Assembly: GCA_036557285.1 (NCBI GenBank)
Contig: DATBHW010000007.1
Span: 17,657 to 81,656, forward strand
Length of the DNA: 64,000 nt
Reading direction: 5' to 3'
Source of the DNA: Ktedonobacterales bacterium
GTDB lineage: Bacteria; Chloroflexota; Ktedonobacteria; Ktedonobacterales; DATBGS01
The number at the start of each line of letters is the position of its first letter. Positions within the stretch are counted from its first letter, which is position 1. The notes under the pieces are model-generated. The model had not been told where the DNA came from. It worked only from the letters and a program-made list of their open reading frames with translations, and did not search any database. A program made the position numbers and the translations under genes. Of the stretch, positions 1 through 64,000 are shown one piece after another.

Positions 1-831
1 AAGGTGCTGGACCGGCTTGAAGTCGTCTTTGATCCCATTGATGAAGCCGAACGCCAGGCAGCGCGCAAAGCGGGCAAAGGCTCGGAGAAGCGTCGTCCCT
101 ATGATGTCCTGCTGGCAACCAATATGGTCTCGGTTGGGGTTGATGTGAAGCGCCTGGGGTTGATGGTTGTGGCCGGTCAGCCCAAGACGACAGCAGAATA
201 CATCCAGGCCACCAGCCGCATCGGTCGCAGCCAACCGGGCCTGGTTTGCGCTGTCCTCAACTGGGCGCGCCCGCGTGATCTCTCTCACTATGAGCAGTTT
301 GAGCATTACCACGCCACCTTCTATCAGCACGTGGAGGCGCTCTCGGTCACACCCTTCTCGGCGCGTGCCCTGGATCGCGGCCTATCGGCGCTGCTCGTGG
401 CCTATGTGCGGCTGCTTGGGCTGGAGTTCAATGAGAACGCCCATGCTGGCCGAATTACCGGCGGCCACCCGTATCTCCAGCAGGCGATTGCCGATCTTAC
501 CGGGCGCGCCCGGCTGATTACCGGCGATTCGGAAGCTGGTGATTTCGTGCGCCGCGAGCTAGAGGAGCGTATAGACGCCTGGCTGGAGACCGCCCGGCGA
601 GCTACGGGCGGGCGCATCCTGGGCTATCGAGATCGCTCTGACGGTAAGACGCTTGGCCTGCTGCGCGCGCCTGATCTGCGCGCCTGGCAGCCGTTCACCT
701 GCCTGACCTCGCTGCGCGATGTCGAGCCGATGATCCGGCTGATTCTGGATGAGCGCAGCCTGGAGAGCGGGCCAGAGCGCCCGCTGGTACCCGTTGCCAG
801 GCTGGAGCCAGAAGGAGAGCAAGAGGCGTGA
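1..831 (+). CDS. Superfamily-2 helicase, C-terminal part only (5' end lies outside the window); DrmA-like (DISARM-type)
   Basis: The frame is open from base 1. Helicase C-terminal motifs 'LLATNMVSVGVDVKRLGLMVV' and motif VI 'YIQATSRIGR' are followed by a ~200-aa extension. The stop overlaps the GTG start of the next gene (GTGA at 828-831). Confidence 0.8.
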   Translation, partial: KVLDRLEVVFDPIDEAERQAARKAGKGSEKRRPYDVLLATNMVSVGVDVKRLGLMVVAGQPKTTAEYIQATSRIGRSQPGLVCAVLNWARPRDLSHYEQFEHYHATFYQHVEALSVTPFSARALDRGLSALLVAYVRLLGLEFNENAHAGRITGGHPYLQQAIADLTGRARLITGDSEAGDFVRRELEERIDAWLETARRATGGRILGYRDRSDGKTLGLLRAPDLRAWQPFTCLTSLRDVEPMIRLILDERSLESGPERPLVPVARLEPEGEQEA

Positions 832-2723
832 CCTACGGAGCAGAAGCCAAAAAGCATTATGTGGGCGATTTGCGCCCGCATCAGTTGCTCACCACTTTTG
901 GCGTGGGAGCAGTGGTGGACCTGCCCAACCTCTCTGTTATGGTGATGGGCCTGGAAGACTGGCAGACGCAGCCTATGACCGAGATTGGCGAGGAGCGGCT
1001 GCGCCAATGGGTCCGTATCCTGCTAGGCTATCAGGTAGATCGCCTGCTCGCGCTGCCGGTGTCACAGGATAGTGGCCCCTGGAACGAGCGCGCCCTGGGA
1101 GAAAACGCGCTGGTAGGTGTGCCGGTGGCCGCGTTTCCACGCTGGATGGTCTGCCCGTTCTGCCGACTCCTGGCCCCGCTGGACTCCGATCTCTTCGAGT
1201 TGAAGGCCCATCCCTTCCACCCCGAGAATACACGCTATCTGCACCGCAACTGCCAGCGGGCGGCCCGCCCTCCGGCAGCCATTCCGGCGCGCTTTCTCGT
1301 CGCCTGCCAGAACGGCCACCTCGATGATTTTCCCTGGGACTATTTTGTCCACCAGGGACCAACTGATTGCCAGTCACTCCTGCGGCTCCGCGAGTTCGGC
1401 GTATCTGGCGAAGCAGCGGACATCCAGGTCTTCTGCGAGGTCTGCCAGCGCGGACGCCCGATGTCGGCAGCCTTTGGCGAGGAGGCCAAAGCGTCCATGC
1501 CGCTTTGCCGGGGTCGCCGTCCCCACCTGCGCGACTATGAGGAGGACGGCTGCACCGAGCAGATGAGAACGATTCTACTGGGAGCCTCCAATAGCTGGTT
1601 CCCGGTGCTGCTTTCCGCGCTCTCGGTGCCGACGGCGGTTGACCGGCTCGGCCAGTTAGTGGATATGCACTGGCATGTGCTGGAAAGGACTCACAACGTG
1701 CAGGAGGTCGCGCTCCTGCGTGATATTGGTTCCCTACCGCAGTTTGGCAGCTACAGCGCCGAAGAAATCTGGGAGGCTGTGGAACGCAAGCGGAGCGGGC
1801 AGGACACCGCCGCAGCCAGGCCGACCAACATCAAAGTGCCGGAGTGGACCATCTTTACCCATCCCGAAGAGGCTCCCAGCCTCCCACAGTTTCGGATGAA
1901 AGCCGCCCCGGTGCCGTCTCGCTACCAGGGCACCTTCTCGCGCATTGCCCTGATCGAACGGCTGCGCGAAGTGCTGGCATTAGTGGGGTTTACGCGCATC
2001 ACCTCCCCCAATGATTTTGGCAGCGCAGAGGAGGTGCAGGGCGAACTGAGCTACGCGCCCCTCTCGCGCCAGCCGACGCGCTGGGCGCCCGCCTCGGAGG
2101 TGCACGGCGAGGGCATCTTCATCCAGTTTGATGAGCAAACCATTCAACACTGGCTACACGCCATCCCAGCCGTTGAGCGCCGACGGCAGGAGTTTCGGGT
2201 GGCACATCACCGCTGGTGCCAGCAGCGCCACCTTGACCCCCAGCAGATTCGCTTCCCAGATGCGCGCTATATCTTGCTGCATACCTTCGCGCACGCGCTG
2301 ATGCGCCAGCTGTCGCTGGCCTGCGGCTACACAGCGGCAAGCCTACGAGAGCGCATCTACTCGCTGCCACCAGATCACGAGGATGGCCCGATGGCCGGGG
2401 TACTCATCTACACGGCTGCGCCCGATAGCGAGGGAACCCTGGGAGGTCTGGTGAGCCTGGGCCAACCTGAGCAGCTAGAAAGGCACATTGATGCCGCGCT
2501 GGAACGGATGCGCTGGTGTGCGTCGGATCCTCTCTGCGCCGAGCATTCGCCTCTCACGGAGATGGTCGTCTTGCACGCGGCGGCCTGCCACGCCTGCCTC
2601 TTCGTGCCAGAAACCTCCTGCGAGCGCGGCAACAAATATCTGGACCGTTCGCTCCTGGTGCCCACCATTGAGCATCCCGATCTCGCGTTCTTTGATACCA
2701 GCGAACCCAAAAAGAGCCGTTAA
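828..2723 (+). CDS. DUF1998 (MrfA-type Zn-binding) domain protein, DrmB-like
   Basis: 631 aa. C-terminal 'HTFAHALMRQL...LIYTAAPDSEGTLGGLV...CASDPLC...AACHACLFVPETSCERGNKYLDRSLL' is the DUF1998 signature. Several N-terminal CxxC pairs (CPFC, CEVC) are present. Translationally coupled to the upstream helicase. Confidence 0.8.
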   Translation: MTYGAEAKKHYVGDLRPHQLLTTFGVGAVVDLPNLSVMVMGLEDWQTQPMTEIGEERLRQWVRILLGYQVDRLLALPVSQDSGPWNERALGENALVGVPVAAFPRWMVCPFCRLLAPLDSDLFELKAHPFHPENTRYLHRNCQRAARPPAAIPARFLVACQNGHLDDFPWDYFVHQGPTDCQSLLRLREFGVSGEAADIQVFCEVCQRGRPMSAAFGEEAKASMPLCRGRRPHLRDYEEDGCTEQMRTILLGASNSWFPVLLSALSVPTAVDRLGQLVDMHWHVLERTHNVQEVALLRDIGSLPQFGSYSAEEIWEAVERKRSGQDTAAARPTNIKVPEWTIFTHPEEAPSLPQFRMKAAPVPSRYQGTFSRIALIERLREVLALVGFTRITSPNDFGSAEEVQGELSYAPLSRQPTRWAPASEVHGEGIFIQFDEQTIQHWLHAIPAVERRRQEFRVAHHRWCQQRHLDPQQIRFPDARYILLHTFAHALMRQLSLACGYTAASLRERIYSLPPDHEDGPMAGVLIYTAAPDSEGTLGGLVSLGQPEQLERHIDAALERMRWCASDPLCAEHSPLTEMVVLHAAACHACLFVPETSCERGNKYLDRSLLVPTIEHPDLAFFDTSEPKKSR

Positions 2724-2789
2724 GACACATCTGCCAGGCACGAGCTGGATGCTCAATTTGCGGAATGGACGAGGAATGCTATGTAGCAT

Positions 2790-3158
2790 TTGACGATTCG
2801 TGTCCCCTGGCATCAGAACCGTTGGAACGGCACCGTTTGCGCGGCTCCCTCCGGAAATCCCTACTGCCTGGTCCTTAAGCGTATTCACCAGGAGCGCGAT
2901 GATGCCAGGGAAGATGGACTTCAGGGGCGCTCCTGGAGTGTGCTTGAATCAGGCGAGCTTCCACTCTGCAAAGCGGAATCGGCTGCCCTTATGAATGACT
3001 GGCCCTGGAGACGCACCTTTGAACACGTCTACCATCGCAACCCGAATGCTGCTGCTACGCACGGCCACCTCAAGCCTGCGACGATCATAGTGCTGCCCTA
3101 TACAACCTTTGCAGTTCCATATTCATACCACTTGCCCTCCTCAGTTGAGCCATACTGA
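2790..3158 (+). pseudogene. N-terminal fragment of an unknown protein in the third position of the defence operon; truncated
   Basis: TTG-start ORF beginning 'TIRVPWHQNRWNGTVCAAPSGNPYCLVLKRI'. The reading frame runs into visibly AT-richer DNA from about 3100 and terminates after 122 aa. No recognisable catalytic motif is preserved. Confidence 0.4.
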
Positions 3159-3182
3159 TGTTTCTGATTAGGAGACCTATCA

Positions 3183-3497
3183 ATGATTAACTGGCCTCAC
3201 GATATTGGTATTGTTGCCATTTCTGTTATTCTGTCGGCCTTACTATCCGGGGGTGGATGGCTCTTAGTTCGACTTTACGAGCGGCGGAATGCTCGGCTTT
3301 CTGTCATAGCAGAGGTTGCAGTGAACTTTAATGCTCTTACTGAATTCCGGGATACTCTCAAGTCAGCTTCGGTCATCCGCTCGAGGCGGGTCAGCTCATG
3401 GTTCCGGCTCTCCATCAATCCACCGTTGCGATCCCTCCTCCCACTTATCAGCGTGCTCAGGCCAAAGCCCAGCCTGCCCTGCACCTGGATGCTCTGA
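3183..3497 (+). CDS. Orphan small membrane-anchored ORF, probably cut by the IS remnant
   Basis: AGGAG lies 8 nt upstream of the ATG. One N-terminal TM helix (IGIVAISVILSALLSGGGWLLV). It sits in the AT-richer patch, and its 3' part overlaps the first transposase frame from about 3398. Confidence 0.3.
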   Translation: MINWPHDIGIVAISVILSALLSGGGWLLVRLYERRNARLSVIAEVAVNFNALTEFRDTLKSASVIRSRRVSSWFRLSINPPLRSLLPLISVLRPKPSLPCTWML

Positions 3498-4440
3498 CCC
3501 TGGTCTCCCGTCTCCATTTGCTGGCCCTCTGTCGGTTCGCGGTACGCCTGGCGCAGCGGCGGTGTCCACCCCCTTTACCAGCTGGTCCCGGAGGGCATCC
3601 GAGGGTCTACTCGTGACGCTTCGTTGTTGCTGATCGCCTTGCTCCGAACACTCTGGCGTCTCTCCTACCAGGATATGCGCGATTGGTTGCGTAGTTGGCC
3701 GACCTTGGCGCTCGCGTGCGGATTGCCCTCGATGCCCATGGTCAGCGGCGTATCCCCTCTCCTTCCCAACAGTGGAAACGTGAGCGGGCTGCCGGAGCCC
3801 CGGTAGGCGAGGCGTTGCTTATCCTGGCAGTGCAAATTGCCATCCGCTGTCGGCTCATCGGCGCTCGTGAGCCTCTTCATCGATAGCGCCCCCATCCTGG
3901 CGTGGTGGCGACGTGATCCTGATGCCCAAGTGAGGCACGCTCCGGCGCACCACCCACGTCCGCTGTTACGGGGGTACCGGGTGCATACCCTGCTGTGCCG
4001 GGGTTCGGGCTTGCCGCTGCTCTTTCTCTTGTCTCCCGCGAGCGTGCATGATGCGCCCTTTGTCCGACCGCTGCTTGCCTGGGCAGTCTTGCTCTATCGG
4101 CTGCGTCCTCGTATCATCCGCCTGGATGCGGGGTATTGGGGTTTGCGTCTGATTGCCTGGATTCATTCGGCGTTAGGCGCGGAGGCGGTGGTCCCGTGGA
4201 ATCCCAAACGGCAACGCAACCGCTCCTGCTTGCCACCCACCTGGACCGCCGAGGAACGCGGGCCTACGCACGAGCATTGAACGGTTCTTTGGGCGCGGCT
4301 TCAGCCTGTTCAGTTACTTCCGCGTGCCTCGCCCGCCCCTGTGTGGCTGGTCGGCAGTAGCAAGGCGGGTGGCTTTGACCTATACTGCCACGATTGTTGT
4401 CGCGCTTCTCTGCCTATCAGGCAGGACGGCCTGATCTCAT
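3398..4440 (+). mobile_element. IS remnant: IS4/IS5-superfamily DDE transposase pseudogene with at least 4 frameshifts
   Basis: Transposase-like peptide is spread over four listed ORFs (3398-3616, 3624-3806, 3695-3886, 3837-4280) plus an unlisted frame after 4261 ('SIERFFGRGFSLFSYFRVPRPPLCGW...'). Typical segments are 'LLLIALLRTLWRLSYQDMRDWL', 'IDSAPILAW', 'LLRGYRVHTLLC' and 'IRLDAGYWG'. A 1-nt insertion makes an in-frame TGA at about 3610. Ends and inverted repeats were not determined. Confidence 0.75.
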
Positions 4441-4584
4441 TCGCTCGCCCACACGCGTCGGGCCAGCATCTGTCCCGAATCTGGCGCTGGGCCTTCGTAA
4501 CGCTTTCCGTAACGCTGCCGTCACGTAGGCATGGTATGCTGCGACAAGAACGAGGTCTGCTCCCGGCGAAGGAGGAATCCAGCG

Positions 4585-5967
4585 ATGACTCAGCCATCTG
4601 CTGCGCTTGCCACTCTGCACGACGCTGCCATGCCCCGTGATCCCGCTCCCCGCATACGTAGGCGCTGGTTGCTCGTTGCGCGCAGCGCCTGGCTGCTGAT
4701 CGCCGCAGGCGTGCTCGCCAATTTTCTCCTCGGCCTCCCGGCCTACGCTGCCCAATTGCAGACGGTCTGCACCTCGGGCCCCTTGCGCTGCTCCGCCCTT
4801 TCCCTGCCCACGCCTGCCAACGTCCAGGCGCTGCAGCAGGTGGGCCTCTCGTTGGAGGCGTATGCTGCCGTCAACATCTCGTGGCTCGTGGCCGTCTTGC
4901 TGGTCTATCTGGCCGTCGGAGCGCTCATCTTCTGGCGCAAGTCGCAGGAGTGGTATGGCCTGTTTGTCTCGCTCCTGCTCGTCCTCTTTGGCGGCAGCTT
5001 CACCAATCCCAGGCACGCCATTGTCTCTGGCCCGGTCCCGCTCCCGTTTCAGCTCCTCCTCGAGCTCTCCTCGCTCGCCGAGTGGCTCGGCCTGCAGGTG
5101 TTTCTCTTGACCTTCCCCACCGGGCGGTTTGCGCCCCGCTGGACCTGGGGGGTGGCACTGTTGCAGGTGGCGTGGGTCGGCTTCTTCTTCTTACCAACGC
5201 CCTACGACGCCCCCCAGTGGCCTGGGCCCCTCTTCCCCGTCGGCCTCCTGCTGGCCCCGGGCAGCATCGCTGCGGTGCTGGTCTATCGCTACCGGCGGGT
5301 GTATACCCCGGTTCAGCGCCAGCAGACGAAGTGGCTGGTCTTTGGCTTTGCGACGGGTGTGGTGGTGGCGGGGCTTTCGAACCTCCTTGGGGTGGTGGTT
5401 CCTGGACTGAGCGCGCCTGATGCTCCGTACCAATTGCTGAGTAACTTCTTTCCCGGCCTACTCTACGTGTCGATCCCGCTCTCGGTGGGGGTTGCCATCC
5501 TGCGCTACCGGCTGTGGGACATCGATACGATCATCAACAAGGCGCTGGTCTATGGCTCGCTGACCGTGCTGCTGGCTGCCCTCTACGGGGGCCTGATTCT
5601 CGGGTTGGAGAGTCTGGCCGGGCAATTCACTGGCCAGGCCACAAGCAATCCGCCGGTGCTGGTCGTCTCCACCCTGGCGATTGCCGCGCTCTTCGTGCCC
5701 GTGCGGCGCCGTATCCAGGCCAGCATTGATCGGCGCTTCTATCGCCAAAAGTATGACGCCCAGCAGACGCTGGACGCTTTCTCAGCGACGCTGCGAGAGG
5801 CGCTGGATCTGGAGCACTTGCGCGAGCATCTCCTGGCGGTGGTGCAGGAGACGATGCAGCCCGCCCATGTCTCGCTCTGGCTGCGCCCGCCGACACGGCT
5901 CCCCACCGAGCAAGCCCAGCGCCTGGATCCCCGTGAGGATGGGCCCAGCAGGCCAAGCTTGGACTGA
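4585..5967 (+). CDS. Polytopic membrane protein, sensor-like N-terminal module without an output domain
   Basis: GAAGGAGGAA lies 8 nt upstream of the ATG at 4585. About 9-10 hydrophobic helices are followed by 'IDRRFYRQKYDAQQTLDAFSATLREALDLEHL...VSLWLR' and a Pro-rich tail. No kinase or cyclase motifs. Confidence 0.7.
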   Translation: MTQPSAALATLHDAAMPRDPAPRIRRRWLLVARSAWLLIAAGVLANFLLGLPAYAAQLQTVCTSGPLRCSALSLPTPANVQALQQVGLSLEAYAAVNISWLVAVLLVYLAVGALIFWRKSQEWYGLFVSLLLVLFGGSFTNPRHAIVSGPVPLPFQLLLELSSLAEWLGLQVFLLTFPTGRFAPRWTWGVALLQVAWVGFFFLPTPYDAPQWPGPLFPVGLLLAPGSIAAVLVYRYRRVYTPVQRQQTKWLVFGFATGVVVAGLSNLLGVVVPGLSAPDAPYQLLSNFFPGLLYVSIPLSVGVAILRYRLWDIDTIINKALVYGSLTVLLAALYGGLILGLESLAGQFTGQATSNPPVLVVSTLAIAALFVPVRRRIQASIDRRFYRQKYDAQQTLDAFSATLREALDLEHLREHLLAVVQETMQPAHVSLWLRPPTRLPTEQAQRLDPREDGPSRPSLD

Positions 5968-6098
5968 ACGGGTCAGCAACTCGAAGGGCAGGAGGAGGTT
6001 CTCTACAGGAGGCGCAAGAATATCTGGCAAGCGGCGCTAACAAGTTTAGAAATGCCCTCAGGGGTTCTTATTAACCCATTTCGCTGCGGTTGTTGCGC

Positions 6099-6815
6099 TC
6101 ATTCTTGATCGGCTTGGAGTGCCTGATAATACGCACATTCCAGCCGCAGCGGACAATGTGCGCAGGCCGGGCGCTGTGCGTGGCAGATTCGCCGCCCATG
6201 TCGAATCAGATTCACATGCAAGGGATACGCCCACTCGGCGGGCACGATGCGCTCAAAGACCACGTGCTCCTGGTCCGCCGACACCTTCGCCCCAATCAGC
6301 CCTAGCCGCTTGCTTACTCGTAGCACGTGCGTATCCACTGGAAAGGCAGCAAGCCCCAGCGAAAACAGCAGGACACAGGCCGCTGTCTTTGGCCCCACAC
6401 CTGGCAGCGAGCGCAGATACTCACGCGCCTCCGAAAGCTGGTACGTCTTCAGCAGATCAAGCGAGAGCGGCCCGCCATTGAGCCGACTCGTCAGCACACG
6501 CAGCACCTCTTGAATGCGCGGCGCCTTCATATTTGCTAGCCCACCGGAGCGAATCGCCTGCGCCACCTGCGCCACAGGCGCGTCGCGCACCTGTTCCCAG
6601 GTGGGAAACGTCGTCACCAGCTGCCGATACGCCCGCTCTGAGTTCACATCCGACGTATGCTGCGAGAGGATGGTGCCCACCAGCCCGCCCAGCGCATCGC
6701 CGTCGGGGAGCCAGTCTGGCTTGCCATACGCCTGAACGAGCAGGGCATATATCCGTTCCAGCTTAGGCGGCGCGGTGATTTCAACGCTGGTGAGCGGTGT
6801 GGCTTCTATAGACAT
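6099..6815 (-). CDS. Endonuclease III-like HhH-GPD DNA glycosylase with 4Fe-4S loop
   Basis: HhH 'LPGVGPKTAACVLLF', 'VDTHVLRVSKRLGL', and the Cys-x6-Cys-x2-Cys-x5-Cys cluster 'CHAQRPACAHCPLRLEC'. Start moved to the ATG at 6815 because TGCTATAAT lies inside the longer ORF. Confidence 0.85.
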   Translation of the reverse strand: MSIEATPLTSVEITAPPKLERIYALLVQAYGKPDWLPDGDALGGLVGTILSQHTSDVNSERAYRQLVTTFPTWEQVRDAPVAQVAQAIRSGGLANMKAPRIQEVLRVLTSRLNGGPLSLDLLKTYQLSEAREYLRSLPGVGPKTAACVLLFSLGLAAFPVDTHVLRVSKRLGLIGAKVSADQEHVVFERIVPAEWAYPLHVNLIRHGRRICHAQRPACAHCPLRLECAYYQALQADQE

Positions 6816-6821
6816 GGCAAA

Positions 6822-6830
6822 ATTATAGCA
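6822..6830 (-). promoter_or_regulatory. Extended -10 (TGCTATAAT) placed 6 nt before the ATG of the glycosylase gene; predicts a leaderless mRNA
   Basis: The minus strand reads TGCTATAAT-tttgcc-ATG. No Shine-Dalgarno sequence is possible in 6 nt. Confidence 0.4.
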
Positions 6831-6902
6831 TACCAGGCTGACCACGCATCAAGAGAAGCAAAGCCTTGCAAACCAATCAGCGGCACGCGCGTAGAGCTGA
6901 GA

Positions 6903-6932
6903 TTGCAGCGCCTTCAAGCCAGATGCTAGAAT
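6903..6932 (+). promoter_or_regulatory. Candidate sigma-70-type promoter for the one-carbon operon (TTGCAG-N18-TAGAAT)
   Basis: Hexamers were read directly; an upstream TG gives an extended -10. It lies 48 nt upstream of the 6980 start. Confidence 0.35.
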
Positions 6933-6979
6933 GCGGCGGCAAGAACTAAATAAAGCTACACGCAGAAACGGAAGCACGC

Positions 6980-7606
6980 ATGCAGCAAGAGCCTCTAGGT
7001 GTCTTTCTCGATCAACTCGCGTCCAGCGCGCCCACGCCGGGCGGCGGCTCGGTGGCGGCGCTGTGCGGCGCGCTCTCCGCCGCGCTGAGCAGCATGGTCG
7101 CAAACCTCACGCTGGGACGCGAAAAATATCGTGAGGTAGAACCGGCTATCCGCGCCGCGCTGAAGCAATCCGAGCAACTACGCGCCGAATGCGCCCGGCT
7201 GATCGCTGACGACATCGCCGCCTATAGCGCGCTCTCAGCCGCCTATAAACTTCCCAAAGCCACGCCAGATGAGCAAGAGACGCGCTCCGCGCAGATTCAG
7301 GAGGCGCTCAAGGGAGCCGCCGAAGCACCCTTGAGCATCGCCGAACGGGCGCGCCAGGCGCTGGACCTCTGCCAAACACTGGCAGAAATTGGCAACCTCA
7401 ACGTCATCAGCGACGTGGGCGTGGCCGCTGTCACAGCACATGCCGCGCTGGAAAGCGCCGAACTGAACGTACTCATCAACCTGAAAGCCATCAAAGACCG
7501 GGCGCTGGCCGAGGCGCTGCTGCAACGCCTGAATGCCGCCAGAGGGGGCGCGGCGCCCATGACCCAGGATATTCTGGCGACGGTGCGCGAAAAGATGGGC
7601 GTCTGA
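6980..7606 (+). CDS. Cyclodeaminase/cyclohydrolase family protein (methenyl-THF cyclohydrolase / formimidoyl-THF cyclodeaminase type)
   Basis: N-terminal 'PTPGGGSVAALCGALSAALSSMVANLT' is the FTCD C-terminal domain signature. All-helical, 208 aa. Confidence 0.8.
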   Translation: MQQEPLGVFLDQLASSAPTPGGGSVAALCGALSAALSSMVANLTLGREKYREVEPAIRAALKQSEQLRAECARLIADDIAAYSALSAAYKLPKATPDEQETRSAQIQEALKGAAEAPLSIAERARQALDLCQTLAEIGNLNVISDVGVAAVTAHAALESAELNVLINLKAIKDRALAEALLQRLNAARGGAAPMTQDILATVREKMGV

Positions 7607-7656
7607 CACTATCTCGACACGATCACGACACCACCCTGATACGACAAGGAGACACG

Positions 7657-8502
7657 ATGCCTGCGCAGATTCTGGATGGACGGGCGCTGGGGGCCATCAT
7701 CAAAGATGAACTTAAGGCGAAAGCCAGAAAGCGCGCCGAGGAGTTGGGCTGGCCGCCAGGACTGGCGATTGTGCGCGTCGGCGAGGAGGCCGCCTCTGCC
7801 GTCTATATCAAGCAGCTTTTGCGCGTGGCCGCCGAGATCGGCGTTGACGCTCAGCTGATTTCATTGGAAAGCGATAACACCATTGACGAGACGCTGAGCA
7901 CAGAGCTCAGCCGACTCAACGAAGACGCCCATATTCAGGGCATCATCATTCAGATGCCGCTCCCGCCGCACCTTTCGCAGCAGAGCGCCGCCAACGCCAT
8001 CGCTTCCACCAAAGATGTTGACGGCATCAGTCCGCGCAGCGCGGGAAATCTATTTCTTGGCTTGCCTTCCTTTGTCCCTTCCACCAGCGCCGCCATCATG
8101 GAGGCGCTGGACCGCGCAGGCATCAACCCGGCGGGCAAGCGCGCTGTCGTCGTCGGGCGCAGCAACGTCGTTGGCAAGCCGCTCTCATTTCTCCTGCTCC
8201 AGCGCAACGCCACCGTCACCATCTGTGGCCGCCAGACCCGCAGCCTGGGCGCCATAACACGCCTGGCCGACATCCTGGTCGCGGCGGCTGGTCAGGCCAG
8301 ATTGATTACCGCCGAGATGGTCAAGCCAGGCGCAGCCGTCATAGACGTGGGCATTAACGTCAAGCCGGAGGGCGGCATCACCGGCGACGTAGATTTTGAG
8401 GGCGTCAAAGCGGTAGCCGGAGCGATTACGCCCGTCCCCGGCGGCATCGGCCTGCTCACGAATCTCATGGTCATGAAACAGGTCATCGAAGGCGAGCGAT
8501 AG
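7657..8502 (+). CDS. folD: Bifunctional 5,10-methylene-THF dehydrogenase / methenyl-THF cyclohydrolase
   Basis: 'ILDGRALG...', 'VYIKQLLR', 'QMPLPPHL', 'KDVDGISP', 'VVVGRSNVVGKPLSFLLL', 'TPVPGGIGLLT'. AAGGAG RBS. Confidence 0.95.
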   Translation: MPAQILDGRALGAIIKDELKAKARKRAEELGWPPGLAIVRVGEEAASAVYIKQLLRVAAEIGVDAQLISLESDNTIDETLSTELSRLNEDAHIQGIIIQMPLPPHLSQQSAANAIASTKDVDGISPRSAGNLFLGLPSFVPSTSAAIMEALDRAGINPAGKRAVVVGRSNVVGKPLSFLLLQRNATVTICGRQTRSLGAITRLADILVAAAGQARLITAEMVKPGAAVIDVGINVKPEGGITGDVDFEGVKAVAGAITPVPGGIGLLTNLMVMKQVIEGER

Positions 8503-8519
8503 CATCGAGGCAAGTGCTC

Positions 8520-9137
8520 TTATGGCTGGCTTGCGGTAGCCAGCCCCTGCTGAAAGCGCGCCCACGCGGCTTCGACCTGGGCGCGAGTCGCCTCCAACGT
8601 GCCGCTGTTGTCAATCACCTCATCAACCAGCGCCAGCTTCGGCGCAGTGGGCGGCTGCGAGCGGAGTCTTGCGCGCGCCTCTTCCTCGCTGAAGCCGCTG
8701 CGCTCCATCAGCCGCCGCAACTGCTGCTCTTCTTCACAGATCACCAGCCAGCGGCTCTTGCAGAGCGCGCCAGTGCCGCCCTCCAGCAGCTTCACCGCGT
8801 CCAGAATCAAGATCGCATCTGGCGGCTCTGCCTGGATTTCGGCGGCGATAGCCGCGCCCACTGCCGGATGCACAATCGCCTCTAGGCGACGCAGCGCCTC
8901 AGCATCGTTAAAGACGATATTCCCCAGCCTGCGCCGATCAATCGCGCCCTCCGGCGTCAGAATCTCCGAGCCAAAAGCAGCAACCACACCTGCATAGATG
9001 GGCTTGCCCGGCTCGTAGAGTTGATGGACCACCAGATCGGCGTCAATATAGCGCGCCGCCCCAAGCTCCAGCAGCATCTGCCCCACCGTCGTCTTGCCGC
9101 TGGCGATATTGCCCGTTATTCCCAGCAGGATAGCCAT
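8520..9137 (-). CDS. coaE: Dephospho-CoA kinase
   Basis: 'LGITGNIASGKTTVGQML' P-loop, 'IDADLVVHQLY', length 205 aa. Confidence 0.9.
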   Translation of the reverse strand: MAILLGITGNIASGKTTVGQMLLELGAARYIDADLVVHQLYEPGKPIYAGVVAAFGSEILTPEGAIDRRRLGNIVFNDAEALRRLEAIVHPAVGAAIAAEIQAEPPDAILILDAVKLLEGGTGALCKSRWLVICEEEQQLRRLMERSGFSEEEARARLRSQPPTAPKLALVDEVIDNSGTLEATRAQVEAAWARFQQGLATASQP

Positions 9138-9240
9138 CTGCTCATCTCCCTTTTATTGACAAGCCCGCAGCGGCCAGCGACGTACCCTGGGGGCGGGGAA
9201 TCCGCGTCGGCGGATTTGGTGGCCTTGGGCCTTTAGAACC

Positions 9241-9329
9241 CCTCACACACCCTCCGCACGAGCAGGGACGGGGTTGTAGCGCCGTCCTTCCAGGCGGCAG
9301 GGGTGGGGCCAACCGTCGGTTGTGTGAGG
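9241..9329 (+). repeat. 89-bp palindromic intergenic element, family A, copy 1
   Basis: CCTCACACACCC...GGTTGTGTGAGG terminal inverted repeats enclose a 'GTAGCGCCGTCCTTCCAGGCGGC' unit. Near-identical copies lie at 47014 and 59426. Confidence 0.9.
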
Positions 9330-9346
9330 CATTCTTAGGTGCGGTT

Positions 9347-10099
9347 TTAACCGCCAGCTTGCTGCCAGAACGCCTCCAGACGCTGGTTGAACGGCGCGCC
9401 CGCCCGATAGATAGTATGATACCAGCCCTTCAGCACAAAACGCTCTGCGCCCAGCCGCGCAGTAATAATATCGGCAACCGCATCCAGCGCGGGGTTCCAA
9501 TTGCCGCTCACCACCAGCTTAGGGAAGGTGGTTGCCGCCAGGGCATCCAGCGGGATAGAGATGGTCCAGGGCGGCGCTTCGGCCATATGCGCCTCAACGG
9601 CTTTGCGCTCGATAGGCGATAGCTCGACACGTTCTGGGATCGGTTGGCCCATCAGCCTTCTGAAGTCTTTCCAGAACTCTTCAGGCGTCTTGCCCAGCGG
9701 TGGCGGCTCGAAGTGGCTCAGCCCGTCCACCTGGGCATCCGCCGCCGGATTGCCAAATGCCACGCTCAGCGCGGGCGGCTCGATCACCGTCAATGAACGC
9801 ACCAGTTCTGGCCTGCGCGCCGCAGCCATCATCGTCACAATCCCTCCATAGGAAAACCCCACCAGATGCGCGCCCGCTCCCAGCAGGCTCAACATATCCT
9901 GCACATCCCCCTCCACGTCGGTCTGGGTAACGACAGGCCGATCTCCATAGCCCCGGCGCGTCAGGATCAGCAGCCGATAGCGTTCGGCCAGCGGGCGCTG
10001 CCTGGCCCACATCTCGCTAATCGGCGCGGGCGCGCCGCTGCCATGAATCAGCAGCACAGGCTCGCCCTCACCCCACACCTCAACTGGAACAGTATCCAT
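9347..10099 (-). CDS. Alpha/beta hydrolase
   Basis: 'VLLIHGSGAP' oxyanion region and nucleophile elbow 'GFSYGG'. Start set at the ATG at 10099 (MDTVPVEVWGEG...); the longer ORF has no support. Confidence 0.8.
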   Translation of the reverse strand: MDTVPVEVWGEGEPVLLIHGSGAPAPISEMWARQRPLAERYRLLILTRRGYGDRPVVTQTDVEGDVQDMLSLLGAGAHLVGFSYGGIVTMMAAARRPELVRSLTVIEPPALSVAFGNPAADAQVDGLSHFEPPPLGKTPEEFWKDFRRLMGQPIPERVELSPIERKAVEAHMAEAPPWTISIPLDALAATTFPKLVVSGNWNPALDAVADIITARLGAERFVLKGWYHTIYRAGAPFNQRLEAFWQQAGG

Positions 10100-10121
10100 G
10101 TTTACCTCGTCACGTTCTGGC

Positions 10122-10859
10122 CTACACCTGATAAAACGCGAAAAAGTCCTGAAGCTCACCTTGCGTGACCAGTACCTGATAGGGGAAACAATCCGCAATG
10201 CCCTCAAGAGCGCGCAGGCGCTGAACCCGCTGCAAGAAATCGGCTGCCATCTCCTCATTCACCTGCCAGGTATGCCGGAGAAACTGGCCCCACAAAGCGC
10301 GAAATTGCAAATGAGGGCTGTCAACCCTGGCCGATTGCCCAAAGGTCGGTGGGAAGAGACGCCGATACGCATCCCAATTGTAGAGCCACGATCCCCCAGA
10401 TACCCATCTTGCCTGGGGATGAGCGTCTCGAATATACTGAAACATCGCGCGCATTTCGGCCACGCGGACAGATCGCCGCTCGTGGCTCAACGCGCCGCAG
10501 GACGAGGTATCCTGATTAGAAAAGTGGAGACGAATTGCCAGGCGCTCAGGATAGTAATCATAAGCGAAGCACCCCCAATGAGGAAAATCCGTGAACTTCG
10601 GGATGTTTGGATAGCGTGTGAGATAGGTCTGATAGGCCCACGCGGTATCCTGGCGCGTCCCCTGCAATCCCTGGATATACGATTGCCATGCTGGCTGCGC
10701 GGCGTCAAACTGGCCTTCTATCCCCAGGATTTTATAGATCGCCGTATTATGCAGAACAGCTTCAGCAAGCGACAGCCGGGCAACTTCAGCCACTTTCCGA
10801 GCAAACAGCAGTTGCACCTCAAGATAGCGCTCAGGATAGACTTGAACCTGTGCTTGCAT
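10122..10859 (-). CDS. Conserved-looking hypothetical protein, Trp/Tyr-rich, no recognised domain
   Basis: 245-aa ORF with coding-like composition, 22 nt upstream of the hydrolase on the same strand. I recognised no motif. Confidence 0.6.
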   Translation of the reverse strand: MQAQVQVYPERYLEVQLLFARKVAEVARLSLAEAVLHNTAIYKILGIEGQFDAAQPAWQSYIQGLQGTRQDTAWAYQTYLTRYPNIPKFTDFPHWGCFAYDYYPERLAIRLHFSNQDTSSCGALSHERRSVRVAEMRAMFQYIRDAHPQARWVSGGSWLYNWDAYRRLFPPTFGQSARVDSPHLQFRALWGQFLRHTWQVNEEMAADFLQRVQRLRALEGIADCFPYQVLVTQGELQDFFAFYQV

Positions 10860-10902
10860 ATCTGGTTCCTTTGCTGCCTTGCAGCAGCACGTTGACGGGC
10901 TT

Positions 10903-12831
10903 CTACTCGCTCAAGCCTGCCCACTCCTCATAAAGAGCAGCCAATCTGGCTTTCTCACGCTCGTAATCTTCGGCAAGCGTCGTGATGCGCTCAACGTCGG
11001 CTTCCAGGCTGGCCGCCGAGAGCTGCTCCTCCAGCGCAGCGACACGCTGCTCAGTCGCGCTGATCTCCGCTTCGACATCGCCGATCTGGCGCGTGGCCTT
11101 GCCCTTACTTGAGACCGTCTGGCCTTTTCTCCCATTTGCCTGCGACGGGGCCGCTGCGGCTTGCGATTCCTGCCGCCGCGCCTGAATCGCCGCGCGCGCC
11201 GCCGCAGCGGCCTTGCGCGTCCGATAATCGGTATAATTGCCCGGATGGTTGATGAGCGCCCCGTCCTGCACCATCCAGACGCGCGTCGCCAGCGCATCCA
11301 CAAAATAGCGGTCATGCGAAACGAAGAGCAGCGTTCCATCATACCCGGCCAGCACTTCTTCGAGGAACTGGCGCGAGGGTAGGTCCAGGTGGTTCGTCGG
11401 CTCGTCCAGCACCAGGAAATTCGCACCGAGCAGCGTCAGCTTTGCCAGCGCCAGGCGGCTGCGTTCGCCGCCGCTGAGCGCGCTGATCGGCTTATAGACA
11501 TCATCTCCGCTGAAGAGAAAGCGCCCCAGAAACGTGCGGGCGCTCTCCTCGCTGAAGGGCGTTGCCTGGCGAATCTCATCCAGCACCGTACTCTGGGGAT
11601 TCAGGTCGTCATGTGTCTGCGCGTAATAGCCCACCAGCACATTATGCCCCAGCGCCACGCGCCCCTCCAGCGGAGCAAGCTGCCCGATAATCGTTCGCAA
11701 AAGGGTCGTCTTGCCGCTGCCGTTCGGGCCGAGCATGCCGATGCGCTCGCCGCGCTGCACTTCCATATCGGGAACCATCAACAGACGCAAGGCGCCATCG
11801 GCTGCATTCGTCTCTGGATACCCAACCACCAGCTTCTGCGTCGAAAGCGCCATCTGCCCGCTTTCAATCTGCTTGCCCAGCCGGAAGCGCATTTCCTGAA
11901 AATCTTGCGGGCGCTCCAGCCGCTCCATCCGGTTCAACAGCGTCTGGCGGCCACGCGCCTCTTTGCTGCGCTGCCCAGCTTTATAGCGCCGGATAAACTC
12001 CTCGGTGCGGGCGATATACTCCTGCTGCTCCTCGTATTCTTTGCGCCGCCGTTCCAGCCGCTCGGCGCGCTGCTGCAAGTAGCGCGTGTAGTTGCCCTTA
12101 TATTCCTCGACACGCCCAAATGCCAGTTCCAGCACGCGCGACACGACCTTATCAAGAAAATAGCGATCATGGGCCACGACGATGATCGCGCCCTTCCAGC
12201 CGCTCAGATACTCTTCCAGCCATTCCAGCGCAGCCAGATCAAGATGGTTTGTCGGCTCGTCCAGCAAGAGCAGGTCCGGCTCCTGCAACAACAGCTTGCC
12301 CAGCGCCGCGCGCGTCTGCTGGCCGCCGCTCAGGCTCGTCGCGGGAAGCGCCTGCTGCTCTTTGGTAAAGCCCAGGCCATCCAGCACCTGGTCAACGCGC
12401 GCCCCAATCGTATACCCGCCCGCGTGCTCAAACCGCTCTTGCAACTCAGCATAGCGGTCCAGCAGACGCTCGTACTCCTCAGCATTCTCAAACGATTCCG
12501 GCGTCTCCATGCGCGCCGCCAGCGTATGCAGCTCCTGCTCCCAGGCATGCGCGTTCGCAAAGACCTGAAGCATCTCTTCGCGCAGTGTGCGCGTTGGCAC
12601 AAAGCCTGCCGTCTGCGTCAGATAGCCCACGCGCAGCGCGCTCGCGCCGGAAAGCGCGCCGCCATCCGCCTCCTGGCGGCCAGCCAGAATATCCAGCAGG
12701 GTTGATTTGCCCGCGCCGTTCGGACCAACCAGCCCAATCCGGTCATTGGCGTCCACGCGAAAGCTGACGTCGGAGAAAACCATCTCCGCGCCAAACGATT
12801 TTGTCAGATTTTCAACGGTTAGCAAAGACAT
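10903..12831 (-). CDS. ABC-F family ATPase (translation factor / Uup-YheS type), no TM domain
   Basis: Two Walker A motifs (GPNGAGKST, GPNGSGKTT), two signatures (LSGGQQ, LSGGERSR) and a C-terminal coiled coil. Start set at 'MSLLTVENLTKSFG'. Confidence 0.9.
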   Translation of the reverse strand: MSLLTVENLTKSFGAEMVFSDVSFRVDANDRIGLVGPNGAGKSTLLDILAGRQEADGGALSGASALRVGYLTQTAGFVPTRTLREEMLQVFANAHAWEQELHTLAARMETPESFENAEEYERLLDRYAELQERFEHAGGYTIGARVDQVLDGLGFTKEQQALPATSLSGGQQTRAALGKLLLQEPDLLLLDEPTNHLDLAALEWLEEYLSGWKGAIIVVAHDRYFLDKVVSRVLELAFGRVEEYKGNYTRYLQQRAERLERRRKEYEEQQEYIARTEEFIRRYKAGQRSKEARGRQTLLNRMERLERPQDFQEMRFRLGKQIESGQMALSTQKLVVGYPETNAADGALRLLMVPDMEVQRGERIGMLGPNGSGKTTLLRTIIGQLAPLEGRVALGHNVLVGYYAQTHDDLNPQSTVLDEIRQATPFSEESARTFLGRFLFSGDDVYKPISALSGGERSRLALAKLTLLGANFLVLDEPTNHLDLPSRQFLEEVLAGYDGTLLFVSHDRYFVDALATRVWMVQDGALINHPGNYTDYRTRKAAAAARAAIQARRQESQAAAAPSQANGRKGQTVSSKGKATRQIGDVEAEISATEQRVAALEEQLSAASLEADVERITTLAEDYEREKARLAALYEEWAGLSE

Positions 12832-12877
12832 AGCGCCTGAATTGTACGCGATACTGCCGGGGTGGCGCAAGCATAGC

Positions 12878-13318
12878 TTAGATGTCTTTCCACAGCTTCG
12901 CCTGGCTGAAGTGAGACAAATGCCCAACGTTCGTTGTGGCGATGATAACCTCATCCTCTGGGCGGCTGATGATGGCCGCCTGAGTGCAGAGAATCATATC
13001 CCCATCGAGGGCTTTGTTATCGGCAGTTGGCCGACCATGACGCCGAGCCTCTGCCCACAACTCAGCAGCTTTGAGCATCGTTGAGGTCGTCAGCGGGAGG
13101 TAATCCAGATCATTCTTGAGTTCGTTCAGACGCTCAATGCTCTTTACGCTGCCAATACGCAGCAGTTCACGGCGCAACTCATAGTCTGCAATTTCAGGAA
13201 CAATCACCCTGACCTGCTCTTGTACTAACCGACGCAGCCAGGCAACAATCTCAGGCGCTGGCTTGGGATGAGCAAGCATGCCAAGCGGACCAGCATCCAG
13301 CAAAATGATTCTACTCAT
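12878..13318 (-). CDS. PIN-domain toxin (VapC-like)
   Basis: Acidic PIN residues in 'ILLDAGPL', 'VPEIADYEL', 'ALDGDMIL' and 'TTNVGHL'. 8-nt overlap with the upstream small gene. Confidence 0.75.
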   Translation of the reverse strand: MSRIILLDAGPLGMLAHPKPAPEIVAWLRRLVQEQVRVIVPEIADYELRRELLRIGSVKSIERLNELKNDLDYLPLTTSTMLKAAELWAEARRHGRPTADNKALDGDMILCTQAAIISRPEDEVIIATTNVGHLSHFSQAKLWKDI

Positions 13319-13601
13319 CTGTAAACAGGCTCCGCGAGGAGAGCCGATCCTCTTCCAGGGCAGCTTTCACTTTGGGCCAGGTTTCCTCATCATAGCCAGA
13401 TTCGTCTGCCAACCACTCATCCAGATGGCGAAATAGCCGCTCGGTTCGCTCCGCAGGTATAGGTTGTTGGAGCGCGACCTCATGAACGACTGATTCCAGA
13501 AGCGCGATACGCTTTTGTAGCTCCTCTATTTTCGCTTCCAACTCCCGCGCTTCTGAAGAATGAAGCGCTGATTGCTTTGTCTCATCATTGGTTTTTGCCA
13601 T
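13311..13601 (-). CDS. Putative cognate antitoxin (coiled-coil N-terminus, acidic C-terminus)
   Basis: 96 aa, overlaps the PIN gene start by 8 nt. No recognisable RHH/AbrB/Phd motif. Confidence 0.5.
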   Translation of the reverse strand: MAKTNDETKQSALHSSEARELEAKIEELQKRIALLESVVHEVALQQPIPAERTERLFRHLDEWLADESGYDEETWPKVKAALEEDRLSSRSLFTDE

Positions 13602-13888
13602 ATTTTCCCTCCCAGCGCCGCGTTGAACTGCTGCGGTTTAACTCTTTGTCATCTGTAGCATATCACACGGACAGGGGCAATCCCCGGCTGAACTGGAGCA
13701 GCGCGCTCGCTAGTGTTGATAGCCGCGAACAGGCCTGATATGCTGGCAATCGGGATCAGGAGCGAGTAGAATGTAAGTGAGTGATGGCGAGATCGAAAGA
13801 AAGCGAGTGCAGCCATGAGCGCGACACAAACCAATGCGGCAGCGATTCAACGCGCCTGGGGAGAATCACCAGGAGAGAACTAAAGGTT

Positions 13889-15292
13889 ATGGATATTTCT
13901 CTATCCACCCTCCTGGCAGAACTGGTGGCTGATTTAGAGCGGCGCGCTCCCTACGCGGCGGCGCTCTACACCAGCGCCAGCGGTACGCGAATCGGCATCG
14001 ATCACCGCGAGCAAAGCGCCAACCCTCAAGACCCCAGCCAGGGCGTCGTCTTCACTCTCTTCACCGGCGACCATTTGGAAGAATGGGCCACCAGCGACCT
14101 GGACCCGGACCACCTGGCTCAAGGTCTGCGCGCCTGGGCCAGCAGCATCCCTATCACCAGCCGCGAGCAAGCGCCAGCAGGCATCTTGCCCCTGGAGCAG
14201 CGCGGCCAGACTGGCGCCAATAACCTGCAAACCTTCGCCACGCCCTGCCAGATTTCGCCTGCCAGCCTCTCGCTGCCAGAAAAACTGGAACGGCTCCGCC
14301 TCCTTCAGAGCCAGGCGCAAGGCTTTCATCAGCGGGTTGTGAACGCCGAAATCACCTATAACGATCACGAAGAGCGCAAGCTGTTTCTTGGCGGCGGACG
14401 CCAGATGCAGCAGGAGATCACTCGCACGCGGCTCGACCTGACCGTCGTGGTCTCCGACGGCCAGACCATGCAATATAACTGGCTGACCCACGCCGGAACG
14501 GGCGGCCTTGAACTGGCAGACTTCAGCGAAGCCGAACTGAGCGAAGTCTGCGAGACGGCGCTGCGGCTCCTCGAAGCCGACAAAATCGAGCCAGGGCTGT
14601 ACGATGTGGTCACGGACCCCACCGTCTCCGGCACGATTGCCCATGAATGCTTCGGACACGGCGTCGAGCTAGACCTCTTCCCCAAAGGCCGCGCCAGAAG
14701 CGCCACCTACTTCGATCAGCGCGTCGCGGCGCCAGCAGTGGATATGTTCGATGATCCCACCATCCCAGGCGCCTACGCCTCCTATTTCTTCGACGACGAG
14801 GGCCAGCCTGCCGCGCCAACTCAGATTTTGCGCGATGGCGTCCTGGTGGCTCCACTCACCGATCTGGTGTCGGCAACGCTCACCGGGCGCAGCCGCAGCG
14901 CCAACGGACGCCGCACAAACTACGCGCGCAAGAGCTACGCGCGCATGTCCAATACCTTTTTCGGGCGCGGAACCGTCCCGCCAGCAGACTTGCTCGCCAG
15001 CCTGGAGCATGGCATCTATCTGCGCCAGGCGAGCAGCGGTATGGAAGACCCGCTGGGCTGGGGCATTCAAGTCACCGCTCACTATGGTGAGGAGATCATC
15101 AACGGCCAGCGCACCGGACGCCTCTTCGCGCCCATCGGCATCACCGGCTACGTCCCCGATCTGCTGCAAAGCATCTCTGCCATTGGCAATGATTTCGCGC
15201 TCGATGGTGGTTGGTGCGGCAAGGGGCATAACGATTGGGTACCCGTCTCCTCCGGCGGCCCGCATCTGCGCATGAAAGCGAGGCTGGGATAA
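13889..15292 (+). CDS. tldD: TldD family metallopeptidase
   Basis: Metal-binding 'HECFGHGVELD' and 'GNYARKSYARMSNT'-type C-terminal region. GGAGAG RBS before the ATG at 13889. Confidence 0.85.
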   Translation: MDISLSTLLAELVADLERRAPYAAALYTSASGTRIGIDHREQSANPQDPSQGVVFTLFTGDHLEEWATSDLDPDHLAQGLRAWASSIPITSREQAPAGILPLEQRGQTGANNLQTFATPCQISPASLSLPEKLERLRLLQSQAQGFHQRVVNAEITYNDHEERKLFLGGGRQMQQEITRTRLDLTVVVSDGQTMQYNWLTHAGTGGLELADFSEAELSEVCETALRLLEADKIEPGLYDVVTDPTVSGTIAHECFGHGVELDLFPKGRARSATYFDQRVAAPAVDMFDDPTIPGAYASYFFDDEGQPAAPTQILRDGVLVAPLTDLVSATLTGRSRSANGRRTNYARKSYARMSNTFFGRGTVPPADLLASLEHGIYLRQASSGMEDPLGWGIQVTAHYGEEIINGQRTGRLFAPIGITGYVPDLLQSISAIGNDFALDGGWCGKGHNDWVPVSSGGPHLRMKARLG

Positions 15293-16683
15293 TGCGCCCG
15301 ACAGACCCTCTGGAAACAGTAACCCAGGCATTAGAGCATCAGGCTGGCGTGGCTGACTGGCAGGCCCAACAGACCACCCGGCGCAGCGCCCAGCTCTTCC
15401 TGATCGGCGCTCAGACCGAAACGCAGCGTCTGGTCAGCACCGAACAGGTAGAGATGCGCGTCTATAACGATCACCCGCCGCGCGACTCCCAGCCAGGCTC
15501 ATTTACAGATAAGGGCGGCGATTTCAATCGCCGACAGGCGCGAGGCGCAACCAGCCGCATCCTGCTCCCTGAAGAGATTACCGATCAGACCCGGTTGCAG
15601 CGCGCTCTGGAAGAGAGCGTCGTGATCGCGGGCCTCACCGACAACCTGCCCTACAGCCTGCCAGGCATGCCCGCTGCTGGCTACCCGGCAGTTGAAACGG
15701 CAGATCGCGCGCTGGCCGATTCTGACGACGCGCGGCTGGCCGCCCTGGCGGAACTGCGCGAGCGCCTGCTGGCCGCCGTCGCCGACGAGCCGGGCATCCG
15801 GCTCAGCAGCGTCGAACTCTTCGCCACCGCCAGCGCGATCACCCTGCGCAACAGCCAGGGCATCCGGGCAAGCCGCAGCGAAACCGAGGTCTTGTGTGAT
15901 CTGGTCCTGATCGCCAGCGACGGAACACAGACCGCCGAATATCACGCCATGCCCCAACGGCGGCGGCTGGCCGACCTTACCCTTGAAGAAGTCGTTCATC
16001 GTTCGGCGCGCTATGCACGCGACAGCCTGCGCGTCGGCCTGGCGCCCACGCACGAGGGGCCAGTCGTCATCAGCGGCGAGGCGCTGGTGGACCTCTTCTC
16101 GCCGCTTATCTTCCACAGTTCCGCGCGGGCGGCTTATCAATCCATGAGCCGCTTCGCCCTGGGCGCATCCATTTCCGGCGACGACAGGATACAAGGAGAC
16201 CGCCTGACCTTCATAAGCAACGCGCTGCTGCCCTATGGACAGGCCAGCGCCCCCTTCAGCGAAGAGGGTCTTCCGGGTGAGCGAGTGGTCCTGATACAAG
16301 ACCACTACCTGCGCGCCTGGTGGGCCACCAGGCGCTATGCAGACTATATGCATATTCGCCCAACCGGCAGCTTTGCCAACATCGAGATCCCCCCTGGCTC
16401 CCACACGGTACAGTACTTGCTAGAGGGCGAGGGTCCATTGTACCATCTGGTGGCTTTTTCGTGGCTGAACCCGGATGCGCTGACCGGCGATTTTGTCGCC
16501 GAGATCAAGCTCGGCTACCGGCTGGAACGCGGACAGGCCACACCGATCAAAGGCGGCTCGTTGAGCGGCAACCTGCTTGAAGCGCTCGCCCGGACATCTG
16601 TTTCACGTGAAACACAATTCACTGGCGGTTACACCGGCCCCCTGGCCCTGCGCTTCGAGCGGCTGACCATATCGGGTGGCTAA
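15292..16683 (+). CDS. pmbA: PmbA/TldE family peptidase partner subunit
   Basis: TldD/PmbA fold without an HExxxH motif. Its start overlaps the tldD stop (TAATG at 15290-15294). Confidence 0.75.
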   Translation: MRPTDPLETVTQALEHQAGVADWQAQQTTRRSAQLFLIGAQTETQRLVSTEQVEMRVYNDHPPRDSQPGSFTDKGGDFNRRQARGATSRILLPEEITDQTRLQRALEESVVIAGLTDNLPYSLPGMPAAGYPAVETADRALADSDDARLAALAELRERLLAAVADEPGIRLSSVELFATASAITLRNSQGIRASRSETEVLCDLVLIASDGTQTAEYHAMPQRRRLADLTLEEVVHRSARYARDSLRVGLAPTHEGPVVISGEALVDLFSPLIFHSSARAAYQSMSRFALGASISGDDRIQGDRLTFISNALLPYGQASAPFSEEGLPGERVVLIQDHYLRAWWATRRYADYMHIRPTGSFANIEIPPGSHTVQYLLEGEGPLYHLVAFSWLNPDALTGDFVAEIKLGYRLERGQATPIKGGSLSGNLLEALARTSVSRETQFTGGYTGPLALRFERLTISGG

Positions 16684-16746
16684 GATGCTAGCTGAGACGC
16701 TCCAAGAACGCCTGCGGCTGGCGGCGAACCATTCCTGCCCCATCTG

Positions 16747-16775
16747 TTGGCTGCACATTGGAGGTATGTTATAAT
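16747..16775 (+). promoter_or_regulatory. Candidate promoter TTGGCT-N17-TATAAT (extended TGTTATAAT) for pyrE
   Basis: Hexamers were read directly. It lies 55 nt upstream of the ATG at 16830. Confidence 0.45.
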
Positions 16776-16829
16776 GCAACGCGCGATACCGCCCTGGCCT
16801 TTTTCAACATCTTGGGATGGGAAGGAAGC

Positions 16830-17513
16830 ATGACAAAAGAACAATCGCTTGATAACCTCTGGCTGGCGCAGATGCTCTTCGATCTGGGGGCCGTGAAGTT
16901 TGGGGACTTTACTATTAGCGAGGCAACCGTCAGTTCACCCGTCTTCATCAATCCCAAGATGCTCATTGGGAATCCCAGCGCGCTGCGCGTAGCGAGCAAA
17001 CTGATTCAACAAGAAATCAGCCTGGCGCAATCCATGCGCCGCCCCAAGGTGCATCCCTTTGAACTCGTCGCCGGGGTTCCAGTTGGTGGCCTGCTCTTAG
17101 GCTCCGCCTACTCGCTGGAAACCAATATCCCGCTCATCTACCCGCGTCTGCGTCCAGAAGGCACTGGCAAGCGCGGCATCGAAGGCCGCTACTGGCCGGG
17201 CGCGCGAGTCCTGATCATTGACGATCTGATTACCAGGGGCGGCAGTATTCTGGATACGGCCCATTTCCTCGAACACCATGATCTGGTCGTCAAAGATGTC
17301 ATCGTGCTGATTGACCGGGGGCAGGGCGCCGCCGAACGCCTCCACCAGCATGGCTATAACCTGATTAGCATCCTCAAGCTGGATGTTATGCTCACGTATT
17401 ACGTGAACAAAGGTCTCATCTCAGAACAGGACTTCCGCCGCTGCATGGATTACATCCAGGCCAATCAAGCGGCCAGAAATCATCACATCGAGCGAGAAGC
17501 CAGCTCAGACTAA
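16830..17513 (+). CDS. pyrE: Orotate phosphoribosyltransferase
   Basis: 'GAVKFGDFTISEATVSSPVFIN' and PRPP loop 'VLIIDDLITRGGSI'. GGGAAGGAAG RBS. Confidence 0.85.
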   Translation: MTKEQSLDNLWLAQMLFDLGAVKFGDFTISEATVSSPVFINPKMLIGNPSALRVASKLIQQEISLAQSMRRPKVHPFELVAGVPVGGLLLGSAYSLETNIPLIYPRLRPEGTGKRGIEGRYWPGARVLIIDDLITRGGSILDTAHFLEHHDLVVKDVIVLIDRGQGAAERLHQHGYNLISILKLDVMLTYYVNKGLISEQDFRRCMDYIQANQAARNHHIEREASSD

Positions 17514-17515
17514 CC

Positions 17516-17557
17516 AGCGCCAGGATGGGGAAAGAACCTGCTCCCCATCCTGGCGCT
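17516..17557. terminator. Perfect 16-bp stem / 10-nt loop hairpin between the convergent pyrE and stomatin genes
   Basis: AGCGCCAGGATGGGGA-aagaacctgc-TCCCCATCCTGGCGCT. No U-tract on either side. Confidence 0.6.
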
Positions 17558-17585
17558 CGCGTCAGAGCGGCCTGGCGCATGCCTC

Positions 17586-18401
17586 TTAGCGTTTGGGCGC
17601 TGACTCCAGGGAGGCCGATTTGAGGGCATCCAACGGATGCGTCCCGTTGCTGACATGTGTCAAAAAGCCCGCAATATCGGTCAGCACAATCGTCGAGTTT
17701 TTCTCGGCGGCAATCTCGGTCAGCGTTTGCAGATAGCGCAGTTGCAGCGCCGCAGGCGCGCTGGAGATTACCTCGGCAGCCTGGGCCAGCGTATTAGCCG
17801 CCATCGCCTCGCCCTGGGCATGGATGACCTTCGCCCGCTTCTCGCGCTCGGCCTCGGCCTGTTTCGCCATCGCCCGCTGCATCGAAGTCGGCAGTTCCAC
17901 ATCCTTGATCTCCACCACCGTCACCTTCACACCCCATTTCTCGGTCTGCTCATCAATGATCGCCTGAAGCTTGCGGTTAATCACCTCGCGCTCGGCCAGA
18001 ATCTCATCCAATTCCGACTGCCCCAGCACATTGCGCAAGGTCGTCTGGGCAATCTGAGCCGTCGCGCGGAAGTAGTCCATCACCTGCACCACTGCCTGGG
18101 CCGGGTCCACCACATAGAAATATACCACCGCCGTCACTTTGATAGTCACGTTATCGCGGGTGATGACTTCCTGCGGCGGCACTTCCAGCGTAATGATGCG
18201 CAGGTCCACGCGGCGTATCCGGCTGATAAACGGCCAGATCCAGAACAGCCCCGGACCTTTCGCCCCCTGGAGGCGGCCCAGGCGGAAAATGACGCCACGC
18301 TCGTACTGCTGCACCACACGCAGTCCTGCCCTGACAAAGATGAGGACAATCAAAACCAGGACACACAAAAGGACAATGAGGGTCACAGTTCCCGAATCCA
18401 T
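17586..18401 (-). CDS. SPFH/Band-7 (stomatin-like) protein
   Basis: N-terminal TM helix, then 'VVQQYERGVIFRLGRL...GPGLFWIWPFI...VDLRI' and a 'QAEAEREKRA' coiled coil. Confidence 0.9.
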   Translation of the reverse strand: MDSGTVTLIVLLCVLVLIVLIFVRAGLRVVQQYERGVIFRLGRLQGAKGPGLFWIWPFISRIRRVDLRIITLEVPPQEVITRDNVTIKVTAVVYFYVVDPAQAVVQVMDYFRATAQIAQTTLRNVLGQSELDEILAEREVINRKLQAIIDEQTEKWGVKVTVVEIKDVELPTSMQRAMAKQAEAEREKRAKVIHAQGEAMAANTLAQAAEVISSAPAALQLRYLQTLTEIAAEKNSTIVLTDIAGFLTHVSNGTHPLDALKSASLESAPKR

Positions 18402-18513
18402 TGAACGTTTCTCCTTCTCCTAAATAATCGGGGATAGGATACTAGAAAGACTTGCAAACTCCTGGCCTGCTACTGTTCAGGTTCATTGACAGACGCTCAG
18501 CCTGGCCCGTCTC

Positions 18514-19938
18514 TCATACAGGTGGAGCGCCCTCAGCTACCTGCGGAATCTGGGTATGAGTTTCGACAGGGGCAACGTAAAGCGTCAGCCCCTTGATCTC
18601 CACCACGCGCACTTTCTGACCAACCTCGATGGGCACATCCGGCGCGGCCAGGTTTTTAGCCGCCCAATCCTCTCCAAGCAGGTTTACCCGACCAGAGGGA
18701 GCCAGGGGGACCGTCACCGTAGCAACCTTGCCGATAAACCCCTCTGTGCCGGTAGTCACGGGCAGACGGCGGGAGCGGATGACACCCACCACCACCACCC
18801 CGGCAATCGCGGCCACCACCACCATCATCACCGCCAGCACCACCGGACTGAGCGCGGGCGCGCCAATATCGCCGCTGTTATCAAAGAAGAGCAGCGACCC
18901 CAGCACCAGCGCAATCAGCGCCCCAACCGTCAGCACTCCATGCGAAGGCAGGCGTACATCCAGAATCAAGAGGATAAAGCCGACCACCACCAGCAGCAAA
19001 CCAGCAAAATTCACCGAGAGCGAACCGGCGGTGAGCAGGAACAGCACCAGGGCAATAGCCCCCACCGTACCAGGGACAATCGCCCCCGGATGCGAAATCT
19101 CCAGATAAATCCCGACGCCCGCCAGAATCAGCAGGATAAAAGCGACGTTGGGGTCCAGCAGGAAGCCCAGCACAGTATCAACAAAGCCAGCCTGGAGAAT
19201 CTGCTGCTCGACGCCCGCCGTATGCAGCGTCACCGTCTGTCCCGAACCCAGCGTCGTCTGCCAGCCATCTATGCCATTGGGGGCCGTGTTGTTCAGCAGG
19301 ACGGAAAGCGTATTCGCCTTGAGGTCAACCAGCCCTTGCTCCACAGCTTGCTCAACCGGATAAGAGGCGGCATCGGTAATCGCCTTCTCAGCCAGCGGGC
19401 GGCATCCTTCGGGATTCTGGCGGCGGTTGCAGAGATCATCAACCTGCGCCTTCAGATCATTCTTGATCTTACTGTTGAGCGGCTCTGGAATTGGGCCGCC
19501 GTTAATATCCACCGGACTGGAAGCGCCAATGCGCGTATTGGGGGCCATTGCCGCGATATTGGCGGCCAGCGTAACAAACAGGCCAGCCGAAGCCGCGCGG
19601 GCGCCCTGCGGCGAAACATAGACCACAACAGGCACAGTAGCAGCCAGTTCTTTCTGCACCATCGCCTTCATCGAATCCAGGTCGCCGCCCGGCGTATCAA
19701 GCTGAATAATCAGCGCCTCCGCGCCGTCGCGCTGCGCGGTGTCCACAGCGTTATCGAGGAGGCGCAGCGAACCAGGGCTGATCTCATCAGCCAGCGTCAG
19801 CACATCCACGTGCGCGCCAGCGGCGGCGGCGCGCCGCGTCTGCACAGCCATCCCGGCCAGCGCAAGCAGAGCAGCACAGCACAAAACAACAAACAATCGC
19901 GGCCAGAAACGGCCTGGAACCACTGGCGCCTGACGCAT
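18514..19938 (-). CDS. NfeD-family membrane-bound ClpP-class serine protease
   Basis: 'IIQLDTPGGDLDSM', 'YVSPQGARAASAGLFV', a central multi-TM block and a C-terminal OB-like 'GRVNLLGEDWAAK...VRVVEIKGLTLYV'. The classic NfeD-stomatin pair. Confidence 0.9.
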   Translation of the reverse strand: MRQAPVVPGRFWPRLFVVLCCAALLALAGMAVQTRRAAAAGAHVDVLTLADEISPGSLRLLDNAVDTAQRDGAEALIIQLDTPGGDLDSMKAMVQKELAATVPVVVYVSPQGARAASAGLFVTLAANIAAMAPNTRIGASSPVDINGGPIPEPLNSKIKNDLKAQVDDLCNRRQNPEGCRPLAEKAITDAASYPVEQAVEQGLVDLKANTLSVLLNNTAPNGIDGWQTTLGSGQTVTLHTAGVEQQILQAGFVDTVLGFLLDPNVAFILLILAGVGIYLEISHPGAIVPGTVGAIALVLFLLTAGSLSVNFAGLLLVVVGFILLILDVRLPSHGVLTVGALIALVLGSLLFFDNSGDIGAPALSPVVLAVMMVVVAAIAGVVVVGVIRSRRLPVTTGTEGFIGKVATVTVPLAPSGRVNLLGEDWAAKNLAAPDVPIEVGQKVRVVEIKGLTLYVAPVETHTQIPQVAEGAPPV

Positions 19939-20006
19939 ACATCTCCTCCGCTGCTTCGCAGGTTTACGCGGGTTGCGCCTGCTTCTTTTTGCTAGTTGCT
20001 ATATCT

Positions 20007-20035
20007 TCTATAACAGTTTGCAATCCAAAAGTCAA
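20007..20035 (-). promoter_or_regulatory. Candidate promoter TTGACT-N17-TATAGA for the nfeD-stomatin operon
   Basis: Read on the minus strand, about 69 nt upstream of the nfeD start. Confidence 0.4.
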
Positions 20036-20174
20036 GGGGGCCAGGCCCGTTTTTCCACCTTCTTGCTGGCACTGGCCGCTTCATCCCGGTATTGTCCTTG
20101 ACAGCATCGCACAAACTGGGGAACCTGTCCAACATAGCAGCGTGTTCGACACAGGAAGAGACCTGTCTCTCACG

Positions 20175-20732
20175 TTACAAACGCCAGTAGACGCCAGCCT
20201 TGCGCTGCATCAGCTGGTTGCCAATCAACTCACGGCGCAGCGTCGCCGTATCAGGATGATGGCGCTGAATGATCTCGTTGACCTCTGCCTCTGTATAGGA
20301 GCGGTCAGGCGCAAACTGCGCGGCCAACCATCTGAGAATGACAAGGCGTTTCTTCAGGCTGGACGGAATCTCCTTGAGGCGCGCTCCCTCAAAGAAATCG
20401 CGCAGCACCTTACGCTCCCAGGCGTCTCCATCCTTCATCTCAACCAGCGTAGCGACTTTCTCAGGCGTCAGCAGTTCCTTGTTTAAGGCGCGCAGGCCCG
20501 CAGCGTTCAGCCGGTACATATGTGTGTTTCCCTCGGCCTTCATCTCCACCAGGCTCAGTTCCTTCAGTTTCATCAGGTGATGCGAAACCGTTGGCGCTTT
20601 GAGATGCAGCAGTTCAGCCAATTCCTCGACACTGCACACCCGATTCGCCAGAATGCCCAGCATCCTCAACCGGTGCTCATCGGCCAGCGCCTTAAAAAAT
20701 TGCAGCAGCGTTTGCAGTTGTTCTTCAGGCAT
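20175..20732 (-). CDS. ArsR/SmtB-family transcriptional regulator with a C-terminal DUF2087-like domain
   Basis: 'FKALADEHRLRMLGILA...CSVEELAELLHLKAPTVSHHLMKLKELSLV' winged HTH. The start was moved to the ATG at 20732 because AAAGGAG lies 9 nt upstream of it and abuts the GTG at 20741. Confidence 0.85.
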   Translation of the reverse strand: MPEEQLQTLLQFFKALADEHRLRMLGILANRVCSVEELAELLHLKAPTVSHHLMKLKELSLVEMKAEGNTHMYRLNAAGLRALNKELLTPEKVATLVEMKDGDAWERKVLRDFFEGARLKEIPSSLKKRLVILRWLAAQFAPDRSYTEAEVNEIIQRHHPDTATLRRELIGNQLMQRKAGVYWRL

Positions 20733-20750
20733 AACGCCCACCTCCTTTGA

Positions 20751-20795
20751 CGCATATCTAATTAGATTTATATCTAATTAGATATGCGATGTCAA
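20751..20795 (-). promoter_or_regulatory. ArsR-family promoter TTGACA-N17-TATAAA with an embedded operator: two TCTAATTAGA palindromes forming a 17-4-17 perfect inverted repeat
   Basis: CGCATATCTAATTAGAT-ttat-ATCTAATTAGATATGCG (20751-20788). The -10 (20767-20772) sits at the dyad centre and the -35 is at 20790-20795. Confidence 0.65.
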
Positions 20796-20818
20796 GTCCA
20801 GGGGCTGATACAATAGGC

Positions 20819-20848
20819 TTGTAAGAGCAGAGGCCAGGGCGATATACT
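20819..20848 (+). promoter_or_regulatory. Candidate divergent promoter TTGTAA-N18-TATACT for leuB
   Basis: Hexamers were read directly. It lies about 100 nt upstream of the leuB ATG. Confidence 0.3.
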
Positions 20849-20949
20849 CAAGCGAGCCAATCATCGAACTCTGGCCTGGAGGAGCAAGCCGTTTCTATTG
20901 CAAGATCAGCCCTTCAGACTCCATTACATGTAAAAGGATACAAAGCAGT

Positions 20950-22044
20950 ATGGGAACCTATCACATTGCTGTGCTGGGTGGTGACGGCATTGGGCCGGAA
21001 GTGACCGCCGAGGCAGTGCGCGTGCTGCGCGCCGTGGGGCAGCGTTTCGGCCACACCTTTGAGCTAACCGAGGCGCTCTGTGGGGCGCGAGCAGTTGAGC
21101 AGGAGGGCGCGGCTATCTCTGAGCAGACTATGGCCCTGTGCCAGCGCAGCGACGCCATCCTCTTTGGCGCGGTGGGCGGCACAAAGCCCGGCGACCCCAG
21201 TTCGCCCAAACAGCCGGAAAACGCGCTCTTTCGCCTGCGCAAAGAATGCGATCTCTACGCCAATCTGCGCCCCGTCACGATGCGCCCAGGGCTGTTGGAC
21301 GCCTCGACCATCAAGCCCGACGTGCTGGAAGGCGTAGACCTCATCGTGGTGCGCGAACTCACCGGCGGCCTCTACTTTGGCAAGCCGAGCGAAATCCGCG
21401 AAGGCCCAGCGGGCGCCGAAGCCATAGACACGCTCTTCTATACAGAGCAAGAGATCGAGCGCGCCGTTCGCATGGCTTTTCATCTGGCGCGCGACCGGCG
21501 CAAAGCGGTTACATCGGTGGATAAAGCCAACGTCCTCAGCGCCTCGCGGCTCTGGCGGCGCGTGGCAGATCGCGTAGCTGCCGACTATCCCGACATCACC
21601 CTCAATCACCTGCTGGTGGATGCCTGCGCCATGAACCTTATCAGCCAGCCGAAAAACTTTGATGTCCTCGTCATGGAAAACATGTTTGGCGACATCCTCA
21701 CCGATGAAGCCTCGATGCTGGTTGGCTCGCTGGGCATGCTCCCATCCGCCAGCCTGGGCACGCGCCAGACAGCCCACGGCGTCTTTGGCCTGTACGAACC
21801 CATTCATGGGACCGCGCCGCAGATCACCGGGCAGGGCATTGCCAACCCGCTGGGCGCCATCCTGAGCATGGCGCTGCTGCTGCGCTACTCCTGTGGGCTG
21901 CCCCAAGAAGCCAGCGCCGTTGAGGAGGCTGTTGACGCTGCGCTGGGTTCAGGCTATCACACGGCTGACCTGCGCGGCGATCCGGCAAAAACTGTTGGTT
22001 CGCGGCGCATGGGCGAACTCATCGCCGAAAAGATCGTCGGATAA
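20950..22044 (+). CDS. leuB: 3-isopropylmalate dehydrogenase
   Basis: 'IAVLGGDGIGPEV', 'LFGAVGG', 'NLRP', 'VRELTGGLYFG', 'NMFGDILTDEASML.GSLGMLPSAS', 'YEPIHGTAP'. Confidence 0.95.
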   Translation: MGTYHIAVLGGDGIGPEVTAEAVRVLRAVGQRFGHTFELTEALCGARAVEQEGAAISEQTMALCQRSDAILFGAVGGTKPGDPSSPKQPENALFRLRKECDLYANLRPVTMRPGLLDASTIKPDVLEGVDLIVVRELTGGLYFGKPSEIREGPAGAEAIDTLFYTEQEIERAVRMAFHLARDRRKAVTSVDKANVLSASRLWRRVADRVAADYPDITLNHLLVDACAMNLISQPKNFDVLVMENMFGDILTDEASMLVGSLGMLPSASLGTRQTAHGVFGLYEPIHGTAPQITGQGIANPLGAILSMALLLRYSCGLPQEASAVEEAVDAALGSGYHTADLRGDPAKTVGSRRMGELIAEKIVG

Positions 22045-22077
22045 AAAAACCGGCTGGCGGTTCTATCCGCCAGCCGC
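22043..22077 (-). terminator. Rho-independent terminator for the minus-strand chemosensory operon (10-bp GC stem, 6-nt loop, T7 tract on the minus strand)
   Basis: The minus strand reads CGGCTGGCGG-atagaa-CCGCCAGCCG-GTTTTTTTA, immediately after the TAG of the 65-aa ORF. The same hairpin abuts the leuB stop. Confidence 0.75.
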
Positions 22078-22274
22078 TAACCCATTTTTGCTTTGGGAGA
22101 TGGCCCCATCGCTTTCAGCCTGGCTCGCAGTTCCGCCAGGCGCTCATTCGCCGCTTCCTCGGCATCTTTTTTCCCTTCTGCGGGCGAGCGGGCTTGCTCC
22201 AGTCGGCGCAGTTCCTCCAGCAGCAGCCGACGATGCACATCCCAACGAATGATCGCGCGTTCTCTCCCCATCAT
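22077..22274 (-). CDS. Small charged coiled-coil protein (65 aa), last gene of the chemosensory operon
   Basis: Starts 14 nt after the cheA-like stop and ends at the terminator. Arg/Glu/Leu-rich helix. No homology recognised. Confidence 0.35.
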   Translation of the reverse strand: MMGRERAIIRWDVHRRLLLEELRRLEQARSPAEGKKDAEEAANERLAELRARLKAMGPSPKAKMG

Positions 22275-22288
22275 TACCGCGTACCCTG

Positions 22289-25200
22289 CTAGTTTGTTGC
22301 TTGCGCGCCGCGCACCAGCGTGCCAAGGGTGTTAATCAATTCCTCATCCTGGTAGGGCTTGACCAGATAGGCATCAGCGCCAAGCTGCATCGCGCGCTGA
22401 TGATGTTTGCCAGCCGCGCGCGACGTAAGCACAATCAGCGGCAGATGCTTATATTGGTCCTGGCTGCGCAGGGTGGCAATCAGTTCGTAGCCATCCATAC
22501 GCGGCATCTCAATATCCAGCAGCACCGCAGCAGGTCTGCGCTTCCCAGCGACATCCAATGCCTCGATGCCATCACGCGCCGTCTGCACATCCCAGCCCGC
22601 CGTCTTCAGCATATTACTGACGACACGCCGCACGCTGGGGCTGTCATCCACCACCAGCACATACTGATCTTCCATCCGCACCGGTGGAGGCATGGTTTGC
22701 CCGCGCCCCACCGTCGGCAGCGATGAAGTCCAGGTAGGAGCCAGCAGCCGTGTTGGCGCCGTGATCGCCGAGATCGAGGTAGCTGTCGAAACCCCAGGAA
22801 CCGCAGCCAGGGAAGCGCCTGTCGTTTGCGCTCGCTGCTCCAGCAGTTTCAGCACATCCAGAATGAGGACCACCTGCCCATTGCCCAGCACCGTTGCGCC
22901 AGCCACACCGCGCACTTCACGCAGATGCAGCCCCAGGTTCTTCGCCACAATCTCTTGCTTGCCCAGCACGCTGTCTACCACCAGGGCGTAGTGCTGGCGG
23001 CCAGCCGCCACCAGCAAGACCGAAGAGCGGTCCTCGATCCTCTGTGCTTGCAGCCCCAGCAAAGAAGCCAGCGGCGCCAGCGCATAGGCTTCGCCGCGCA
23101 CCGTGATGGCCGGAACTCCCAGAACGTTTGTGCGCTCGGCATAATCCAGACGCCCAATTTGTTCCACCAGCGACATAGGAATAGCGTAGGTTTGATCGGC
23201 GACACGGGCCAGCACCGCGCGCTGAATCTGGACGCTGATGGGGAACTTCAAGGTAAAGGCGCTGCCATTGCCAGGCGTTGATTCCACCTCCACCGAGCCA
23301 CGCAGGCGCGCCGCCACATCAGCCACTACGTCCAGCCCGACTCCGCGTCCGCTCTCCTCGGTAATCGAATCAGCGGTGCTAAAGCCAGGCCGGAAGATCA
23401 GATTCAGAACCGCCTGCTCGGAGAGCGGCGCGCGCGCGTCCAACAGCCCGCGCGAGATAGCCGTATTGCGCACCTTCTCGGCATCAATACCCGTCCCATC
23501 ATCACGCACGGTGACGACGATCTGGTTGCCCTCATGGCTGGCGCTCAGGGTAATTTGTCCGGCGCGCGGTTTGCCGCTCGCCTCGCGCGCTTCAGGCAAC
23601 TCAATCGCATGCGTCACCGCATTGCGCACCACATGCAGCAGCGCCCCGGCCATCTCCTCATAAATCGTGCGATCAACCTCAGTTTCCTCCCCCTCCACCG
23701 CCAGATCGATCTCTTTCCCCAAACGCAGCGCAACCGCGCTCGCGGCGCGATGCAGGCGTGGAATCATCGTTGAGATAGGGACCAGCCGCACCTTGAGCAG
23801 TTGATCCTGGAAGGACGAACTCAGGCGCGTCTCCTTGAGAAACAGGCTTTCACACTCTCGAATGATCGCCTCCATCTCCATACTCAGCGTTGCCATATCC
23901 GAGACGCCCTCGCTCAAGCCACGAGTCAGCCGGTGAAACTCGCTGTAGCGGTCCAGTTCCAGTTCGTCGAAATCAGCCAGATGCGTCGCAACCTTGCCCG
24001 CATTCCCACCAAGCGCGCCCGAAGGCAATCCTATTCCACGCCCACGCGAGGAAGCGCCCTGCTCCAGCGGCCCGCTGGCGCTCCCGGCAATACTGGTGCT
24101 CTCCAGAATAGCCGACTGGCCGATGCGCCCGCTCGGCAAGGTAACGGCCTCAAAACGGCTCTCAAGATTTGTCCCCACTTCTTGCAGACGAGCACTGCTG
24201 AGACCAACATCTGAAACCATGCGCATCATCCGGCTCAGCCGCTCCTCCAAAACACTGCGGTTGACCAGCAGTTCGCCAAACAGATCAACCAACTCATCCA
24301 GTTTCTTCAGGCGGATACGCACACTCAGGTCACTTTTATCCGCTGCTTCCCCGTGTGTCGCCAGGGCCACCAACAGGCCAGCCTGGTGTTCGCCCTGGTC
24401 CGTGGAGGGCGCCTGCCCAGCGACAGCCTCAGACTCCAGGTCAGCCAGCGTCGTCTCAGTTCCTGCGGGAGCCGAAACAGGACCGACATCCGCCACGCTC
24501 TCCTGCCCCAGCAGCGAGTGATAGCGCGGGCGCAGCGACTCAACCACAGCGGCATCGCCCCCCTGTTTGCTCGTTCGCCCCGTCACCAGCAGTTCCAGCG
24601 CCTCGGATGTATCCAGAATCAGGCTAAGCGCATCGGTATTGATTTCGATGCTCCCCTCCATCATCCGATCCAGCAAATCCTCAAAGACATGGGCCAGATC
24701 AGCGATATGGACAAAGCCCATCATCGCCGCTGCCCCCTTCAGCGTATGTGTCGCCCGCCGGATGCCTTGAAGCGTTTCCCGATCCTCAGGAGACCGTTGC
24801 AGCGCCGTGACGCCGGTATCAATATTCTGGAGATGTTCTTCGGCTTCAGCCCGGAAGACTTCCAGCGTCTCCTCCGATTGCTCAGTGGCGCGCACCGTCC
24901 TTTTCTGCTCTAGAACCACCGGCTGAGGGATATTCGCCAGCAGCGACGGAGAGAAAACATACGCGGCAGGGCGTTCAGACGGCGGCGCCACCGTATTGCG
25001 TTGGATTTCCGCCAGGAACTGCTGGCGCACCTGCACCTCAAGCTCTGCGCGGATGCGGTTAGTCTCCTCCTGGCGCACCTGCTCCACAATCTCCGCGCGC
25101 ATCCTCGACTCGACCTCCGCGCGCAACTGCGCGCGTAATTCCCCGGTCAGAGAAGCAGAGAGTTCTGGCTTGGCCGACGCTGGCGGAGACCAGCTAAAGC

Positions 25201-26737
25201 GCGCCACCGTCGCGCTGAAACCGCCTTCCTCGTTTGGCGCGGCCATCGCCAGGATTGATGAAATAAGTGGGCCGCACGCGCGCATAGATTCGGCCAACCG
25301 CGCGCTGGCTGCGCCCAGTTCGTTATCGGTGGCGGCCAGGCCGCTGGATGCGTCTTTCAGCAAGCCCAGCACCTTCTTGAGCCGGGTGGTTACTACCCAC
25401 AGGACCGAGAGCGGCAGATAGCGGCGCACATGGTCCGGGCTTTGGCGCAGGTTCAACCCCATCGCCCTGCCAGCCCAATCCTCCACCCGATCAATCGCGT
25501 CCTTCGATCCATCAAGGAACCCGCGCAATTCCGCGCGCTCACCTTCTATCGAAGCCGCCACCGCACGCAGGGCTGCCAATGTCTCTTTAAGGGCGCCAAC
25601 CTCCTGGCGCACCCGCTCTTCCTGTTCTACCAACTGCTGCCAGGTTGTCTTGCCCGCGCTCGTATCAGCGACTTGCGGGGAAGGGGAAGCCGGGAAGGCT
25701 CTCGGAAGCGGGCCAGTTATTGGCTCCTGGCCGGGCGCATCGAGCGGCTGGCTGATCGAAGCCATTCGCTCGCGCCCGATGAGCGCCGCCCAGGTTGATT
25801 CGCCGGACGCGGCGGCGTCGGGGAAAGCCGGGAATGAAGCGCCTGCCTCTGTGGCGGCGTGCGGCTGTTCGGGCCACTCGCCGTCGGTTGGCGCTTGAAA
25901 CGCCGCCAGCATCTCCGCAAGCGAGGGCTGCTGCTCAGCCCCTGGCGTGGCAGGCGCAGGCTCATAACGAAATGAAGCCGATGCCGCCTCTTCAGAAGCA
26001 GCACTGGCGGCAGGCTCAGCAGGCATCCCTCGCGCCAAAGGCCGGGTAATATGCTCGCGGAAGTCTACATCCCCGGCGCCCCCGGCGGGCGCTTCAGCAG
26101 AGGACAGCGCCGCCGCTCCTCCAGTCGAGGCCGCGCCAGCGGAGTTGCCCAGCAGCGCCAGCCAATCCGCCGGTCCTGACGACTCAGCGGGCTGTTCTGT
26201 AGGCTGCTCATCAGGGGACAGCCATGCTTCCGCAGCGCCCCCTCCCTGGCCGTAGTGTCTGGAGCCAGCAGGCTGAGTCGGTGCAGCGGGCGGCTCGAAT
26301 TCGACATCCTGCGAACCATTCGCTTCCCCTGCCCGCGCCGCACGCATCTGACGAAACGAGGCATGATCGGCGGCATCCTCAGCCACAAAACGTCCTTCCT
26401 CACCTGTGCCACCCTTAATAGACTCCAGCAGCAGGCGCGCGCGTTCCAGCGAGCGGCGCAGCAACTCAATCGCCGATCCATCAAGCCGGAACACTTCATC
26501 GAGCGCGTCCCCTAACACATCCTCCATCGCGTGCGCGACCTGAGAAAGCCCAGGAAAATCCATCATCGAGGCAGACCCGCTGATGGTATGCGTGCGCCGA
26601 TAGGCTTCTTCCAGGGCTTCGCTATCTTCGGGCGCCTGCTCTAGCCGATTCAGGTTCGCCTCAATTTCGGGTAGATAGCTGCCCACCTCGTCGAGAAAAC
26701 TATCAAGAATCGCAAATTTATCGAACGAACTGGACAT
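22289..26737 (-). CDS. cheA: Hybrid CheA-like histidine kinase: Hpt - long low-complexity linker - Hpt - dimerisation/HATPase - CheW domain - receiver (ChpA/PixL/FrzE-like)
   Basis: Hpt1 'YRRTHTISGSASMMDF', Hpt2 'IRRATHTLKGAAAMMGF', 'LLHVVRNAVTHAIE', 'VRDDGTGID', 'GRGVGLDVV', CheW-like 'YAIPMSLVEQI', and C-terminal REC 'VLVVDDSPSVRR...LLDIEMPRMDGYEL...LTSRA...AYLVKP'. Confidence 0.9.
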   Translation of the reverse strand: MSSSFDKFAILDSFLDEVGSYLPEIEANLNRLEQAPEDSEALEEAYRRTHTISGSASMMDFPGLSQVAHAMEDVLGDALDEVFRLDGSAIELLRRSLERARLLLESIKGGTGEEGRFVAEDAADHASFRQMRAARAGEANGSQDVEFEPPAAPTQPAGSRHYGQGGGAAEAWLSPDEQPTEQPAESSGPADWLALLGNSAGAASTGGAAALSSAEAPAGGAGDVDFREHITRPLARGMPAEPAASAASEEAASASFRYEPAPATPGAEQQPSLAEMLAAFQAPTDGEWPEQPHAATEAGASFPAFPDAAASGESTWAALIGRERMASISQPLDAPGQEPITGPLPRAFPASPSPQVADTSAGKTTWQQLVEQEERVRQEVGALKETLAALRAVAASIEGERAELRGFLDGSKDAIDRVEDWAGRAMGLNLRQSPDHVRRYLPLSVLWVVTTRLKKVLGLLKDASSGLAATDNELGAASARLAESMRACGPLISSILAMAAPNEEGGFSATVARFSWSPPASAKPELSASLTGELRAQLRAEVESRMRAEIVEQVRQEETNRIRAELEVQVRQQFLAEIQRNTVAPPSERPAAYVFSPSLLANIPQPVVLEQKRTVRATEQSEETLEVFRAEAEEHLQNIDTGVTALQRSPEDRETLQGIRRATHTLKGAAAMMGFVHIADLAHVFEDLLDRMMEGSIEINTDALSLILDTSEALELLVTGRTSKQGGDAAVVESLRPRYHSLLGQESVADVGPVSAPAGTETTLADLESEAVAGQAPSTDQGEHQAGLLVALATHGEAADKSDLSVRIRLKKLDELVDLFGELLVNRSVLEERLSRMMRMVSDVGLSSARLQEVGTNLESRFEAVTLPSGRIGQSAILESTSIAGSASGPLEQGASSRGRGIGLPSGALGGNAGKVATHLADFDELELDRYSEFHRLTRGLSEGVSDMATLSMEMEAIIRECESLFLKETRLSSSFQDQLLKVRLVPISTMIPRLHRAASAVALRLGKEIDLAVEGEETEVDRTIYEEMAGALLHVVRNAVTHAIELPEAREASGKPRAGQITLSASHEGNQIVVTVRDDGTGIDAEKVRNTAISRGLLDARAPLSEQAVLNLIFRPGFSTADSITEESGRGVGLDVVADVAARLRGSVEVESTPGNGSAFTLKFPISVQIQRAVLARVADQTYAIPMSLVEQIGRLDYAERTNVLGVPAITVRGEAYALAPLASLLGLQAQRIEDRSSVLLVAAGRQHYALVVDSVLGKQEIVAKNLGLHLREVRGVAGATVLGNGQVVLILDVLKLLEQRAQTTGASLAAVPGVSTATSISAITAPTRLLAPTWTSSLPTVGRGQTMPPPVRMEDQYVLVVDDSPSVRRVVSNMLKTAGWDVQTARDGIEALDVAGKRRPAAVLLDIEMPRMDGYELIATLRSQDQYKHLPLIVLTSRAAGKHHQRAMQLGADAYLVKPYQDEELINTLGTLVRGAQATN

Positions 26738-26838
26738 GCTTCATACACCACCATTCTGGCTAGAAGTCTCAAGGCCAAGAACCCAGCCCCTGCTGCTTTC
26801 TCTCCCCCAAGAACCGCGAGCTTGAGACCTGAACGCTC

Positions 26839-28602
26839 TTATTCGTATGGCTGGTTCGTAAAGGGCCGATTAAACGGCTGGTCAGGGTAGCCTTGCCCCT
26901 GGCTATTATAGCCCTGTTGTCCATTGTACCCTTGATTCGGATAGTCCGGCTGCCCATTATACCCTTGATTGGGGAAGCCCGGCTGCCCATTCGACAACGG
27001 GTTTCCATAATCTTGCTGGCCGTTGTAGTGCGGCAGCCCCTGGTTCGGGCCGGGCATGGGCGGCTGCCCTGCCGCATGGGCGGGCAAGGCTGGCAGATTC
27101 GGGAAGGCAGGATCATCACCAAACCAGGAGTTCGGATCAAGCTGATCCAGACTGGGCATATTCAGCAGAGGGGGCAGGCCGCCGCTCGGCGAAGCGAGCG
27201 CATCAGAGGGCTGTTGTTCTGGCAAACGGAACGTCGCCACCGAGGCCCGCAACTGATCGGCCAGTTCAGACAGGTAACTGACACTGGCGGCGGAATCCTG
27301 CGAAGCAGAAGTCGTCTGGCGCGTAATCTCCAGAATCTGATTCATGGCGATAGCCACCGCCTCCGAGGTCTGCGCGCGCTCATTGGCCGAGCGCGCAATC
27401 GCCTCAATCATCTGTGCCTGGCGATCCACCGCCGCATAGATCATCTTCAGCGCGTGGCCGGCTTCATCGGCCAGCCTGGAACCAGAGACCACTTCCTGGG
27501 TACTTTCTTCCATAGCCACGACGGCATCATACGTATCGCCCTGAATACTCTTGACCAGCGTGGCGATCTTCTTCGTAGCCTCACCAGAGCGTTCAGCCAG
27601 CATACGAATCTCGTCGGCCACCACGCTAAACCCGCGCCCCTGGTCGCCGGCCATCGCCGATTGAATAGCCGCGTTCAGGGCCAGCAGGTTCGTCTGATCG
27701 GCAATGTCCTCGATCAAACGCACGATCTCGCCAATCTCTTGGGAACGCTCGCCCAGACGCTTGATCTTCTTAGAGGTCTCCTGCACGTTATCACGGATAT
27801 GCTGCATGCCATCAATCGTCTGCACCACCGCTTGTTCGCCGCCGCGCGCGTTGCGCAGCGCCTCCTGAGCCGTCTCGGCGCTCAACTGCGCGTTACGCGC
27901 CGTCGCCTGGATAAAGGTCGCCAGCGCCTCCACCGCCTCAGTCGTCTGGGCAATCTGCACCTCTTGCTGCTCCGACGCCTGGGCCAGTTCAGCGGAGCGG
28001 TCCAGGATGCGGCGGGTCGCCGTCGTCACCTGCATCGTGGTTGACTGCACGCGGCCCACGACTTTCCCCAACTCTTCAATCATATAGTTAAACGAGTCAG
28101 CCAGCACACCCAGCGTATCGGGGGTCACTTCCGCCTGCACGCGCAAATCGCCATCGCCCACCGCGCTGACTTCCTGAAGCAGCTTTTCAATCTGCGCTTG
28201 CAGGTTGGCAGCCTCGCGGCCCTCGCCAGCACTCGGCGACGTTTCTAAGAGCGAATTGATACTGGCCGCCAGCATAGCGAAGGCATCATCGCCAACTACC
28301 TCGGCTCGTATCGCGCGGTCGCCTTCCGCCCCACTCTTGCAGATCTCCACCAGTCCAATGCAGCGCTCATGAATCTGACGCTGGATGCGATAGCCCAGAT
28401 ACATGACAACCAGCATCGAGATAATCGCGCAGGTAAACGTAGCAATCCAGGTCGCCAGTTGGTCATCGGCGTTGAGGGTGAGCCGCTGCACTTCCCAGAC
28501 TCCCAGGATCAGCACCATAACAGCCGGGATAATAGCAGCAGCCAGCAACGTCCAGCGCATGCGTAAGGCAAGCGACAAGCCCTTACCAGAATCAGGATTC
28601 AT
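26839..28602 (-). CDS. Methyl-accepting chemotaxis protein without a periplasmic sensor domain, with a Q/N/G/Y/P-rich repeat tail
   Basis: Two TM helices are separated by about 15 aa, followed by HAMP and the signalling hairpin 'NLLALNAAIQSAMAGDQGRGFSVVADEIRMLAERS'. The tail is 'NQGYNGQPDYPNQGYNGQQGYNSQGQGYPDQP'. Confidence 0.9.
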   Translation of the reverse strand: MNPDSGKGLSLALRMRWTLLAAAIIPAVMVLILGVWEVQRLTLNADDQLATWIATFTCAIISMLVVMYLGYRIQRQIHERCIGLVEICKSGAEGDRAIRAEVVGDDAFAMLAASINSLLETSPSAGEGREAANLQAQIEKLLQEVSAVGDGDLRVQAEVTPDTLGVLADSFNYMIEELGKVVGRVQSTTMQVTTATRRILDRSAELAQASEQQEVQIAQTTEAVEALATFIQATARNAQLSAETAQEALRNARGGEQAVVQTIDGMQHIRDNVQETSKKIKRLGERSQEIGEIVRLIEDIADQTNLLALNAAIQSAMAGDQGRGFSVVADEIRMLAERSGEATKKIATLVKSIQGDTYDAVVAMEESTQEVVSGSRLADEAGHALKMIYAAVDRQAQMIEAIARSANERAQTSEAVAIAMNQILEITRQTTSASQDSAASVSYLSELADQLRASVATFRLPEQQPSDALASPSGGLPPLLNMPSLDQLDPNSWFGDDPAFPNLPALPAHAAGQPPMPGPNQGLPHYNGQQDYGNPLSNGQPGFPNQGYNGQPDYPNQGYNGQQGYNSQGQGYPDQPFNRPFTNQPYE

Positions 28603-28846
28603 AATAAATACTTCCTCCTAATAGTTGAGGATCATCCCATAGCGCCGTCGCGCCAAACGATCAGACTGAAGGGCATAGAAACAAGCGACCTTTATGGCAT
28701 CCTTCCCCTTATAGCACAGACGCCCCGACGCCCCTTGCAGGGCTGGCGCCATGCTCAAGCCAACACACGCTGAGTTCGGCGCTGCGGCGGCCCTTCATCT
28801 GGCTTGCCAGGCGGCAGGTTCCCCCGCTGCGGCGAGCCGCTCGCGC

Positions 28847-29680
28847 CTAATTTCCACTTTGATACCGGTGCATTTTTTCTGATAAGAGCAGCCGCTCCAT
28901 ATCAATTAACAGAACCGAACGAACGCCAACGCTTGCAATTCCACTGACATAGGGAGAAGCCCAGCCAGGAATGGCCTGCGTGATATGCTGCGATTGTATC
29001 ATGTTTGGAAGAATGCCACGCATCTCACTCACCCCATCAACCACCAGCCCGATCACGAGTTCACGCACACGCCCGACTACGAGCCGCGTGCGCGCAGATG
29101 GCGGCAGGCGGTCCATGCCCAAAAAACTGCGCAAATCAACCACCGAGACGATATGCCCGCGCGAATGGATGACTCCATCGATCCAGTATGCCACATTCGG
29201 CACCGGAGTAACATCAGGGAGGCGCTCGACGGCCTGCACATTCTCGGCCTTGAACGCGCACTCAAAACTGTCCAGGGAGAATACCAGATACTGTTCGCCC
29301 AGATCCTCAGCGTTCTCGTCAGCGCCAGGCGCTGTGTTAATGGTCCCGTGGAGTGCCAGTTGCCCCCCGGCATAGCTGGCAGCAAGCATCGAGGCAGAGA
29401 GCGAACCGCTCGCCCCGAGGGGGTAATGCTCCAGGTCCAGTCCCCCCGCTTTGCGGGCAAGTTGCTCGAAGGGGATGCTCGCCCCGCCGCTCTGGCTGCC
29501 TGGGTCCATTCCACCGGGCGAGCGGTTGAACCCGAACCCTTCGGCGCCGTTGCTCAGGCCCTCTGGCTCGTCGAACGGCCTCGCTGATTCTCCACCAGAC
29601 CGGTCCTGCCTATCGCTCACAATGATCTCCTCTGCTGCGGTTTCTCCTACCCCTATACGCGCCTCGCTCCAGCAAGCCAT
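28847..29680 (-). CDS. cheW: CheW-like coupling protein with a ~130-aa Gly/Ser/Ala-rich N-terminal extension
   Basis: CheW domain 'QYLVFSLDSFECAFKAENVQAVERLPDVTPVPNVAYWIDGVIHSRGHIVSVVDLRSFLGM...VVDGVSEM'. Confidence 0.85.
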   Translation of the reverse strand: MACWSEARIGVGETAAEEIIVSDRQDRSGGESARPFDEPEGLSNGAEGFGFNRSPGGMDPGSQSGGASIPFEQLARKAGGLDLEHYPLGASGSLSASMLAASYAGGQLALHGTINTAPGADENAEDLGEQYLVFSLDSFECAFKAENVQAVERLPDVTPVPNVAYWIDGVIHSRGHIVSVVDLRSFLGMDRLPPSARTRLVVGRVRELVIGLVVDGVSEMRGILPNMIQSQHITQAIPGWASPYVSGIASVGVRSVLLIDMERLLLSEKMHRYQSGN

Positions 29681-29723
29681 CCGTGGCGCTGGAGAGGTTC
29701 GGACGCATTCCCTGCGACGGATA

Positions 29724-30089
29724 TTACACTAATCTGCGCACACTGGCAACCAGTTCATCCCGATTAAAGGGTTTGGTCAGATACAAGTCTGCCCCCTGCT
29801 GCAAACCCCAGCGTTTATCCAGCGGGGTGTTCTTGCTGCTCATCAGAATAATCGGGATATTGCGGCCCTGTTCCATGTGTTTGATCTGGCGGCACAGTTG
29901 AAAGCCATTGCGCCGCGGCAAAATCACATCGAGCACAACACATTGCGGATGTTCTGTCAAGACCTTTTCCATAGCTTCATCGCCGTCAACTGCCGTAATT
30001 ACCTCGAAGCCGCTCTCACGCAGCGGCGTAGCAATCAATGTCAGGTCAGTCCAGCTATCGTCAACAACGAGAACTTTCGCGCCGGGCAT
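29724..30089 (-). CDS. Single-domain response regulator (CheY/PilH-like)
   Basis: 'KVLVVDDS', 'VVLDVILPRRNGF', 'IILMSSK', 'DLYLTKPF'. GGAGGAG RBS before the ATG at 30089. Confidence 0.85.
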   Translation of the reverse strand: MPGAKVLVVDDSWTDLTLIATPLRESGFEVITAVDGDEAMEKVLTEHPQCVVLDVILPRRNGFQLCRQIKHMEQGRNIPIILMSSKNTPLDKRWGLQQGADLYLTKPFNRDELVASVRRLV

Positions 30090-30314
30090 CAAGTGTCTCC
30101 TCCTGGGGAATGAGGCTCCGCCTCGCTCCCGTCCATGTGGCATTCGGACCGTATCAGCGTCTATAGTGAAAAGCGCGAGATATGCCGACAGGCCCAGGCC
30201 ACACTCAGTGGCAGGGCCTTGGCAGCCTCCACAGCACTGCTTCTATTACAGACAACTATCCAGGGCCAGAGGCGGTAACGTCAGCAGCCATACTGGCCCA
30301 GCGATCACAAGCGA

Positions 30315-30752
30315 TTAGCCGCGCCGCCGCAAACGGGTTGGGCTGCGGCCAGCATCACGCCTGCGCTCACGCGCGGGTACATTCGCTAAATGCTTTTTCA
30401 CCGACTGCACCAGTTCCACCGAATCGAATGGTTTGGTTAAATATTCCGATGAACCGGCAAGTCGCCCTCTGACTTTATCGAATAGCCCATCTTTCCCACT
30501 CAACATGATAATGGGAATGTGGCGAAACTCCAGTTTATCCCGAATAATGCGGCAAATATTATAACCGTCCATGCGGGGCAGCATAATATCAAGCAGGATG
30601 AGATCCGGGTCTTCGTCGGCAACCGCCGCCAGGGCGCTTAACCCATCGCTGGCGGTGATAACGCGCATATGTTCGCGTTGCAGCGTCAACTGCACAATCT
30701 TCCGCACCGTTGGGCTATCATCTACCACCAGCACCACTGGATCATTCATCAA
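30315..30752 (-). CDS. Single-domain response regulator (CheY/PilG-like)
   Basis: 'VLVVDDSPTVRK', 'ILLDIMLPRMDGY', 'IIMLSGKD', 'EYLTKPF'. 4-nt overlap with the upstream DUF4388 gene. Confidence 0.85.
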   Translation of the reverse strand: MMNDPVVLVVDDSPTVRKIVQLTLQREHMRVITASDGLSALAAVADEDPDLILLDIMLPRMDGYNICRIIRDKLEFRHIPIIMLSGKDGLFDKVRGRLAGSSEYLTKPFDSVELVQSVKKHLANVPARERRRDAGRSPTRLRRRG

Positions 30753-32161
30753 CTCAGCCTCCTTCGCTCCCGCATCGGAACCATGCGCGGGTCAGAGTCC
30801 ATGTATCGCATGCCTGCCTGTGTCATGCCTGGATTTGATTGGCGCCCATCATAGGAGCGTTCAGACGACCCGCCGCGCCGCGCCGCTGCGCGCTCCTGGA
30901 GAAAAGCCTCTCCTCCATTCCCCTGAAGTGCACGTGCCTGCTCTTCGATCTCCTGCAAGAACACATCCCACAACTCACGAAACCGGCGCTCGGAACGGGA
31001 ACTCCCCACTTCATCTTCCAAGATTTTCGTACACATCTGAAGCATCAGCCAGTGGAAGGCGCTCATCACATCCCAATAAAAGCTCTGGAGTTGCTCACCC
31101 TTGACCAGCTTATGCAGCGCCAGAATCTCCTGGTAATCAAGCTGGCCCTCTTGAAACACGACGACCGTATCAACAATCGGCCACCAGACACACGCCTGCT
31201 GGAGCAGTGGCCCAAAGGTCTCCTCCAGGTAGCCTGTTACCTGGGCCGGAGGCACTGCGCCGCGCCCGCGCAGATGGCGAGCATAGGCTCCATGATGAGT
31301 CAAGAGGCCGTTGACGCAGGTTGCCAGCGTCTTCACCAACGCCAGCAGGCGCTGTTCAGTCGATCCTTGATACAGTTTCGATAGCTCATGCTGGCTGGCG
31401 GTCAAAACATCCACCAGATTCCGCTCTAGCTCTGTCTCCAGCGTCTGATCAACCACTTCGATCAGTCGCAGCGACAGCAAATGCCCCATACACTGCGCCA
31501 CCCGCGCCTCGCTTGCCAGCAGCGCATAAGCAATCGCCTGCAACGGCAACTGCCCATTTGCCAGACACAGCACATTGACCGCATCTGGTTCCAGCCCCAG
31601 GCGCATAATATCGCCGGTAAAGTGCGACATCCAGCGCGCCACCGTCGTGCGATTGAGTCCGATAGACGCGGCCTCATCCCACTCATCGGCCTGCCGCAAA
31701 CTTTCCAATAAGACATGATCAACATTCAGCGCAAGCTGAGCGCCTTGCAACACATTGCGATGAAATTCAAAACGGCCCTGCTGCCAGCGCACCGCGCGGG
31801 AGAGGGCCTGAATCACACCATACTCCTGCCATTGGAACATCTCCGCCTCGCTGATGACCTGGTAATCCACCAGCAGCCCCAGTATATCGGGCGAGTTCGG
31901 GCCTATCGCGCGGTGCAGTTCGGCAGCGCGCCTCCCATCAATCTGACGCAGCGAACGCATCACTGCCAGCAGGTTGGGGCGCTGCACAAAGTTATCTTGC
32001 AGCCCGGCAATCTGCCCCTTATTGAGATAGAGCGAGAGAGTATCCTGGCCGGACGTTACCATCAGCGTTCCGGTCTTACCACTAAGCGCGAGCATCTTCA
32101 GCGTTGCCTGTAAGCCAAGCGTCTCAAGGTCGCCGTCCAGTATTCTCCCTGGCTGTTGCAT
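30749..32161 (-). CDS. DUF4388 (PATAN-type) domain protein with a ~370-aa uncharacterised C-terminal region
   Basis: N-terminus 'ILDGDLETLGLQATLKMLALSGKTGTLMVTSGQDTLSLYLNKGQIAG' matches the DUF4388 pattern. GAGGAG RBS before the ATG at 32161. Confidence 0.7.
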   Translation of the reverse strand: MQQPGRILDGDLETLGLQATLKMLALSGKTGTLMVTSGQDTLSLYLNKGQIAGLQDNFVQRPNLLAVMRSLRQIDGRRAAELHRAIGPNSPDILGLLVDYQVISEAEMFQWQEYGVIQALSRAVRWQQGRFEFHRNVLQGAQLALNVDHVLLESLRQADEWDEAASIGLNRTTVARWMSHFTGDIMRLGLEPDAVNVLCLANGQLPLQAIAYALLASEARVAQCMGHLLSLRLIEVVDQTLETELERNLVDVLTASQHELSKLYQGSTEQRLLALVKTLATCVNGLLTHHGAYARHLRGRGAVPPAQVTGYLEETFGPLLQQACVWWPIVDTVVVFQEGQLDYQEILALHKLVKGEQLQSFYWDVMSAFHWLMLQMCTKILEDEVGSSRSERRFRELWDVFLQEIEEQARALQGNGGEAFLQERAAARRGGSSERSYDGRQSNPGMTQAGMRYMDSDPRMVPMRERRRLS

Positions 32162-32288
32162 ATCACTCTTGCTCCTCTTAACCGTCTGAGGCTGCCAGAA
32201 GCGGAAGAAAACCCTCCATCGCTTCGAGGCTGCCAGACCTGGCGAAAGAGGCCAGCCACCCGTCGGTCTCTTCGCGCCTGTTACCGTG

Positions 32289-33125
32289 CTACCCCACTTC
32301 AAGCGGGCCGCGCGATCCTTCAGCACGCCTCATTCCCAGTACCCGCTCTACCGCCGCGAGCAAATCGGCTGATCGTAATGGTTTTTTCAAGACAGCGAGC
32401 GATGGCTGGCTCAACTCCTCAGCCCGCACCTCCACTTCCGCCAGCGCGCTCAACACCACCACCGGTAAACGGGTCAGCCTGGGCCTGGCCCGCAAACAGC
32501 GCAGCACCTGATAGCCATTCATCTTGGGCATCATCATATCCATCACCAGGCAATCAGGCTCCCAGGTAAGACATTGCTCCAGCACCTCAATCCCATCGTG
32601 CGCCGCGCGGGCAATATAGCGCCCGCTCTTCGACAGCACCGTACAGGCCCATTCCGTCATGCGGCTGTCGTCATCCGCTGCCAGCACCCGTACCTGCCGA
32701 TCAGGAGCCACAGGTTCTTGCGGTTGAGTTACCCCCTCAGCGAGAACCCTCTCCAGCGTCATAAGATACCCCCGTAACACGCCCATGTCAAACGGCTTGG
32801 GGACGAACAAGACCGCCTCCAGCGCCTCAAGCGTCTTGCGCCGCAGGGGTTGGCTGCTCAGCGCAATAGTCAGGCGGGCCACAGGCCGGGCAAGCGATTC
32901 TGGCTCATCGAGGCTGCCGCCCACCGCCAGCAGTTCTTGCTCCATTCCATCCAGATCAATAATCAAGAAATCCGCAGCGCCAGCCTGGCTGGCTGCCCTC
33001 TGCTGATTGCCCCCCCAGACAGCAGCCCCATACCCCCACTGGCAGAGGTTCCGCACCAGCACTTCACTCAACCGACCATCTGTTCCCATCACCACAATGC
33101 GCAGTGGCTGTTGCTTCCTTGTCAT
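32289..33125 (-). CDS. Protein with two receiver-like modules and no output domain
   Basis: Module 1 'LRIVVMGTDG...FLIIDLDG...VPKPF'. Module 2 'VRVLAADDDS...LVMDMMMPKMNGY...VVVLSAL...VLKKP'. Confidence 0.75.
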   Translation of the reverse strand: MTRKQQPLRIVVMGTDGRLSEVLVRNLCQWGYGAAVWGGNQQRAASQAGAADFLIIDLDGMEQELLAVGGSLDEPESLARPVARLTIALSSQPLRRKTLEALEAVLFVPKPFDMGVLRGYLMTLERVLAEGVTQPQEPVAPDRQVRVLAADDDSRMTEWACTVLSKSGRYIARAAHDGIEVLEQCLTWEPDCLVMDMMMPKMNGYQVLRCLRARPRLTRLPVVVLSALAEVEVRAEELSQPSLAVLKKPLRSADLLAAVERVLGMRRAEGSRGPLEVG

Positions 33126-33171
33126 CTTTCGCCTCAGCTTCCCTGATCAGGAAATCCCCATAGACTTCCGC

Positions 33172-33933
33172 TCAGTGTGACCGAAAAATATAGCCAACAC
33201 CTGGCTCAGTAAGAATATAGCGAGGATGAGTCGGGTCTTGCTCCACCTTGCGCCGCAGTTGGCGGATAAACACACGCAAGTAATCCTTCTCATCTCCATA
33301 CTCTGGTCCCCAGATCGTTTTCAGCAGCGCGCGATGCGTCAGCACACGATCAGCCGCCGCCATCAGTTGATACAGCAGATCAAACTCCTTGGGTGTCAGG
33401 CGCACCCGCCGGGCGCCTGCCATCACGGTACGGCTCCCCAGACGCATCACCACATACCCATCTTCGCTCGTCAGCGTCTGCTCACCTTCTATCTCATCTG
33501 CCTGGCGTCCAGCACTGCGCCGCAGGCAAGCCCGTATCCGCGCCAGCAGTTCATCGGACCCAAAAGGCTTGGTTAAATAATCATCGGCCCCCAGATCAAG
33601 CGCGTGTACCTTAAAGGGTTCTTCGCCGTGGGCGCTGACCACGATAATTGGCGCTGATGAGCATTGACGCAGTTCACGACAGACCGCCAGGCCATCCATC
33701 CCCGGCATGGATAAATCCAACAAGACCAGATCAGGCGTTTTCTGCCGCGCCAGATCAAGCCCTTGCAGACCACTCGCCGCAACCAGCGCCTCATAACCGC
33801 TGGCGGTCAGAATCCGCCGTAACGAGCGCAGCACTCGTTCCTCGTCATCCACCACCAGAATCCGCTTTGCTTTCGGCTGCGCGTTCACTGATTGCTCAGC
33901 GCCAGTTTCTTCCTCGACCACAGTAGCCCTCAC
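33172..33933 (-). CDS. OmpR-family (KdpE-like) DNA-binding response regulator
   Basis: REC 'ILVVDDEERV...VLLDLSMPGMDG...IIVVSAHG...DDYLTKPF' plus winged helix 'LTPKEFDLLYQLM...YLRVFIRQLRRKVE...ILTEPGVGYIF'. Confidence 0.9.
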   Translation of the reverse strand: MRATVVEEETGAEQSVNAQPKAKRILVVDDEERVLRSLRRILTASGYEALVAASGLQGLDLARQKTPDLVLLDLSMPGMDGLAVCRELRQCSSAPIIVVSAHGEEPFKVHALDLGADDYLTKPFGSDELLARIRACLRRSAGRQADEIEGEQTLTSEDGYVVMRLGSRTVMAGARRVRLTPKEFDLLYQLMAAADRVLTHRALLKTIWGPEYGDEKDYLRVFIRQLRRKVEQDPTHPRYILTEPGVGYIFRSH

Positions 33934-34017
33934 TGCGTCAGATACAGACCATGAAATGACGACATCAACCTCAGCGCCGCCAGGGTAGACACTGGACGGT
34001 CTGTGGCCGCTTCGCGC

Positions 34018-35358
34018 TCAAACAGCACCTTCTACCTCCTCGCTCTCTTCGCCGACGCCGAATACTTTCTCCTGAACCGCCTCTTGCTCCAGCGAGGTTT
34101 CTGGTCCAGGCGCCCCTCCGAATGGGCCGCTGTCGTGGGCAACTCTGCCGGTCATCGGCGCTGATTGTTCAACCGGAAGGGCAAAGACAAACCGCGACCC
34201 TTTTCCGGCGCGCGCTTCGACCCAGATACGCCCCTGATGTGCCAGGATAATCCCGCGACAGATCGCCAGACCCAGGCCGGACCCTCCAGCCAGCGTAGGC
34301 GCGTGGCGCTCCATGAACCCATCATTCAGAGCCTCCGAGCGCCCGCGCCGCTGCTTGACACGATAGAACTTCTCAAAGACGCGCTCGCGCTCCTCCGCTG
34401 GAATACCACATCCCTGATCCTGCACACTCACCTGCACTTCCCCCTCCGCCAGACTCGCCGTAACCCGAATCTCCGTCCCCGCCGGAGAGTATTTGGCCGC
34501 ATTCTCGATCAGGTTGCTCAGCACCCGATCAAGCTGCATAAAATCACCCTGGATCAGCGGCAGCGACACCGCCACATCATACACGATCCGATGCTGGCTT
34601 GTCACTTTCTGCAAGCGATCCAACACCGTATGAATAATCTCCGCCAGATCACACCACTCCGTCTGGAGTTGCAGCGCGCCACCCTGGATGCGCGACATCT
34701 CCAGCAGCGCGCTGACCAGCGTAGTCAGGCGATCAGTCTCCTCATTTATATCTTGCAGCGTCTCGCGCCGCAGCGCCTCGTCCCACTGCAACCCTTCTTG
34801 CAGCAGCCCCGTGACCGCCGCCTTAATCACCATCAAGGGCGTGCGCAGGTCATGCGAAACCGATGAAAGCAGCCCGTTTTCCAGCGCCTCATCCTGCATC
34901 AAAGGCATCATATTACGCAAAAAGAGCGCATACCCTAGCAGCGTTCCTGCCTCATTATACAAAGGATAAGGAGCCAGCGCGTAGCACTGCTTGCGTTCGT
35001 GAAACGTATCGCTCCCGGCAGAAGAGGTGAAGCGCAGCCAGTGCCTGGAAGCAGCCAGCGCAGCAATATCCACCGGGTCGCCCAGGGTCGGCCTGTTCTC
35101 ATGCATCAGGCAATTGCCCCGCAGCAGATGAGAAAGCCAGGCGCTGACTGGCAGGTCATTCAGTTCTGTGACGCTTCTGCCAAGCGTGGCCGCCAGGTCG
35201 TTCAGAAAGACACAGCGGTCATGCGTATCGGCTACCACCAGCCCTTCGGCGCCCGCCGAGGCCAGCCGCTCCAGATAGACGATCTGCTGCGCGAGATCAG
35301 GAGAAGGCTCGGCAGCCAGTCTGGGCGCTGATCGTGGTAGCACGTCCATCCCTTTCAA
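34018..35358 (-). CDS. Cytoplasmic PAS-type sensor histidine kinase
   Basis: H-box 'SSVSHDLRTPL', N-box 'LSNLIENAAKYSP', G1 'VQDQGCGIP', G2 'GSGLGLAICRGI'. No TM segment. The start is ambiguous (TTG at 35358 or ATG at 35349). Confidence 0.85.
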   Translation of the reverse strand: MKGMDVLPRSAPRLAAEPSPDLAQQIVYLERLASAGAEGLVVADTHDRCVFLNDLAATLGRSVTELNDLPVSAWLSHLLRGNCLMHENRPTLGDPVDIAALAASRHWLRFTSSAGSDTFHERKQCYALAPYPLYNEAGTLLGYALFLRNMMPLMQDEALENGLLSSVSHDLRTPLMVIKAAVTGLLQEGLQWDEALRRETLQDINEETDRLTTLVSALLEMSRIQGGALQLQTEWCDLAEIIHTVLDRLQKVTSQHRIVYDVAVSLPLIQGDFMQLDRVLSNLIENAAKYSPAGTEIRVTASLAEGEVQVSVQDQGCGIPAEERERVFEKFYRVKQRRGRSEALNDGFMERHAPTLAGGSGLGLAICRGIILAHQGRIWVEARAGKGSRFVFALPVEQSAPMTGRVAHDSGPFGGAPGPETSLEQEAVQEKVFGVGEESEEVEGAV

Positions 35359-35490
35359 GCCGGAAACAACAGACCCCCATGAGCTATGCCTCCAGCGCCA
35401 TAGCTCCTTAGAACTGTCTTAGAAGGACCACGCATAGTATAGCATGCAGCGCAAGCGGCGCAGCCATCAGGCTGTCAAGGTATCAGCAGT

Positions 35491-36222
35491 TTATAACGTG
35501 GGTTCTGTATCGGGAGCCAGCGTCACAGGCCACTGAACATCAGGGCGATGGGCGCTCAGCGAGGCGCGAATCAAACGCAGCACATCCGCGCGGTCCTCGG
35601 CAGAATGCGCCAGATCAACCTCGTCTGTCTCCAGGCGAATCAGCGGGCAGCGATCAAACGCTGCCGCCCATTCCTCGTAGCGTTGGTTCAGGCGCTCCAC
35701 ATAGCTTGTCTCAATCCCAGCCTCGAACGAGCGCCCACGAATAGCGATCCGCTTCTTGAGGGTCTCCGTCGAAGCCGCCAGATAGAGGACCAGATCGGGC
35801 GGCGGCAGCCCCCGGCACAACTCTTCATAGAGATCGCTGTAGAGCCGATAATCCTCATTGGCAATCTGCCCGCGCTCATACAGGTTGCGCGCCCAGATTT
35901 CCGCGTCTTCATAGATTGTGCGATCTTGCACCGCCGTCGCCGCGCTCGACGCCAGCCGCCGATGCTGCTCGGAGCGTTTCACTAGAAAGAAGAGCTGCGA
36001 ATGAAAGCCCCAGGCGCGCATATCCGCGTAAAAGCGCGCCAGATAGGGATTCTCCTCGGCCAGCTCATAATGCGGCTCAAAATCAGTAGCGCGCGTCACC
36101 AGTTCTACCAGCGTTGTTTTGCCAACCCCCAGATTTCCCGCCACCGCCAGGAACGCCCCGCGCTCCACCGCAGCCGAGAGGGAACGCGCCCCATTGAGCG
36201 CCGGATACCGCGCAGAAGTCAT
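35491..36222 (-). CDS. Deoxynucleoside kinase
   Basis: P-loop 'GNLGVGKTTL', 'ENPYLARFY', 'DRTIYEDAEIWARNL', 'RIAIRGRSFE'. AAGGAG RBS. Confidence 0.85.
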   Translation of the reverse strand: MTSARYPALNGARSLSAAVERGAFLAVAGNLGVGKTTLVELVTRATDFEPHYELAEENPYLARFYADMRAWGFHSQLFFLVKRSEQHRRLASSAATAVQDRTIYEDAEIWARNLYERGQIANEDYRLYSDLYEELCRGLPPPDLVLYLAASTETLKKRIAIRGRSFEAGIETSYVERLNQRYEEWAAAFDRCPLIRLETDEVDLAHSAEDRADVLRLIRASLSAHRPDVQWPVTLAPDTEPTL

Positions 36223-36256
36223 TCATATACTCCTTAATACAAGAGTGGCATCAACC

Positions 36257-36326
36257 GTAAACTCTGTAAACTCTGTAAACTCTTGGACCTGGAATCTCTT
36301 CACAAAAACTGAGAGAGTTTACAGAG
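36257..36326. repeat. GTAAACTCT x3 perfect tandem repeat (36257-36283) plus an inverted 13-bp copy AGAGTTTACAGAG (36314-36326)
   Basis: Read directly. It lies 35-105 nt upstream of the dNK start. On the minus strand the third unit supplies a TTTACG -35-like hexamer (TTTACG-N16-TATTAA). Confidence 0.85.
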
Positions 36327-36439
36327 ACTACAGCACATAACCCAAACCTCGCGAACCTCAGACCGATTGAACAGACGAACAACCATCATCTTTAGTAGCA
36401 CAGAAGCGTTGCTCCCTGGACAGGAGCATTCTTTACAGG

Positions 36440-36479
36440 AAAAGGAGATAGGAAAAACAGCGTTGCTCTCCCTATCTCC
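36440..36479 (-). terminator. Hairpin with U-tract downstream of nrdJ (9-bp stem GGAGATAGG/CCTATCTCC, 18-nt loop, then TTTT on the minus strand)
   Basis: Read directly. It lies about 55 nt after the nrdJ stop. Confidence 0.5.
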
Positions 36480-36531
36480 TCTGAACATCTCTCACCCCTG
36501 GACGCCAGCGTTCACCACAGCAGCGGCTCAG

Positions 36532-39500
36532 CTAACACTCGCTGTACCCACAAGAATAGCACTTCTTGCAGCCCTCTTCGTAGACCAGCGTATTGCAGCC
36601 ACACTGCGGGCAGAGATTGCCCGTCACCCGGTACGACGCCGAAGCGCCTTGCGGCAGAAGCAGGCTGCCGCCGGTCCCATTGGCGACCCCATTAGCCTCG
36701 CTCTCCGACGCTGCGTACTCCTGGGCCGACTCCAGAATGCGCTCTGATGTCCCTGGATCAGCCGTCTGCGGCCCAGCCGCCAGCGCGTGCCCACCAGGCT
36801 GCTCCTCCAGATGGAGTTCCAGCGCGCGGGCGACTGCATCAGGCAGCGAACGAGTCTGGTCCCGGCCAAAGCCCACCGCGCGGCTGCCGCCAATGCCGCG
36901 CAACTGATCGACAATCTCGCGGGCACGTTCGGCGGGCGAAAGCGGGCTGGCGATGCGCAGTTGCAGCGAGATCAGCCGCCCCAGCGCCTCGGCCCAGGCC
37001 GCCACATCGCTCCCCGCATTACCCACATTGATAAAGACCTCCAGCAAACCATCTATATCGCTATTGAGGGTTATATTGACATTGCCCTCCGGCGCGCGCA
37101 CCCGCCGCGTGTAGCCCTGCACTACCGCAGGCCGCCGCTTGATATGCCCCGTCACTCCGCCACCATCGCCATAGATGCGCGCAGGCGTCTCACGCTGCGC
37201 CGCCTCCAGCGTCTCAATCTCCGGCTCGCTTTCAGCCGTCGCGCGTGGAGCCGTCGTCTCGCCTGCCGCCGTCTTCACCTGTCGCGTCTTGTCACCCTCC
37301 TTGACGCCCACATTCAGCACCTGCTCGCCCTTGGAGCCATCGCGGAAGATCGTAATACCCAGGCAGCCCAGGTTCCACGCCAGCAGATACGCCTGCTCCA
37401 CATCCTCCAGCGCAGCACTGTTGGGTAAGTTAATCGTGTTGTGGGAGACAAGGCCGTTCACAACATACTCATGCGCATCCTCAACCTCAATGTCGTAGAG
37501 CGACTTGACCCCCACATCCTCTACCGCCGTCACCCTGAAGACTGGCGTATCGCTTGACCACCCTATCCGCTCAGCCGTGCGATTGTCGCAGTTTTGCGGT
37601 TGACGCTGCCTGATCGAGTTAAACGCTGAGTAGAATGGATGGCTGGTTGGTAATTTGGTTCGGTTGACTACCTCATGATCCAGCAGCACCTGATAGGTAG
37701 CGTAATGCGTCGGGCCATTCTTATGCGGCTCTATGCACTGCACCAACTCCTGCAACTCATTGCTGACTATCACTTTATGGGCCACATTGCCCGAATAGGC
37801 CACTCGCACTTGCTCCTGTCGTACCTGTGGCAAACCAAAGCTCCGACAGAGCTCGGCCACCCCATACGCCAGGCTCCTCGACATACCACCGTAGATATAC
37901 AGGCCATGCTTTGGCCGATAGTAACCGTCAAGCGAGACGCCGCGCAAGAAGGCCAGCTTTTCCTCAGCGTTTCCACTGAGTATCTGCGCAGGAACATGCT
38001 TACCATACGCCCCCTTACCAATCAACCCCTCTATCCAGCGGCACAAGACACGGGAGTTGAGCGTGAGATACTGCACATTACTATTGCGCGCCTCTATGGT
38101 GTGGCGCGGCGTCAATCCAAAGAGATCACCTGCCAGCGCCGTGAACTCGGCTATCACCTCTTCATCGGCGCTGGTCAGCCCCACTGCTCCCGTCTCGACG
38201 GTCGTATGCCCGTCAGATGCCAGCATACCCAGGAACTGCGCCAGTTGCGGGGTCATGCGTTCAGGAAAGGTCACTGGCTTCGCGTTGGTCCGATAGATGC
38301 CTCCAGGTGGCAGCACAACCCCTCCTGGGGCATGCGATGCGGCAAACCGGCCTATGATCAGATCACCCACGCGCAGTTCAGCCAGGCGCTTCCAGCCATC
38401 AGGCGTAGAAACGCGATGGCTTTCTGTCGAGCCAGTCAACTCCACGCCATTATCCAGACGAATGCGCGTGGCTGGCTTCTCACCCGCATAATAGTGAGAA
38501 AGCACGCGATGCCCGCCAACGGTAATCCCATCCTCAGCAATGTTGACGAAGGTATCTGGCTCCTCTACATCCGAGAAGTCTTCAACTGCCATGAGACCCC
38601 TTGACGTTGGGATGAGCGTCCCTGCCGCCAGGCATTTGCTGATAGAGTTGTTTACCCCTCTCTGGAAAGCCGCCTGCATCCTGATATGCCAGTCTGGCGC
38701 AATCTCGTGCGCCGTCACAAAGCGTTGCAGCGCCGGATGTGTCGCCAGCGGATGCCCGTGCATCGTCCCATGCGCCTTGACATACGCCAGAATGCCCTCT
38801 TTATCCGGCAGATCGCTCTCCTCCACCGCTCGCTCGAAGAACGGGTTGACAAAATCCAGCACGCGATACGAGCCATCCGGCTGCTTCACCCGATGCTGGA
38901 AGGCCAGCGCGAAGATCGGCTCGATGCCAGAGGAGCAATCCGCCAGAATGCTGATCGAGCCGGTGGGCGCAACCGTTGTGCGCGTCGAGTTGCGCAGTTC
39001 CGGCCCATCCTTATAGATGCTGCGTGGGAAGTTCGGGAACGCGCCGCGCTCTTCGGCCAGCTTCTGCGACTCTTCGGTAGAGACCCGCTCGATAAAGCGC
39101 ATCACCTCATCACCCAGTTTGATCGCTTCCTCGCTATCGTAGCGGATGTTCAACTCGAAGAGCATCTCCGCCCAGCCCATCACCCCCAGCCCGATGCGCC
39201 GGTTGGCATACACCTTTTCGCGCACCTGCGGCAGCGGGAACGGGTTAATCTCGATCACATCATCCAGAAAGCGCGTGCAAAGGCGGGTCGTCTCATCCAG
39301 CGCCGCGTAATCCACCTTGCCATCTTTGACAAACAGCCCCAGATTGATCGATCCAAGGTTGCAGGCATCGTATGGACCAAGCCACTGCTCACCACATGGA
39401 TTTGTACTCTCCAATAACTCGATTTCTGGTGTCGGGTTCGCTGTCGAGCGATTCGCGCGATCAAGAAACACCAGGCCAGGGTCGCCGGTGGCCCAGGCGG

Positions 39501-41721
39501 CAGAGACAATGCGATCCATCACCTCGCGGGCGCGCAGCCTGCCGACTACCTGCTTCGTATGCGGCGCGATCAGATCATATTCATCGTTTGCCTCCAGCGC
39601 CCGCATAAACTCATCGGTGATCGCCACAGAGATATTGAAGTTGGTAATGCTGCCGTCGCGCTTGCAATCAATGAACTGAAGGATGTCGGGGTGGTCACAG
39701 CGCAAGATACCCATGTTTGCGCCGCGTCGAGTTCCGCCCTGGCGCACAGCTTCGGTTGCTTGATCGAAGATGCGCATAAAGCTCACCGGGCCGGAAGCCA
39801 CGCCATGCGTCGTGGAAACCTTGCTCCCCTGCGGGCGCAAGCGCGAGAAAGAAAACCCTGTATTGTGAATAGCTGTTAAGCCGTTTGTGCCAGCCAGATA
39901 AGTGCTGTGGCCCGCAACCGTGAAATCATAGAATGGTTTGCTCTCACTCGGAGCCTCAATCGCCTCGACAGTCGTTGCGCCGCGCGCCAGATGCTCCAGC
40001 GCCTCAAGGCGAGCCTGATATTGCGCAGCCACTAACGGGCGCAGAGCCGCAGCTACTTGCAGCAGCTTTTCGGTACTAACTCCCAGGCCCTCTTTCCAGC
40101 GGCTCAGCCAGACTTCCGTTTCGCCCAGGCATACCGGCTGGCGATGCATCTCTGTAGTGTTGGTCGTAATCCCAATGCTGCGCAGCATGTCCTCTATGGC
40201 AGAGAATGGGATGGGCAGCCGGGGCGCCGTCGTGTGTTCATGCACCTTCTGCATTGCGGCAAGCCGGGATGACTTCAGCGGGTCGTTGATATATGGCCCT
40301 ATCACTCCCTGCACATCCGCGATGAAAGCTTCTCCCGCCAGCTTGACCTCGTAGACCACCGAACGGCCCTTGCCAGATGGCGCGCGGCTGCGAATAGCCG
40401 GAGCGAAGCCCAGAAGGCTGCACAACGTATGGACCTTGCTCGCCAGGTGGTGCGATTGCGTTGTGAACGTCAAGCGGTCACGGTTTGCCTCGATAGGCCC
40501 ATCTGAATCAACCAGCCCCGCCAGGAACGCGCCAACCACCGTCAGCGGCGATCTAGCGATCATCTCTGGGAAAGGCAGCTCTCCCTTTGGCCCAGGATAC
40601 ACCTCCAGCAGCTTGCAGAACTGCGCAATAAAGGCAGCGTCAGTTGTCGTGAGCGAGTACAGCCCACGAGCGTCTTGCTGCACATGCAGACGCACACGAA
40701 AGCGCCGGGCCAGAATATTGGCAGCATACTCCAGCGAAGCTGGACGACCATCAAAGAGCCGCCAGCGCAGCTTCTCCCGTCGCGGTTCGCTCTCCGGCGC
40801 TTCTGCCCGGCCCAGCGAGCCATCACCGAGGTAATAGCCAAGCAGCCAGGCAATCTCTTCATCCAGGTGGATACCAGCAACCTCTTTATATTCACAATGC
40901 GGCCAGCACTGGCGCACGGAAGCATTGGAAGTGGGGAGGAGATCACCCACACGCAGTTCATCAGCCCGCCGCTCAACAAAGCGCGTCCCATCAAACACCA
41001 TGAAAGGATGCCAGCGGCTCGTTGTCACTTCCAGGCCATTGGCGGCGCGCACGCGCACCTGATCGGCCAGCGGCACATCATAGCGCCACAGATGCGTCAC
41101 TTGCGCGGGTTCATAGGAGCCATTGTCGGGATTGAGCGCCATCGTCTGAACGTTCACATCGCGCACATCTATCGTTGCGTGGTCGCTGAAAACTTCTTCT
41201 TGCTTACCTGTAGCGCGGACACGCTCATAAAGCGTCGCAATCGCCTCAACGCCGCAGAACGTTGTAAAGACATGGGCATCGCCAGCAATACAGCCGCCGC
41301 CGCTCTGATGGATGAGGGCAGCATTCTTGATGCCCTCGAAAATCCCAGGCAGGCTATCCTCGACGGGCACGACATAGCAGGCCGAGAGTTGCAGATTGTT
41401 GCCCTTGCCCGCGTTCATCAGCGTTGGGCTGTTGGGCAGAAAGGTATGCCCGCTCATCAGCTTATAGAAAGCCGTCGCCATCTCCTCAGCCGTGCGGCCA
41501 GATTTGTCTGCCCAGCGGTCTTCGGCGGAGGCAACCGCCTTCGCCACGCGCCAGACCAGTTCATCAGGCGTCTCGGTGGGCTTGCCGTGTTCATCCTTCA
41601 TCACATAGCGTTCGTTCAGCACTCGTACCGCCGCGTCTGACCACGCGCCCTGTTTGCGCCGTGATCCTATCTGCTTAGCCTCCGCCGCTGCGCCAGACTT
41701 CTTTTCCTTCACGCGCTCCAT
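36532..41721 (-). CDS. nrdJ: Class II (adenosylcobalamin-dependent) ribonucleotide reductase interrupted by two inteins; the extein totals about 853 aa
   Basis: 'FLPNSPTLMNAG', 'LSACYV', split 'IHQSGGG|...|TGFSFSRLRP', thiyl-radical loop 'STNPCGEQ', split 'NNSISK|...|TINLPN', and the C-terminal zinc ribbon 'CPQCGC...CKKCYSCGYSEC'. Confidence 0.9.
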   Translation of the reverse strand: MERVKEKKSGAAAEAKQIGSRRKQGAWSDAAVRVLNERYVMKDEHGKPTETPDELVWRVAKAVASAEDRWADKSGRTAEEMATAFYKLMSGHTFLPNSPTLMNAGKGNNLQLSACYVVPVEDSLPGIFEGIKNAALIHQSGGGCIAGDAHVFTTFCGVEAIATLYERVRATGKQEEVFSDHATIDVRDVNVQTMALNPDNGSYEPAQVTHLWRYDVPLADQVRVRAANGLEVTTSRWHPFMVFDGTRFVERRADELRVGDLLPTSNASVRQCWPHCEYKEVAGIHLDEEIAWLLGYYLGDGSLGRAEAPESEPRREKLRWRLFDGRPASLEYAANILARRFRVRLHVQQDARGLYSLTTTDAAFIAQFCKLLEVYPGPKGELPFPEMIARSPLTVVGAFLAGLVDSDGPIEANRDRLTFTTQSHHLASKVHTLCSLLGFAPAIRSRAPSGKGRSVVYEVKLAGEAFIADVQGVIGPYINDPLKSSRLAAMQKVHEHTTAPRLPIPFSAIEDMLRSIGITTNTTEMHRQPVCLGETEVWLSRWKEGLGVSTEKLLQVAAALRPLVAAQYQARLEALEHLARGATTVEAIEAPSESKPFYDFTVAGHSTYLAGTNGLTAIHNTGFSFSRLRPQGSKVSTTHGVASGPVSFMRIFDQATEAVRQGGTRRGANMGILRCDHPDILQFIDCKRDGSITNFNISVAITDEFMRALEANDEYDLIAPHTKQVVGRLRAREVMDRIVSAAWATGDPGLVFLDRANRSTANPTPEIELLESTNPCGEQWLGPYDACNLGSINLGLFVKDGKVDYAALDETTRLCTRFLDDVIEINPFPLPQVREKVYANRRIGLGVMGWAEMLFELNIRYDSEEAIKLGDEVMRFIERVSTEESQKLAEERGAFPNFPRSIYKDGPELRNSTRTTVAPTGSISILADCSSGIEPIFALAFQHRVKQPDGSYRVLDFVNPFFERAVEESDLPDKEGILAYVKAHGTMHGHPLATHPALQRFVTAHEIAPDWHIRMQAAFQRGVNNSISKCLAAGTLIPTSRGLMAVEDFSDVEEPDTFVNIAEDGITVGGHRVLSHYYAGEKPATRIRLDNGVELTGSTESHRVSTPDGWKRLAELRVGDLIIGRFAASHAPGGVVLPPGGIYRTNAKPVTFPERMTPQLAQFLGMLASDGHTTVETGAVGLTSADEEVIAEFTALAGDLFGLTPRHTIEARNSNVQYLTLNSRVLCRWIEGLIGKGAYGKHVPAQILSGNAEEKLAFLRGVSLDGYYRPKHGLYIYGGMSRSLAYGVAELCRSFGLPQVRQEQVRVAYSGNVAHKVIVSNELQELVQCIEPHKNGPTHYATYQVLLDHEVVNRTKLPTSHPFYSAFNSIRQRQPQNCDNRTAERIGWSSDTPVFRVTAVEDVGVKSLYDIEVEDAHEYVVNGLVSHNTINLPNSAALEDVEQAYLLAWNLGCLGITIFRDGSKGEQVLNVGVKEGDKTRQVKTAAGETTAPRATAESEPEIETLEAAQRETPARIYGDGGGVTGHIKRRPAVVQGYTRRVRAPEGNVNITLNSDIDGLLEVFINVGNAGSDVAAWAEALGRLISLQLRIASPLSPAERAREIVDQLRGIGGSRAVGFGRDQTRSLPDAVARALELHLEEQPGGHALAAGPQTADPGTSERILESAQEYAASESEANGVANGTGGSLLLPQGASASYRVTGNLCPQCGCNTLVYEEGCKKCYSCGYSEC
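37438..38634 (-). mobile_element. Intein 2 (aa 1030-1428, 399 aa) with LAGLIDADG homing-endonuclease domain
   Basis: Starts 'CLAAGTLIPT', block B 'TGSTESHRV', motifs 'FLGMLASDGHT' and 'FLRGVSLDGYY', ends 'NGLVSHN' with +1 Thr. Excision restores SISKTINLP. Confidence 0.85.
39862..41292 (-). mobile_element. Intein 1 (aa 144-620, 477 aa) with LAGLIDADG homing-endonuclease domain
   Basis: Starts 'CIAGDAHV', block B 'TTSRWHPF', LAGLIDADG motifs 'LLGYYLGDGSLG' and 'FLAGLVDSDGPI', ends 'GLTAIHN' with +1 Thr. Excision restores GGGTGFSFSRLRP. Confidence 0.85.
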
Positions 41722-41803
41722 ATCCTTTCTAGACTATGGCTGCATGCGCTCACAGCCGAACCCCAAACCTGAACATCTATTCTATTTCATTGCCGCATAG
41801 GCT

Positions 41804-41856
41804 AGTATAACACAATATCTTGATTTTTCAAGAGGCAAAAGTACCATATTTAGTAG
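41804..41856 (-). promoter_or_regulatory. nrdJ promoter TTGAAA-N16-TATACT with two NrdR-box-like 16-mers spaced 31 bp apart
   Basis: On the minus strand, box 1 'AATCAAGATATTGTGT' (41810-41825) fills the -35/-10 spacer exactly. Box 2 'CTACTAAATATGGTAC' (41841-41856) lies upstream of the -35. Both fit the palindromic acaCwAtATaTwGtgt consensus. Confidence 0.6.
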
Positions 41857-42034
41857 TTCGGCAAAAAAAAAGCATTCGCAAATGGCGTGCCAAAAGTCAG
41901 GAGAAAAGACAACCACCTGCCAGGTGAGCGCGAAAAAGGGAGAGCAAGCAGGACGCGCATCTCCTCTCAGCGTGTGGTGTTTGTCGCCAAGGCAGCCAGA
42001 GTGAACCAGAGGAGCGCGCCGCGCCTTCCCCGCT

Positions 42035-42874
42035 TTAACCAGGGAGTGGGTAAGAGCCAGCGTCAGCGGAATATTCATCCGGGCGCTGATTCGCCTCTTC
42101 AGGCAGGGGCAGGCCAAGCGCCGCGCAGGCATCGAGCGAGAGCAATCCCAGGCGCGCGCGGCGCTCCAGGCGTGTGCGCCAGTGCAGCAGCGCCAGCCCA
42201 TCAATCAGGTGAATGCCCTCGTTTCGTGCCCACGCCTGCGCGGCAGGCGTAAAAAAGCTGGTGGTGACAAAATAGCCTTCATAGGCAAGGGCGCGGCGCA
42301 GCGCCCCTGAGAATTGTTGCAGTTCAGGCGACCCAACCGAATGCTGCGGCGCGTAGCGCTTGCACTGAGCCAGCGCCAATCCGCTGCCAGGCGCGCGGCG
42401 GCTCCGTCCTGGGCGGCGCAGCAACAGATCAACGCCGCCATCACCGCTGCGCGGCGTATAGTCCACACGATAGCCCTCTAGCTCGAAGAGTTGGCCGATA
42501 TGGCGCTCAAACGCAACGGGGTCCATCGCCTGCAAACGCTGAAGCGTCCCGCGCTGGTCATAGTAACGCGCCAGATCGGCCCGGCGTGGATGCCGCCAGC
42601 GCGAGCCAGGTGGTGGCAGGTGAAACGTCCAGTAGAAGAACCCACACACGGCCAGCAGGCCCAGCGCCAGGGCGCTTATCAAGAAAGCCGTGACAACCAG
42701 GGGATGACTCTGGAACCAGAACAGCCCTTGCCAGATCAGCCAGGCCATCAGCAAGAATACCAGCGAACCGAGCGCCCCCAGCGCCAGAACTCGCTGCCGC
42801 ATCTGGTTCTGATGGGTAGCTCGCCCCTGGCGTCGGCGCTTCCGCTGGAAGGGAGAAGGCATCGTCCGTGCCAT
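42035..42874 (-). CDS. Membrane-anchored Mrr-like (restriction endonuclease fold) protein
   Basis: An Arg-rich N-terminus and 2 TM helices precede the Mrr_cat-type core 'FERHIGQLFELEGYRVDYTPRSGDGGVDLLLRR...LAQCKRY...VGSPELQQFSGAL...GYFVTTSFFTPAAQAWA'. AAGGAG RBS before the ATG at 42874; the longer ORF would overlap cinA. Confidence 0.7.
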   Translation of the reverse strand: MARTMPSPFQRKRRRQGRATHQNQMRQRVLALGALGSLVFLLMAWLIWQGLFWFQSHPLVVTAFLISALALGLLAVCGFFYWTFHLPPPGSRWRHPRRADLARYYDQRGTLQRLQAMDPVAFERHIGQLFELEGYRVDYTPRSGDGGVDLLLRRPGRSRRAPGSGLALAQCKRYAPQHSVGSPELQQFSGALRRALAYEGYFVTTSFFTPAAQAWARNEGIHLIDGLALLHWRTRLERRARLGLLSLDACAALGLPLPEEANQRPDEYSADAGSYPLPG

Positions 42875-43094
42875 AATAGCATTGCTCCTTCGGCGCCATA
42901 CGCACAATCTGATGGGTAGCACTTCCGCAAGCTTCGTACCAACGACGCCACCAGCAAGCGCCTCTCTTCGTGTTTGCAATGGCGGCTCAGGCAGTGTATG
43001 GTTAGGCCAGAGGTTGTTTCCCCCTCTCCGGGGTTCGTGTTTCGTGTAAGTCGTGTTTCGTGCTTCGTATGTATTTTGGGTTAAGGAAAGTGGC

Positions 43095-44339
43095 ATGCGC
43101 GCTGAAATCCTCTCGATTGGCACCGAACTCTTACTGGGCCATATCACCGATACGAACGCTCCCTACCTTGCCCAGCAGCTTGCCGGGCTGGGCATCGATC
43201 TGTATTTTGTTTCCACCGTTGGCGATAACCAGCAGCGCATCGTCGAGACGCTGCGACGAGCCTGGGGACGCGCCGACCTTATCATCACTACTGGCGGCCT
43301 GGGGCCTACCGAAGACGATCTGACCCGCGAAAGCATCGCGGAACTCCTGGGCGAAGAGATGCGCGTGGTCCCTGCATTGGAGAGCGAACTGCGCGCCTTC
43401 TTTAGCGGGCGCGGCGTCGCCATGCCAGAGCGCAACGTCAAACAGGCCGCGCTCATTTCCTCGGCAACGTCGCTGCTCAATCCGGTGGGTACCGCGCCGG
43501 GCTGGTGGACCGAGCGCGACGATCATATCATCGTCTCCATGCCGGGGGTACCGCACGAGATGATGCGCATGTGGACCCACGAGGCGCTGCCGCTGCTGCG
43601 CCCGCGCACAGGGGCCGTCCTCTTCACGCGCATGCTGCGTGTCGCCGGATTGGGAGAATCAGCCGTCGAGCAGCGTCTGGAAGGGCTGCTGCAAAGCGCC
43701 AACCCCACCATCGCCACCTACGCCAGACGCGACGCGGTAGATGTGCGCGTGACCGCCAAAGCCGCAGCCGAGTCTGAAGCGCAGGCGTTGGTAGCTACAA
43801 TGGAGGCGCAGGCGCGCGAGCGGCTGGGCAGCTACATCTTTGGCATCAACGATGAAACGCTGCAAAGCGTGCTGGGCGGCCTCTTGCTGGACAGAGGCTG
43901 GACGCTGGGCGCGATGGAGTCCTGCACCGGCGGCCTCTTCGCCAGCACGATCACCGATGTGGCCGGTAGTTCGGACTATTTTCGCGGCGGGCTGGTTTCC
44001 TACTCCACCGAGATGAAAGCCGAATGGGGTGTTTCACGTGAAACATTGGCGGCGCATGGGGCCGTTAGCGTCGAAACGGCCAGGGCAATGGCAAGCGCCG
44101 CGCGCGCCCGGCTGGGCGTGGACGTGGGCATCGGCATTACCGGCGTGGCCGGACCCACCGAGCAGGAAGGCAAACCCATCGGCACAGTGCATATCGCCGT
44201 AGAATCGCCCCTGGGCGTGGCGACGGCCAGCCCCAACCTGAGCAGCCGCAGCCGTGTGGAGGTGAAATGGCGCGCCACGCTGGCCGCCTTGAACCTGGCC
44301 CGGCTGCATCTGCTGGGCATCTGGAAACAGGCGAGCTAA
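43095..44339 (+). CDS. cinA: CinA family protein (MoCF-binding domain + nicotinamide-nucleotide amidohydrolase PncC domain)
   Basis: 'MRAEILSIGTELLLGHITDTNAPYLAQ', 'IITTGGLGPTEDD', C-terminal 'ESCTGGLF'. Confidence 0.9.
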   Translation: MRAEILSIGTELLLGHITDTNAPYLAQQLAGLGIDLYFVSTVGDNQQRIVETLRRAWGRADLIITTGGLGPTEDDLTRESIAELLGEEMRVVPALESELRAFFSGRGVAMPERNVKQAALISSATSLLNPVGTAPGWWTERDDHIIVSMPGVPHEMMRMWTHEALPLLRPRTGAVLFTRMLRVAGLGESAVEQRLEGLLQSANPTIATYARRDAVDVRVTAKAAAESEAQALVATMEAQARERLGSYIFGINDETLQSVLGGLLLDRGWTLGAMESCTGGLFASTITDVAGSSDYFRGGLVSYSTEMKAEWGVSRETLAAHGAVSVETARAMASAARARLGVDVGIGITGVAGPTEQEGKPIGTVHIAVESPLGVATASPNLSSRSRVEVKWRATLAALNLARLHLLGIWKQAS

Positions 44340-44363
44340 ACCAAGAGAAAGCTGGACAAGCCT

Positions 44364-45089
44364 ATGATCACCTCGGTTTACGATCAGATTGCTGAGTGGT
44401 ATGACGAGCAGGTACGCACCGGCAGGCTGATTCATGATCTGGTACTCCCAGCATTGTTTACTGTGATTGGCGAAGTTACCGGACAGCATATCTGCGATCT
44501 GGCCTGCGGGCAAGGCGTAGTCGCCCGGCGGCTGGCGCAGGGTGGGGCGAAGGTCGTTGGCATTGATCTTTCAGAGCGGCTCCTCGAAATCGCCCGGAGC
44601 GAAGAAGCGGCTGATCCGCTGCATATCACCTATGCGCAGGACGACGCCCAGCAGTGCCAGACGCTGGCAAAAGCAAGCTTTGATGGCGTGGTCTGTAATA
44701 TGGCGCTAATGGACATCCCTGATCTGGCGGCAACATATCAGGCAGCGCATCGCATTCTGCGCGCGCGGGGCTGGTTCGCCTTTTCCATCACTCATCCATG
44801 TATCCAGATGCCTGACTCGACATGGAGCAAGCGTGACGATGGAACGGTCATCCGCGAGTCTGGGAACTATTTTGCCGAGGGATTCTGGAGGCCACCCCCT
44901 GGGCCTGGCGTGCGTGGGCGTGTCGGCAATCATCATCGCACGCTAAGCGCCTATCTCAACAGTCTGGTACGAGCCGGTTTCCAAATCCAGTCGATCAGCG
45001 AGCCGCGAGCCTCTGGCGATCTGGAACGACGGTTCCCAGGCTATCTTTCACTACCTGCCGCGCTTGTTGTCCACTGCCTGAAAGCCTGA
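44364..45089 (+). CDS. Class I SAM-dependent methyltransferase
   Basis: Motif I 'ICDLACGQGVVARRL...VVGIDLS', then 'FDGVVCNMALMDI'. Confidence 0.8.
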   Translation: MITSVYDQIAEWYDEQVRTGRLIHDLVLPALFTVIGEVTGQHICDLACGQGVVARRLAQGGAKVVGIDLSERLLEIARSEEAADPLHITYAQDDAQQCQTLAKASFDGVVCNMALMDIPDLAATYQAAHRILRARGWFAFSITHPCIQMPDSTWSKRDDGTVIRESGNYFAEGFWRPPPGPGVRGRVGNHHRTLSAYLNSLVRAGFQIQSISEPRASGDLERRFPGYLSLPAALVVHCLKA

Positions 45090-45195
45090 TGAAGCGGGCC
45101 TGCCCTGTGCTATAATCTCAAAGAGTGTGTGTGTCATACCTGCTCAAGCAAGGCCTGAAGAGTCTTGCGCATCTTTAGCTTGAAAGTATAGCTTT

Positions 45196-45846
45196 ATGCT
45201 GCGTATTCTTACCGCCTGGGATGAGGCAACGGGAAGTGTGATTGATACCGCCATCACGGCGGCGGTAGAAACCGCCCGCGCCGGAGGCATGATCGCGTTC
45301 CCAACCGATACGCTTTTTGGCGTCGCGGTAGACGGGTGTAACGCTGCGGCTGTCCAGCGCGTATTTCAAGTAAAGCGTCGTCCGCCGGACAAGCCGCTGC
45401 CGCTCTTAGTGGCCGATGTCGCTGCTGTAGGCGAGGTGGCCCTGGAGGAGCGGCTTAGTCCTGGCGCGCGACGGCTGATGCATCGCTACTGGCCCGGCGC
45501 ACTGACCATCGTGCTGCCAGCCCAACCGGGATTGGTCGCGGGAACCCGGCAAGATGATAAGGTTGCTGTGCGCGTACCCAATCATCCGGTGGCGCTGGCC
45601 GTTCTGCGGTCTTTTGGCGGGCCACTGGCGACCACCAGCGCCAATATCTCTGGCATGGAAGGCGCGCGGAACCCTGAAGAAGTCGCGCAGAGTATTGGCG
45701 AAGGGATTGATGTGTTGTTGATTGGTGGCCCGCCGCTGCGCGAACTGGCCTCCAGCATCATTGATGTGACAGTTGATCCGCCAGAGCAGCTTCGCGCCGG
45801 GGCCATCCCCTGGGATGAGTTGATCGCTGTAGCACAGGGCGAATGA
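45196..45846 (+). CDS. tsaC: L-threonylcarbamoyladenylate synthase (YrdC/TsaC type)
   Basis: 'IAFPTDTLFGVAVD', 'KRRPPDKPLPLLV', 'YWPGALTIVLP', 'VAVRVPNHPVALAVL', 'TTSANISG'. Confidence 0.9.
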   Translation: MLRILTAWDEATGSVIDTAITAAVETARAGGMIAFPTDTLFGVAVDGCNAAAVQRVFQVKRRPPDKPLPLLVADVAAVGEVALEERLSPGARRLMHRYWPGALTIVLPAQPGLVAGTRQDDKVAVRVPNHPVALAVLRSFGGPLATTSANISGMEGARNPEEVAQSIGEGIDVLLIGGPPLRELASSIIDVTVDPPEQLRAGAIPWDELIAVAQGE

Positions 45847-45946
45847 TAAGGCGCTTCGCAGAGAGGCGCAGCAGAAACCGGCTCTGCCACTATCTGGACG
45901 CTGCCACGCCTGCAAGGAGCAGCGCCTGCCGGGGAAGAAGGATTCG

Positions 45947-47008
45947 ATGGATTCCAATCGCTATGCCGGTTTTGGACAGAGCAGCGACGGCACGTGGGAC
46001 CAGTCTCAGCAGTATTCCAGCTATCCACCGTCGCCGGAGTATTTCCAGTCGCCAAAACCAGACTATCCAACCTATCCCCCGGAGCCGGACTATTTCCAGT
46101 CAGCGGCGCCGACCCAGCCCGGCGCAGGCCCCAGGCCAGCGCAGCCCGGCTATCTGACCCCTGACTATTACGGTGAGACGCCTACCAATCAACTGACCGA
46201 TATTCGCTACGATCAGCCCAACAAGCGCAGCAAATGGGTCAAAGCCGGTGGCGGCGCTGGCATCGGCATCCTGGGCGTGCTGCTGAAGTTTGGCGCGGCC
46301 ATTCTGGGCGGGCTGAAATATGCCTTTGCCTTCTTCAAGTTTGGCTCAGTCTTCTCCATCGTCATCAGCCTGGCGGTCTACGCCGCCGCGTTTGGCTGGC
46401 AGTTTGCGATTGGCATCATCTTCCTGCTCTTCCTGCACGAGATGGGACATGTATTGGTCTTGCGAGCAAAGGGCGTGCCTGCCAGCGCGCCCATCTTTAT
46501 TCCCCTGATGGGTGCGTTTGTCGCCATGAAGGCTATGCCGCGCAATGCCAAAGATGAGGCGGAAATCGCCATCGCCGGACCAATCCTTGGGACGATTGCC
46601 GCGCTGCTCTGCTTCATCCCCCACTTTTTGGGCAGCCAGAGCGGCCTCTGGCCCGCGCTGGCTTATTTCGGTTTCTTCATCAACCTGTTCAACCTGATCC
46701 CCGTCAGCCCGCTGGACGGTGGGCGCATCGTGGGGGCTATTTCGCGCAAGGTGTGGCTGCTTGGATTGGTGCTGCTGGTCGGGCTGCTTTTCCTGCGCTT
46801 TAATATCTTTCTACTCTTCATCGTGGGCCTCTCCGCGTTCACCATCTTCAGCCAGCTTCGCCACCCAAACCAATCGCAGCAGAGCTACTATCAGGTACCG
46901 CTGGGTACCAAAATCTTTATCAGCATTGCTTACTTTGGGCTGGCCGCCTTTCTGGTCGTCATGATGGTCTACGCGCAGAGCCTCATCCCCATAGCAACCG
47001 GCTACTAA
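45947..47008 (+). CDS. M50-family (site-2 protease type) membrane metalloprotease with a Pro/Tyr-rich N-terminal extension
   Basis: 'FLLFLHEMGHVLV' (HExxH) and 'NLFNLIPVSPLDGGRI'. N-terminus 'YPPSPEYFQSPKPDYPTYPPEPDYFQS'. Confidence 0.85.
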   Translation: MDSNRYAGFGQSSDGTWDQSQQYSSYPPSPEYFQSPKPDYPTYPPEPDYFQSAAPTQPGAGPRPAQPGYLTPDYYGETPTNQLTDIRYDQPNKRSKWVKAGGGAGIGILGVLLKFGAAILGGLKYAFAFFKFGSVFSIVISLAVYAAAFGWQFAIGIIFLLFLHEMGHVLVLRAKGVPASAPIFIPLMGAFVAMKAMPRNAKDEAEIAIAGPILGTIAALLCFIPHFLGSQSGLWPALAYFGFFINLFNLIPVSPLDGGRIVGAISRKVWLLGLVLLVGLLFLRFNIFLLFIVGLSAFTIFSQLRHPNQSQQSYYQVPLGTKIFISIAYFGLAAFLVVMMVYAQSLIPIATGY

Positions 47009-47013
47009 GAGTG

Positions 47014-47102
47014 CCTCACACAACCTCCGCACGAGCAGGGGCGGGGTTGCAGCGCCGTCCTTCCAGGCGGCAGGGGTGGGGCCAACCGTCGGTTGTGTGA
47101 GG
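47014..47102 (+). repeat. 89-bp palindromic intergenic element, family A, copy 2
   Basis: CCTCACACAACC...GGTTGTGTGAGG; the inner unit begins GCAG. It lies 6 nt after the M50 protease stop. Confidence 0.9.
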
Positions 47103-47205
47103 CATTCTAAGCACAGCTTGAGCAGCTTGAGATCGCTCTGAGCGACACATATCCGTATTATCTGCTGGCGCGTTTCTTCCAGCTTCTTGCCCGCAAAAAC
47201 AGCGA

Positions 47206-48144
47206 TTAGCTTTTCGGGTGGGTACGGACCTCGGCTCCAGCCTGCTCCTCCAGCAGTTTGATGACCGCTGAATAATCAGACCGGCCATAGCCCGCCTCGC
47301 GGGCGCGCGCATACATCTCGCGGGTGAGCGCGGCCAGTTCCAGCGGCACGCCATTGGCCGCGCCCAGGTCCAGCGCCAGCCCCAGGTCTTTATAGAGTAG
47401 ATCGGTCATAAACCCAGGCTGAAACGAGCCGTTATAGACGCGCAAAGGAAAGACTGTACTCAACTGCCAGCTTGCGCCGCTGCTGACGCCAATAATCTTT
47501 GCCAACGACTCCACATCCACGCCCGCCTTCACGCCCAGCACCATCGCTTCGGCAGAGGCGGCGGCAATCGCCCCGCAGAGCAGGTTGTTGGCAAGCTTCA
47601 CCACCTCGCCCGACCCGCTCGGCCCGACGTAGAAGATTTTTTCCCGGCTGCCCATCGCCTCAAGGATCGGGCGGCACGCCTCGAACACCTGTTGATCGCC
47701 GCCCACCATGATGCTGAGCGTGCCGGCTTCCGCGCCGGTTGAGCCGCCGCTTACCGGCGCATCCAGAAAGGCTACGCCGCGCTCAGCAGCGCGCCGGGCG
47801 AAGTCCCGCGAGGCGTCCGGCGCAATCGTACTCATATCTATGATCGTCATGCCCACTCGCGCGCCCGCGCCCGCCAGCACGCCCGCCTCGTCGAAAACGA
47901 CTTCTTCGACCTCTGGCGAATTGGGCAGCATGGTAATCACCACGTCCGACGCTTCGCCCACCGCGCGGCTGGAAGTAACCGGCGTCGCGCCCTCTGAAAC
48001 GAGGTCTTGCACCTTTTCTGGATGGCGCGCGTAGATGGTCAGCGGGAAGCCCGCCTTCATCAGATTGCGCGCCATCGGCTTGCCCATCAGCCCCAGGCCG
48101 ATAAAACCTATTCGCTGCTTCACTGGTTGCTCCTCACACGTCAA
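47206..48144 (-). CDS. NAD(P)-dependent 3-hydroxyisobutyrate / 2-hydroxy-3-oxopropionate reductase family dehydrogenase
   Basis: 'IGFIGLGLMGKPMARNL', 'DAPVSGG', 'GSGEVVKLANN'. Confidence 0.85.
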   Translation of the reverse strand: MTCEEQPVKQRIGFIGLGLMGKPMARNLMKAGFPLTIYARHPEKVQDLVSEGATPVTSSRAVGEASDVVITMLPNSPEVEEVVFDEAGVLAGAGARVGMTIIDMSTIAPDASRDFARRAAERGVAFLDAPVSGGSTGAEAGTLSIMVGGDQQVFEACRPILEAMGSREKIFYVGPSGSGEVVKLANNLLCGAIAAASAEAMVLGVKAGVDVESLAKIIGVSSGASWQLSTVFPLRVYNGSFQPGFMTDLLYKDLGLALDLGAANGVPLELAALTREMYARAREAGYGRSDYSAVIKLLEEQAGAEVRTHPKS

Positions 48145-48680
48145 GGATTATTTGCGGCTTGTTCAGGAGACGCCGCGCTCCCCTCAAGGGCGTCGTGCAG
48201 TTCCTGGCGATGCCGGGTATAGTGTTCCAGGCGCTCTAGAATATCGTCCCGCATCTTCTCCAGCCCGGCAATTTTATGTTCCACCACCCCTAATTGCTGG
48301 CGGCTGAGCCGTTCCGCCTCCTCGATATGCTTCAGCTTGACGGCTGGATCGGTCTCGTGCTGAAAGGCCACGCGAACCAACCCGCGCTCATCATCGGCCT
48401 GGAGCAGTTCACGAATCTCCGCCAGCGAAAAGCCCAGCAGGTCTTTAAGCCGCTGGATGCGCTCCAGGCGAGCAATATCATCTTCGCTGTAGAGACGATA
48501 CCCCCCTTCGGTGCGCTCGGCTGGCGGCAGCAGGCCGATTTCTTCGTAATAGCGTAAAGTACGCCTGGTGGTTTGCAGGCGATCCGCCACCTGCTCGATT
48601 CGATATTTTGGTCTTTGACCCTCGGCTGGCCTATCCGGTGATACGGTTTTATCCGATGGAGTTGACGACATGGCAGGCAT
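48141..48680 (-). CDS. MerR-family transcriptional regulator
   Basis: 'YRIEQVADRLQTTRRTLRYYEEIGLLPP...GYRLYSEDDIARLERIQRLK'. GGGAGGTGG RBS before the ATG at 48680. 4-nt overlap with the downstream dehydrogenase. Confidence 0.85.
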   Translation of the reverse strand: MPAMSSTPSDKTVSPDRPAEGQRPKYRIEQVADRLQTTRRTLRYYEEIGLLPPAERTEGGYRLYSEDDIARLERIQRLKDLLGFSLAEIRELLQADDERGLVRVAFQHETDPAVKLKHIEEAERLSRQQLGVVEHKIAGLEKMRDDILERLEHYTRHRQELHDALEGSAASPEQAANNP

Positions 48681-48852
48681 TTTCCACCTCCCTGAACCGC
48701 CGGATGATGATTGACATCCGGCCTCTACTTCCCTGGACCCCTGCACAAACACTGGCGCGCCCCTTCACTTGATGCCTAGCGTATCATGCGGTTACGTCAA
48801 CGTCAATTTGAGCGCGCTGTTCCACACGAGGTTCTGCCAAAAAGCGGGGCCA

Positions 48853-49040
48853 CTTGTAGCGCCGCCGTCCCGGCGGCAGGGGCTGCGGGGCGGTGTACCT
48901 GTAGCGCCGCCGTCCCGGCGGCCAGCGTTGGCCTGCTGGCGCCGTGGCCCGGAGGGCGAACGCTCGCCCTGGCGCAGCGTCCAGCCGCCGAGACGGCGGC
49001 GCTACCAGTGGCAGCCCCCGATAATTGGTGGAACCTCCAC
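48853..49040. repeat. REP-like mosaic element, family B, copy 1 (two tandem heads + 58-bp module + inverted head + tail)
   Basis: TGTAGCGCCGCCGTCCCGGCGGC occurs at 48855 and 48900, GGCGGCGCTAC at 48995, and the tail is GGCAGCCCCCGATAATTGGTGGAACC. Confidence 0.85.
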
Positions 49041-49167
49041 ACGATGACCTGTTGACCTGCTCTTGCCGGTGTGGTAGAATAATGCCATATCCTTTCCGTT
49101 CACGTCAAGGTGATGGGCCTTCAGCAGACCAGCAGAAGACACCCCAGGCAAACGAGGTAGAAGATCA

Positions 49168-50709
49168 ATGCGCACACACCAGGAGGAGGCTCTTGCGTCA
49201 GCAAAGAGCGGCAGCGCCGCCAGCGTCAACCTGAGCAAGCCAGAGACAACGTTCGATGAATCGGCAGGCGATCCCACCGCCAGGAAGTGGCTGGTCATGG
49301 CCGTTGTGGGCGTTGGCGGCTTCATGGCCGCGCTCAACTCCGCCAGTCTGATTATCATCCTGCCCACCCTGCAAGCAGACCTGCATACCGATCTTATCAA
49401 CATTCTCTGGGTAATGCTGGCTTATGTGCTGGCTTCTGCCGTTCTCTTGCTCAGCGTCGGACGATTGGCCGACCTGATCGGCAACAAACGCATCTACGTG
49501 CTGGGCTACCTCATCTTCGGGCTAGGCTCCACGCTGTGCGCGCTGGCAGGTAACGTCTGGGTGCTTATCGCGGCGCGCTTCGTGCAGGGCATCGGCGGCG
49601 CGTTGTTGATGGCTAATACCTCCGCGATTATCACCCATACCTTCCCCAAACGAGAACTGGGCCGCGCGCTGGGCATTGCCTCGGCGACCTTCTCGGTGGG
49701 CACCACCCTTGGCCCCATTGTTGGCGGGCTGCTGACAGATGCGATCAACTGGCATTGGGCTTTCTGGTTCAACGTGCCTTTCGCCGCCATCGGGCTAGTG
49801 CTGGCCGCGCTGTACCTGCACAGCGAAATTGGCGCGCGGCAGAACACCGGGCGAGAAGGCTTTGATTGGATCGGCGCTGTCCTGCTGGCGATCAGCCTGT
49901 CGGCGCTGCTGTACTTTGTCTCGCTCGGTCCGCTCTATGGCTGGAGTTCGGCGCGAATGCTCGGAACGCTTGCCATCTTTCTCGTGACCGCCGCGCTCTT
50001 CATTGGGCGTCAGCTTGTCGCGCCAGCGCCGCTGCTTCACCTGCGCCTATTTCAGCATCGCCTCTTCACGATGGCAAACCTCTCCGCCGCCCTCGCTTCA
50101 ATGGGCATGATCGCCGTCCTCTTCTTGATGCCCTTCTACCTCGAAGATGTATTGCACTACTCGCTCTTTCTCTCCGCCGTTCTGCTGACTCCCTACCCGC
50201 TGACGATGCTGATTGTCGCGCCGATCAGCGGCTGGCTCTCTGACCGGCTTGGCTCGCGCACCCTTGGGACTATTGGCATGGCCCTTTCGGCGCTGAGCCT
50301 GCTCTGGATGAGTACCCTGGGCATCCATTCGACCTATGGCGACGTTGCCGTCCGGCTCGTCGTGCTGGGGCTGGGCATGGGCCTCTTCCAATCGCCAAAT
50401 AACAGCGCGGTTATGAGTTCGGCCCCCTCGACACGTCGCGGCATCGCCTCGGCGGTGCTGGGTACGATGCGCAACCTGGGTACGATGCTGGGCATCGGCA
50501 TTACCGGCGCGGTCTTCGTCAGCTTTATGCCCTATAACGCCTTTCTCCAACTTGCCCTGACCGGCGAAACGACCCAGAGCGGCGTGGACGCGGTGATCGC
50601 CGCATTCCGCATCTGCTACTGGGCTGCCACGCTCTTCGCTGTGCTGGGCATCATTACCTCGCTCAGCCGGGGCAAATCGCTCCCGCAGACCGCCCACCAG
50701 GCCGCCTGA
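49168..50709 (+). CDS. MFS transporter, DHA2 (EmrB/QacA, 14-TMS) type
   Basis: About 14 hydrophobic helices; motif A-like 'GRLADLIGNKRIY'; 'GLGMGLFQSPNNSAVM'. Confidence 0.85.
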   Translation: MRTHQEEALASAKSGSAASVNLSKPETTFDESAGDPTARKWLVMAVVGVGGFMAALNSASLIIILPTLQADLHTDLINILWVMLAYVLASAVLLLSVGRLADLIGNKRIYVLGYLIFGLGSTLCALAGNVWVLIAARFVQGIGGALLMANTSAIITHTFPKRELGRALGIASATFSVGTTLGPIVGGLLTDAINWHWAFWFNVPFAAIGLVLAALYLHSEIGARQNTGREGFDWIGAVLLAISLSALLYFVSLGPLYGWSSARMLGTLAIFLVTAALFIGRQLVAPAPLLHLRLFQHRLFTMANLSAALASMGMIAVLFLMPFYLEDVLHYSLFLSAVLLTPYPLTMLIVAPISGWLSDRLGSRTLGTIGMALSALSLLWMSTLGIHSTYGDVAVRLVVLGLGMGLFQSPNNSAVMSSAPSTRRGIASAVLGTMRNLGTMLGIGITGAVFVSFMPYNAFLQLALTGETTQSGVDAVIAAFRICYWAATLFAVLGIITSLSRGKSLPQTAHQAA

Positions 50710-50791
50710 GCAAGACAGATCAAGCGACAGAAACCGGGCAATCCGGCCTTGTTTTTGCGAGATGCTTTGCCAGATGCCCTGTAGGGATCAT

Positions 50792-50820
50792 TTGCCCCGA
50801 TGAATACCAGAGCGTATACT
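50792..50820 (+). promoter_or_regulatory. Candidate promoter TTGCCC-N17-TATACT for the metallophosphoesterase gene
   Basis: Hexamers were read directly. It lies about 68 nt upstream of the TTG start at 50888. Confidence 0.3.
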
Positions 50821-50887
50821 GAAAAGCAGAACAGCACGACCTGCGCTGCATCGGTCTTTTTCAGCGACTAACCCCTGGAGGGAACCT

Positions 50888-52153
50888 TTGGCTACCGCGA
50901 TACTCTCGGACCTGCACCTTGGCGCGGCGCATGGCGATGACCTGCTGCGCTATCCCTTCTTTTGTGACCTGCTGCGCGAGCAGCTTGATGGCGTTGACCA
51001 TATCGTCTTGCTCGGCGACATTCTTGATCTTCGTTTCCAGCAGTTGGAAGACGCGCTGCTCATCTCCACCCCGTTCCTGAGCATGCTGGGCGACGCGCTG
51101 CGCGGGGCCAGACATCCGCGCGTCACCTATATTCCCGGCAACCACGATCATCATTATGCTGTGCGGCTGATCGAAAGCGAACAGGAACGGGCCATCGAGG
51201 CGGGCGAACCATTTACACTCAGGCAGGTGGTCGCGCCACCGGATTTTTTTCTGTCGCGCCAGCTTGCCCGCATCATCGGCGGCCCGGTGGATGTACGCTT
51301 CGCTTATTTCTATGACACTCTTGAATCCTCCGAAGGCCCCATTTTTCTGATACACGGCCATTACCTGGACCTGCATCTTGGCGCGGCTCCGGCTCGGCTG
51401 CTGAGTCTGGTGCAGGCAAGCATCGCAGCGGCAGGCCAGACGGTGGACGGCTTCTCGCCCGATCTCTACGAAGCCATTCTGCGCCCGCAATACGAACTGC
51501 TCCACTGGATTGGGCAATCGCCAGGTGGGGGCCAGATGCAGAGCCGCATCTACGAGCGGCTGCGCGGCGGAGCGCCTCCCAGCACCCGCCTGCGCCAGAT
51601 TCGCCGGGCCGCCCTGCGTGGGGCAGCCTCGGTTGGCGGCAGGGTGGGCGTGGCGCTGGCAGAAACGCTGGCGAACCGCATCGTCAAAGGCGGCCTTAGC
51701 CTGACTTCGCCCGCCCGCGAGGCCCAGGCAGAGGCGACCATCCACGCCTTCAACCTGAGCCTGGAGGAGTTGGCCCCCTATCTGCCTGACGGCATGCGCT
51801 ATGTCATCTTCGGCCACACGCACCGCCCAGGGCCACTCGAAGAGGGCGACAGCCTTGATCGCTGGAGAGTGAAGATGCGCGGGCAAGAGGTGGCGGCAAT
51901 GAACTGCGGCTCCTGGCTCTATGATGACGGCAAAGCGCGCCGACCCGATTACCGCCCGCAGCGCTGGCCCGGCACTTTCATCCTGATTCCCGACCAGGGG
52001 CCGCCGCGTCTGGTGGAAACGCTGGCTGATCTCGCTCAGGATGAACTGGAGGCGCAGCTCAGCGAACGCGAACCAGAAGAAACTGAGGATGAAAGCGACG
52101 CCGGCCCGGATGAGAACAACGTCCAGACGGACCTGCTGTTAGATAGCTATTGA
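50888..52153 (+). CDS. Metallophosphoesterase (calcineurin-like) with an acidic C-terminal tail
   Basis: 'ILSDLHLG', 'LLGDILD', 'PGNHDHH', 'IHGHY', 'FGHTHRPG'. GGAGGG RBS before the TTG start. Confidence 0.8.
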   Translation: MATAILSDLHLGAAHGDDLLRYPFFCDLLREQLDGVDHIVLLGDILDLRFQQLEDALLISTPFLSMLGDALRGARHPRVTYIPGNHDHHYAVRLIESEQERAIEAGEPFTLRQVVAPPDFFLSRQLARIIGGPVDVRFAYFYDTLESSEGPIFLIHGHYLDLHLGAAPARLLSLVQASIAAAGQTVDGFSPDLYEAILRPQYELLHWIGQSPGGGQMQSRIYERLRGGAPPSTRLRQIRRAALRGAASVGGRVGVALAETLANRIVKGGLSLTSPAREAQAEATIHAFNLSLEELAPYLPDGMRYVIFGHTHRPGPLEEGDSLDRWRVKMRGQEVAAMNCGSWLYDDGKARRPDYRPQRWPGTFILIPDQGPPRLVETLADLAQDELEAQLSEREPEETEDESDAGPDENNVQTDLLLDSY

Positions 52154-52633
52154 CATTCGCCCATCGATCAGCTATGCTGTAATTCCAACGGTTGTTGCAT
52201 GCTGGCAACGAGGCCACGCAGGCGATTCAGTCTGTAGCGCGTGTCGGGAGCGCGGTTTTGCTTCCCCATCTTCCCAGGAGCCAGACATGACCAGCCGGAA
52301 CCGTCACGGTTCACTCTTCTTTTCCTGGCGTTGGCCTCACGTAATCTTCCTGATGCTGACGCCTGTCCTCGTGCCGCGCCCCTGGTTGAGCGCGGCATTT
52401 TTGTACACTCCGATACGCCAACGCATCCAACGCTCGTGGCGGCCAGCCTGATCGAGCCGCCTGTCGTGTGAGTAGCAGCGTCAGTAGCAAGCGTGTTTTC
52501 ACCAGATGAGCTTTGCTCAACCGGAGGGCGTCCCAGCCTCGTCTATCACCGCTTAGTCGCTGTTCGGGAGACAGCGGCCAGCATTCCGGGGAGATCACGA
52601 GCAGCGCGCTCCTCATAAGGAGGGTTTTACCGC

Positions 52634-53794
52634 ATGCCTGGCAAGTATACGTTGGGGATTGAGGAAGAGTTTCAACTTGTAGACGCCGTTACCGGAAGTT
52701 TGCGATCAGGGATTGTGCCGCTGATGGCGCTGACCAAAGAGCAGCTAGGCGATCAGGTCAAAGCCGAGTTCTTGCAATGCACCGCCGAAACGATCACTGG
52801 CGTCTGCCCCAGCATTGCCGCTGGCCGAGCCGAAGCCCTCTATCTGCGAACGCAGGTAGCAAAGATGGCCGAGTCTCTGGGCATGCGGCTGCTCTCGGCT
52901 GGCGCCCATCCCATTGACGACTGGCAGGAGCAAGACCGCACCGATCATCCCCGCTACGAAGAGCTTGACGAGCAGCTACAAGACGTCGCGCGCTCCATTC
53001 TCATCTTTGGATTGCACGTCCACATTGGCATCGAAGACCGCAATCACCTGATCGAGATCATGAATCAGGCGCGGAACTATATCCCGCACGTGCTGGCGCT
53101 TTCGGCCAATTCTCCCTTCTGGCAGGGGCGCAACACCGGCTATAAGTCGTTCCGCACCACCGTCTGGCAGCGTTTCCCGCGCAGTGGCCTGCCCGATATT
53201 TATCCGTCTTATGGCGAATTCGAGCGCTTCGTCAATACGCTCGTCACCACGAACTGCATTGACGATGGCAAGAAAATCTGGTGGGACTTGCGCCCGCATC
53301 CCTTTCATCAGACGCTGGAGTTTCGCGTCTGCGATATGCCTGCCACGTTCGATGAGACGATTGCGCTGGCCGCGCTGTTCCAGGCGCTGGTCGCCAGGCT
53401 GGACTGGATGCGCGCCCACAATCGAAGCGTGCATCTCTATCCGACGGCGCTGCTCAACGAAAACAAATGGCGCGCCGCGCGCTACGGCCTGGATGGCAAG
53501 CTGATTGATTTCCCCAACCAGCGCGAAATCCCCACGCGAGAGGCTATTCATGAACTGCTGGATTTCGTTGATGAGGTGATTGATGATCTGGGCAGCCGCC
53601 AGGAGATGAACTGCCTGCGTCGGTTGCTTGAGAGCCAGGAAGGCACAGGCGCAGACCGCCAGCTTGCCATCTATGAGCAAACCGGCGACCTCGCCTCCGT
53701 CGTGCGCTGGCTGGCACATACCACCATGCAGGGCGTCGCGCCAGCAGAAGCCCTGGCAGAACGCCCGGCGCAGGCAGAACAGGTGGGCGATTGA
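52634..53794 (+). CDS. Carboxylate-amine ligase, YbdK / glutamate-cysteine ligase family 2
   Basis: 'LGIEEEFQLVD', 'FGLHVHIG', 'LALSANSPFWQGRNTGYKSFR', 'WWDLRPH'. AAGGAGGG RBS. Confidence 0.85.
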   Translation: MPGKYTLGIEEEFQLVDAVTGSLRSGIVPLMALTKEQLGDQVKAEFLQCTAETITGVCPSIAAGRAEALYLRTQVAKMAESLGMRLLSAGAHPIDDWQEQDRTDHPRYEELDEQLQDVARSILIFGLHVHIGIEDRNHLIEIMNQARNYIPHVLALSANSPFWQGRNTGYKSFRTTVWQRFPRSGLPDIYPSYGEFERFVNTLVTTNCIDDGKKIWWDLRPHPFHQTLEFRVCDMPATFDETIALAALFQALVARLDWMRAHNRSVHLYPTALLNENKWRAARYGLDGKLIDFPNQREIPTREAIHELLDFVDEVIDDLGSRQEMNCLRRLLESQEGTGADRQLAIYEQTGDLASVVRWLAHTTMQGVAPAEALAERPAQAEQVGD

Positions 53795-53896
53795 GCGCCC
53801 CGCCCAGGCGATCTTTGACAGCCGCCAGCGCCGCGCCCTATACTCTTCAGAGAGAAGTGGCAAAAGCCGCCTCTCTCTGAAGAGTATCCCGGAGCC

Positions 53897-54718
53897 TTGG
53901 AGAGCGTGATGGCCGCAGCGTTTCCCCCTGAAGAGCAGCACAGCCAGAGAATCATTCGTTCCTGGCTGCCCGCGCCCTATCGGCAGGAACTGGCCTATCG
54001 AGTGGCGGGCAATGGGCAGCCTGTCGTCTTCCTACACGGCTTGTGGAACTCTTCGGGCGCGTGGGAGCGCGCCCTCGACCTCTTCAGCCCCCACTACCGG
54101 CTCTACGCGCCCGACATCCCAGGACACGGCCAGAGTCCGGCGCGGCTGCCCTGGCGGCTGCGCGAGATCGCGGCGCTGCTGGGCGCCTGGATGCGCTCGC
54201 TGAAGATGCCCCCGGCTACCATCGTCGGGCATTCGATGGGCGGCGCGCTGGCGATCATGCTGGCGGCAGCCGAGCCGCAGCTAATAGACCGCCTGGTCCT
54301 GGTGAATGCGGCGGGGCTGCCCATGCAGCGCCCTTTCCTGCGGGCAGTGATGAGCGCCGGATTGGGCTTTACCAATCGCCAGAACGCGCGCTATACCAGC
54401 CGCTACGGCGACCCACGCCGCGTGCAGGCACTGGCAGTCTGGCAGGCGATGGACGAGGCGCTGGCGTGCGATGTTCGGCCTGATCTGCGTCTCATTCGCT
54501 GCCCCACATTGATTATCTGGGGTCTGCGCGATCCCTTGCTGCCCGCGCAGAGCGCCGTCGTGTTGCAGCGATTGATTCAAGACGCCGAACTGGTGATGCT
54601 GCCCAACGTTCGCCACCATCCCTCGCGCCAGGTTCCCGACGCCTTCGATTCCATCCTGGGAGATTTCCTGGGGCGCTGGCACGCTTCCCTTCAATCCGCT
54701 GAGCAGGTTGGCGATTGA
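53897..54718 (+). CDS. Alpha/beta hydrolase
   Basis: 'VVFLHGLWNSSGAW', nucleophile elbow 'GHSMGG', 'IWGLRDPLL', and a C-terminal His 'NVRHHP'. The start is either the TTG at 53897 or the ATG 12 nt downstream. Confidence 0.8.
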   Translation: MESVMAAAFPPEEQHSQRIIRSWLPAPYRQELAYRVAGNGQPVVFLHGLWNSSGAWERALDLFSPHYRLYAPDIPGHGQSPARLPWRLREIAALLGAWMRSLKMPPATIVGHSMGGALAIMLAAAEPQLIDRLVLVNAAGLPMQRPFLRAVMSAGLGFTNRQNARYTSRYGDPRRVQALAVWQAMDEALACDVRPDLRLIRCPTLIIWGLRDPLLPAQSAVVLQRLIQDAELVMLPNVRHHPSRQVPDAFDSILGDFLGRWHASLQSAEQVGD

Positions 54719-54741
54719 AAAGATTGAAAAGGAGTATTGAC

Positions 54742-55380
54742 ATGATGTCCAGCAAGGGCAGGAACGCCTGCCTCCTCTTGATCTGTCTGGTGTCCAGCGC
54801 CCTGCTTGCGGGGTGCAGCAGCGCCAGCCCCGTTGCAAGCGCGCCTGCTGCAACACTAACACTCGTCCGCACCCTGACACCAACCCATACGCCGACTCCC
54901 ACGCCGACCCTGCCGCCACCGCCGCCCCAACCGACGCCGATCCCACCGCAGGGCTGGGCCACGCACACAAGCGCCCGGTATCACTACACGATTCAATATC
55001 CCGCCAATTGGATCGCATCAGGGGACTTCGATGTCTGGAACTGGAACCCGCAGCAGCGCCCGGACCTGATGGCCGTCAACGCGCCGCTGCTGAAAATCGA
55101 GGTGCTGCCCCTCTCGAACCCGTCGCAGCTTTCACCCTTGCAGTATTACACCCAGGACCAACAACACACGACAGGCCCGGCCTGCTCCGACCCCGCCACG
55201 CGCGCAACCACGGTAGGAGGCCGCGACGCGCTAGAAGCCATCTGCCCATCACAGAACAAAGACGGCTATTGGGTTTCGGACGGCCCTGACATCCTCTACA
55301 TCTTTCAGATCAACGCGGTGAAGGGACAGCCTTCATCCGTCTTTACGCAGATGATAGCCAGCTTCACCTTCACCAGTTGA
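54742..55380 (+). CDS. Secreted lipoprotein of unknown function with a Thr/Pro-rich linker
   Basis: Signal peptide with lipobox 'SALLAGCSS', then 'TPTHTPTPTPTLPPPPPQPTPIPP'. AAAGGAG RBS before the ATG at 54742. Confidence 0.7.
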   Translation: MMSSKGRNACLLLICLVSSALLAGCSSASPVASAPAATLTLVRTLTPTHTPTPTPTLPPPPPQPTPIPPQGWATHTSARYHYTIQYPANWIASGDFDVWNWNPQQRPDLMAVNAPLLKIEVLPLSNPSQLSPLQYYTQDQQHTTGPACSDPATRATTVGGRDALEAICPSQNKDGYWVSDGPDILYIFQINAVKGQPSSVFTQMIASFTFTS

Positions 55381-55434
55381 GCGTCGTGTAGCGCCCTCTC
55401 CTCGCTCCAGCCTGCGACGCTTCGCAGAGCCAGG

Positions 55435-55821
55435 TCAACCAGCGCCAGCCTGCTCCTCTTCCAGCAGGCTGCGCAAGACCTGAGCGTTGCAATGTTCAGC
55501 GTCTTTCGCCGCAAAGAGCAGCGTCAATGGGCCGCGCCGCACCCGCTCGCGCAGCTTCTCCAGCGCCGCCTGACGCTCAGCATCCGCCAGTTCGCGGCGG
55601 TAGCGCGCCTGAAACGCTTCCCAGCGCGCCGGATCATGCCCAAACCAGCGGCGCAGATCGTCGCTGGGGGCAATATCACGCAGCCATTCATCCAACCGGG
55701 CGTCTTCGCGTTTCAGCCCGCGCGGCCAGAGGCGATCTATCAGCACTCTCTGCCCGTCTTCTACGGCTGGCGGATCATAGACACGCTTGATCTTGACCTG
55801 TACGTTACCAACTTGACTCAT
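55435..55821 (-). CDS. DUF488 family protein
   Basis: 'IKRVYDPP...RVLIDRLWPRGLKRED...WLRDIAPSDDLRRWFGHDPARW..F..RY'. GAGGAGGG RBS before the ATG at 55821. The longer ORF runs into repeat B2. Confidence 0.8.
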   Translation of the reverse strand: MSQVGNVQVKIKRVYDPPAVEDGQRVLIDRLWPRGLKREDARLDEWLRDIAPSDDLRRWFGHDPARWEAFQARYRRELADAERQAALEKLRERVRRGPLTLLFAAKDAEHCNAQVLRSLLEEEQAGAG

Positions 55822-55911
55822 CGCTTCTGCCCTCCTCACCAGGGGATACGCTCGCATATCGCACGCCATCAGTTCTAGCAAAAATGAGGTGTTGGCAAGC
55901 GAGGCATGGTA

Positions 55912-56152
55912 CTTGTAGCGCCGCCTTCCAGGCGGCCAACGCTGCGCCAGGGCGAGCGTTCGCCCTCCGAGCCAACGCACCAGCAGGCCAGCGTTGAGCC
56001 GCCAGGAGGGACGCGCGAGCGAGGCGCAGCCGAGCGAGAATGGCCGCGCCCCAGTTCCCGCAAGGGCCGCTCCCCGTAGGGGGAGGCAAGCGGCCCTTCC
56101 CGAAGGGGGGCGGCGCTACAAATGGCAACCCCCGATAGGTGGTGAAACTCAC
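55912..56152. repeat. REP-like mosaic element, family B, copy 2 (58-bp module inverted relative to copy 1)
   Basis: Head CTTGTAGCGCCGCCTTCCAGGCGGC at 55912, inverted head GGCGGCGCTACA at 56109, tail GGCAACCCCCGATAGGTGGTGAAAC. Confidence 0.85.
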
Positions 56153-56230
56153 GCCATCCAGAGCCTTGACTCTCAAGAGAAGCCATGCTATAATTGTAAT
56201 ACTTCCACATAGTAGATAGTATTCCAATAT

Positions 56231-57094
56231 ATGGAACACCTGAGTAGGCAAGGCGCTATGGACGACCCCAATACACGCGAAACCAAAGTCGGCGTGTTGG
56301 ATAAGGCGGTGGCGATCCTGCTGGCCTTCCCACGCGGAGACCTTACGCTCTCCCCGCTTGAGATCGCCGCGCGCACAGCTCTGCCGCTGCCAACCGTCTA
56401 TCGGCTGGCTCAGGCGCTCTGCGATCATGGGCTGCTCATGAAAGACGGACAGCGTTTTTGCCTGGGCATGACTCTTGCGCGCCTGGGCATGCTGGCTCTT
56501 GAAGGGAGCGATGTGCGTCGCCAGGCGCTGCGCCATCTGAAGTGGCTGAATGAGCAGACCGGAGAAAATGCCGAACTCCATCTGCGCCACGAAGACACGC
56601 GGCTCGTCATCGAGGTCGTGAGCAGCCCTCATAATCTGCGGCCCTTTGCAGAGGTAGGAACGCCCCTGCCCTTGCATCGGGGGGCCGCCGGAAAAGTGCT
56701 GCTCGCCTGGCTTTCCCCGCCAGAGCGCGACGCCCTGGCGGCAGCAAGCGCGGCCCGGTTTGGAAACACCCGGCCCTTTGATCTCCAGCAATTCGCCGCC
56801 GAATTGGAACGGGTGCGCAGCGCCGGATGGGCAACGAGCGAGGGCGAGCGCATCGCGGGTGTCGCGGCGATTGCGGCCCCGATCTTCGCTGCCGATGGTC
56901 AGGCAGCGGGGGCAGTGGCGTTGGTAGCGCCGTCCGCGCGCCTGGAAGAAGCCCAGCGCGCGCGCTACACCCCATTCGTCTGCGAAACAGCCAGGCGTAC
57001 CTCGTATGATCTGGGGTTTGCCGGGCGAGAGCAGCAGTTACCACGCTCTGATGAGCATGCTGAAGAGAGAGGGGAAAACGATGACTCAGGTTGA
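56231..57094 (+). CDS. IclR-family transcriptional regulator
   Basis: HTH 'LSPLEIAARTALPLPTVYRLAQAL' plus the IclR effector domain ('LHRGAAGKVLLAWL', 'GWATSEGERIAGVAAIAAPI'). An alternative ATG lies at 56258. Confidence 0.85.
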   Translation: MEHLSRQGAMDDPNTRETKVGVLDKAVAILLAFPRGDLTLSPLEIAARTALPLPTVYRLAQALCDHGLLMKDGQRFCLGMTLARLGMLALEGSDVRRQALRHLKWLNEQTGENAELHLRHEDTRLVIEVVSSPHNLRPFAEVGTPLPLHRGAAGKVLLAWLSPPERDALAAASAARFGNTRPFDLQQFAAELERVRSAGWATSEGERIAGVAAIAAPIFAADGQAAGAVALVAPSARLEEAQRARYTPFVCETARRTSYDLGFAGREQQLPRSDEHAEERGENDDSG

Positions 57095-58454
57095 GCAGCT
57101 TGCCGCCTTCGTGGCGCGGGCAACTTATGAAGACCTGTCGGAAGCGGCCCGCCGACAACTCAAGATTCGCGTCCTGGACGCACTGGGCTGCGCGCTTGGG
57201 GCGCTCGATGGCCCGCCAATTCAGCGGCTGCGCAGGCAGGTCGCGCTCTTTGGGGGCGCTCCGCTTGCCACCTTGATCGGCGGCGGCAAGACAGCGCCTG
57301 ATCGGGCCGCTTTCTTGAATGCTGCCCTGGTGCGCTACCTCGACTACAACGACAGCTATCTTGCCAGGGGGGAAACGTGCCATCCCAGCGACAACCTGGG
57401 CGGGGTGCTGGCGGCAAGTGAGTATGCGGGAAACACAGGCAAGGAGTTTCTGACCGCGCTGGCAGTGGCGTATCAGGTGCAATGCACGCTTTCCGAGGTG
57501 GCGCCGGTGCGCACCAGGGGATTCGATCACACCACGCAGGGGGCTTATGCCGCCGCTGCTGGCGTAGCAAAAGCCCTGGGTCTCGACCAGCAGCAGATCG
57601 CTCACGCGGTTGCCATCAGTGGCACAGCCTACAACGCGCTGCGCGTCACCCGTACCGGCAGGCTCTCCAACTGGAAGGGGCTGGCCTACCCCAATACCGT
57701 CCTTGGGGCCACGCACGCGGCCTTCTTGGCGATGCAGGGGATTACCGGCCCGCTGGAGGTCTTCGAGGGCAACAAGGGTTTCATAGACGCTATCGCCGGA
57801 CCATTTACCGTTGATTGGCAGCGCGAAGGCTTGGAGCGCGTCACCCACACGATCCTCAAGCAATACAACGCCGAAATCCATTCGCAATCTGCGCTGGAGG
57901 GCATCCTGACTCTCGCAGCGTCCCAGCAGATGCGCCCCGAAGAGATCGAGCGCATCGAGATTGCTATTTTCGATGTCGCCTACCACATCATCGGCGGAGG
58001 CGAGGAAGGCGATAAGCAGCAGGTTCGCACCAAAGAAGAAGCCGACCACAGCCTTCCATATATGGTTGCGGCTGCGCTGCTGGATGGAGAGGTGACACCG
58101 AAGCAGTACACGCCGGAGCGGATTCTGCGTGGCGATGTTCAGGCGTTGCTGCGCAGGGTAATCGTCCGGCCCGACGAGGCATTGAGCAGGCGTTTTCCCC
58201 AGGAGATGCCGTGTCGCATTCGCGTCTTCCTCAAGGATGGGCAGACGCCGAGCATCGAGCAGCGCGACTACGAGGGGTTTTATACACGCCCGATGTCCTG
58301 GGAGAAAGCGGCTATGAAGTTCGCGCGCCTGGCAGCCCCTTTTGCCGACGAGCGATTACAACAATCCATTGTAGAGACGGTCAGCCATCTGGAAACCGTA
58401 CCTGTAGGACAGTTGACGACGCTTTTAGCGAAAGCGAGGAACAAGCATGAGTGA
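57081..58454 (+). CDS. MmgE/PrpD-family protein (2-methylcitrate dehydratase superfamily)
   Basis: 'LAAFVARATYEDLSEAARRQLKIRVLDALGCALGA', 'HPSDNLGGVLAA', and the 'LRVTR' region. Overlaps the iclR-like stop by 14 nt. Confidence 0.85.
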   Translation: MTQVEQLAAFVARATYEDLSEAARRQLKIRVLDALGCALGALDGPPIQRLRRQVALFGGAPLATLIGGGKTAPDRAAFLNAALVRYLDYNDSYLARGETCHPSDNLGGVLAASEYAGNTGKEFLTALAVAYQVQCTLSEVAPVRTRGFDHTTQGAYAAAAGVAKALGLDQQQIAHAVAISGTAYNALRVTRTGRLSNWKGLAYPNTVLGATHAAFLAMQGITGPLEVFEGNKGFIDAIAGPFTVDWQREGLERVTHTILKQYNAEIHSQSALEGILTLAASQQMRPEEIERIEIAIFDVAYHIIGGGEEGDKQQVRTKEEADHSLPYMVAAALLDGEVTPKQYTPERILRGDVQALLRRVIVRPDEALSRRFPQEMPCRIRVFLKDGQTPSIEQRDYEGFYTRPMSWEKAAMKFARLAAPFADERLQQSIVETVSHLETVPVGQLTTLLAKARNKHE

Positions 58455-59268
58455 TCGTGGTTTTTCATTCATCCAGATGAACCAGCGCGAGGCAAAGCCC
58501 CGTAGTCGCGGCGTGACAGAGATTCGCGGCCCCTACTACACGCCGATGGGGAAACGCTACCTGGAGGACGTGTTGGAAACGATGGGGGCTTACGTGGATT
58601 CGTTGAAGTTCGCGGGTGGCTCTTTCACGCTGATGCCGCCCAACGCCCTGAAGGAGATTATCGAGGTGGCGCATCGCCACGATGTTCTGGTATCTACAGG
58701 TGGGTTTATCGAGCATGTACTCACCCAGGGGCGCGAAGCCGTCCACCGCTATATCGAGGAGTGCCGCAAGGTGGGATTTGATATTGTAGAAATCTCCAGC
58801 GGATTTATTACGATCCCGGTTGACGACTGGCTGCGGCTGGTGGAGCAAGTCCAGCAGGCAGGGCTGAAGGCCAAGCCGGAGGTCGGCATCCAGTTTGGCG
58901 CGGGGGGCGCCAGCGCCGCTGAAGAACTTGAGGCCGAAGGTACCCGCGATGTCGAATGGGCCATCGGCCAGGCCAGGCGTTTTCTGGAGGCCGGGGCTTA
59001 CATGATTATGATCGAGTCCGAGGGGATTACCGAAAATGTAAAAACCTGGCGCACCGACGCAGCCGCTAAAATCATCGGCGCGCTGGGGCTGGAGAAAGTG
59101 ATGTTTGAGGCAGCAGACCCGGAGGTGTTTGCCTGGTATATCAAGAACTATGGCCCGGAGGTCAATCTCTTCGTTGACCACAGCCAGATCGTCCAGCTTG
59201 AGTGTTTGCGCTCAGGCATCTGGGGGACGAAGAGTTTGTGGGGGCGGGTCTTGACCTACAAAGGATAA
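58447..59268 (+). CDS. ComA-family protein ((2R)-phospho-3-sulfolactate synthase-like)
   Basis: 'KPRSRGVTEIRGP', 'GAYVDSLKFAGGSFTLMP', 'VSTGGFIEHV', 'GFDIVEISSGFITIP' and 'KPEVGIQFG' match the ComA family pattern. 8-nt overlap with the prpD-like gene. Confidence 0.7.
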   Translation: MSDRGFSFIQMNQREAKPRSRGVTEIRGPYYTPMGKRYLEDVLETMGAYVDSLKFAGGSFTLMPPNALKEIIEVAHRHDVLVSTGGFIEHVLTQGREAVHRYIEECRKVGFDIVEISSGFITIPVDDWLRLVEQVQQAGLKAKPEVGIQFGAGGASAAEELEAEGTRDVEWAIGQARRFLEAGAYMIMIESEGITENVKTWRTDAAAKIIGALGLEKVMFEAADPEVFAWYIKNYGPEVNLFVDHSQIVQLECLRSGIWGTKSLWGRVLTYKG

Positions 59269-59273
59269 TTATA

Positions 59274-59363
59274 CTTGTAGCGCCGCCTTCCAGGCGGCTC
59301 GTCGTCTGGCCGCCTGGAAGGCGGCGCTACAGGCGCCCGCCGGTTTTTGGTGGAACCAAAAAG
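59274..59363. repeat. REP-like element, family B, copy 3: REPIN-type perfect 23-bp hairpin plus tail
   Basis: TGTAGCGCCGCCTTCCAGGCGGC-tcgtcgtctg-GCCGCCTGGAAGGCGGCGCTACA, then GGTTTTTGGTGGAACCAAAAAG. It lies 6 nt after the comA-like stop. Confidence 0.9.
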
Positions 59364-59425
59364 TCCTCTTTGCTTGACTGAGCCAGTGCTTATCTCTATC
59401 ATGCTCAGGGATCGTCTTAAGAGCG

Positions 59426-59514
59426 CCTCACACAACCTCCGCACGAGCAGGGGCGGGGTTGGAGCGCCGTCCTTCCAGGCGGCAGGGGTGGGGCCACCCG
59501 TCGGTTGTGTGAGG
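59426..59514 (+). repeat. 89-bp palindromic intergenic element, family A, copy 3
   Basis: CCTCACACAACC...GGTTGTGTGAGG; the inner unit begins GGAG. It lies 25 nt before the TPR gene start. Confidence 0.9.
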
Positions 59515-59539
59515 CATTCTAAGCACTGAGGAACGCTCC

Positions 59540-61018
59540 ATGAAGAACCTGCTCAAGCTCTTGAAAACCCCCGCCTGGCAGGAGCGGCTGGCAATGACTG
59601 ATGTCTGGGCGACGCGCTTCACGCTCATCGCCCTCGTGCTGCTGGCGTTTGGCAGCGCGGCCCAGGCTCCAACCGAAGAAACCATCTTGCAGGCCGGTCT
59701 GGCCGCGCAGGGTCAGCAAGAATACTGGCGCGCCGAATCATTCTTTCAGCAGGCCGCGCTCATTGCGCCGGATGATTTCCAACCATTGTTGGACCTCGCT
59801 CGCCTGCATCTGCTGGAGCATCGGGACGCTCTGGTCCAGAGCGAACTGGAGACCGCGCGCACCCTGGCAAATGACAACGCCGACATCTGGCTCACGTTGG
59901 GCGATGTCGCCCAGGATCAGGGACACTTGCAAGACGCCGAACATGCCTGGCTTCAGGCCGCCCGTCTGAACCCGGTGGCGGCCCAGGTGCGGGCGCGCCA
60001 GCGGCTGGGGCTGTTCTACGAGCAGCAGGGCCGCTGGCAGGATGCCGAAACGCAATTTGCCGCCCTGCCGGGCAGCGATGCGCTGGCGCAGTATCACCTG
60101 GGCGTGCTGCGCCTGGCGCGAGGCGACCGGGCTGGCGCGCGCCAGGCGTTCGAGGCTGCCCTGGAGCAGACCGACGACGGGGCTTGGCGCGATGCAGCGC
60201 AGCAATTTCTGCAAGTGATCGATCAATGGAACGGCAGCGCCGCGAGCGAGAAGCTGGTCGGGTTCGCCTACATCAAAAACAACTTTCCAGGGCTGGCGAC
60301 AGCGCCGCTTAAGCAAGCCGTCGCGCTCGCCCCAAAGGATGCCGCCGCGCACGCCTATCTTGGCTGGACCTATCTTCAGGCCGGATCGTCAGGCCAGGCG
60401 CGACAAGAAGAAAACCGGGCAGTGGCGCTGGACCCAGGCAACAGCTTTGCCAGCTATACCCTCAGCCTGCTGGACCTCGCGGATGGGCGCTATAGCAGCG
60501 CCATTCACGATCTTGAGCAGGGACTCAGCGCCGACCCGCGAAATCCTGCCCTATGGGCCACACGCGGCGCTATCGCTGAACAACTCAGGGATCTGCCTGG
60601 AGCCGAGCTTGCTCTGCGCCAGGCCGCCGCTAACGCCGGAGGCGACCCACGCTTCAGCCTGCTGCTGGCAAATTTCTATGTCAACCACCAGATCGGGTTA
60701 GATCAGGGAACGGCGCTGGCCGCAGCCCGACTAGCCATCGTGCTTGACCCCACCAACGGGCTGGCTTATGATACCCTGGGGCGCATCCAGCAAGCCGTGC
60801 GCGCCTACCCCGATGCTATGAGCGCCTTTATACAGGCGGCCAATCTTGCCCCCACAAACGCAGCGCTACACATGCATCTGGGCACTGTGCAGGCAACCCT
60901 GGGATACCTTCGCTCTGCTGAACTGAATCTGCGCAAAGCCATTGTGCTGGACTTTAACGGACCCGTTGGTCGCCAGGCGCAGCAGGCGCTGCAAGCGTTG
61001 TCGCCTTTGGGTATCTAA
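59540..61018 (+). CDS. TPR-repeat protein with N-terminal signal/anchor helix
   Basis: Hydrophobic N-terminus 'FTLIALVLLAFGSAAQA', then more than 8 TPR-like units (e.g. 'AHAYLGWTYLQAGSSGQARQEENRAVALDPGN'). GAGGAA RBS. Confidence 0.8.
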   Translation: MKNLLKLLKTPAWQERLAMTDVWATRFTLIALVLLAFGSAAQAPTEETILQAGLAAQGQQEYWRAESFFQQAALIAPDDFQPLLDLARLHLLEHRDALVQSELETARTLANDNADIWLTLGDVAQDQGHLQDAEHAWLQAARLNPVAAQVRARQRLGLFYEQQGRWQDAETQFAALPGSDALAQYHLGVLRLARGDRAGARQAFEAALEQTDDGAWRDAAQQFLQVIDQWNGSAASEKLVGFAYIKNNFPGLATAPLKQAVALAPKDAAAHAYLGWTYLQAGSSGQARQEENRAVALDPGNSFASYTLSLLDLADGRYSSAIHDLEQGLSADPRNPALWATRGAIAEQLRDLPGAELALRQAAANAGGDPRFSLLLANFYVNHQIGLDQGTALAAARLAIVLDPTNGLAYDTLGRIQQAVRAYPDAMSAFIQAANLAPTNAALHMHLGTVQATLGYLRSAELNLRKAIVLDFNGPVGRQAQQALQALSPLGI

Positions 61019-61094
61019 CAGACGGGCATACTGGTCCCTGTCTGTTTGGACAAAGCTATGCTATAATGGCGCCGAGATTCAGGGGGGTACTTCC

Positions 61095-63257
61095 ATGAGT
61101 GACGATATGCCCGAAGACGAGCAACCAAATCCTACTGCCTACCTTCAGAAGGGCGAGGCGACAACGCTGGCCCCAGGCACCATCATCCAGGAACGCTATG
61201 AGATTAATCGCGTCATTGGCATTGGCGGCATGGGCGCGGTCTATCGAGTGCGCGATCTGCGCTTCAAGGATGCCGTCAAATGGGACGCCCTCAAAGAGAT
61301 GATCATCAAATTTGCTGATAATCTCGACCAGCAAACACGCATGCGCAACTTTGAGCGCGAGGCGAACCTGCTGGCCTCGCTGAATCATCCCCTCATTCCC
61401 AAAGTCAATGACTTTTTCGCCGAATCCAATCGCGCCTATCTGGTGCTGGATTATATCCAGGGGAAAAACCTGGAAGATGTCCTCATGGAAACCAACGGCT
61501 TTCTCGACGAGCAGCTAGTGGCAGGCTGGGCCATTCAGATTTGCGAAGTGCTGACCTATCTGCATAACTTCCGACCACTCCCGGTAATCTTCCGCGACCT
61601 CAAGCCGTCCAACGTGATGCTTACCCCCCAGAACCAGACCATGTTGATTGACTTCGGCATCGCCAAGATTATCCAACCAGAGCGGCGCGATACGATGATT
61701 GGGACCGAAGGGTACTCGCCGCCGGAGCAATATAAAGGGTTTGTAGACCCGCGCAGCGACATCTACGCCCTGGGGGCCATGCTCCACCAACTGCTCACCG
61801 CCAGCGACCCGCGCCTGGAGACGCCGTTTACCTTCCACGAACGGCCACCCCGTCTGCTGAATCCGAACGTCTCTCAAGAGATGGAAGCGATCATTATGAA
61901 GTGCCTGGCCTACCAGAGCGATCAACGCTGGCAATCGGCCTACGAACTCAAGGAAGCCATTCAGCAGGCGCTCCATCTCATCTCACTGACCGGCACCGGG
62001 CAACTCCTGCGGATACCCAGCGCGCCCCTGCAACCACCCGGCAGCCCACCCCTGAATGGGAACGGCCATCACACTGATATGCCCAGTAATACTTCAGGAA
62101 TGATGCCGAATGTTTCTGGCGTTTTCCGAACCGGTGGCGGGCCACAATTCTCTCCTGCCGGGGAAAAGCAGGCCAGGCCCGTCGCAGAGAATAGCGGCGC
62201 TGTGATGGGAGTCACATTCCCGCCTGTCATAGAACGGCCTGGCACTGGCAGGGCGCAGGGCGCCTTCGGCCAGGCGAGCGCGCCAGCGCCCAGCCCCACA
62301 CTGCTGTGGAGTTTCAAGACCGAGGAAGAGGTGCGTTCGTCGCCCGCGCTGGCGCATAACACCATTTATATCGGCTCCTACGACTATAACCTGTACGCGC
62401 TGGACGCCGGAACGGGCGCGTTCAAGTGGAAGTTCCCCACCGAAGCGGGTATCTGCGTCACACCGGCCTGCGTGGGCGATCTAGTCATTGTTGGCTCAGA
62501 AGATCATGAGATCTACGCTATCAACGGCGCGACCACCAAAGAGGCCTGGAGGTATCGCACCTGGAACCATGTGCGCTCCTCGCCGCGTGTCGTTCAGGAT
62601 ATGGTCGTGGTTGGCTCCGATGATGGGTTTGTACACGCGCTGGATTTGCGCACAGGCCGCCAGCTCTGGAAGTTCAAAACCTGGCGGGAGGTGCGCTCGT
62701 CGGCGGCTCATCATCAGGGCATACTCTATATTGGCTCCGATGATGAGCATGTCTATGCTATTGAAGCCGCAACAGGGCGAGAGAAGTGGAACTTCGCCAC
62801 CCAATACGCCGTCGTCTCCTCCCCCGTTATGGGCGATGGCATGCTCTACGTGGGGTCTATGGATGGAGTCCTCTACAGCATAGATACGGCCCTGGGATGG
62901 ACGACCTGGAAGCATCGCACTGGCGATTTTATCATTGCTGCGCCCACGCTGAGCGAAGGGCGGGTCTATATCGGATCGGTGGACCGCTCCTTCTACTGCG
63001 TTGACGCCAGAACCGGGCGGCAGATTTGGAAATATCAAAGCGGCGGCCAGATCACCTCATCGGCAGCCATCGCCGCTGGCTACGTCTATTTTGGATGCAG
63101 CGATGGCGCTGTCTATTGTCTGGATGCGCGCAACGGCCAGGTGCGCTGGAAGTTCCAGACGGGCGGCCCTGTACCCTCGTCGCCGCTGGTGCGTGATGGC
63201 GTCCTCTATATCGGCAGCAACGACCACCATGTCTACGCCCTGCGCTGCGCCTTGTAA
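61095..63257 (+). CDS. Ser/Thr protein kinase fused to a PQQ-like beta-propeller
   Basis: Kinase motifs 'IGIGGMGAVYRV', 'ALKEM', 'IFRDLKPSNVML', 'IDFGIAK', 'GYSPPEQ'. After a Pro/Gly linker there are about 8 repeats of 'SSP.v..g.vYiGS.D..vYA.d..TG...W'. AGGGGGG RBS before the ATG at 61095. Confidence 0.9.
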   Translation: MSDDMPEDEQPNPTAYLQKGEATTLAPGTIIQERYEINRVIGIGGMGAVYRVRDLRFKDAVKWDALKEMIIKFADNLDQQTRMRNFEREANLLASLNHPLIPKVNDFFAESNRAYLVLDYIQGKNLEDVLMETNGFLDEQLVAGWAIQICEVLTYLHNFRPLPVIFRDLKPSNVMLTPQNQTMLIDFGIAKIIQPERRDTMIGTEGYSPPEQYKGFVDPRSDIYALGAMLHQLLTASDPRLETPFTFHERPPRLLNPNVSQEMEAIIMKCLAYQSDQRWQSAYELKEAIQQALHLISLTGTGQLLRIPSAPLQPPGSPPLNGNGHHTDMPSNTSGMMPNVSGVFRTGGGPQFSPAGEKQARPVAENSGAVMGVTFPPVIERPGTGRAQGAFGQASAPAPSPTLLWSFKTEEEVRSSPALAHNTIYIGSYDYNLYALDAGTGAFKWKFPTEAGICVTPACVGDLVIVGSEDHEIYAINGATTKEAWRYRTWNHVRSSPRVVQDMVVVGSDDGFVHALDLRTGRQLWKFKTWREVRSSAAHHQGILYIGSDDEHVYAIEAATGREKWNFATQYAVVSSPVMGDGMLYVGSMDGVLYSIDTALGWTTWKHRTGDFIIAAPTLSEGRVYIGSVDRSFYCVDARTGRQIWKYQSGGQITSSAAIAAGYVYFGCSDGAVYCLDARNGQVRWKFQTGGPVPSSPLVRDGVLYIGSNDHHVYALRCAL

Positions 63258-63275
63258 GGACATCGGAGCAAAGCT

Positions 63276-64000
63276 GTGTCAGAACCATCCTACAATCCAG
63301 CCAATTCAGCATCCGAGGCGTCAGCGATGCCCCCGCTGCCAGCCGCTGCGGCTATTGGAGGCTATGTGATCGACCGGCTTCTCAGCAGCGGGCCGAACGG
63401 GAACAGCTACCTGGCGCATACCCGCGCAGGGGGCAGCGGAACGTATCACATCAGCGAATATCCAGCGAGCGAGGAGCGCCCCATAGCGGCGCTGGCGAAG
63501 CTCCGGCTGGAGCATCCCGCCTTGCTCGCGCCACGCGAGGCGCTGGCGCTCGGCGAGCGCGCCTATATTATCACCGCGCTGCCACAGCAGGCGCAGCCGA
63601 TTGGCGCGCTCCCTCCGTTGGAGGCTCTGCGCCAGATTATTACTATCGGTGAGGCGCTGGCCTATTTGCACAGCCAGGGGGTGGCCCACCTGCGCGTTCA
63701 GCCTGCCAGCATCGTCCTGGCGCCTGGCGGAGCCTGCCTTTGCGGCCTGGAAGACGCCCAGATGGTGCGCATCGGTGGAGATGACGCGCGCCTGCTCTTT
63801 GAGCGCGACGCCAATTTCCTGGCCCTCACGCTGGGCGCACTGGCGGGAATTGATCAGGCCCGGGAAAACAGCGGCGTGCTGGCGCGGGCTATCGGCAAGA
63901 TACGTGAGCATGGCAGCAGCCACAGCTATCAGTCTGTCGCCCAGGTCATCGTAGATTGTCAGCAAGCCCTGGGAACACTTCAGGCATCAGGCCGACCCGG
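63276..64000 (+). CDS. Kinase-like protein (probable pseudokinase), 3' end outside the window; absent from the ORF track because it has no stop in the window
   Basis: Same frame as the upstream kinase. GGAG lies 8 nt before the GTG at 63276 (alternative ATG at 63327). No stop through 64000. 'IGGYVIDRLLSSGPNGNSYLA', 'LEHPALL', 'ALAYLHSQGVAHLRVQPASIVL' and 'CLCGLEDA' are kinase-like, but the VAIK Lys, HRD Asp and DFG are not conserved. Confidence 0.6.
   Translation, partial: MSEPSYNPANSASEASAMPPLPAAAAIGGYVIDRLLSSGPNGNSYLAHTRAGGSGTYHISEYPASEERPIAALAKLRLEHPALLAPREALALGERAYIITALPQQAQPIGALPPLEALRQIITIGEALAYLHSQGVAHLRVQPASIVLAPGGACLCGLEDAQMVRIGGDDARLLFERDANFLALTLGALAGIDQARENSGVLARAIGKIREHGSSHSYQSVAQVIVDCQQALGTLQASGRP

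What the first reader, a model, noticed from the sequence alone, without database searches (positions are those of the whole stretch)
22077..35358. 13-kb single-strand chemosensory supra-operon of Pil-Chp/Tax type without adaptation enzymes, headed by a PAS kinase/OmpR pair
**Seen in sequence.** Ten co-directional genes run with short gaps or overlaps:
1. PAS histidine kinase
2. OmpR-type response regulator
3. two-receiver protein
4. DUF4388 protein
5. CheY
6. CheY
7. CheW
8. MCP
9. CheA-REC hybrid with two Hpt domains
10. 65-aa ORF, followed by a strong terminator

That makes six receiver domains in total, and no CheB, CheR, CheC/D/X/Z anywhere in the window.

**Established knowledge.** The order PATAN(DUF4388)-CheY-CheW-MCP-CheA/REC mirrors cyanobacterial Tax/Pix and Pseudomonas Pil-Chp systems, which control type IV pili rather than flagella.

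**Inference.** This is an alternative-cellular-function chemosensory pathway. Its input is unclear because the MCP has no sensor domain, and it may be fed by the upstream cytoplasmic PAS kinase. Physical linkage of a classical two-component pair to such a cluster is unusual, and the output is unknown.
Basis: partly seen in the sequence, partly recalled or inferred. Interest (0 to 1): 0.7.

Follow-up and report, generated by a model that had tools for sequence, protein, structure and literature searches.

The report
Pilus-type chemosensory operon of Ktedonobacteria
This is a real ten-gene chemotaxis-like signalling operon of the cyanobacterial "Tax" / type-IV-pilus kind, without adaptation enzymes, that is conserved across the mycelial soil bacteria Ktedonobacteria; it is a lineage-specific variant of a known system, and what it controls is unknown.

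Summary
Ten co-directional genes lie on the minus strand at 22077-35358 and end at the only strong terminator in the region. None of the genes called across the window has a CheB, CheR, CheC, CheD, CheX or CheZ domain.

The contig is from a Ktedonobacterales bacterium (Chloroflexota). The core PATAN–CheY–CheY–CheW–MCP–CheA/REC–65-aa gene is present in 65 of 66 related loci with enough flank, all from Ktedonobacteria.

These features place it beside the cyanobacterial Tax and Tfp-class systems:
- CheA has two Hpt domains, a roughly 165-aa dimerisation domain and a C-terminal receiver.
- The MCP is of 40H length, with a two-helix membrane hairpin and no sensor domain.
- There are two single-domain receivers.
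- A PATAN protein heads the core.

These features differ:
- The PATAN protein has no receiver. It carries an orphan winged-helix plus helical-bundle module, and its gene is translationally coupled to CheY1, like a split PatA-type regulator.
- A conserved 65-aa protein follows CheA.
- A kinase/OmpR pair, with or without a pseudo-receiver/receiver protein, sits upstream in 51 of 69 loci. It is missing throughout family JADMIN01, so it is an accessory and not the core input.

Published data report no CheR, CheC, CheD, CheX or MotAB in 81 Ktedonobacteraceae genomes and few type IV pilus genes, so the output is open. Verdict: a new variant of a known kind, of moderate interest.

The parts
34018..35349 (-). 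Cytoplasmic histidine kinase (443 aa): PAS-like N-terminal domain, HisKA, HATPase_c. No TM segment.
   Evidence: Pfam HisKA 9e-14 and HATPase_c 9e-29. No Pfam hit for the N-terminus. The aligned ortholog region scores as PAS_4 at 30.4 bits. Orthologs in Ktedonobacteraceae are 900-1000 aa with two extra GAF domains.
33172..33921 (-). OmpR-family response regulator (REC + winged-helix Trans_reg_C)
   Evidence: Pfam 1.3e-33 and 1.3e-22. No NCBIfam equivalog reaches its cut-off. Found directly upstream of the core in 51 of 69 loci.
32289..33125 (-). Pseudo-receiver + receiver protein (278 aa)
   Evidence: REC at residues 147-260 (Pfam 3.4e-19). The N-terminal half aligns in register with REC (hhalign E 6e-6). 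It lacks the DD pair and keeps D, S and K. Present in 27 of the 51 loci that have HK/OmpR.
30749..32161 (-). PATAN (DUF4388/PatA_N) protein without receiver: PATAN 1-167, winged-helix-like 174-237, five-helix bundle 239-413, disordered tail
   Evidence: Pfam DUF4388 1.2e-18. AF2 mean pLDDT 79.5 for the whole protein and 87 for the C-terminal part. No PDB fold match with E below 0.2. The C-terminal module is found in only 40 clusters among 1.84 billion representatives.
30315..30749 (-). CheY1, single-domain receiver with basic tail; start overlaps the PATAN stop (TGATG)
   Evidence: Pfam REC 1.5e-28. Junction sequence read directly. The junction is -4 to +3 nt in 64 of 79 loci. 72-95% identical across the class.
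29724..30089 (-). CheY2, single-domain receiver (121 aa)
   Evidence: Pfam REC 4.5e-25. 68-98% identical across loci.
28847..29680 (-). CheW with about 130-aa low-complexity N-terminal extension
   Evidence: Pfam CheW 5.2e-28 at residues 130-267. The N-terminus has no family and is conserved only in the nearest relatives.
26839..28602 (-). MCP, 40H length class: TM hairpin, HAMP, signalling domain, Q/N/G/P/Y-rich tail
   Evidence: Pfam MCPsignal 1.8e-43 and HAMP. Same aligned length as CtpM and 27-28 aa longer than E. coli receptors. Hydropathy and conservation profile.
22289..26737 (-). CheA-REC hybrid (1482 aa): Hpt1, disordered linker, conserved unknown block about 385-450, Hpt2, extended P3 (about 805-970), P4, P5/CheW, REC
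   Evidence: Pfam. NCBIfam CheA core aligned from residue 970. Conservation profile over 59 orthologs. Hpt1 and Hpt2 are related at hhalign E 2e-15, and the middle block is not Hpt-like.
22077..22274 (-). Conserved 65-aa protein (N-terminal MG[RV]ER..RW, C-terminal LGP.P...MG)
   Evidence: Found by tblastn in 42 of 62 loci with enough flank. Alignment. No Pfam or NCBIfam family.
22041..22076 (-). Intrinsic terminator, shared with the convergent Iso_dh gene (20950-22044, + strand)
   Evidence: Sequence read; scan. Iso_dh identified.

Best explanation
This is the Ktedonobacteria version of a Tfp-class, cyanobacterial-Tax-like chemosensory phosphorelay.

Proposed signal path:
1. The membrane-anchored MCP has no sensor domain. 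It is 40H long and its HAMP is almost invariant. Together with CheW and the CheA P5 domain it forms a signalling complex.
2. CheA autophosphorylates on its Hpt histidines and passes phosphate to CheY1, to CheY2 and to its own C-terminal receiver.
3. By analogy with PixG/PixH and PilG/PilH, the two CheYs act antagonistically, and the fused receiver acts as a sink or regulator.
4. Output goes through the PATAN protein. Here it is separate from its receiver but translationally coupled to CheY1, so the pair works as a split PatA-type regulator.
5. The PATAN protein docks on a membrane or polar machine. That would be the type IV pilus motor where the lineage has one.
6. There is no methylation-based adaptation.

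The upstream HK/OmpR pair, with or without the pseudoREC-REC protein, is a lineage-specific accessory two-component module. It is probably co-transcribed. It most likely regulates the operon or adds a transcriptional branch, and it is not the receptor's input.

Shown: gene content, domain make-up, conservation, gene coupling, and absence of adaptation genes.
Inferred: phosphotransfer routes, antagonism between the CheYs, the PATAN target, and the role of the HK/OmpR pair.
For: Domain architecture:
- Two Hpt domains with His intact, a C-terminal REC and no P2 domain.
- P3 is about 165 aa, because the CheA core aligns only from residue 970. A published survey reports the longest dimerisation domains (up to 170 aa) in Tfp-class CheAs of Chloroflexota and Cyanobacteria. 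It also reports that about 93% of multi-Hpt CheAs are Tfp or ACF class (PMC10782961).
- The MCP matches 40H length, and PilJ is 40H (PMC13599512).

Match to cyanobacterial Tax systems (PMC11181946):
- These are T4P-class, have two CheY-like regulators and lack methylation enzymes.
- They start with a PATAN regulator, whose PATAN domain is the output and binds PilB1 and PilC.

Conservation:
- The core is conserved in 65 of 66 Ktedonobacteria loci.
- The PATAN stop and CheY1 start abut or overlap in 64 of 79 loci.

Adaptation enzymes:
- No adaptation enzymes anywhere in the window.
- CheR, CheC, CheD and CheX are found in 0 of 81 Ktedonobacteraceae genomes (PMC13374853 Table S6.1).

Accessory status of HK/OmpR:
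- HK/OmpR is absent from all loci assignable to JADMIN01. MMPL, lipocalin-like or chromate-transporter genes lie there instead.
Against: - No pilus genes lie in the window or its flanks.
- Published KO counts say type IV pilus genes are largely absent in Ktedonobacteraceae, which nevertheless keep the cluster.
- The PATAN protein has no receiver, and its C-terminal module has no known fold relative. Its regulation by CheY1 is therefore only inferred from gene coupling.
- The CheA class was not assigned with the MiST class HMMs.
- The family of the window organism is unknown.
- Three intergenic gaps of 127-244 nt could hold internal promoters.
Confidence: 0.68

Rival explanations
1. Same hardware, but the output is not pili. 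In mycelial, non-flagellated Ktedonobacteria that largely lack pili, the pathway controls another polar or developmental process, such as hyphal growth, branching or sporulation. Alternatively it controls gene expression through the linked OmpR-type regulator. Functionally it would then be an 'alternative cellular function' system.
For: - The cluster is universal in Ktedonobacteraceae loci. That family is reported to lack flagellar stator genes and to largely lack type IV pilus genes (PMC13374853).
- HK/OmpR is present in the family reported to largely lack type IV pilus genes (Ktedonobacteraceae) and absent in a family reported to have them (JADMIN01).
- PatA, the founding PATAN protein, acts in heterocyst patterning (mentioned in PMC11181946).
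- The PATAN protein carries a winged-helix-like module.
Against: - The pilus status of the window organism is unknown.
- KO-based absence may miss divergent pilus genes.
- Every experimentally studied PATAN-linked Che system cited here acts on the pilus motor.
- No DNA-binding function has been shown for the winged-helix-like part.
Confidence: 0.3
2. One reading: the cytoplasmic PAS kinase is the real input. It phosphorylates the pseudoREC-REC protein and/or the CheYs, so the two systems form one integrated relay.
For: - The genes share a strand, with 46-127 nt gaps and no internal terminator.
- The linkage is conserved in 51 of 69 loci.
- The extra REC protein sits between the two modules.
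Against: - The core is intact and highly conserved without HK, OmpR or REC2 in 18 of 69 loci. These include every locus assignable to JADMIN01.
- REC2 is missing from 24 of the 51 loci that have HK/OmpR.
- The kinase sensor part varies greatly (443 aa versus 900-1000 aa with GAF domains), whereas the core does not.
- HisKA kinases normally pair with the adjacent OmpR-type regulator (general knowledge of two-component systems).
Confidence: 0.15
3. The HK/OmpR pair is merely a neighbour inside a conserved syntenic block and has no functional tie to the Che genes.
For: - The downstream convergent Iso_dh gene is also conserved next to the cluster in 53 of 62 loci. Local synteny is therefore generally stable.
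- The pair is absent in one family.
Against: - The pair is always on the same strand and immediately upstream.
- There is no terminator between the pair and the core.
- Other upstream neighbours are not conserved: dNK is found only in the four nearest relatives.
Confidence: 0.25
4. This is an ordinary flagellar chemotaxis operon whose CheB and CheR are encoded elsewhere in the genome.
For: One Ktedonobacteria family (JACDGC01) does carry flagellar genes together with CheR, CheC, CheD and CheX. The window's family is undetermined.
Against: - The architecture has multiple Hpt domains, a fused REC, a PATAN protein and no P2 domain.
- Orthologous clusters occur in families with 0 of 81 and 0-1 of 18 genomes carrying CheR or MotAB.
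- No flagellar genes lie in the window or its flanks.
Confidence: 0.03

Closest known systems
Cyanobacterial Tax systems (Synechocystis Tax1 PixG-H-I-J-L; also Tax3 and Nostoc Hmp, the last two from my own knowledge)
   Same: - Gene order PATAN regulator – CheY – CheW – MCP – CheA-REC.
- Two CheY-like receivers.
- Multi-Hpt CheA with a C-terminal REC and a long dimerisation domain.
- No CheB or CheR (PMC11181946; PMC10782961).
   Different: - PATAN is not fused to a receiver. It carries an orphan winged-helix plus helical-bundle module, and the receiver (CheY1) is a separate, translationally coupled gene.
- There are three receiver genes or domains after PATAN, counting the CheA REC.
- The MCP has no photosensory or other sensor domain.
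- There is an extra conserved 65-aa gene.
- There is an optional HK/OmpR/REC-REC module.
- The host is a non-phototrophic Chloroflexota lineage.
Pseudomonas aeruginosa Pil-Chp system
   Same: - Tfp-type logic: a multi-Hpt CheA (ChpA) with a C-terminal REC.
- Two single-domain regulators (PilG and PilH).
- A 40H receptor (PilJ).
   Different: - Pil-Chp has no PATAN protein.
- From my own knowledge, it has CheR and CheB homologues (PilK and ChpB) and two CheW-type adaptors.
- ChpA has eight or nine Hpt-like domains, against two here.
- From my own knowledge, PilJ has a periplasmic domain.
Myxococcus xanthus Frz pathway (own knowledge, not tested here)
   Same: - A CheA-REC fusion (FrzE).
- A two-receiver protein (FrzZ) that resembles the 278-aa pseudoREC-REC protein.
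- Control of cell polarity rather than of flagella.
   Different: - Frz has CheR and CheB (FrzF and FrzG) and a cytoplasmic MCP.
- It has no PATAN gene in the operon.
- No sequence-level comparison was made here.
PatA of Anabaena (PATAN-REC)
   Same: A PATAN domain with a helical insertion acting as the output module (Pfam DUF4388/PatA_N hit).
   Different: - PatA is a stand-alone regulator of heterocyst patterning and is not in a Che operon.
- The window protein lacks the REC domain.

Membership tests
Tfp-class chemosensory system (Wuichet & Zhulin classes, as used in PMC10782961) | CheA with multiple Hpt domains and a C-terminal receiver, and no P2 domain | tested here: met
   Two Hpt stretches, a REC at 1360-1470 and no P2 hit. 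Hpt1 and Hpt2 are homologous. The survey puts about 93% of multi-Hpt CheAs in Tfp or ACF, so the feature does not separate those two classes.
Tfp-class chemosensory system | Strongly extended dimerisation (P3) domain, reported for Tfp CheAs of Chloroflexota and Cyanobacteria | tested here: met
   The H-kinase_dim hit starts at 805. The CheA kinase core aligns only from 970. The block 805-990 is conserved apart from an inserted loop.
Tfp-class chemosensory system | Class assignment of the P3-P5 core by the class-specific HMMs or phylogeny (MiST) | not testable with these tools
   No class HMMs or reference CheA set were available. Supplementary tables of PMC10782961 held no Ktedonobacteria entry.
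Tfp-class chemosensory system | Receptor of the 40H heptad class | tested here: met
   MCP residues 137-460 align to CtpM model positions 235-558 (324 versus 324). The same span is 27-28 aa longer than in the E. coli receptor models. PilJ and 20 other P. aeruginosa receptors are 40H. That CtpM is one of those 40H receptors and that the E. coli receptors are 36H comes from my own knowledge. This is a length-based test, not a heptad-by-heptad one.
Tfp-class chemosensory system | Functional or genomic link to type IV pilus genes | tested here: not met
   No pilus-related Pfam family appears in any gene called across the window and its flanks. Genome-wide presence could not be tested. The literature reports pili largely absent in Ktedonobacteraceae.
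Cyanobacterial Tax-type subgroup | First regulator is PatA-type: PATAN fused to REC | tested here: not met
   The PATAN protein has no REC. The REC is a separate gene whose start overlaps the PATAN stop. It works like a split version but is not the same architecture.
Cyanobacterial Tax-type subgroup | Lacks methylation and demethylation enzymes | tested here: met
   None in the window. CheR is found in 0 of 81 Ktedonobacteraceae and 1 of 18 JADMIN01 genomes. The rest of the genome of the window organism was not seen.
Cyanobacterial Tax-type subgroup | Second regulator is a single-domain CheY; a CheW and an MCP lie between the regulators and CheA | tested here: met
   Gene order and Pfam domains. 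The order is conserved in 65 of 66 loci.
Pseudomonas Pil-Chp | Includes CheR (PilK) and CheB (ChpB) homologues and no PATAN regulator | tested here: not met
   No CheR or CheB is present, and a PATAN gene is present. The contrast with heterotrophic twitching systems is stated.
Classical HisKA/OmpR two-component pair | HisKA + HATPase_c kinase next to a REC + Trans_reg_C regulator, with the phospho-acceptor residues intact | tested here: met
   Pfam. The H-box 'SHDLRTPL' and the receiver DD/D/S/K residues were read in the translations.

The most novel reading that the evidence does not exclude
In Ktedonobacteria this Tfp-class relay has been re-used for something other than pilus motility. These bacteria grow as branched mycelia, and most families are reported to lack flagella and largely lack type IV pili. 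The split PATAN/CheY1 regulator, with its orphan winged-helix plus helical-bundle module, would steer a polar growth, branching or sporulation machine. The linked HK/OmpR/pseudoREC-REC module would add a transcriptional arm. That would be a new output, and a new output domain, for a chemosensory class so far tied to pili.
Probability: 0.25. Interest if true: 0.75.

Novelty: new variant of a known kind. Interest (0 to 1): 0.45.

Why it matters
Chemosensory systems of the pilus (Tfp) class have been studied in Pseudomonas and in cyanobacteria.

This cluster shows a third, class-wide lineage version in Chloroflexota:
- The PatA-type output regulator is split into two coupled genes.
- The PATAN half carries a domain found in no other protein architecture in the 1.84-billion-protein representative library searched.
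- The system is kept, with very high conservation, in bacteria that are described as non-motile and largely pilus-free.

It is a concrete and tractable place to ask what PATAN domains bind when no pilus motor is present. It is also a place to ask how an adaptation-free receptor with no sensor domain is stimulated. Cultured hosts that carry the cluster exist, such as Dictyobacter and Ktedonosporobacter.

For genome annotation, it gives names to several 'hypothetical' genes across more than 100 Ktedonobacteria genomes.

Tried and rejected
- **Pfam on isolated regions.** I scanned the HK N-terminus, the REC2 N-terminus, the CheW N-terminus, the PATAN C-terminus and the CheA linker at E up to 10. 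Nothing was found.
- **NCBIfam.** No equivalog reached its cut-off for any of the ten proteins.
- **Fold search.** Foldseek against the PDB gave no hit below E 0.2, for the whole PATAN protein or for its C-terminal part. There was only a local 69-residue winged-helix match to GATOR1/SEA subunits. I treat the longin-plus-winged-helix resemblance as a lead only.
- **PDB sequence search with CheY1 and CheY2.** The nearest matches are generic PleD-, PhoP- and YycF-type receivers, which is not informative about class.
- **CheA conserved block 385-450.** It is not Hpt-like and not P3-like by hhalign. A word-indexed protein search returned only 20 short unnamed fragments.
- **Rfam on 20000-37000.** No match at E up to 0.1.
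- **Promoter scan.** The number of sites was no higher than in shuffled sequence.
- **Literature.** No paper in the library describes a Ktedonobacteria chemosensory system. The supplementary tables of the CheA survey held no Ktedonobacteria entry.
- **Family of the window organism.** It could not be assigned. The WGS prefixes of the nearest relatives are not among the prefixes searched or seen in the part of the published genome table that I read.
- **Flagellar chemotaxis reading.** Rejected (see rival explanations).


Full report
**1. What is in the sequence**

Between 22077 and 35358 there are ten genes, all on the minus strand.

| Gene | Coordinates | Size and domains |
|---|---|---|
| Histidine kinase | 34018-35349 | 443 aa, HisKA + HATPase_c |
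| OmpR-type regulator | 33172-33921 | REC + Trans_reg_C |
| Two-REC-like protein | 32289-33125 | 278 aa |
| DUF4388/PatA_N (PATAN) protein | 30749-32161 | 470 aa |
| CheY1 | 30315-30749 | single-domain receiver |
| CheY2 | 29724-30089 | single-domain receiver |
| CheW | 28847-29680 | CheW domain |
| MCP | 26839-28602 | HAMP + signalling domain |
| CheA | 22289-26737 | 1482 aa, two Hpt, HATPase_c, CheW, REC |
| 65-aa ORF | 22077-22274 | no family |

- The intergenic distances are 96, 46, 127, -1, 225, 43, 244, 101 and 14 nt.
- The only strong intrinsic terminator between 21900 and 36600 follows the last gene. It has a 10-bp stem with 9 G-C pairs and a T7 run, at 22076-22051, and it faces a convergent Iso_dh gene.
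- Upstream on the same strand lie a deoxynucleoside kinase and an intein-bearing class II ribonucleotide reductase.
- No RNA family matches the region.

**2.

- **PAS.** Pfam does not detect a PAS domain in the window kinase. The region aligns with the segment just before HisKA in orthologs. In a Dictyobacter ortholog that segment scores as PAS_4 (30.4 bits against a cut-off of 23.1), behind two GAF domains that the window protein lacks.
- **Two-receiver protein.** The 278-aa protein has one canonical receiver. Its N-terminal half aligns in register with receivers only at profile level (E 6e-6 to 1e-5). That half has lost the acidic pair but keeps the Asp, Ser and Lys positions. I call it a pseudo-receiver.
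- **MCP.** It has two hydrophobic helices (about 18-36 and 49-67) joined by a loop of about 12-14 residues. HAMP, the signalling domain and a Q/N/G/P/Y-rich tail follow. There is no sensor domain.
- **Adaptation enzymes.** None of the genes called across the window, or in about 10 kb beyond one end on a longer contig, has a CheB, CheR, CheC, CheD, CheX or CheZ domain. None has a pilus or flagellar domain either.

**3. Where it comes from and how conserved it is**

An identical PATAN protein is named by NCBI as coming from a Ktedonobacterales bacterium MAG. A genome-collection scan with a PATAN-protein alignment found 145 relatives. The best 80 loci are all from Ktedonobacteria, including Dictyobacter species and the complete genome of Ktedonosporobacter rubrisoli.

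I compared all window proteins with these loci by tblastn:
- The core PATAN–CheY1–CheY2–CheW–MCP–CheA is present in 65 of 66 loci with enough flank.
- The 65-aa gene is found in 42 of 62 loci. It has a conserved N-terminal MG[RV]ER..RW motif and an invariant C-terminal ...MG.
- The convergent Iso_dh gene is found in 53 of 62 loci.
- Identity is 72-95% for CheY1 and 42-75% for the PATAN protein.
- The MCP HAMP segment is 95-100% identical across 75 orthologs, against about 25% for the membrane hairpin.
- The HK/OmpR pair lies directly upstream on the same strand in 51 of 69 loci. The pseudoREC-REC gene is present in 27 of those.
- Eighteen loci have neither HK nor OmpR. They carry unrelated transporter or lipocalin-like genes there instead.
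- Four of these 'core-only' loci can be mapped through a published genome table to family JADMIN01. Loci with HK/OmpR map to Ktedonobacteraceae.
- The four nearest relatives of the window share its full ten-gene layout and the dNK gene. Their family is not known.

**4. What kind of system it is**

The CheA has these features:
- Two homologous Hpt domains, both with the histidine.
- No P2 domain.
- A C-terminal receiver.
- A dimerisation region of about 165 aa. The H-kinase_dim hit starts at 805, while the kinase core aligns to reference CheAs only from 970.

A survey of 13,673 CheAs reports three relevant points (PMC10782961):
- About 93% of multi-Hpt CheAs belong to the Tfp or ACF classes.
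- More than 90% of them carry a C-terminal receiver.
- The longest dimerisation domains, up to 170 aa, are in Tfp-class CheAs of Chloroflexota and Cyanobacteria.

The MCP spans the same length as the P. aeruginosa CtpM model (324 versus 324 positions). It is 27-28 residues, or four heptads, longer than the E. coli receptors over the same span. I read this as 40H, the class of PilJ (PMC13599512). That CtpM is itself a 40H receptor and that the E. coli receptors are 36H comes from my own knowledge.

Cyanobacterial Tax systems are described as follows (PMC11181946):
- They are T4P-class.
- They have two CheY-like regulators.
- They lack methylation enzymes.
- They start with a PatA-type PATAN-REC regulator, whose PATAN domain is the output and binds PilB1 and PilC.

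Gene order and content here match that description. They match it better than Pil-Chp, which has no PATAN regulator.

**5. How it differs**

- **No receiver on the PATAN protein.** AlphaFold models (pLDDT 79.5 for the whole protein, 87 for the C-terminal part) show four regions:
  - a PATAN domain with a helical insertion (1-167);
  - a winged-helix-like unit (174-237);
  - a five-helix bundle (239-413);
  - a disordered tail.
- **No known fold relative.** No PDB structure matches below E 0.2. Only the winged-helix unit has a local match.
- **An orphan module.** A full HMMER scan of 1.84 billion representative proteins with the C-terminal module found 40 clusters. Every full-length one is 425-520 aa, with the module at the same position. 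The module is therefore confined to this one protein family.
- **Translational coupling.** The PATAN stop codon overlaps the CheY1 start in the window (TGATG). The two codons lie within -4 to +3 nt of each other in 64 of 79 loci. I read this as translational coupling of a split PatA-type regulator.
- **Other lineage-specific features:**
  - the 65-aa gene;
  - a conserved non-Hpt block at CheA residues about 385-450;
  - the optional HK/OmpR/REC-REC module.

**6. Adaptation enzymes and motility organelles in relatives**

A comparative study of 111 Ktedonobacteria genomes reports prevalence by family in its Table S6.1 (PMC13374853).

| Family | CheC, CheD, CheX, MotA, MotB | CheR |
|---|---|---|
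| Ktedonobacteraceae | 0 of 81 | 0 of 81 |
| JACDGC01 | 12 of 12 | 12 of 12 |
| JADMIN01 | 0 of 18 | 1 of 18 |

- The orthologous cluster therefore works without methylation enzymes in at least two families. It cannot serve flagella there.
- In the largest family it may not serve pili either.
- The window organism's own family, and so its pilus, flagellar and CheR status, remains unknown.

**7. Mechanism I commit to**

1. A receptor–CheW–CheA complex signals without methylation-based adaptation.
2. Phosphate flows from the CheA Hpt domains to CheY1, to CheY2 and to the fused receiver.
3. CheY1 gates the PATAN protein, which docks on a membrane or polar machine. That is the pilus motor where one exists.
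4. CheY2 and the fused receiver antagonise or drain the signal.
5. The HK/OmpR(/REC-REC) module is an accessory that was added or lost by lineage. It is probably co-transcribed, and it regulates the operon or adds a transcriptional branch.

Only the parts list, the conservation and the gene coupling are shown. All phosphotransfer and binding steps are inferred by analogy.

**8. Verdict**

- The system is a new variant of a known kind. It is conserved across a whole bacterial class and has not been described in the literature I could search.
- Interest is moderate (0.45). It would be higher if the output proves to be something other than pili.

Noticed in passing
window 22077-22274 (-): The 65-aa ORF after CheA is a real, conserved small gene, found in 42 of 62 loci. 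It has an N-terminal MG[RV]ER.V.RW motif, a variable helical middle and an invariant C-terminal LGP.P...MG. It has no known family, and its start lies 14 nt after the CheA stop.
   Followed up: partly
window 22289-26737 (-), CheA residues about 385-450: A block reading 'GFLDGSKDALDRME.WAG.AMGLNLRNSPEQVRRYLPLSVMWV' is 60-77% identical across 59 orthologs. It sits inside an otherwise disordered linker. It is not Hpt-like or P3-like by hhalign and has no Pfam family.
   Followed up: partly
window 26839-28602 (-), MCP residues 141-180 and 470-587: The HAMP segment is 95-100% identical across 75 orthologs from the whole class, whereas the membrane hairpin is only about 25% identical. The C-terminal Q/N/G/P/Y-rich tail varies in length, giving orthologs of 557-855 aa.
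   Followed up: partly
window 36532-41721 (-): A class II ribonucleotide reductase of 1729 aa is interrupted by two inteins, one of which carries a LAGLIDADG homing endonuclease. A deoxynucleoside kinase gene lies next to it at 35491-36222.
   Followed up: no
window 42035-43147 (-): An Mrr-type restriction endonuclease domain protein. JGI calls a shorter 255-aa version, and a 98-aa gene of unknown function lies beside it.
   Followed up: no
window 59540-64000 (+) and beyond (L004 10001-17076): A run of signalling genes: a TPR protein, a Ser/Thr kinase fused to a PQQ-type beta-propeller, a PP2C phosphatase, and a DnaJ-VWA protein.
   Followed up: no
loci L022-L086 upstream of OmpR (e.g. L041, about 4460 to 1750 nt upstream of the PATAN gene start): The orthologous kinase in Ktedonobacteraceae is 900-1000 aa with two GAF domains and a PAS_4 domain. 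The window version is a 443-aa form that keeps only the PAS-like domain.
   Followed up: partly
window 1-2723 (+): A helicase C-terminal fragment at the window edge is followed by a 631-aa protein with an MZB (PF09369) domain.
   Followed up: no

Follow-up and report, generated by a model that had tools for sequence, protein, structure and literature searches.

A GTAG-tagged REP family, largely arranged as REPINs, in a probable REPtron system of a Ktedonobacterales genome

What kind of repeat forms a perfect hairpin just behind a ComA-family phosphosulfolactate synthase gene of an uncultured soil bacterium, and what spread it? The bacterium belongs to the Ktedonobacterales (Chloroflexota), and the locus lies in a 64-kb stretch of contig C7 of its genome, here called the window. 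A first-pass annotation had read the interval 59274-59363 as a REP-type repeat. This held for its larger part, which is a REPIN at 59273-59334; the segment 59335-59357 proved to be a solo MITE arm. In window coordinates, the features of the locus are:

59273-59334, no strand: short REPIN of two identical units, GTAG outward, with a 10-nt spacer and ACTT/AGG(C) feet, forming a perfect 23-bp hairpin
59277-59298, plus strand: T-type REP unit (GTAG + GCCGCCT / TCC loop / AGGCGGC), found by pattern match
59309-59330, minus strand: T-type REP unit in inverted orientation, found by pattern match
59335-59357, plus strand: solo right arm of an ISKra4-derived MITE, GCGCCCGCCGGTTTTTGGTGGAACC, matching the ...CCCCGCTTTTTGGTGGAACC arm variant and one of 64 partnerless arms
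59374-59402, plus strand: sigma-70-like promoter, TTGACT-17 nt-TATCAT (10/12 matches; 0.1 expected)
59415-59524, plus strand: 'family A' MITE of ~108 bp with 21-nt TIRs (46-51 genomic copies, median identity 95%)

The two facing units and the stem at 59276-59331 were as first described: both units are GTAGCGCCGCCTTCCAGGCGGC, 10 nt lie between them, and an additional pair, T59276/A59331, brings the stem to a perfect 23 bp. Folded as single-stranded DNA, this stem reaches -34.9 kcal/mol, where shuffled sequences give -15.4 ± 2.2 (z = -8.75); a single T-type unit of the copy, with its 7-bp stem and 3-nt loop, reaches -8.7 kcal/mol. The ComA-family gene ends with TAA at 59266-59268 and the 23-bp stem begins 7 nt later, not 6 nt as first stated. 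The next gene, starting at 59540, codes for a TPR protein. Between the two, the -35 box of the promoter-like site starts 17 nt past the GGAAC of the MITE arm, a register that recurs genome-wide, and the family A copy sits between this site and the TPR start codon, that is, in the would-be 5' leader. At 59461-59483 the family A copy itself contains a REP-like unit, GGAG CGCCG-T-CC TTCCA GGCGGC.

For the arm at 59335-59357 we found neither a left arm nor a target duplication, and there is no upstream copy of AAAAAGTCC. Of the two TIRs and the 9-bp duplication that characterize an ISKra4-derived MITE, the locus at 59273-59357 has the right arm alone. Because a short REPIN is here joined to a solo right arm with no left arm or duplication, the window copy is a truncated composite, a short REPIN with one surviving MITE arm. 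An empty site was sought in three sister genomes (G001, G002 and G003); in these, other genes follow the ComA-family gene, and since synteny stops at its stop codon, no empty site was obtained.

We then considered the repeat in the whole assembly, a 97%-complete draft of 5.12 Mb in 82 contigs with 59.8% G+C. The unit is GTAG + CGCCGCC-N-TCY-N-GGCGGC, with a 7-bp stem and a 3-nt loop, and the genome-wide count proposed with the first-pass annotation gave 880 non-overlapping units at no more than 2 mismatches, in 468 clusters dispersed over the contigs. The sequence GTAGCGCCGCC occurs 833 times in the genome and the exact 22-mer of the window unit 291 times. Intergenic bias, also proposed as a check, was strong: 27 of the 880 units (3%) fall in predicted coding sequence, compared with a coding density of 83%, so that 97% lie outside predicted genes, the split being that of a crude, home-made codon-usage gene caller. 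A palindrome forming a stem-loop, an unpaired tetranucleotide, a high and dispersed copy number and an extragenic location are the features of the GTAG super-family of REPs, and all are present here. Conservation extends upstream over 6 nt, (c)cACTT|GTAG, with C in 94% at -3 and T in 72% at -2.

The NTCYN loop consists of a closing base pair around a TCC or TCT loop, and this pair defines subfamilies: T..A (~290 units), A..T (~213) and G..C (~113). The closing pair covaries (T-A, A-T, G-C), non-complementary combinations amounting to ~2%, and because the variation is compensatory the 7-bp stem is kept. A fourth subfamily, GTAC CGCCGCC GTCCCT GGCGGC, adds ~110 further units. On 513 strict hairpins the head was GTAG in 403, GTAC in 54, GCAG in 20 and GGAG in 17. 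The first-pass annotation had pointed out a close variant of the unit inside the family A elements, with heads differing at the second base. The variant is real, and genome-wide the inner unit of family A carries GTAG in 36 copies, GCAG in 3 and GGAG in 7.

Pairing, the third of the proposed checks, was equally clear. Neighboring units face GTAG-outward in 220 pairs and GTAG-inward in 19. Spacers of the outward pairs fall into two classes, 60-62 nt (152 pairs) and 9-10 nt (34-36 pairs), the latter being the class of the window copy. The 60-62-nt class corresponds to a 113-bp element with an internal hairpin, whose arms often differ in subtype (A with T), and G pairs with G. These are inverted REP doublets with a conserved spacer, far commoner than any other arrangement, which is what the term REPIN denotes. 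Of the 468 clusters, 197 are singlets. Among single and tandem units, 169 are on the C-rich strand and 86 on the G-rich strand (odds ratio 0.26, p = 2e-7). This bias is consistent with a strand-specific, single-strand process. The GTAG strand is the C-rich strand; if G>C denotes the leading strand in this genome, IS608 would have predicted another polarity. Exact empty sites were sought in the sister genomes for seven naked REPINs; the flanking genes were found in each case, and no exact boundaries were recovered because the intergenic DNA of these genomes is too diverged to align. At one of the seven sites a decayed REPIN is present in G001.

Since the annotation had predicted a REP/REPIN system and suggested a search for a Y1 transposase gene (PF01797), we examined the assembly for such genes. 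PF01797 matched at six places, on contigs C55, C12, C38, C72, C79 and C29 (partial). The match on C72 is a normal IS605 with TnpA and TnpB, separate from the REP-associated tyrosine transposases (RAYTs). Three proteins, on C55, C12 and C38, are RAYT-like: they measure 213-226 aa, share 53-66% identity with one another, and score 81.4, 82.5 and 83.5 bits with the NCBIfam model NF047646, 'REP-associated tyrosine transposase', a margin of only 1-3 bits over its cut-off of 80. With the IS200 model they reach 18-26 bits, below the cut-off of 55. The only solved structure that they match is that of E. coli TnpA-REP, PDB 4ER8, and this match is weak (24 bits, E = 2.9e-4). The HUH motif (H127-V-H129) and the catalytic Tyr187 align with 4ER8, and PNHVH and (I/V)xYVxQNP, invariant in the three RAYTs, align with its PEHMH and DYIYINP. 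The gene on C38 lies at the end of an open frame of 501-509 aa (C38:25871-27376) that overlaps a TPR gene in another frame; a fusion protein was rejected, the upstream part being judged an alternative high-GC frame of the TPR gene.

REP units stand on either side of two of the three RAYT genes. At the C55 gene these are A/T-type units, four to a side, the closest ones lying 27 nt from the stop and 42 nt from the start codon; at the C12 gene they are of the G-type, headed by GGAG and ~30 nt away at either end. For the C38 gene a single GTAC..GTCCCT unit was found, ~110 nt upstream. The closest RAYT loci are in G002, a genome of the same genus, where a 74% orthologue of the C38 RAYT has the GTAC..GTCCCT type on both sides and where a T-type doublet identical to the window unit precedes a 72% orthologue of the C55 RAYT. 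From these neighborhoods, the GTAG A/T-types, to which the window copy belongs, are probably the partners of the C55 RAYT, while the C38 RAYT would pair with the GTAC..GTCCCT type and the C12 RAYT with the GGAG G-type. Among the RAYT genes of the assembly, none has the commonest type, T, alone as its immediate neighbor; the link from the T-type to a RAYT runs via mixed A/T doublets and the G002 orthologue. The earlier guess that head variants mark different systems was partly right, because the RAYT genes are flanked by differing REP types, with GGAG at the C12 gene and GTAC at the C38 gene.

How widely is this pair of repeat and enzyme distributed? Exact REP units number 636 in this genome, 52, 5, 2 and 4 in genomes of the same family, and 8 and 1 in two more genomes of the order; the remaining genomes among the 30 relatives searched have none. 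In this set, the large REP population is specific to this species. RAYTs 50-60% identical to those described here occur in Acidobacteriota, Planctomycetota and others, and 28 of 80 related RAYT loci in other phyla are flanked by GTAGCGCC plus a hairpin. The stems at these loci are GCCGGC/GCCGGC, GCCAGC/GCTGGC or GCGGGC/GCCCGC, which are compensatory changes. Since related RAYTs across phyla are flanked by the GTAGCGCC hairpin, enzyme and hairpin are co-conserved. Of four acidobacterial genomes searched, one lacked the pattern and three had 5-35 copies.

With 880 units, outward pairing and three RAYT genes, the prediction that this genome carries a REP/REPIN system was borne out. We consider it probable, at roughly 85%, that the repeat is a GTAG-tagged REP family, largely in the form of REPINs, within a REPtron system of this Ktedonobacterales genome. 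In such a system, a single-stranded REP unit would fold into a G+C-rich hairpin of 7 bp with a 3-nt loop, preceded by GTAG and the conserved aCTt foot. The RAYT proteins, as predicted HUH/Y1 single-strand DNA transposases, most likely recognize the hairpin together with GTAG. Cleavage would most likely occur at the CT adjoining GTAG, by analogy with E. coli TnpA-REP, which cleaves at a CT 5' or 3' of the REP and for which GTAG is essential (PMC8266576). If the RAYTs act on these repeats as this analogy suggests, cleavage may have allowed units and doublets to spread between genes without target duplications.

The MITE arm at the window copy raises a competing explanation, and the other copies in the window bear on it. 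Here the REP pattern has 6 matches at no more than 2 mismatches, and 0 in 100 shuffles. Besides the locus discussed above, they belong to two elements:

48830-49035, no strand: complete composite MITE, GGTTCTGCC...GGTGGAACC, with three G-type REP units at 48856, 48901 and 48984 (minus strand)
55871-56149, no strand: complete composite MITE, AGTTCTAGC...GGTGAAACT, with a left REP at 55915-55936 and a right REP split by a nested insert

The unit copies previously listed at 48856, 48901, 48984 (minus) and 55915 were all recovered. What had been listed as an inverted copy at 56109 is just half a unit, the outer one, with its hairpin split by the nested insert of ~100 nt. Both elements have TIRs and a 9-bp target duplication, the features that define an ISKra4-derived MITE here: TCCACACGA at 48821-48829 and 49036-49044 for the first, and a perfect CACGCCATC at 55862-55870 and 56150-56158 for the second. 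The orthologous site in G002 lacks the MITE at 48830-49035.

The nested insert, at 56005-56105 of the window, is a third element, which interrupts the REP hairpin at one exact point, between GCCGCC and the loop. It is found at many loci genome-wide (e.g. C2:8170, C16:71100), starts with (T/C)CCCTTCGGGAAGGG, ends with CGCTCGCGCGTCCC and is built from 1-4 modules of ~72 nt; this number of modules explains why the MITEs grow in steps (159, 231, 303 and 376 nt from one arm motif to the other). REP loops seem to be a target of the third element, in a manner reminiscent of IS1397 in E. coli.

Genome-wide, arms of the form GGTTC(Y)(N)(S)CAA... enclose many REPINs; one type of arm is GGTTCCACCAATTATCGGGGG (or its ..GCCAAAAAGCGGGG variant), the other GGTTCTAGCAAAAATGAGGTGTTGGCAAGCGAGGC. 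In 132 paired-arm elements of 120-390 bp, perfect 9-bp target duplications were found in 66 and matches of at least 7/9 in 109; a displaced control peaked at 3-5 of 9. The sister genome G001 has a 2076-bp element with identical ends that encodes a 434-aa ISKra4-family transposase (241 bits with the family model, cut-off 205). REPINs are the core of ~120-390-bp MITEs with ISKra4-family terminal repeats, and these MITEs were moved by a DDE transposase, supplied in trans, that made the 9-bp duplications. No match to the G001 transposase was found in this assembly, nor an IS1595-type gene. An autonomous element sharing the MITE ends was also sought, and no arm pair with a duplication exceeded 460 bp. 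Four DDE_Tnp_1 genes that pass the Pfam cut-off, and a fifth, sub-threshold match, were rejected as movers of the MITEs since they have other ends. A DDE_Tnp_1 (IS4/IS5-type) transposase fragment also lies in the window at 3963-4199 (C7:21619-21855), inside a 277-aa frame, with ends unrelated to the MITE arms.

The MITEs typically landed 16-18 nt upstream of -35 boxes. TTGAC stands exactly 17 nt beyond 35 of 227 arm ends, with 0.2 expected per position, and is then followed, at 17 nt, by a TATAcT-like box. This -35 register is present on one side in 44 of the 109 complete elements, and on both sides in none. Such targeting has been described for ISKra4-group elements, which insert 13-17 bp upstream of sigma-A promoters (PMC3942029).

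Could these MITEs account for the whole family? The hairpins would then be the inner part of the ISKra4-MITE terminal repeats, spread by a DDE transposase alone, with the RAYTs as mere neighbors. Such an origin draws on the 187 of 468 clusters (~40%) that adjoin a MITE arm, and on the target duplications, which belong to the DDE-type MITE shell and are the only direct signature of insertion found; the sole clean empty site, that of the element at 48830-49035 in G002, is likewise that of a MITE with its duplication. We nevertheless regard it as improbable. An arm is absent from the other 281 clusters, and at 154 the flanks are unique to either side, so a large part of the family does not depend on the MITE shell, although a part of the doublets moved as MITE cargo. 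No MITE arm lies within 1.5 kb of the REP clusters that flank the RAYT genes, and the ISKra4 element of G001 shares the outer 20-24 nt of the arms without containing a REP. The GTAGCGCC hairpin next to related RAYTs in other phyla and the strand bias of the single units, which fits a strand-specific single-strand mechanism, also speak against a DDE transposase acting alone.

More improbable still is an origin without mobility, in which the hairpins are host regulatory signals (terminators, stabilizers of mRNA 3' ends or insulators) kept by selection. The position of the units gives this idea some appeal: their distance to 3' gene ends has a median of 64 nt and is no more than 27 nt for one unit in four, single units share their strand with the preceding gene more often than not (106 vs 71, p = 0.01), and the window hairpin stands between a stop codon and the next promoter. 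Yet an intrinsic terminator at the window hairpin was rejected, as no T-tract directly follows the stem (a T5 run begins 11 nt beyond it), and no terminator-like site was called in 59150-59650. REP units occur alike in tandem, convergent and divergent spacers, thus just as often where promoters diverge, and in Rfam nothing came up but generic hairpins of miRNA precursors that scored far short of the threshold, arguing against a known RNA family. Hundreds of near-identical copies, strong differences in copy number among species of one genus and the linkage to RAYTs indicate amplification rather than independent origin.

Returning to the REP/REPIN system, a broader reading would have one hairpin sequence served by two unrelated transposition systems, RAYT and ISKra4-MITE. 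We put this forward tentatively, as somewhat short of an even chance. It comprises the co-conservation of the RAYT clade and the GTAGCGCC hairpin across Chloroflexota, Acidobacteriota and Planctomycetota, and the delivery, by MITEs that carry REPINs as cargo, of a very stable hairpin to a fixed place ~17 nt upstream of promoters, where it could serve as an insulator against read-through. If it is true, the more than 10-fold burst in copy number relative to sister species would be due to REPINs hitch-hiking in MITEs.

The first-pass annotation knew of no such system in Chloroflexota-like genomes. They are not new to the phylum: GTAG REPs have been reported in Chloroflexi, namely GTAG-23 of Thermomicrobium roseum (Di Nocera 2013, PMC3733652), and RAYTs of Group 4 are reported to be common in Caldilineae (PMC5581495); in the literature that we searched, no paper linked Ktedonobacter to REPs in this sense. 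With the GTAG REPs of the 2013 study the present family shares the 5' GTAG, a perfect stem (6-9 bp in that study) with a 2-3-nt loop, subfamilies with complementary stems, a predominance of head-to-head dimers and a mostly intergenic location; some of those families are embedded in longer palindromes, an arrangement already described then (PMC3733652). The host here belongs to another class, Ktedonobacteria, and the likeness drawn here to GTAG-23 is one of description. GTAG-23 forms a few large blocks, whereas the copies here are dispersed over all contigs, many of them inside MITEs with TIRs and target duplications.

This system also resembles those described from Pseudomonas and Enterobacteria (Bertels & Rainey 2011, PMC3116915), whose RAYTs belong to groups 2 and 3 (PMC5581495), the groups known for large REPIN populations. 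Shared features are inverted doublets that have a conserved spacer and form a long hairpin, copies running into the hundreds, REP or REPIN clusters that bracket the RAYT genes, several RAYT paralogues each with its own REP type, and palindromes that are short and perfect, as for group 3. The mixed A and T arms of the 113-bp doublet are rather like the Y and Z REPs of E. coli. In contrast, the host here is a member of the Chloroflexota and not of the Gammaproteobacteria, and the RAYTs are distant from E. coli TnpA-REP, with RGYLPHWE at the N-terminus and, following the first strand, a helical insertion of ~55 residues. As in IS200/IS605, the transposase is of the Y1 HUH type, the hairpins are subterminal and have a guide tetranucleotide at their 5' side, and no target duplications are expected. 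At many of the related RAYT loci the gene stands between hairpins of one and the same strand, which recalls the left and right ends (LE and RE) of those elements; the low IS200 scores of the RAYTs set them apart. With the ISKra4 group (p-MULT 4, Guérillot et al. 2014, PMC3942029) the MITEs share the 9-bp duplications and insertion upstream of -35 boxes in either orientation, in addition to terminal repeats identical to those of the G001 element. Unlike ISKra4 insertion sequences, the elements here are non-coding and have a REPIN, not IS remnants, as their core. This nesting of REPINs in MITEs is the least ordinary feature of the system.

To our knowledge, work on large REP/REPIN populations has been confined almost entirely to Gammaproteobacteria, and ~900 units with three RAYT paralogues in a 5.1-Mb genome place this population among the larger ones outside that class. 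A constant GTAGCGCC head combined with compensating stems across phyla offers natural enzyme/substrate pairs for the recognition of perfect-palindrome REPs, and REPINs inside promoter-targeting MITEs provide a tractable case of interaction between a single-strand HUH and a DDE system. Short-read assemblies break at these repeats, which also give rise to long spurious reading frames and are located beside promoters; they should be masked or modeled whenever such soil bacteria are annotated or their gene expression is studied.

Several smaller observations concern related elements. The family A MITEs have 21-nt TIRs, CTAAGAGCGCCTCACACAACC..., and one internal REP-like unit with a 1-nt insertion; they are flanked by CT(A/T)AG on both sides, which looks like a TNA target duplication of the IS5/IS427 type. 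The only MITE shell found without a REPIN is at C5:80521-80588, where the arms join directly (…GAGGCGTGTTACTGGTGGCCCCGCTTTTTGGTGGAACC), and is either an empty precursor or the result of a precise REPIN loss. Around short and long REPINs there is a second palindromic frame, ...TAATACCA(A/C)ATCC...GAAGCGGAGCG..[REPIN]..AAGTCGAAGCCGCAAGCAT...GGATTTGGTATTA, with copies at C22:66006, C3:33520, C3:112789, C35:12854, C65:3733, C72:20094 and elsewhere. It resembles another MITE-like shell, and one copy lies ~150 nt upstream of the IS605 tnpA on C72. Finally, a REPIN with one GTAG and one GGAG end occurs inside a longer repeat in at least 6 copies (C34:85719, C35:3, C52:108741, C71:14220, C74:20970 and C78:16283); as several of these are at contig ends, the larger repeat probably breaks the assembly.
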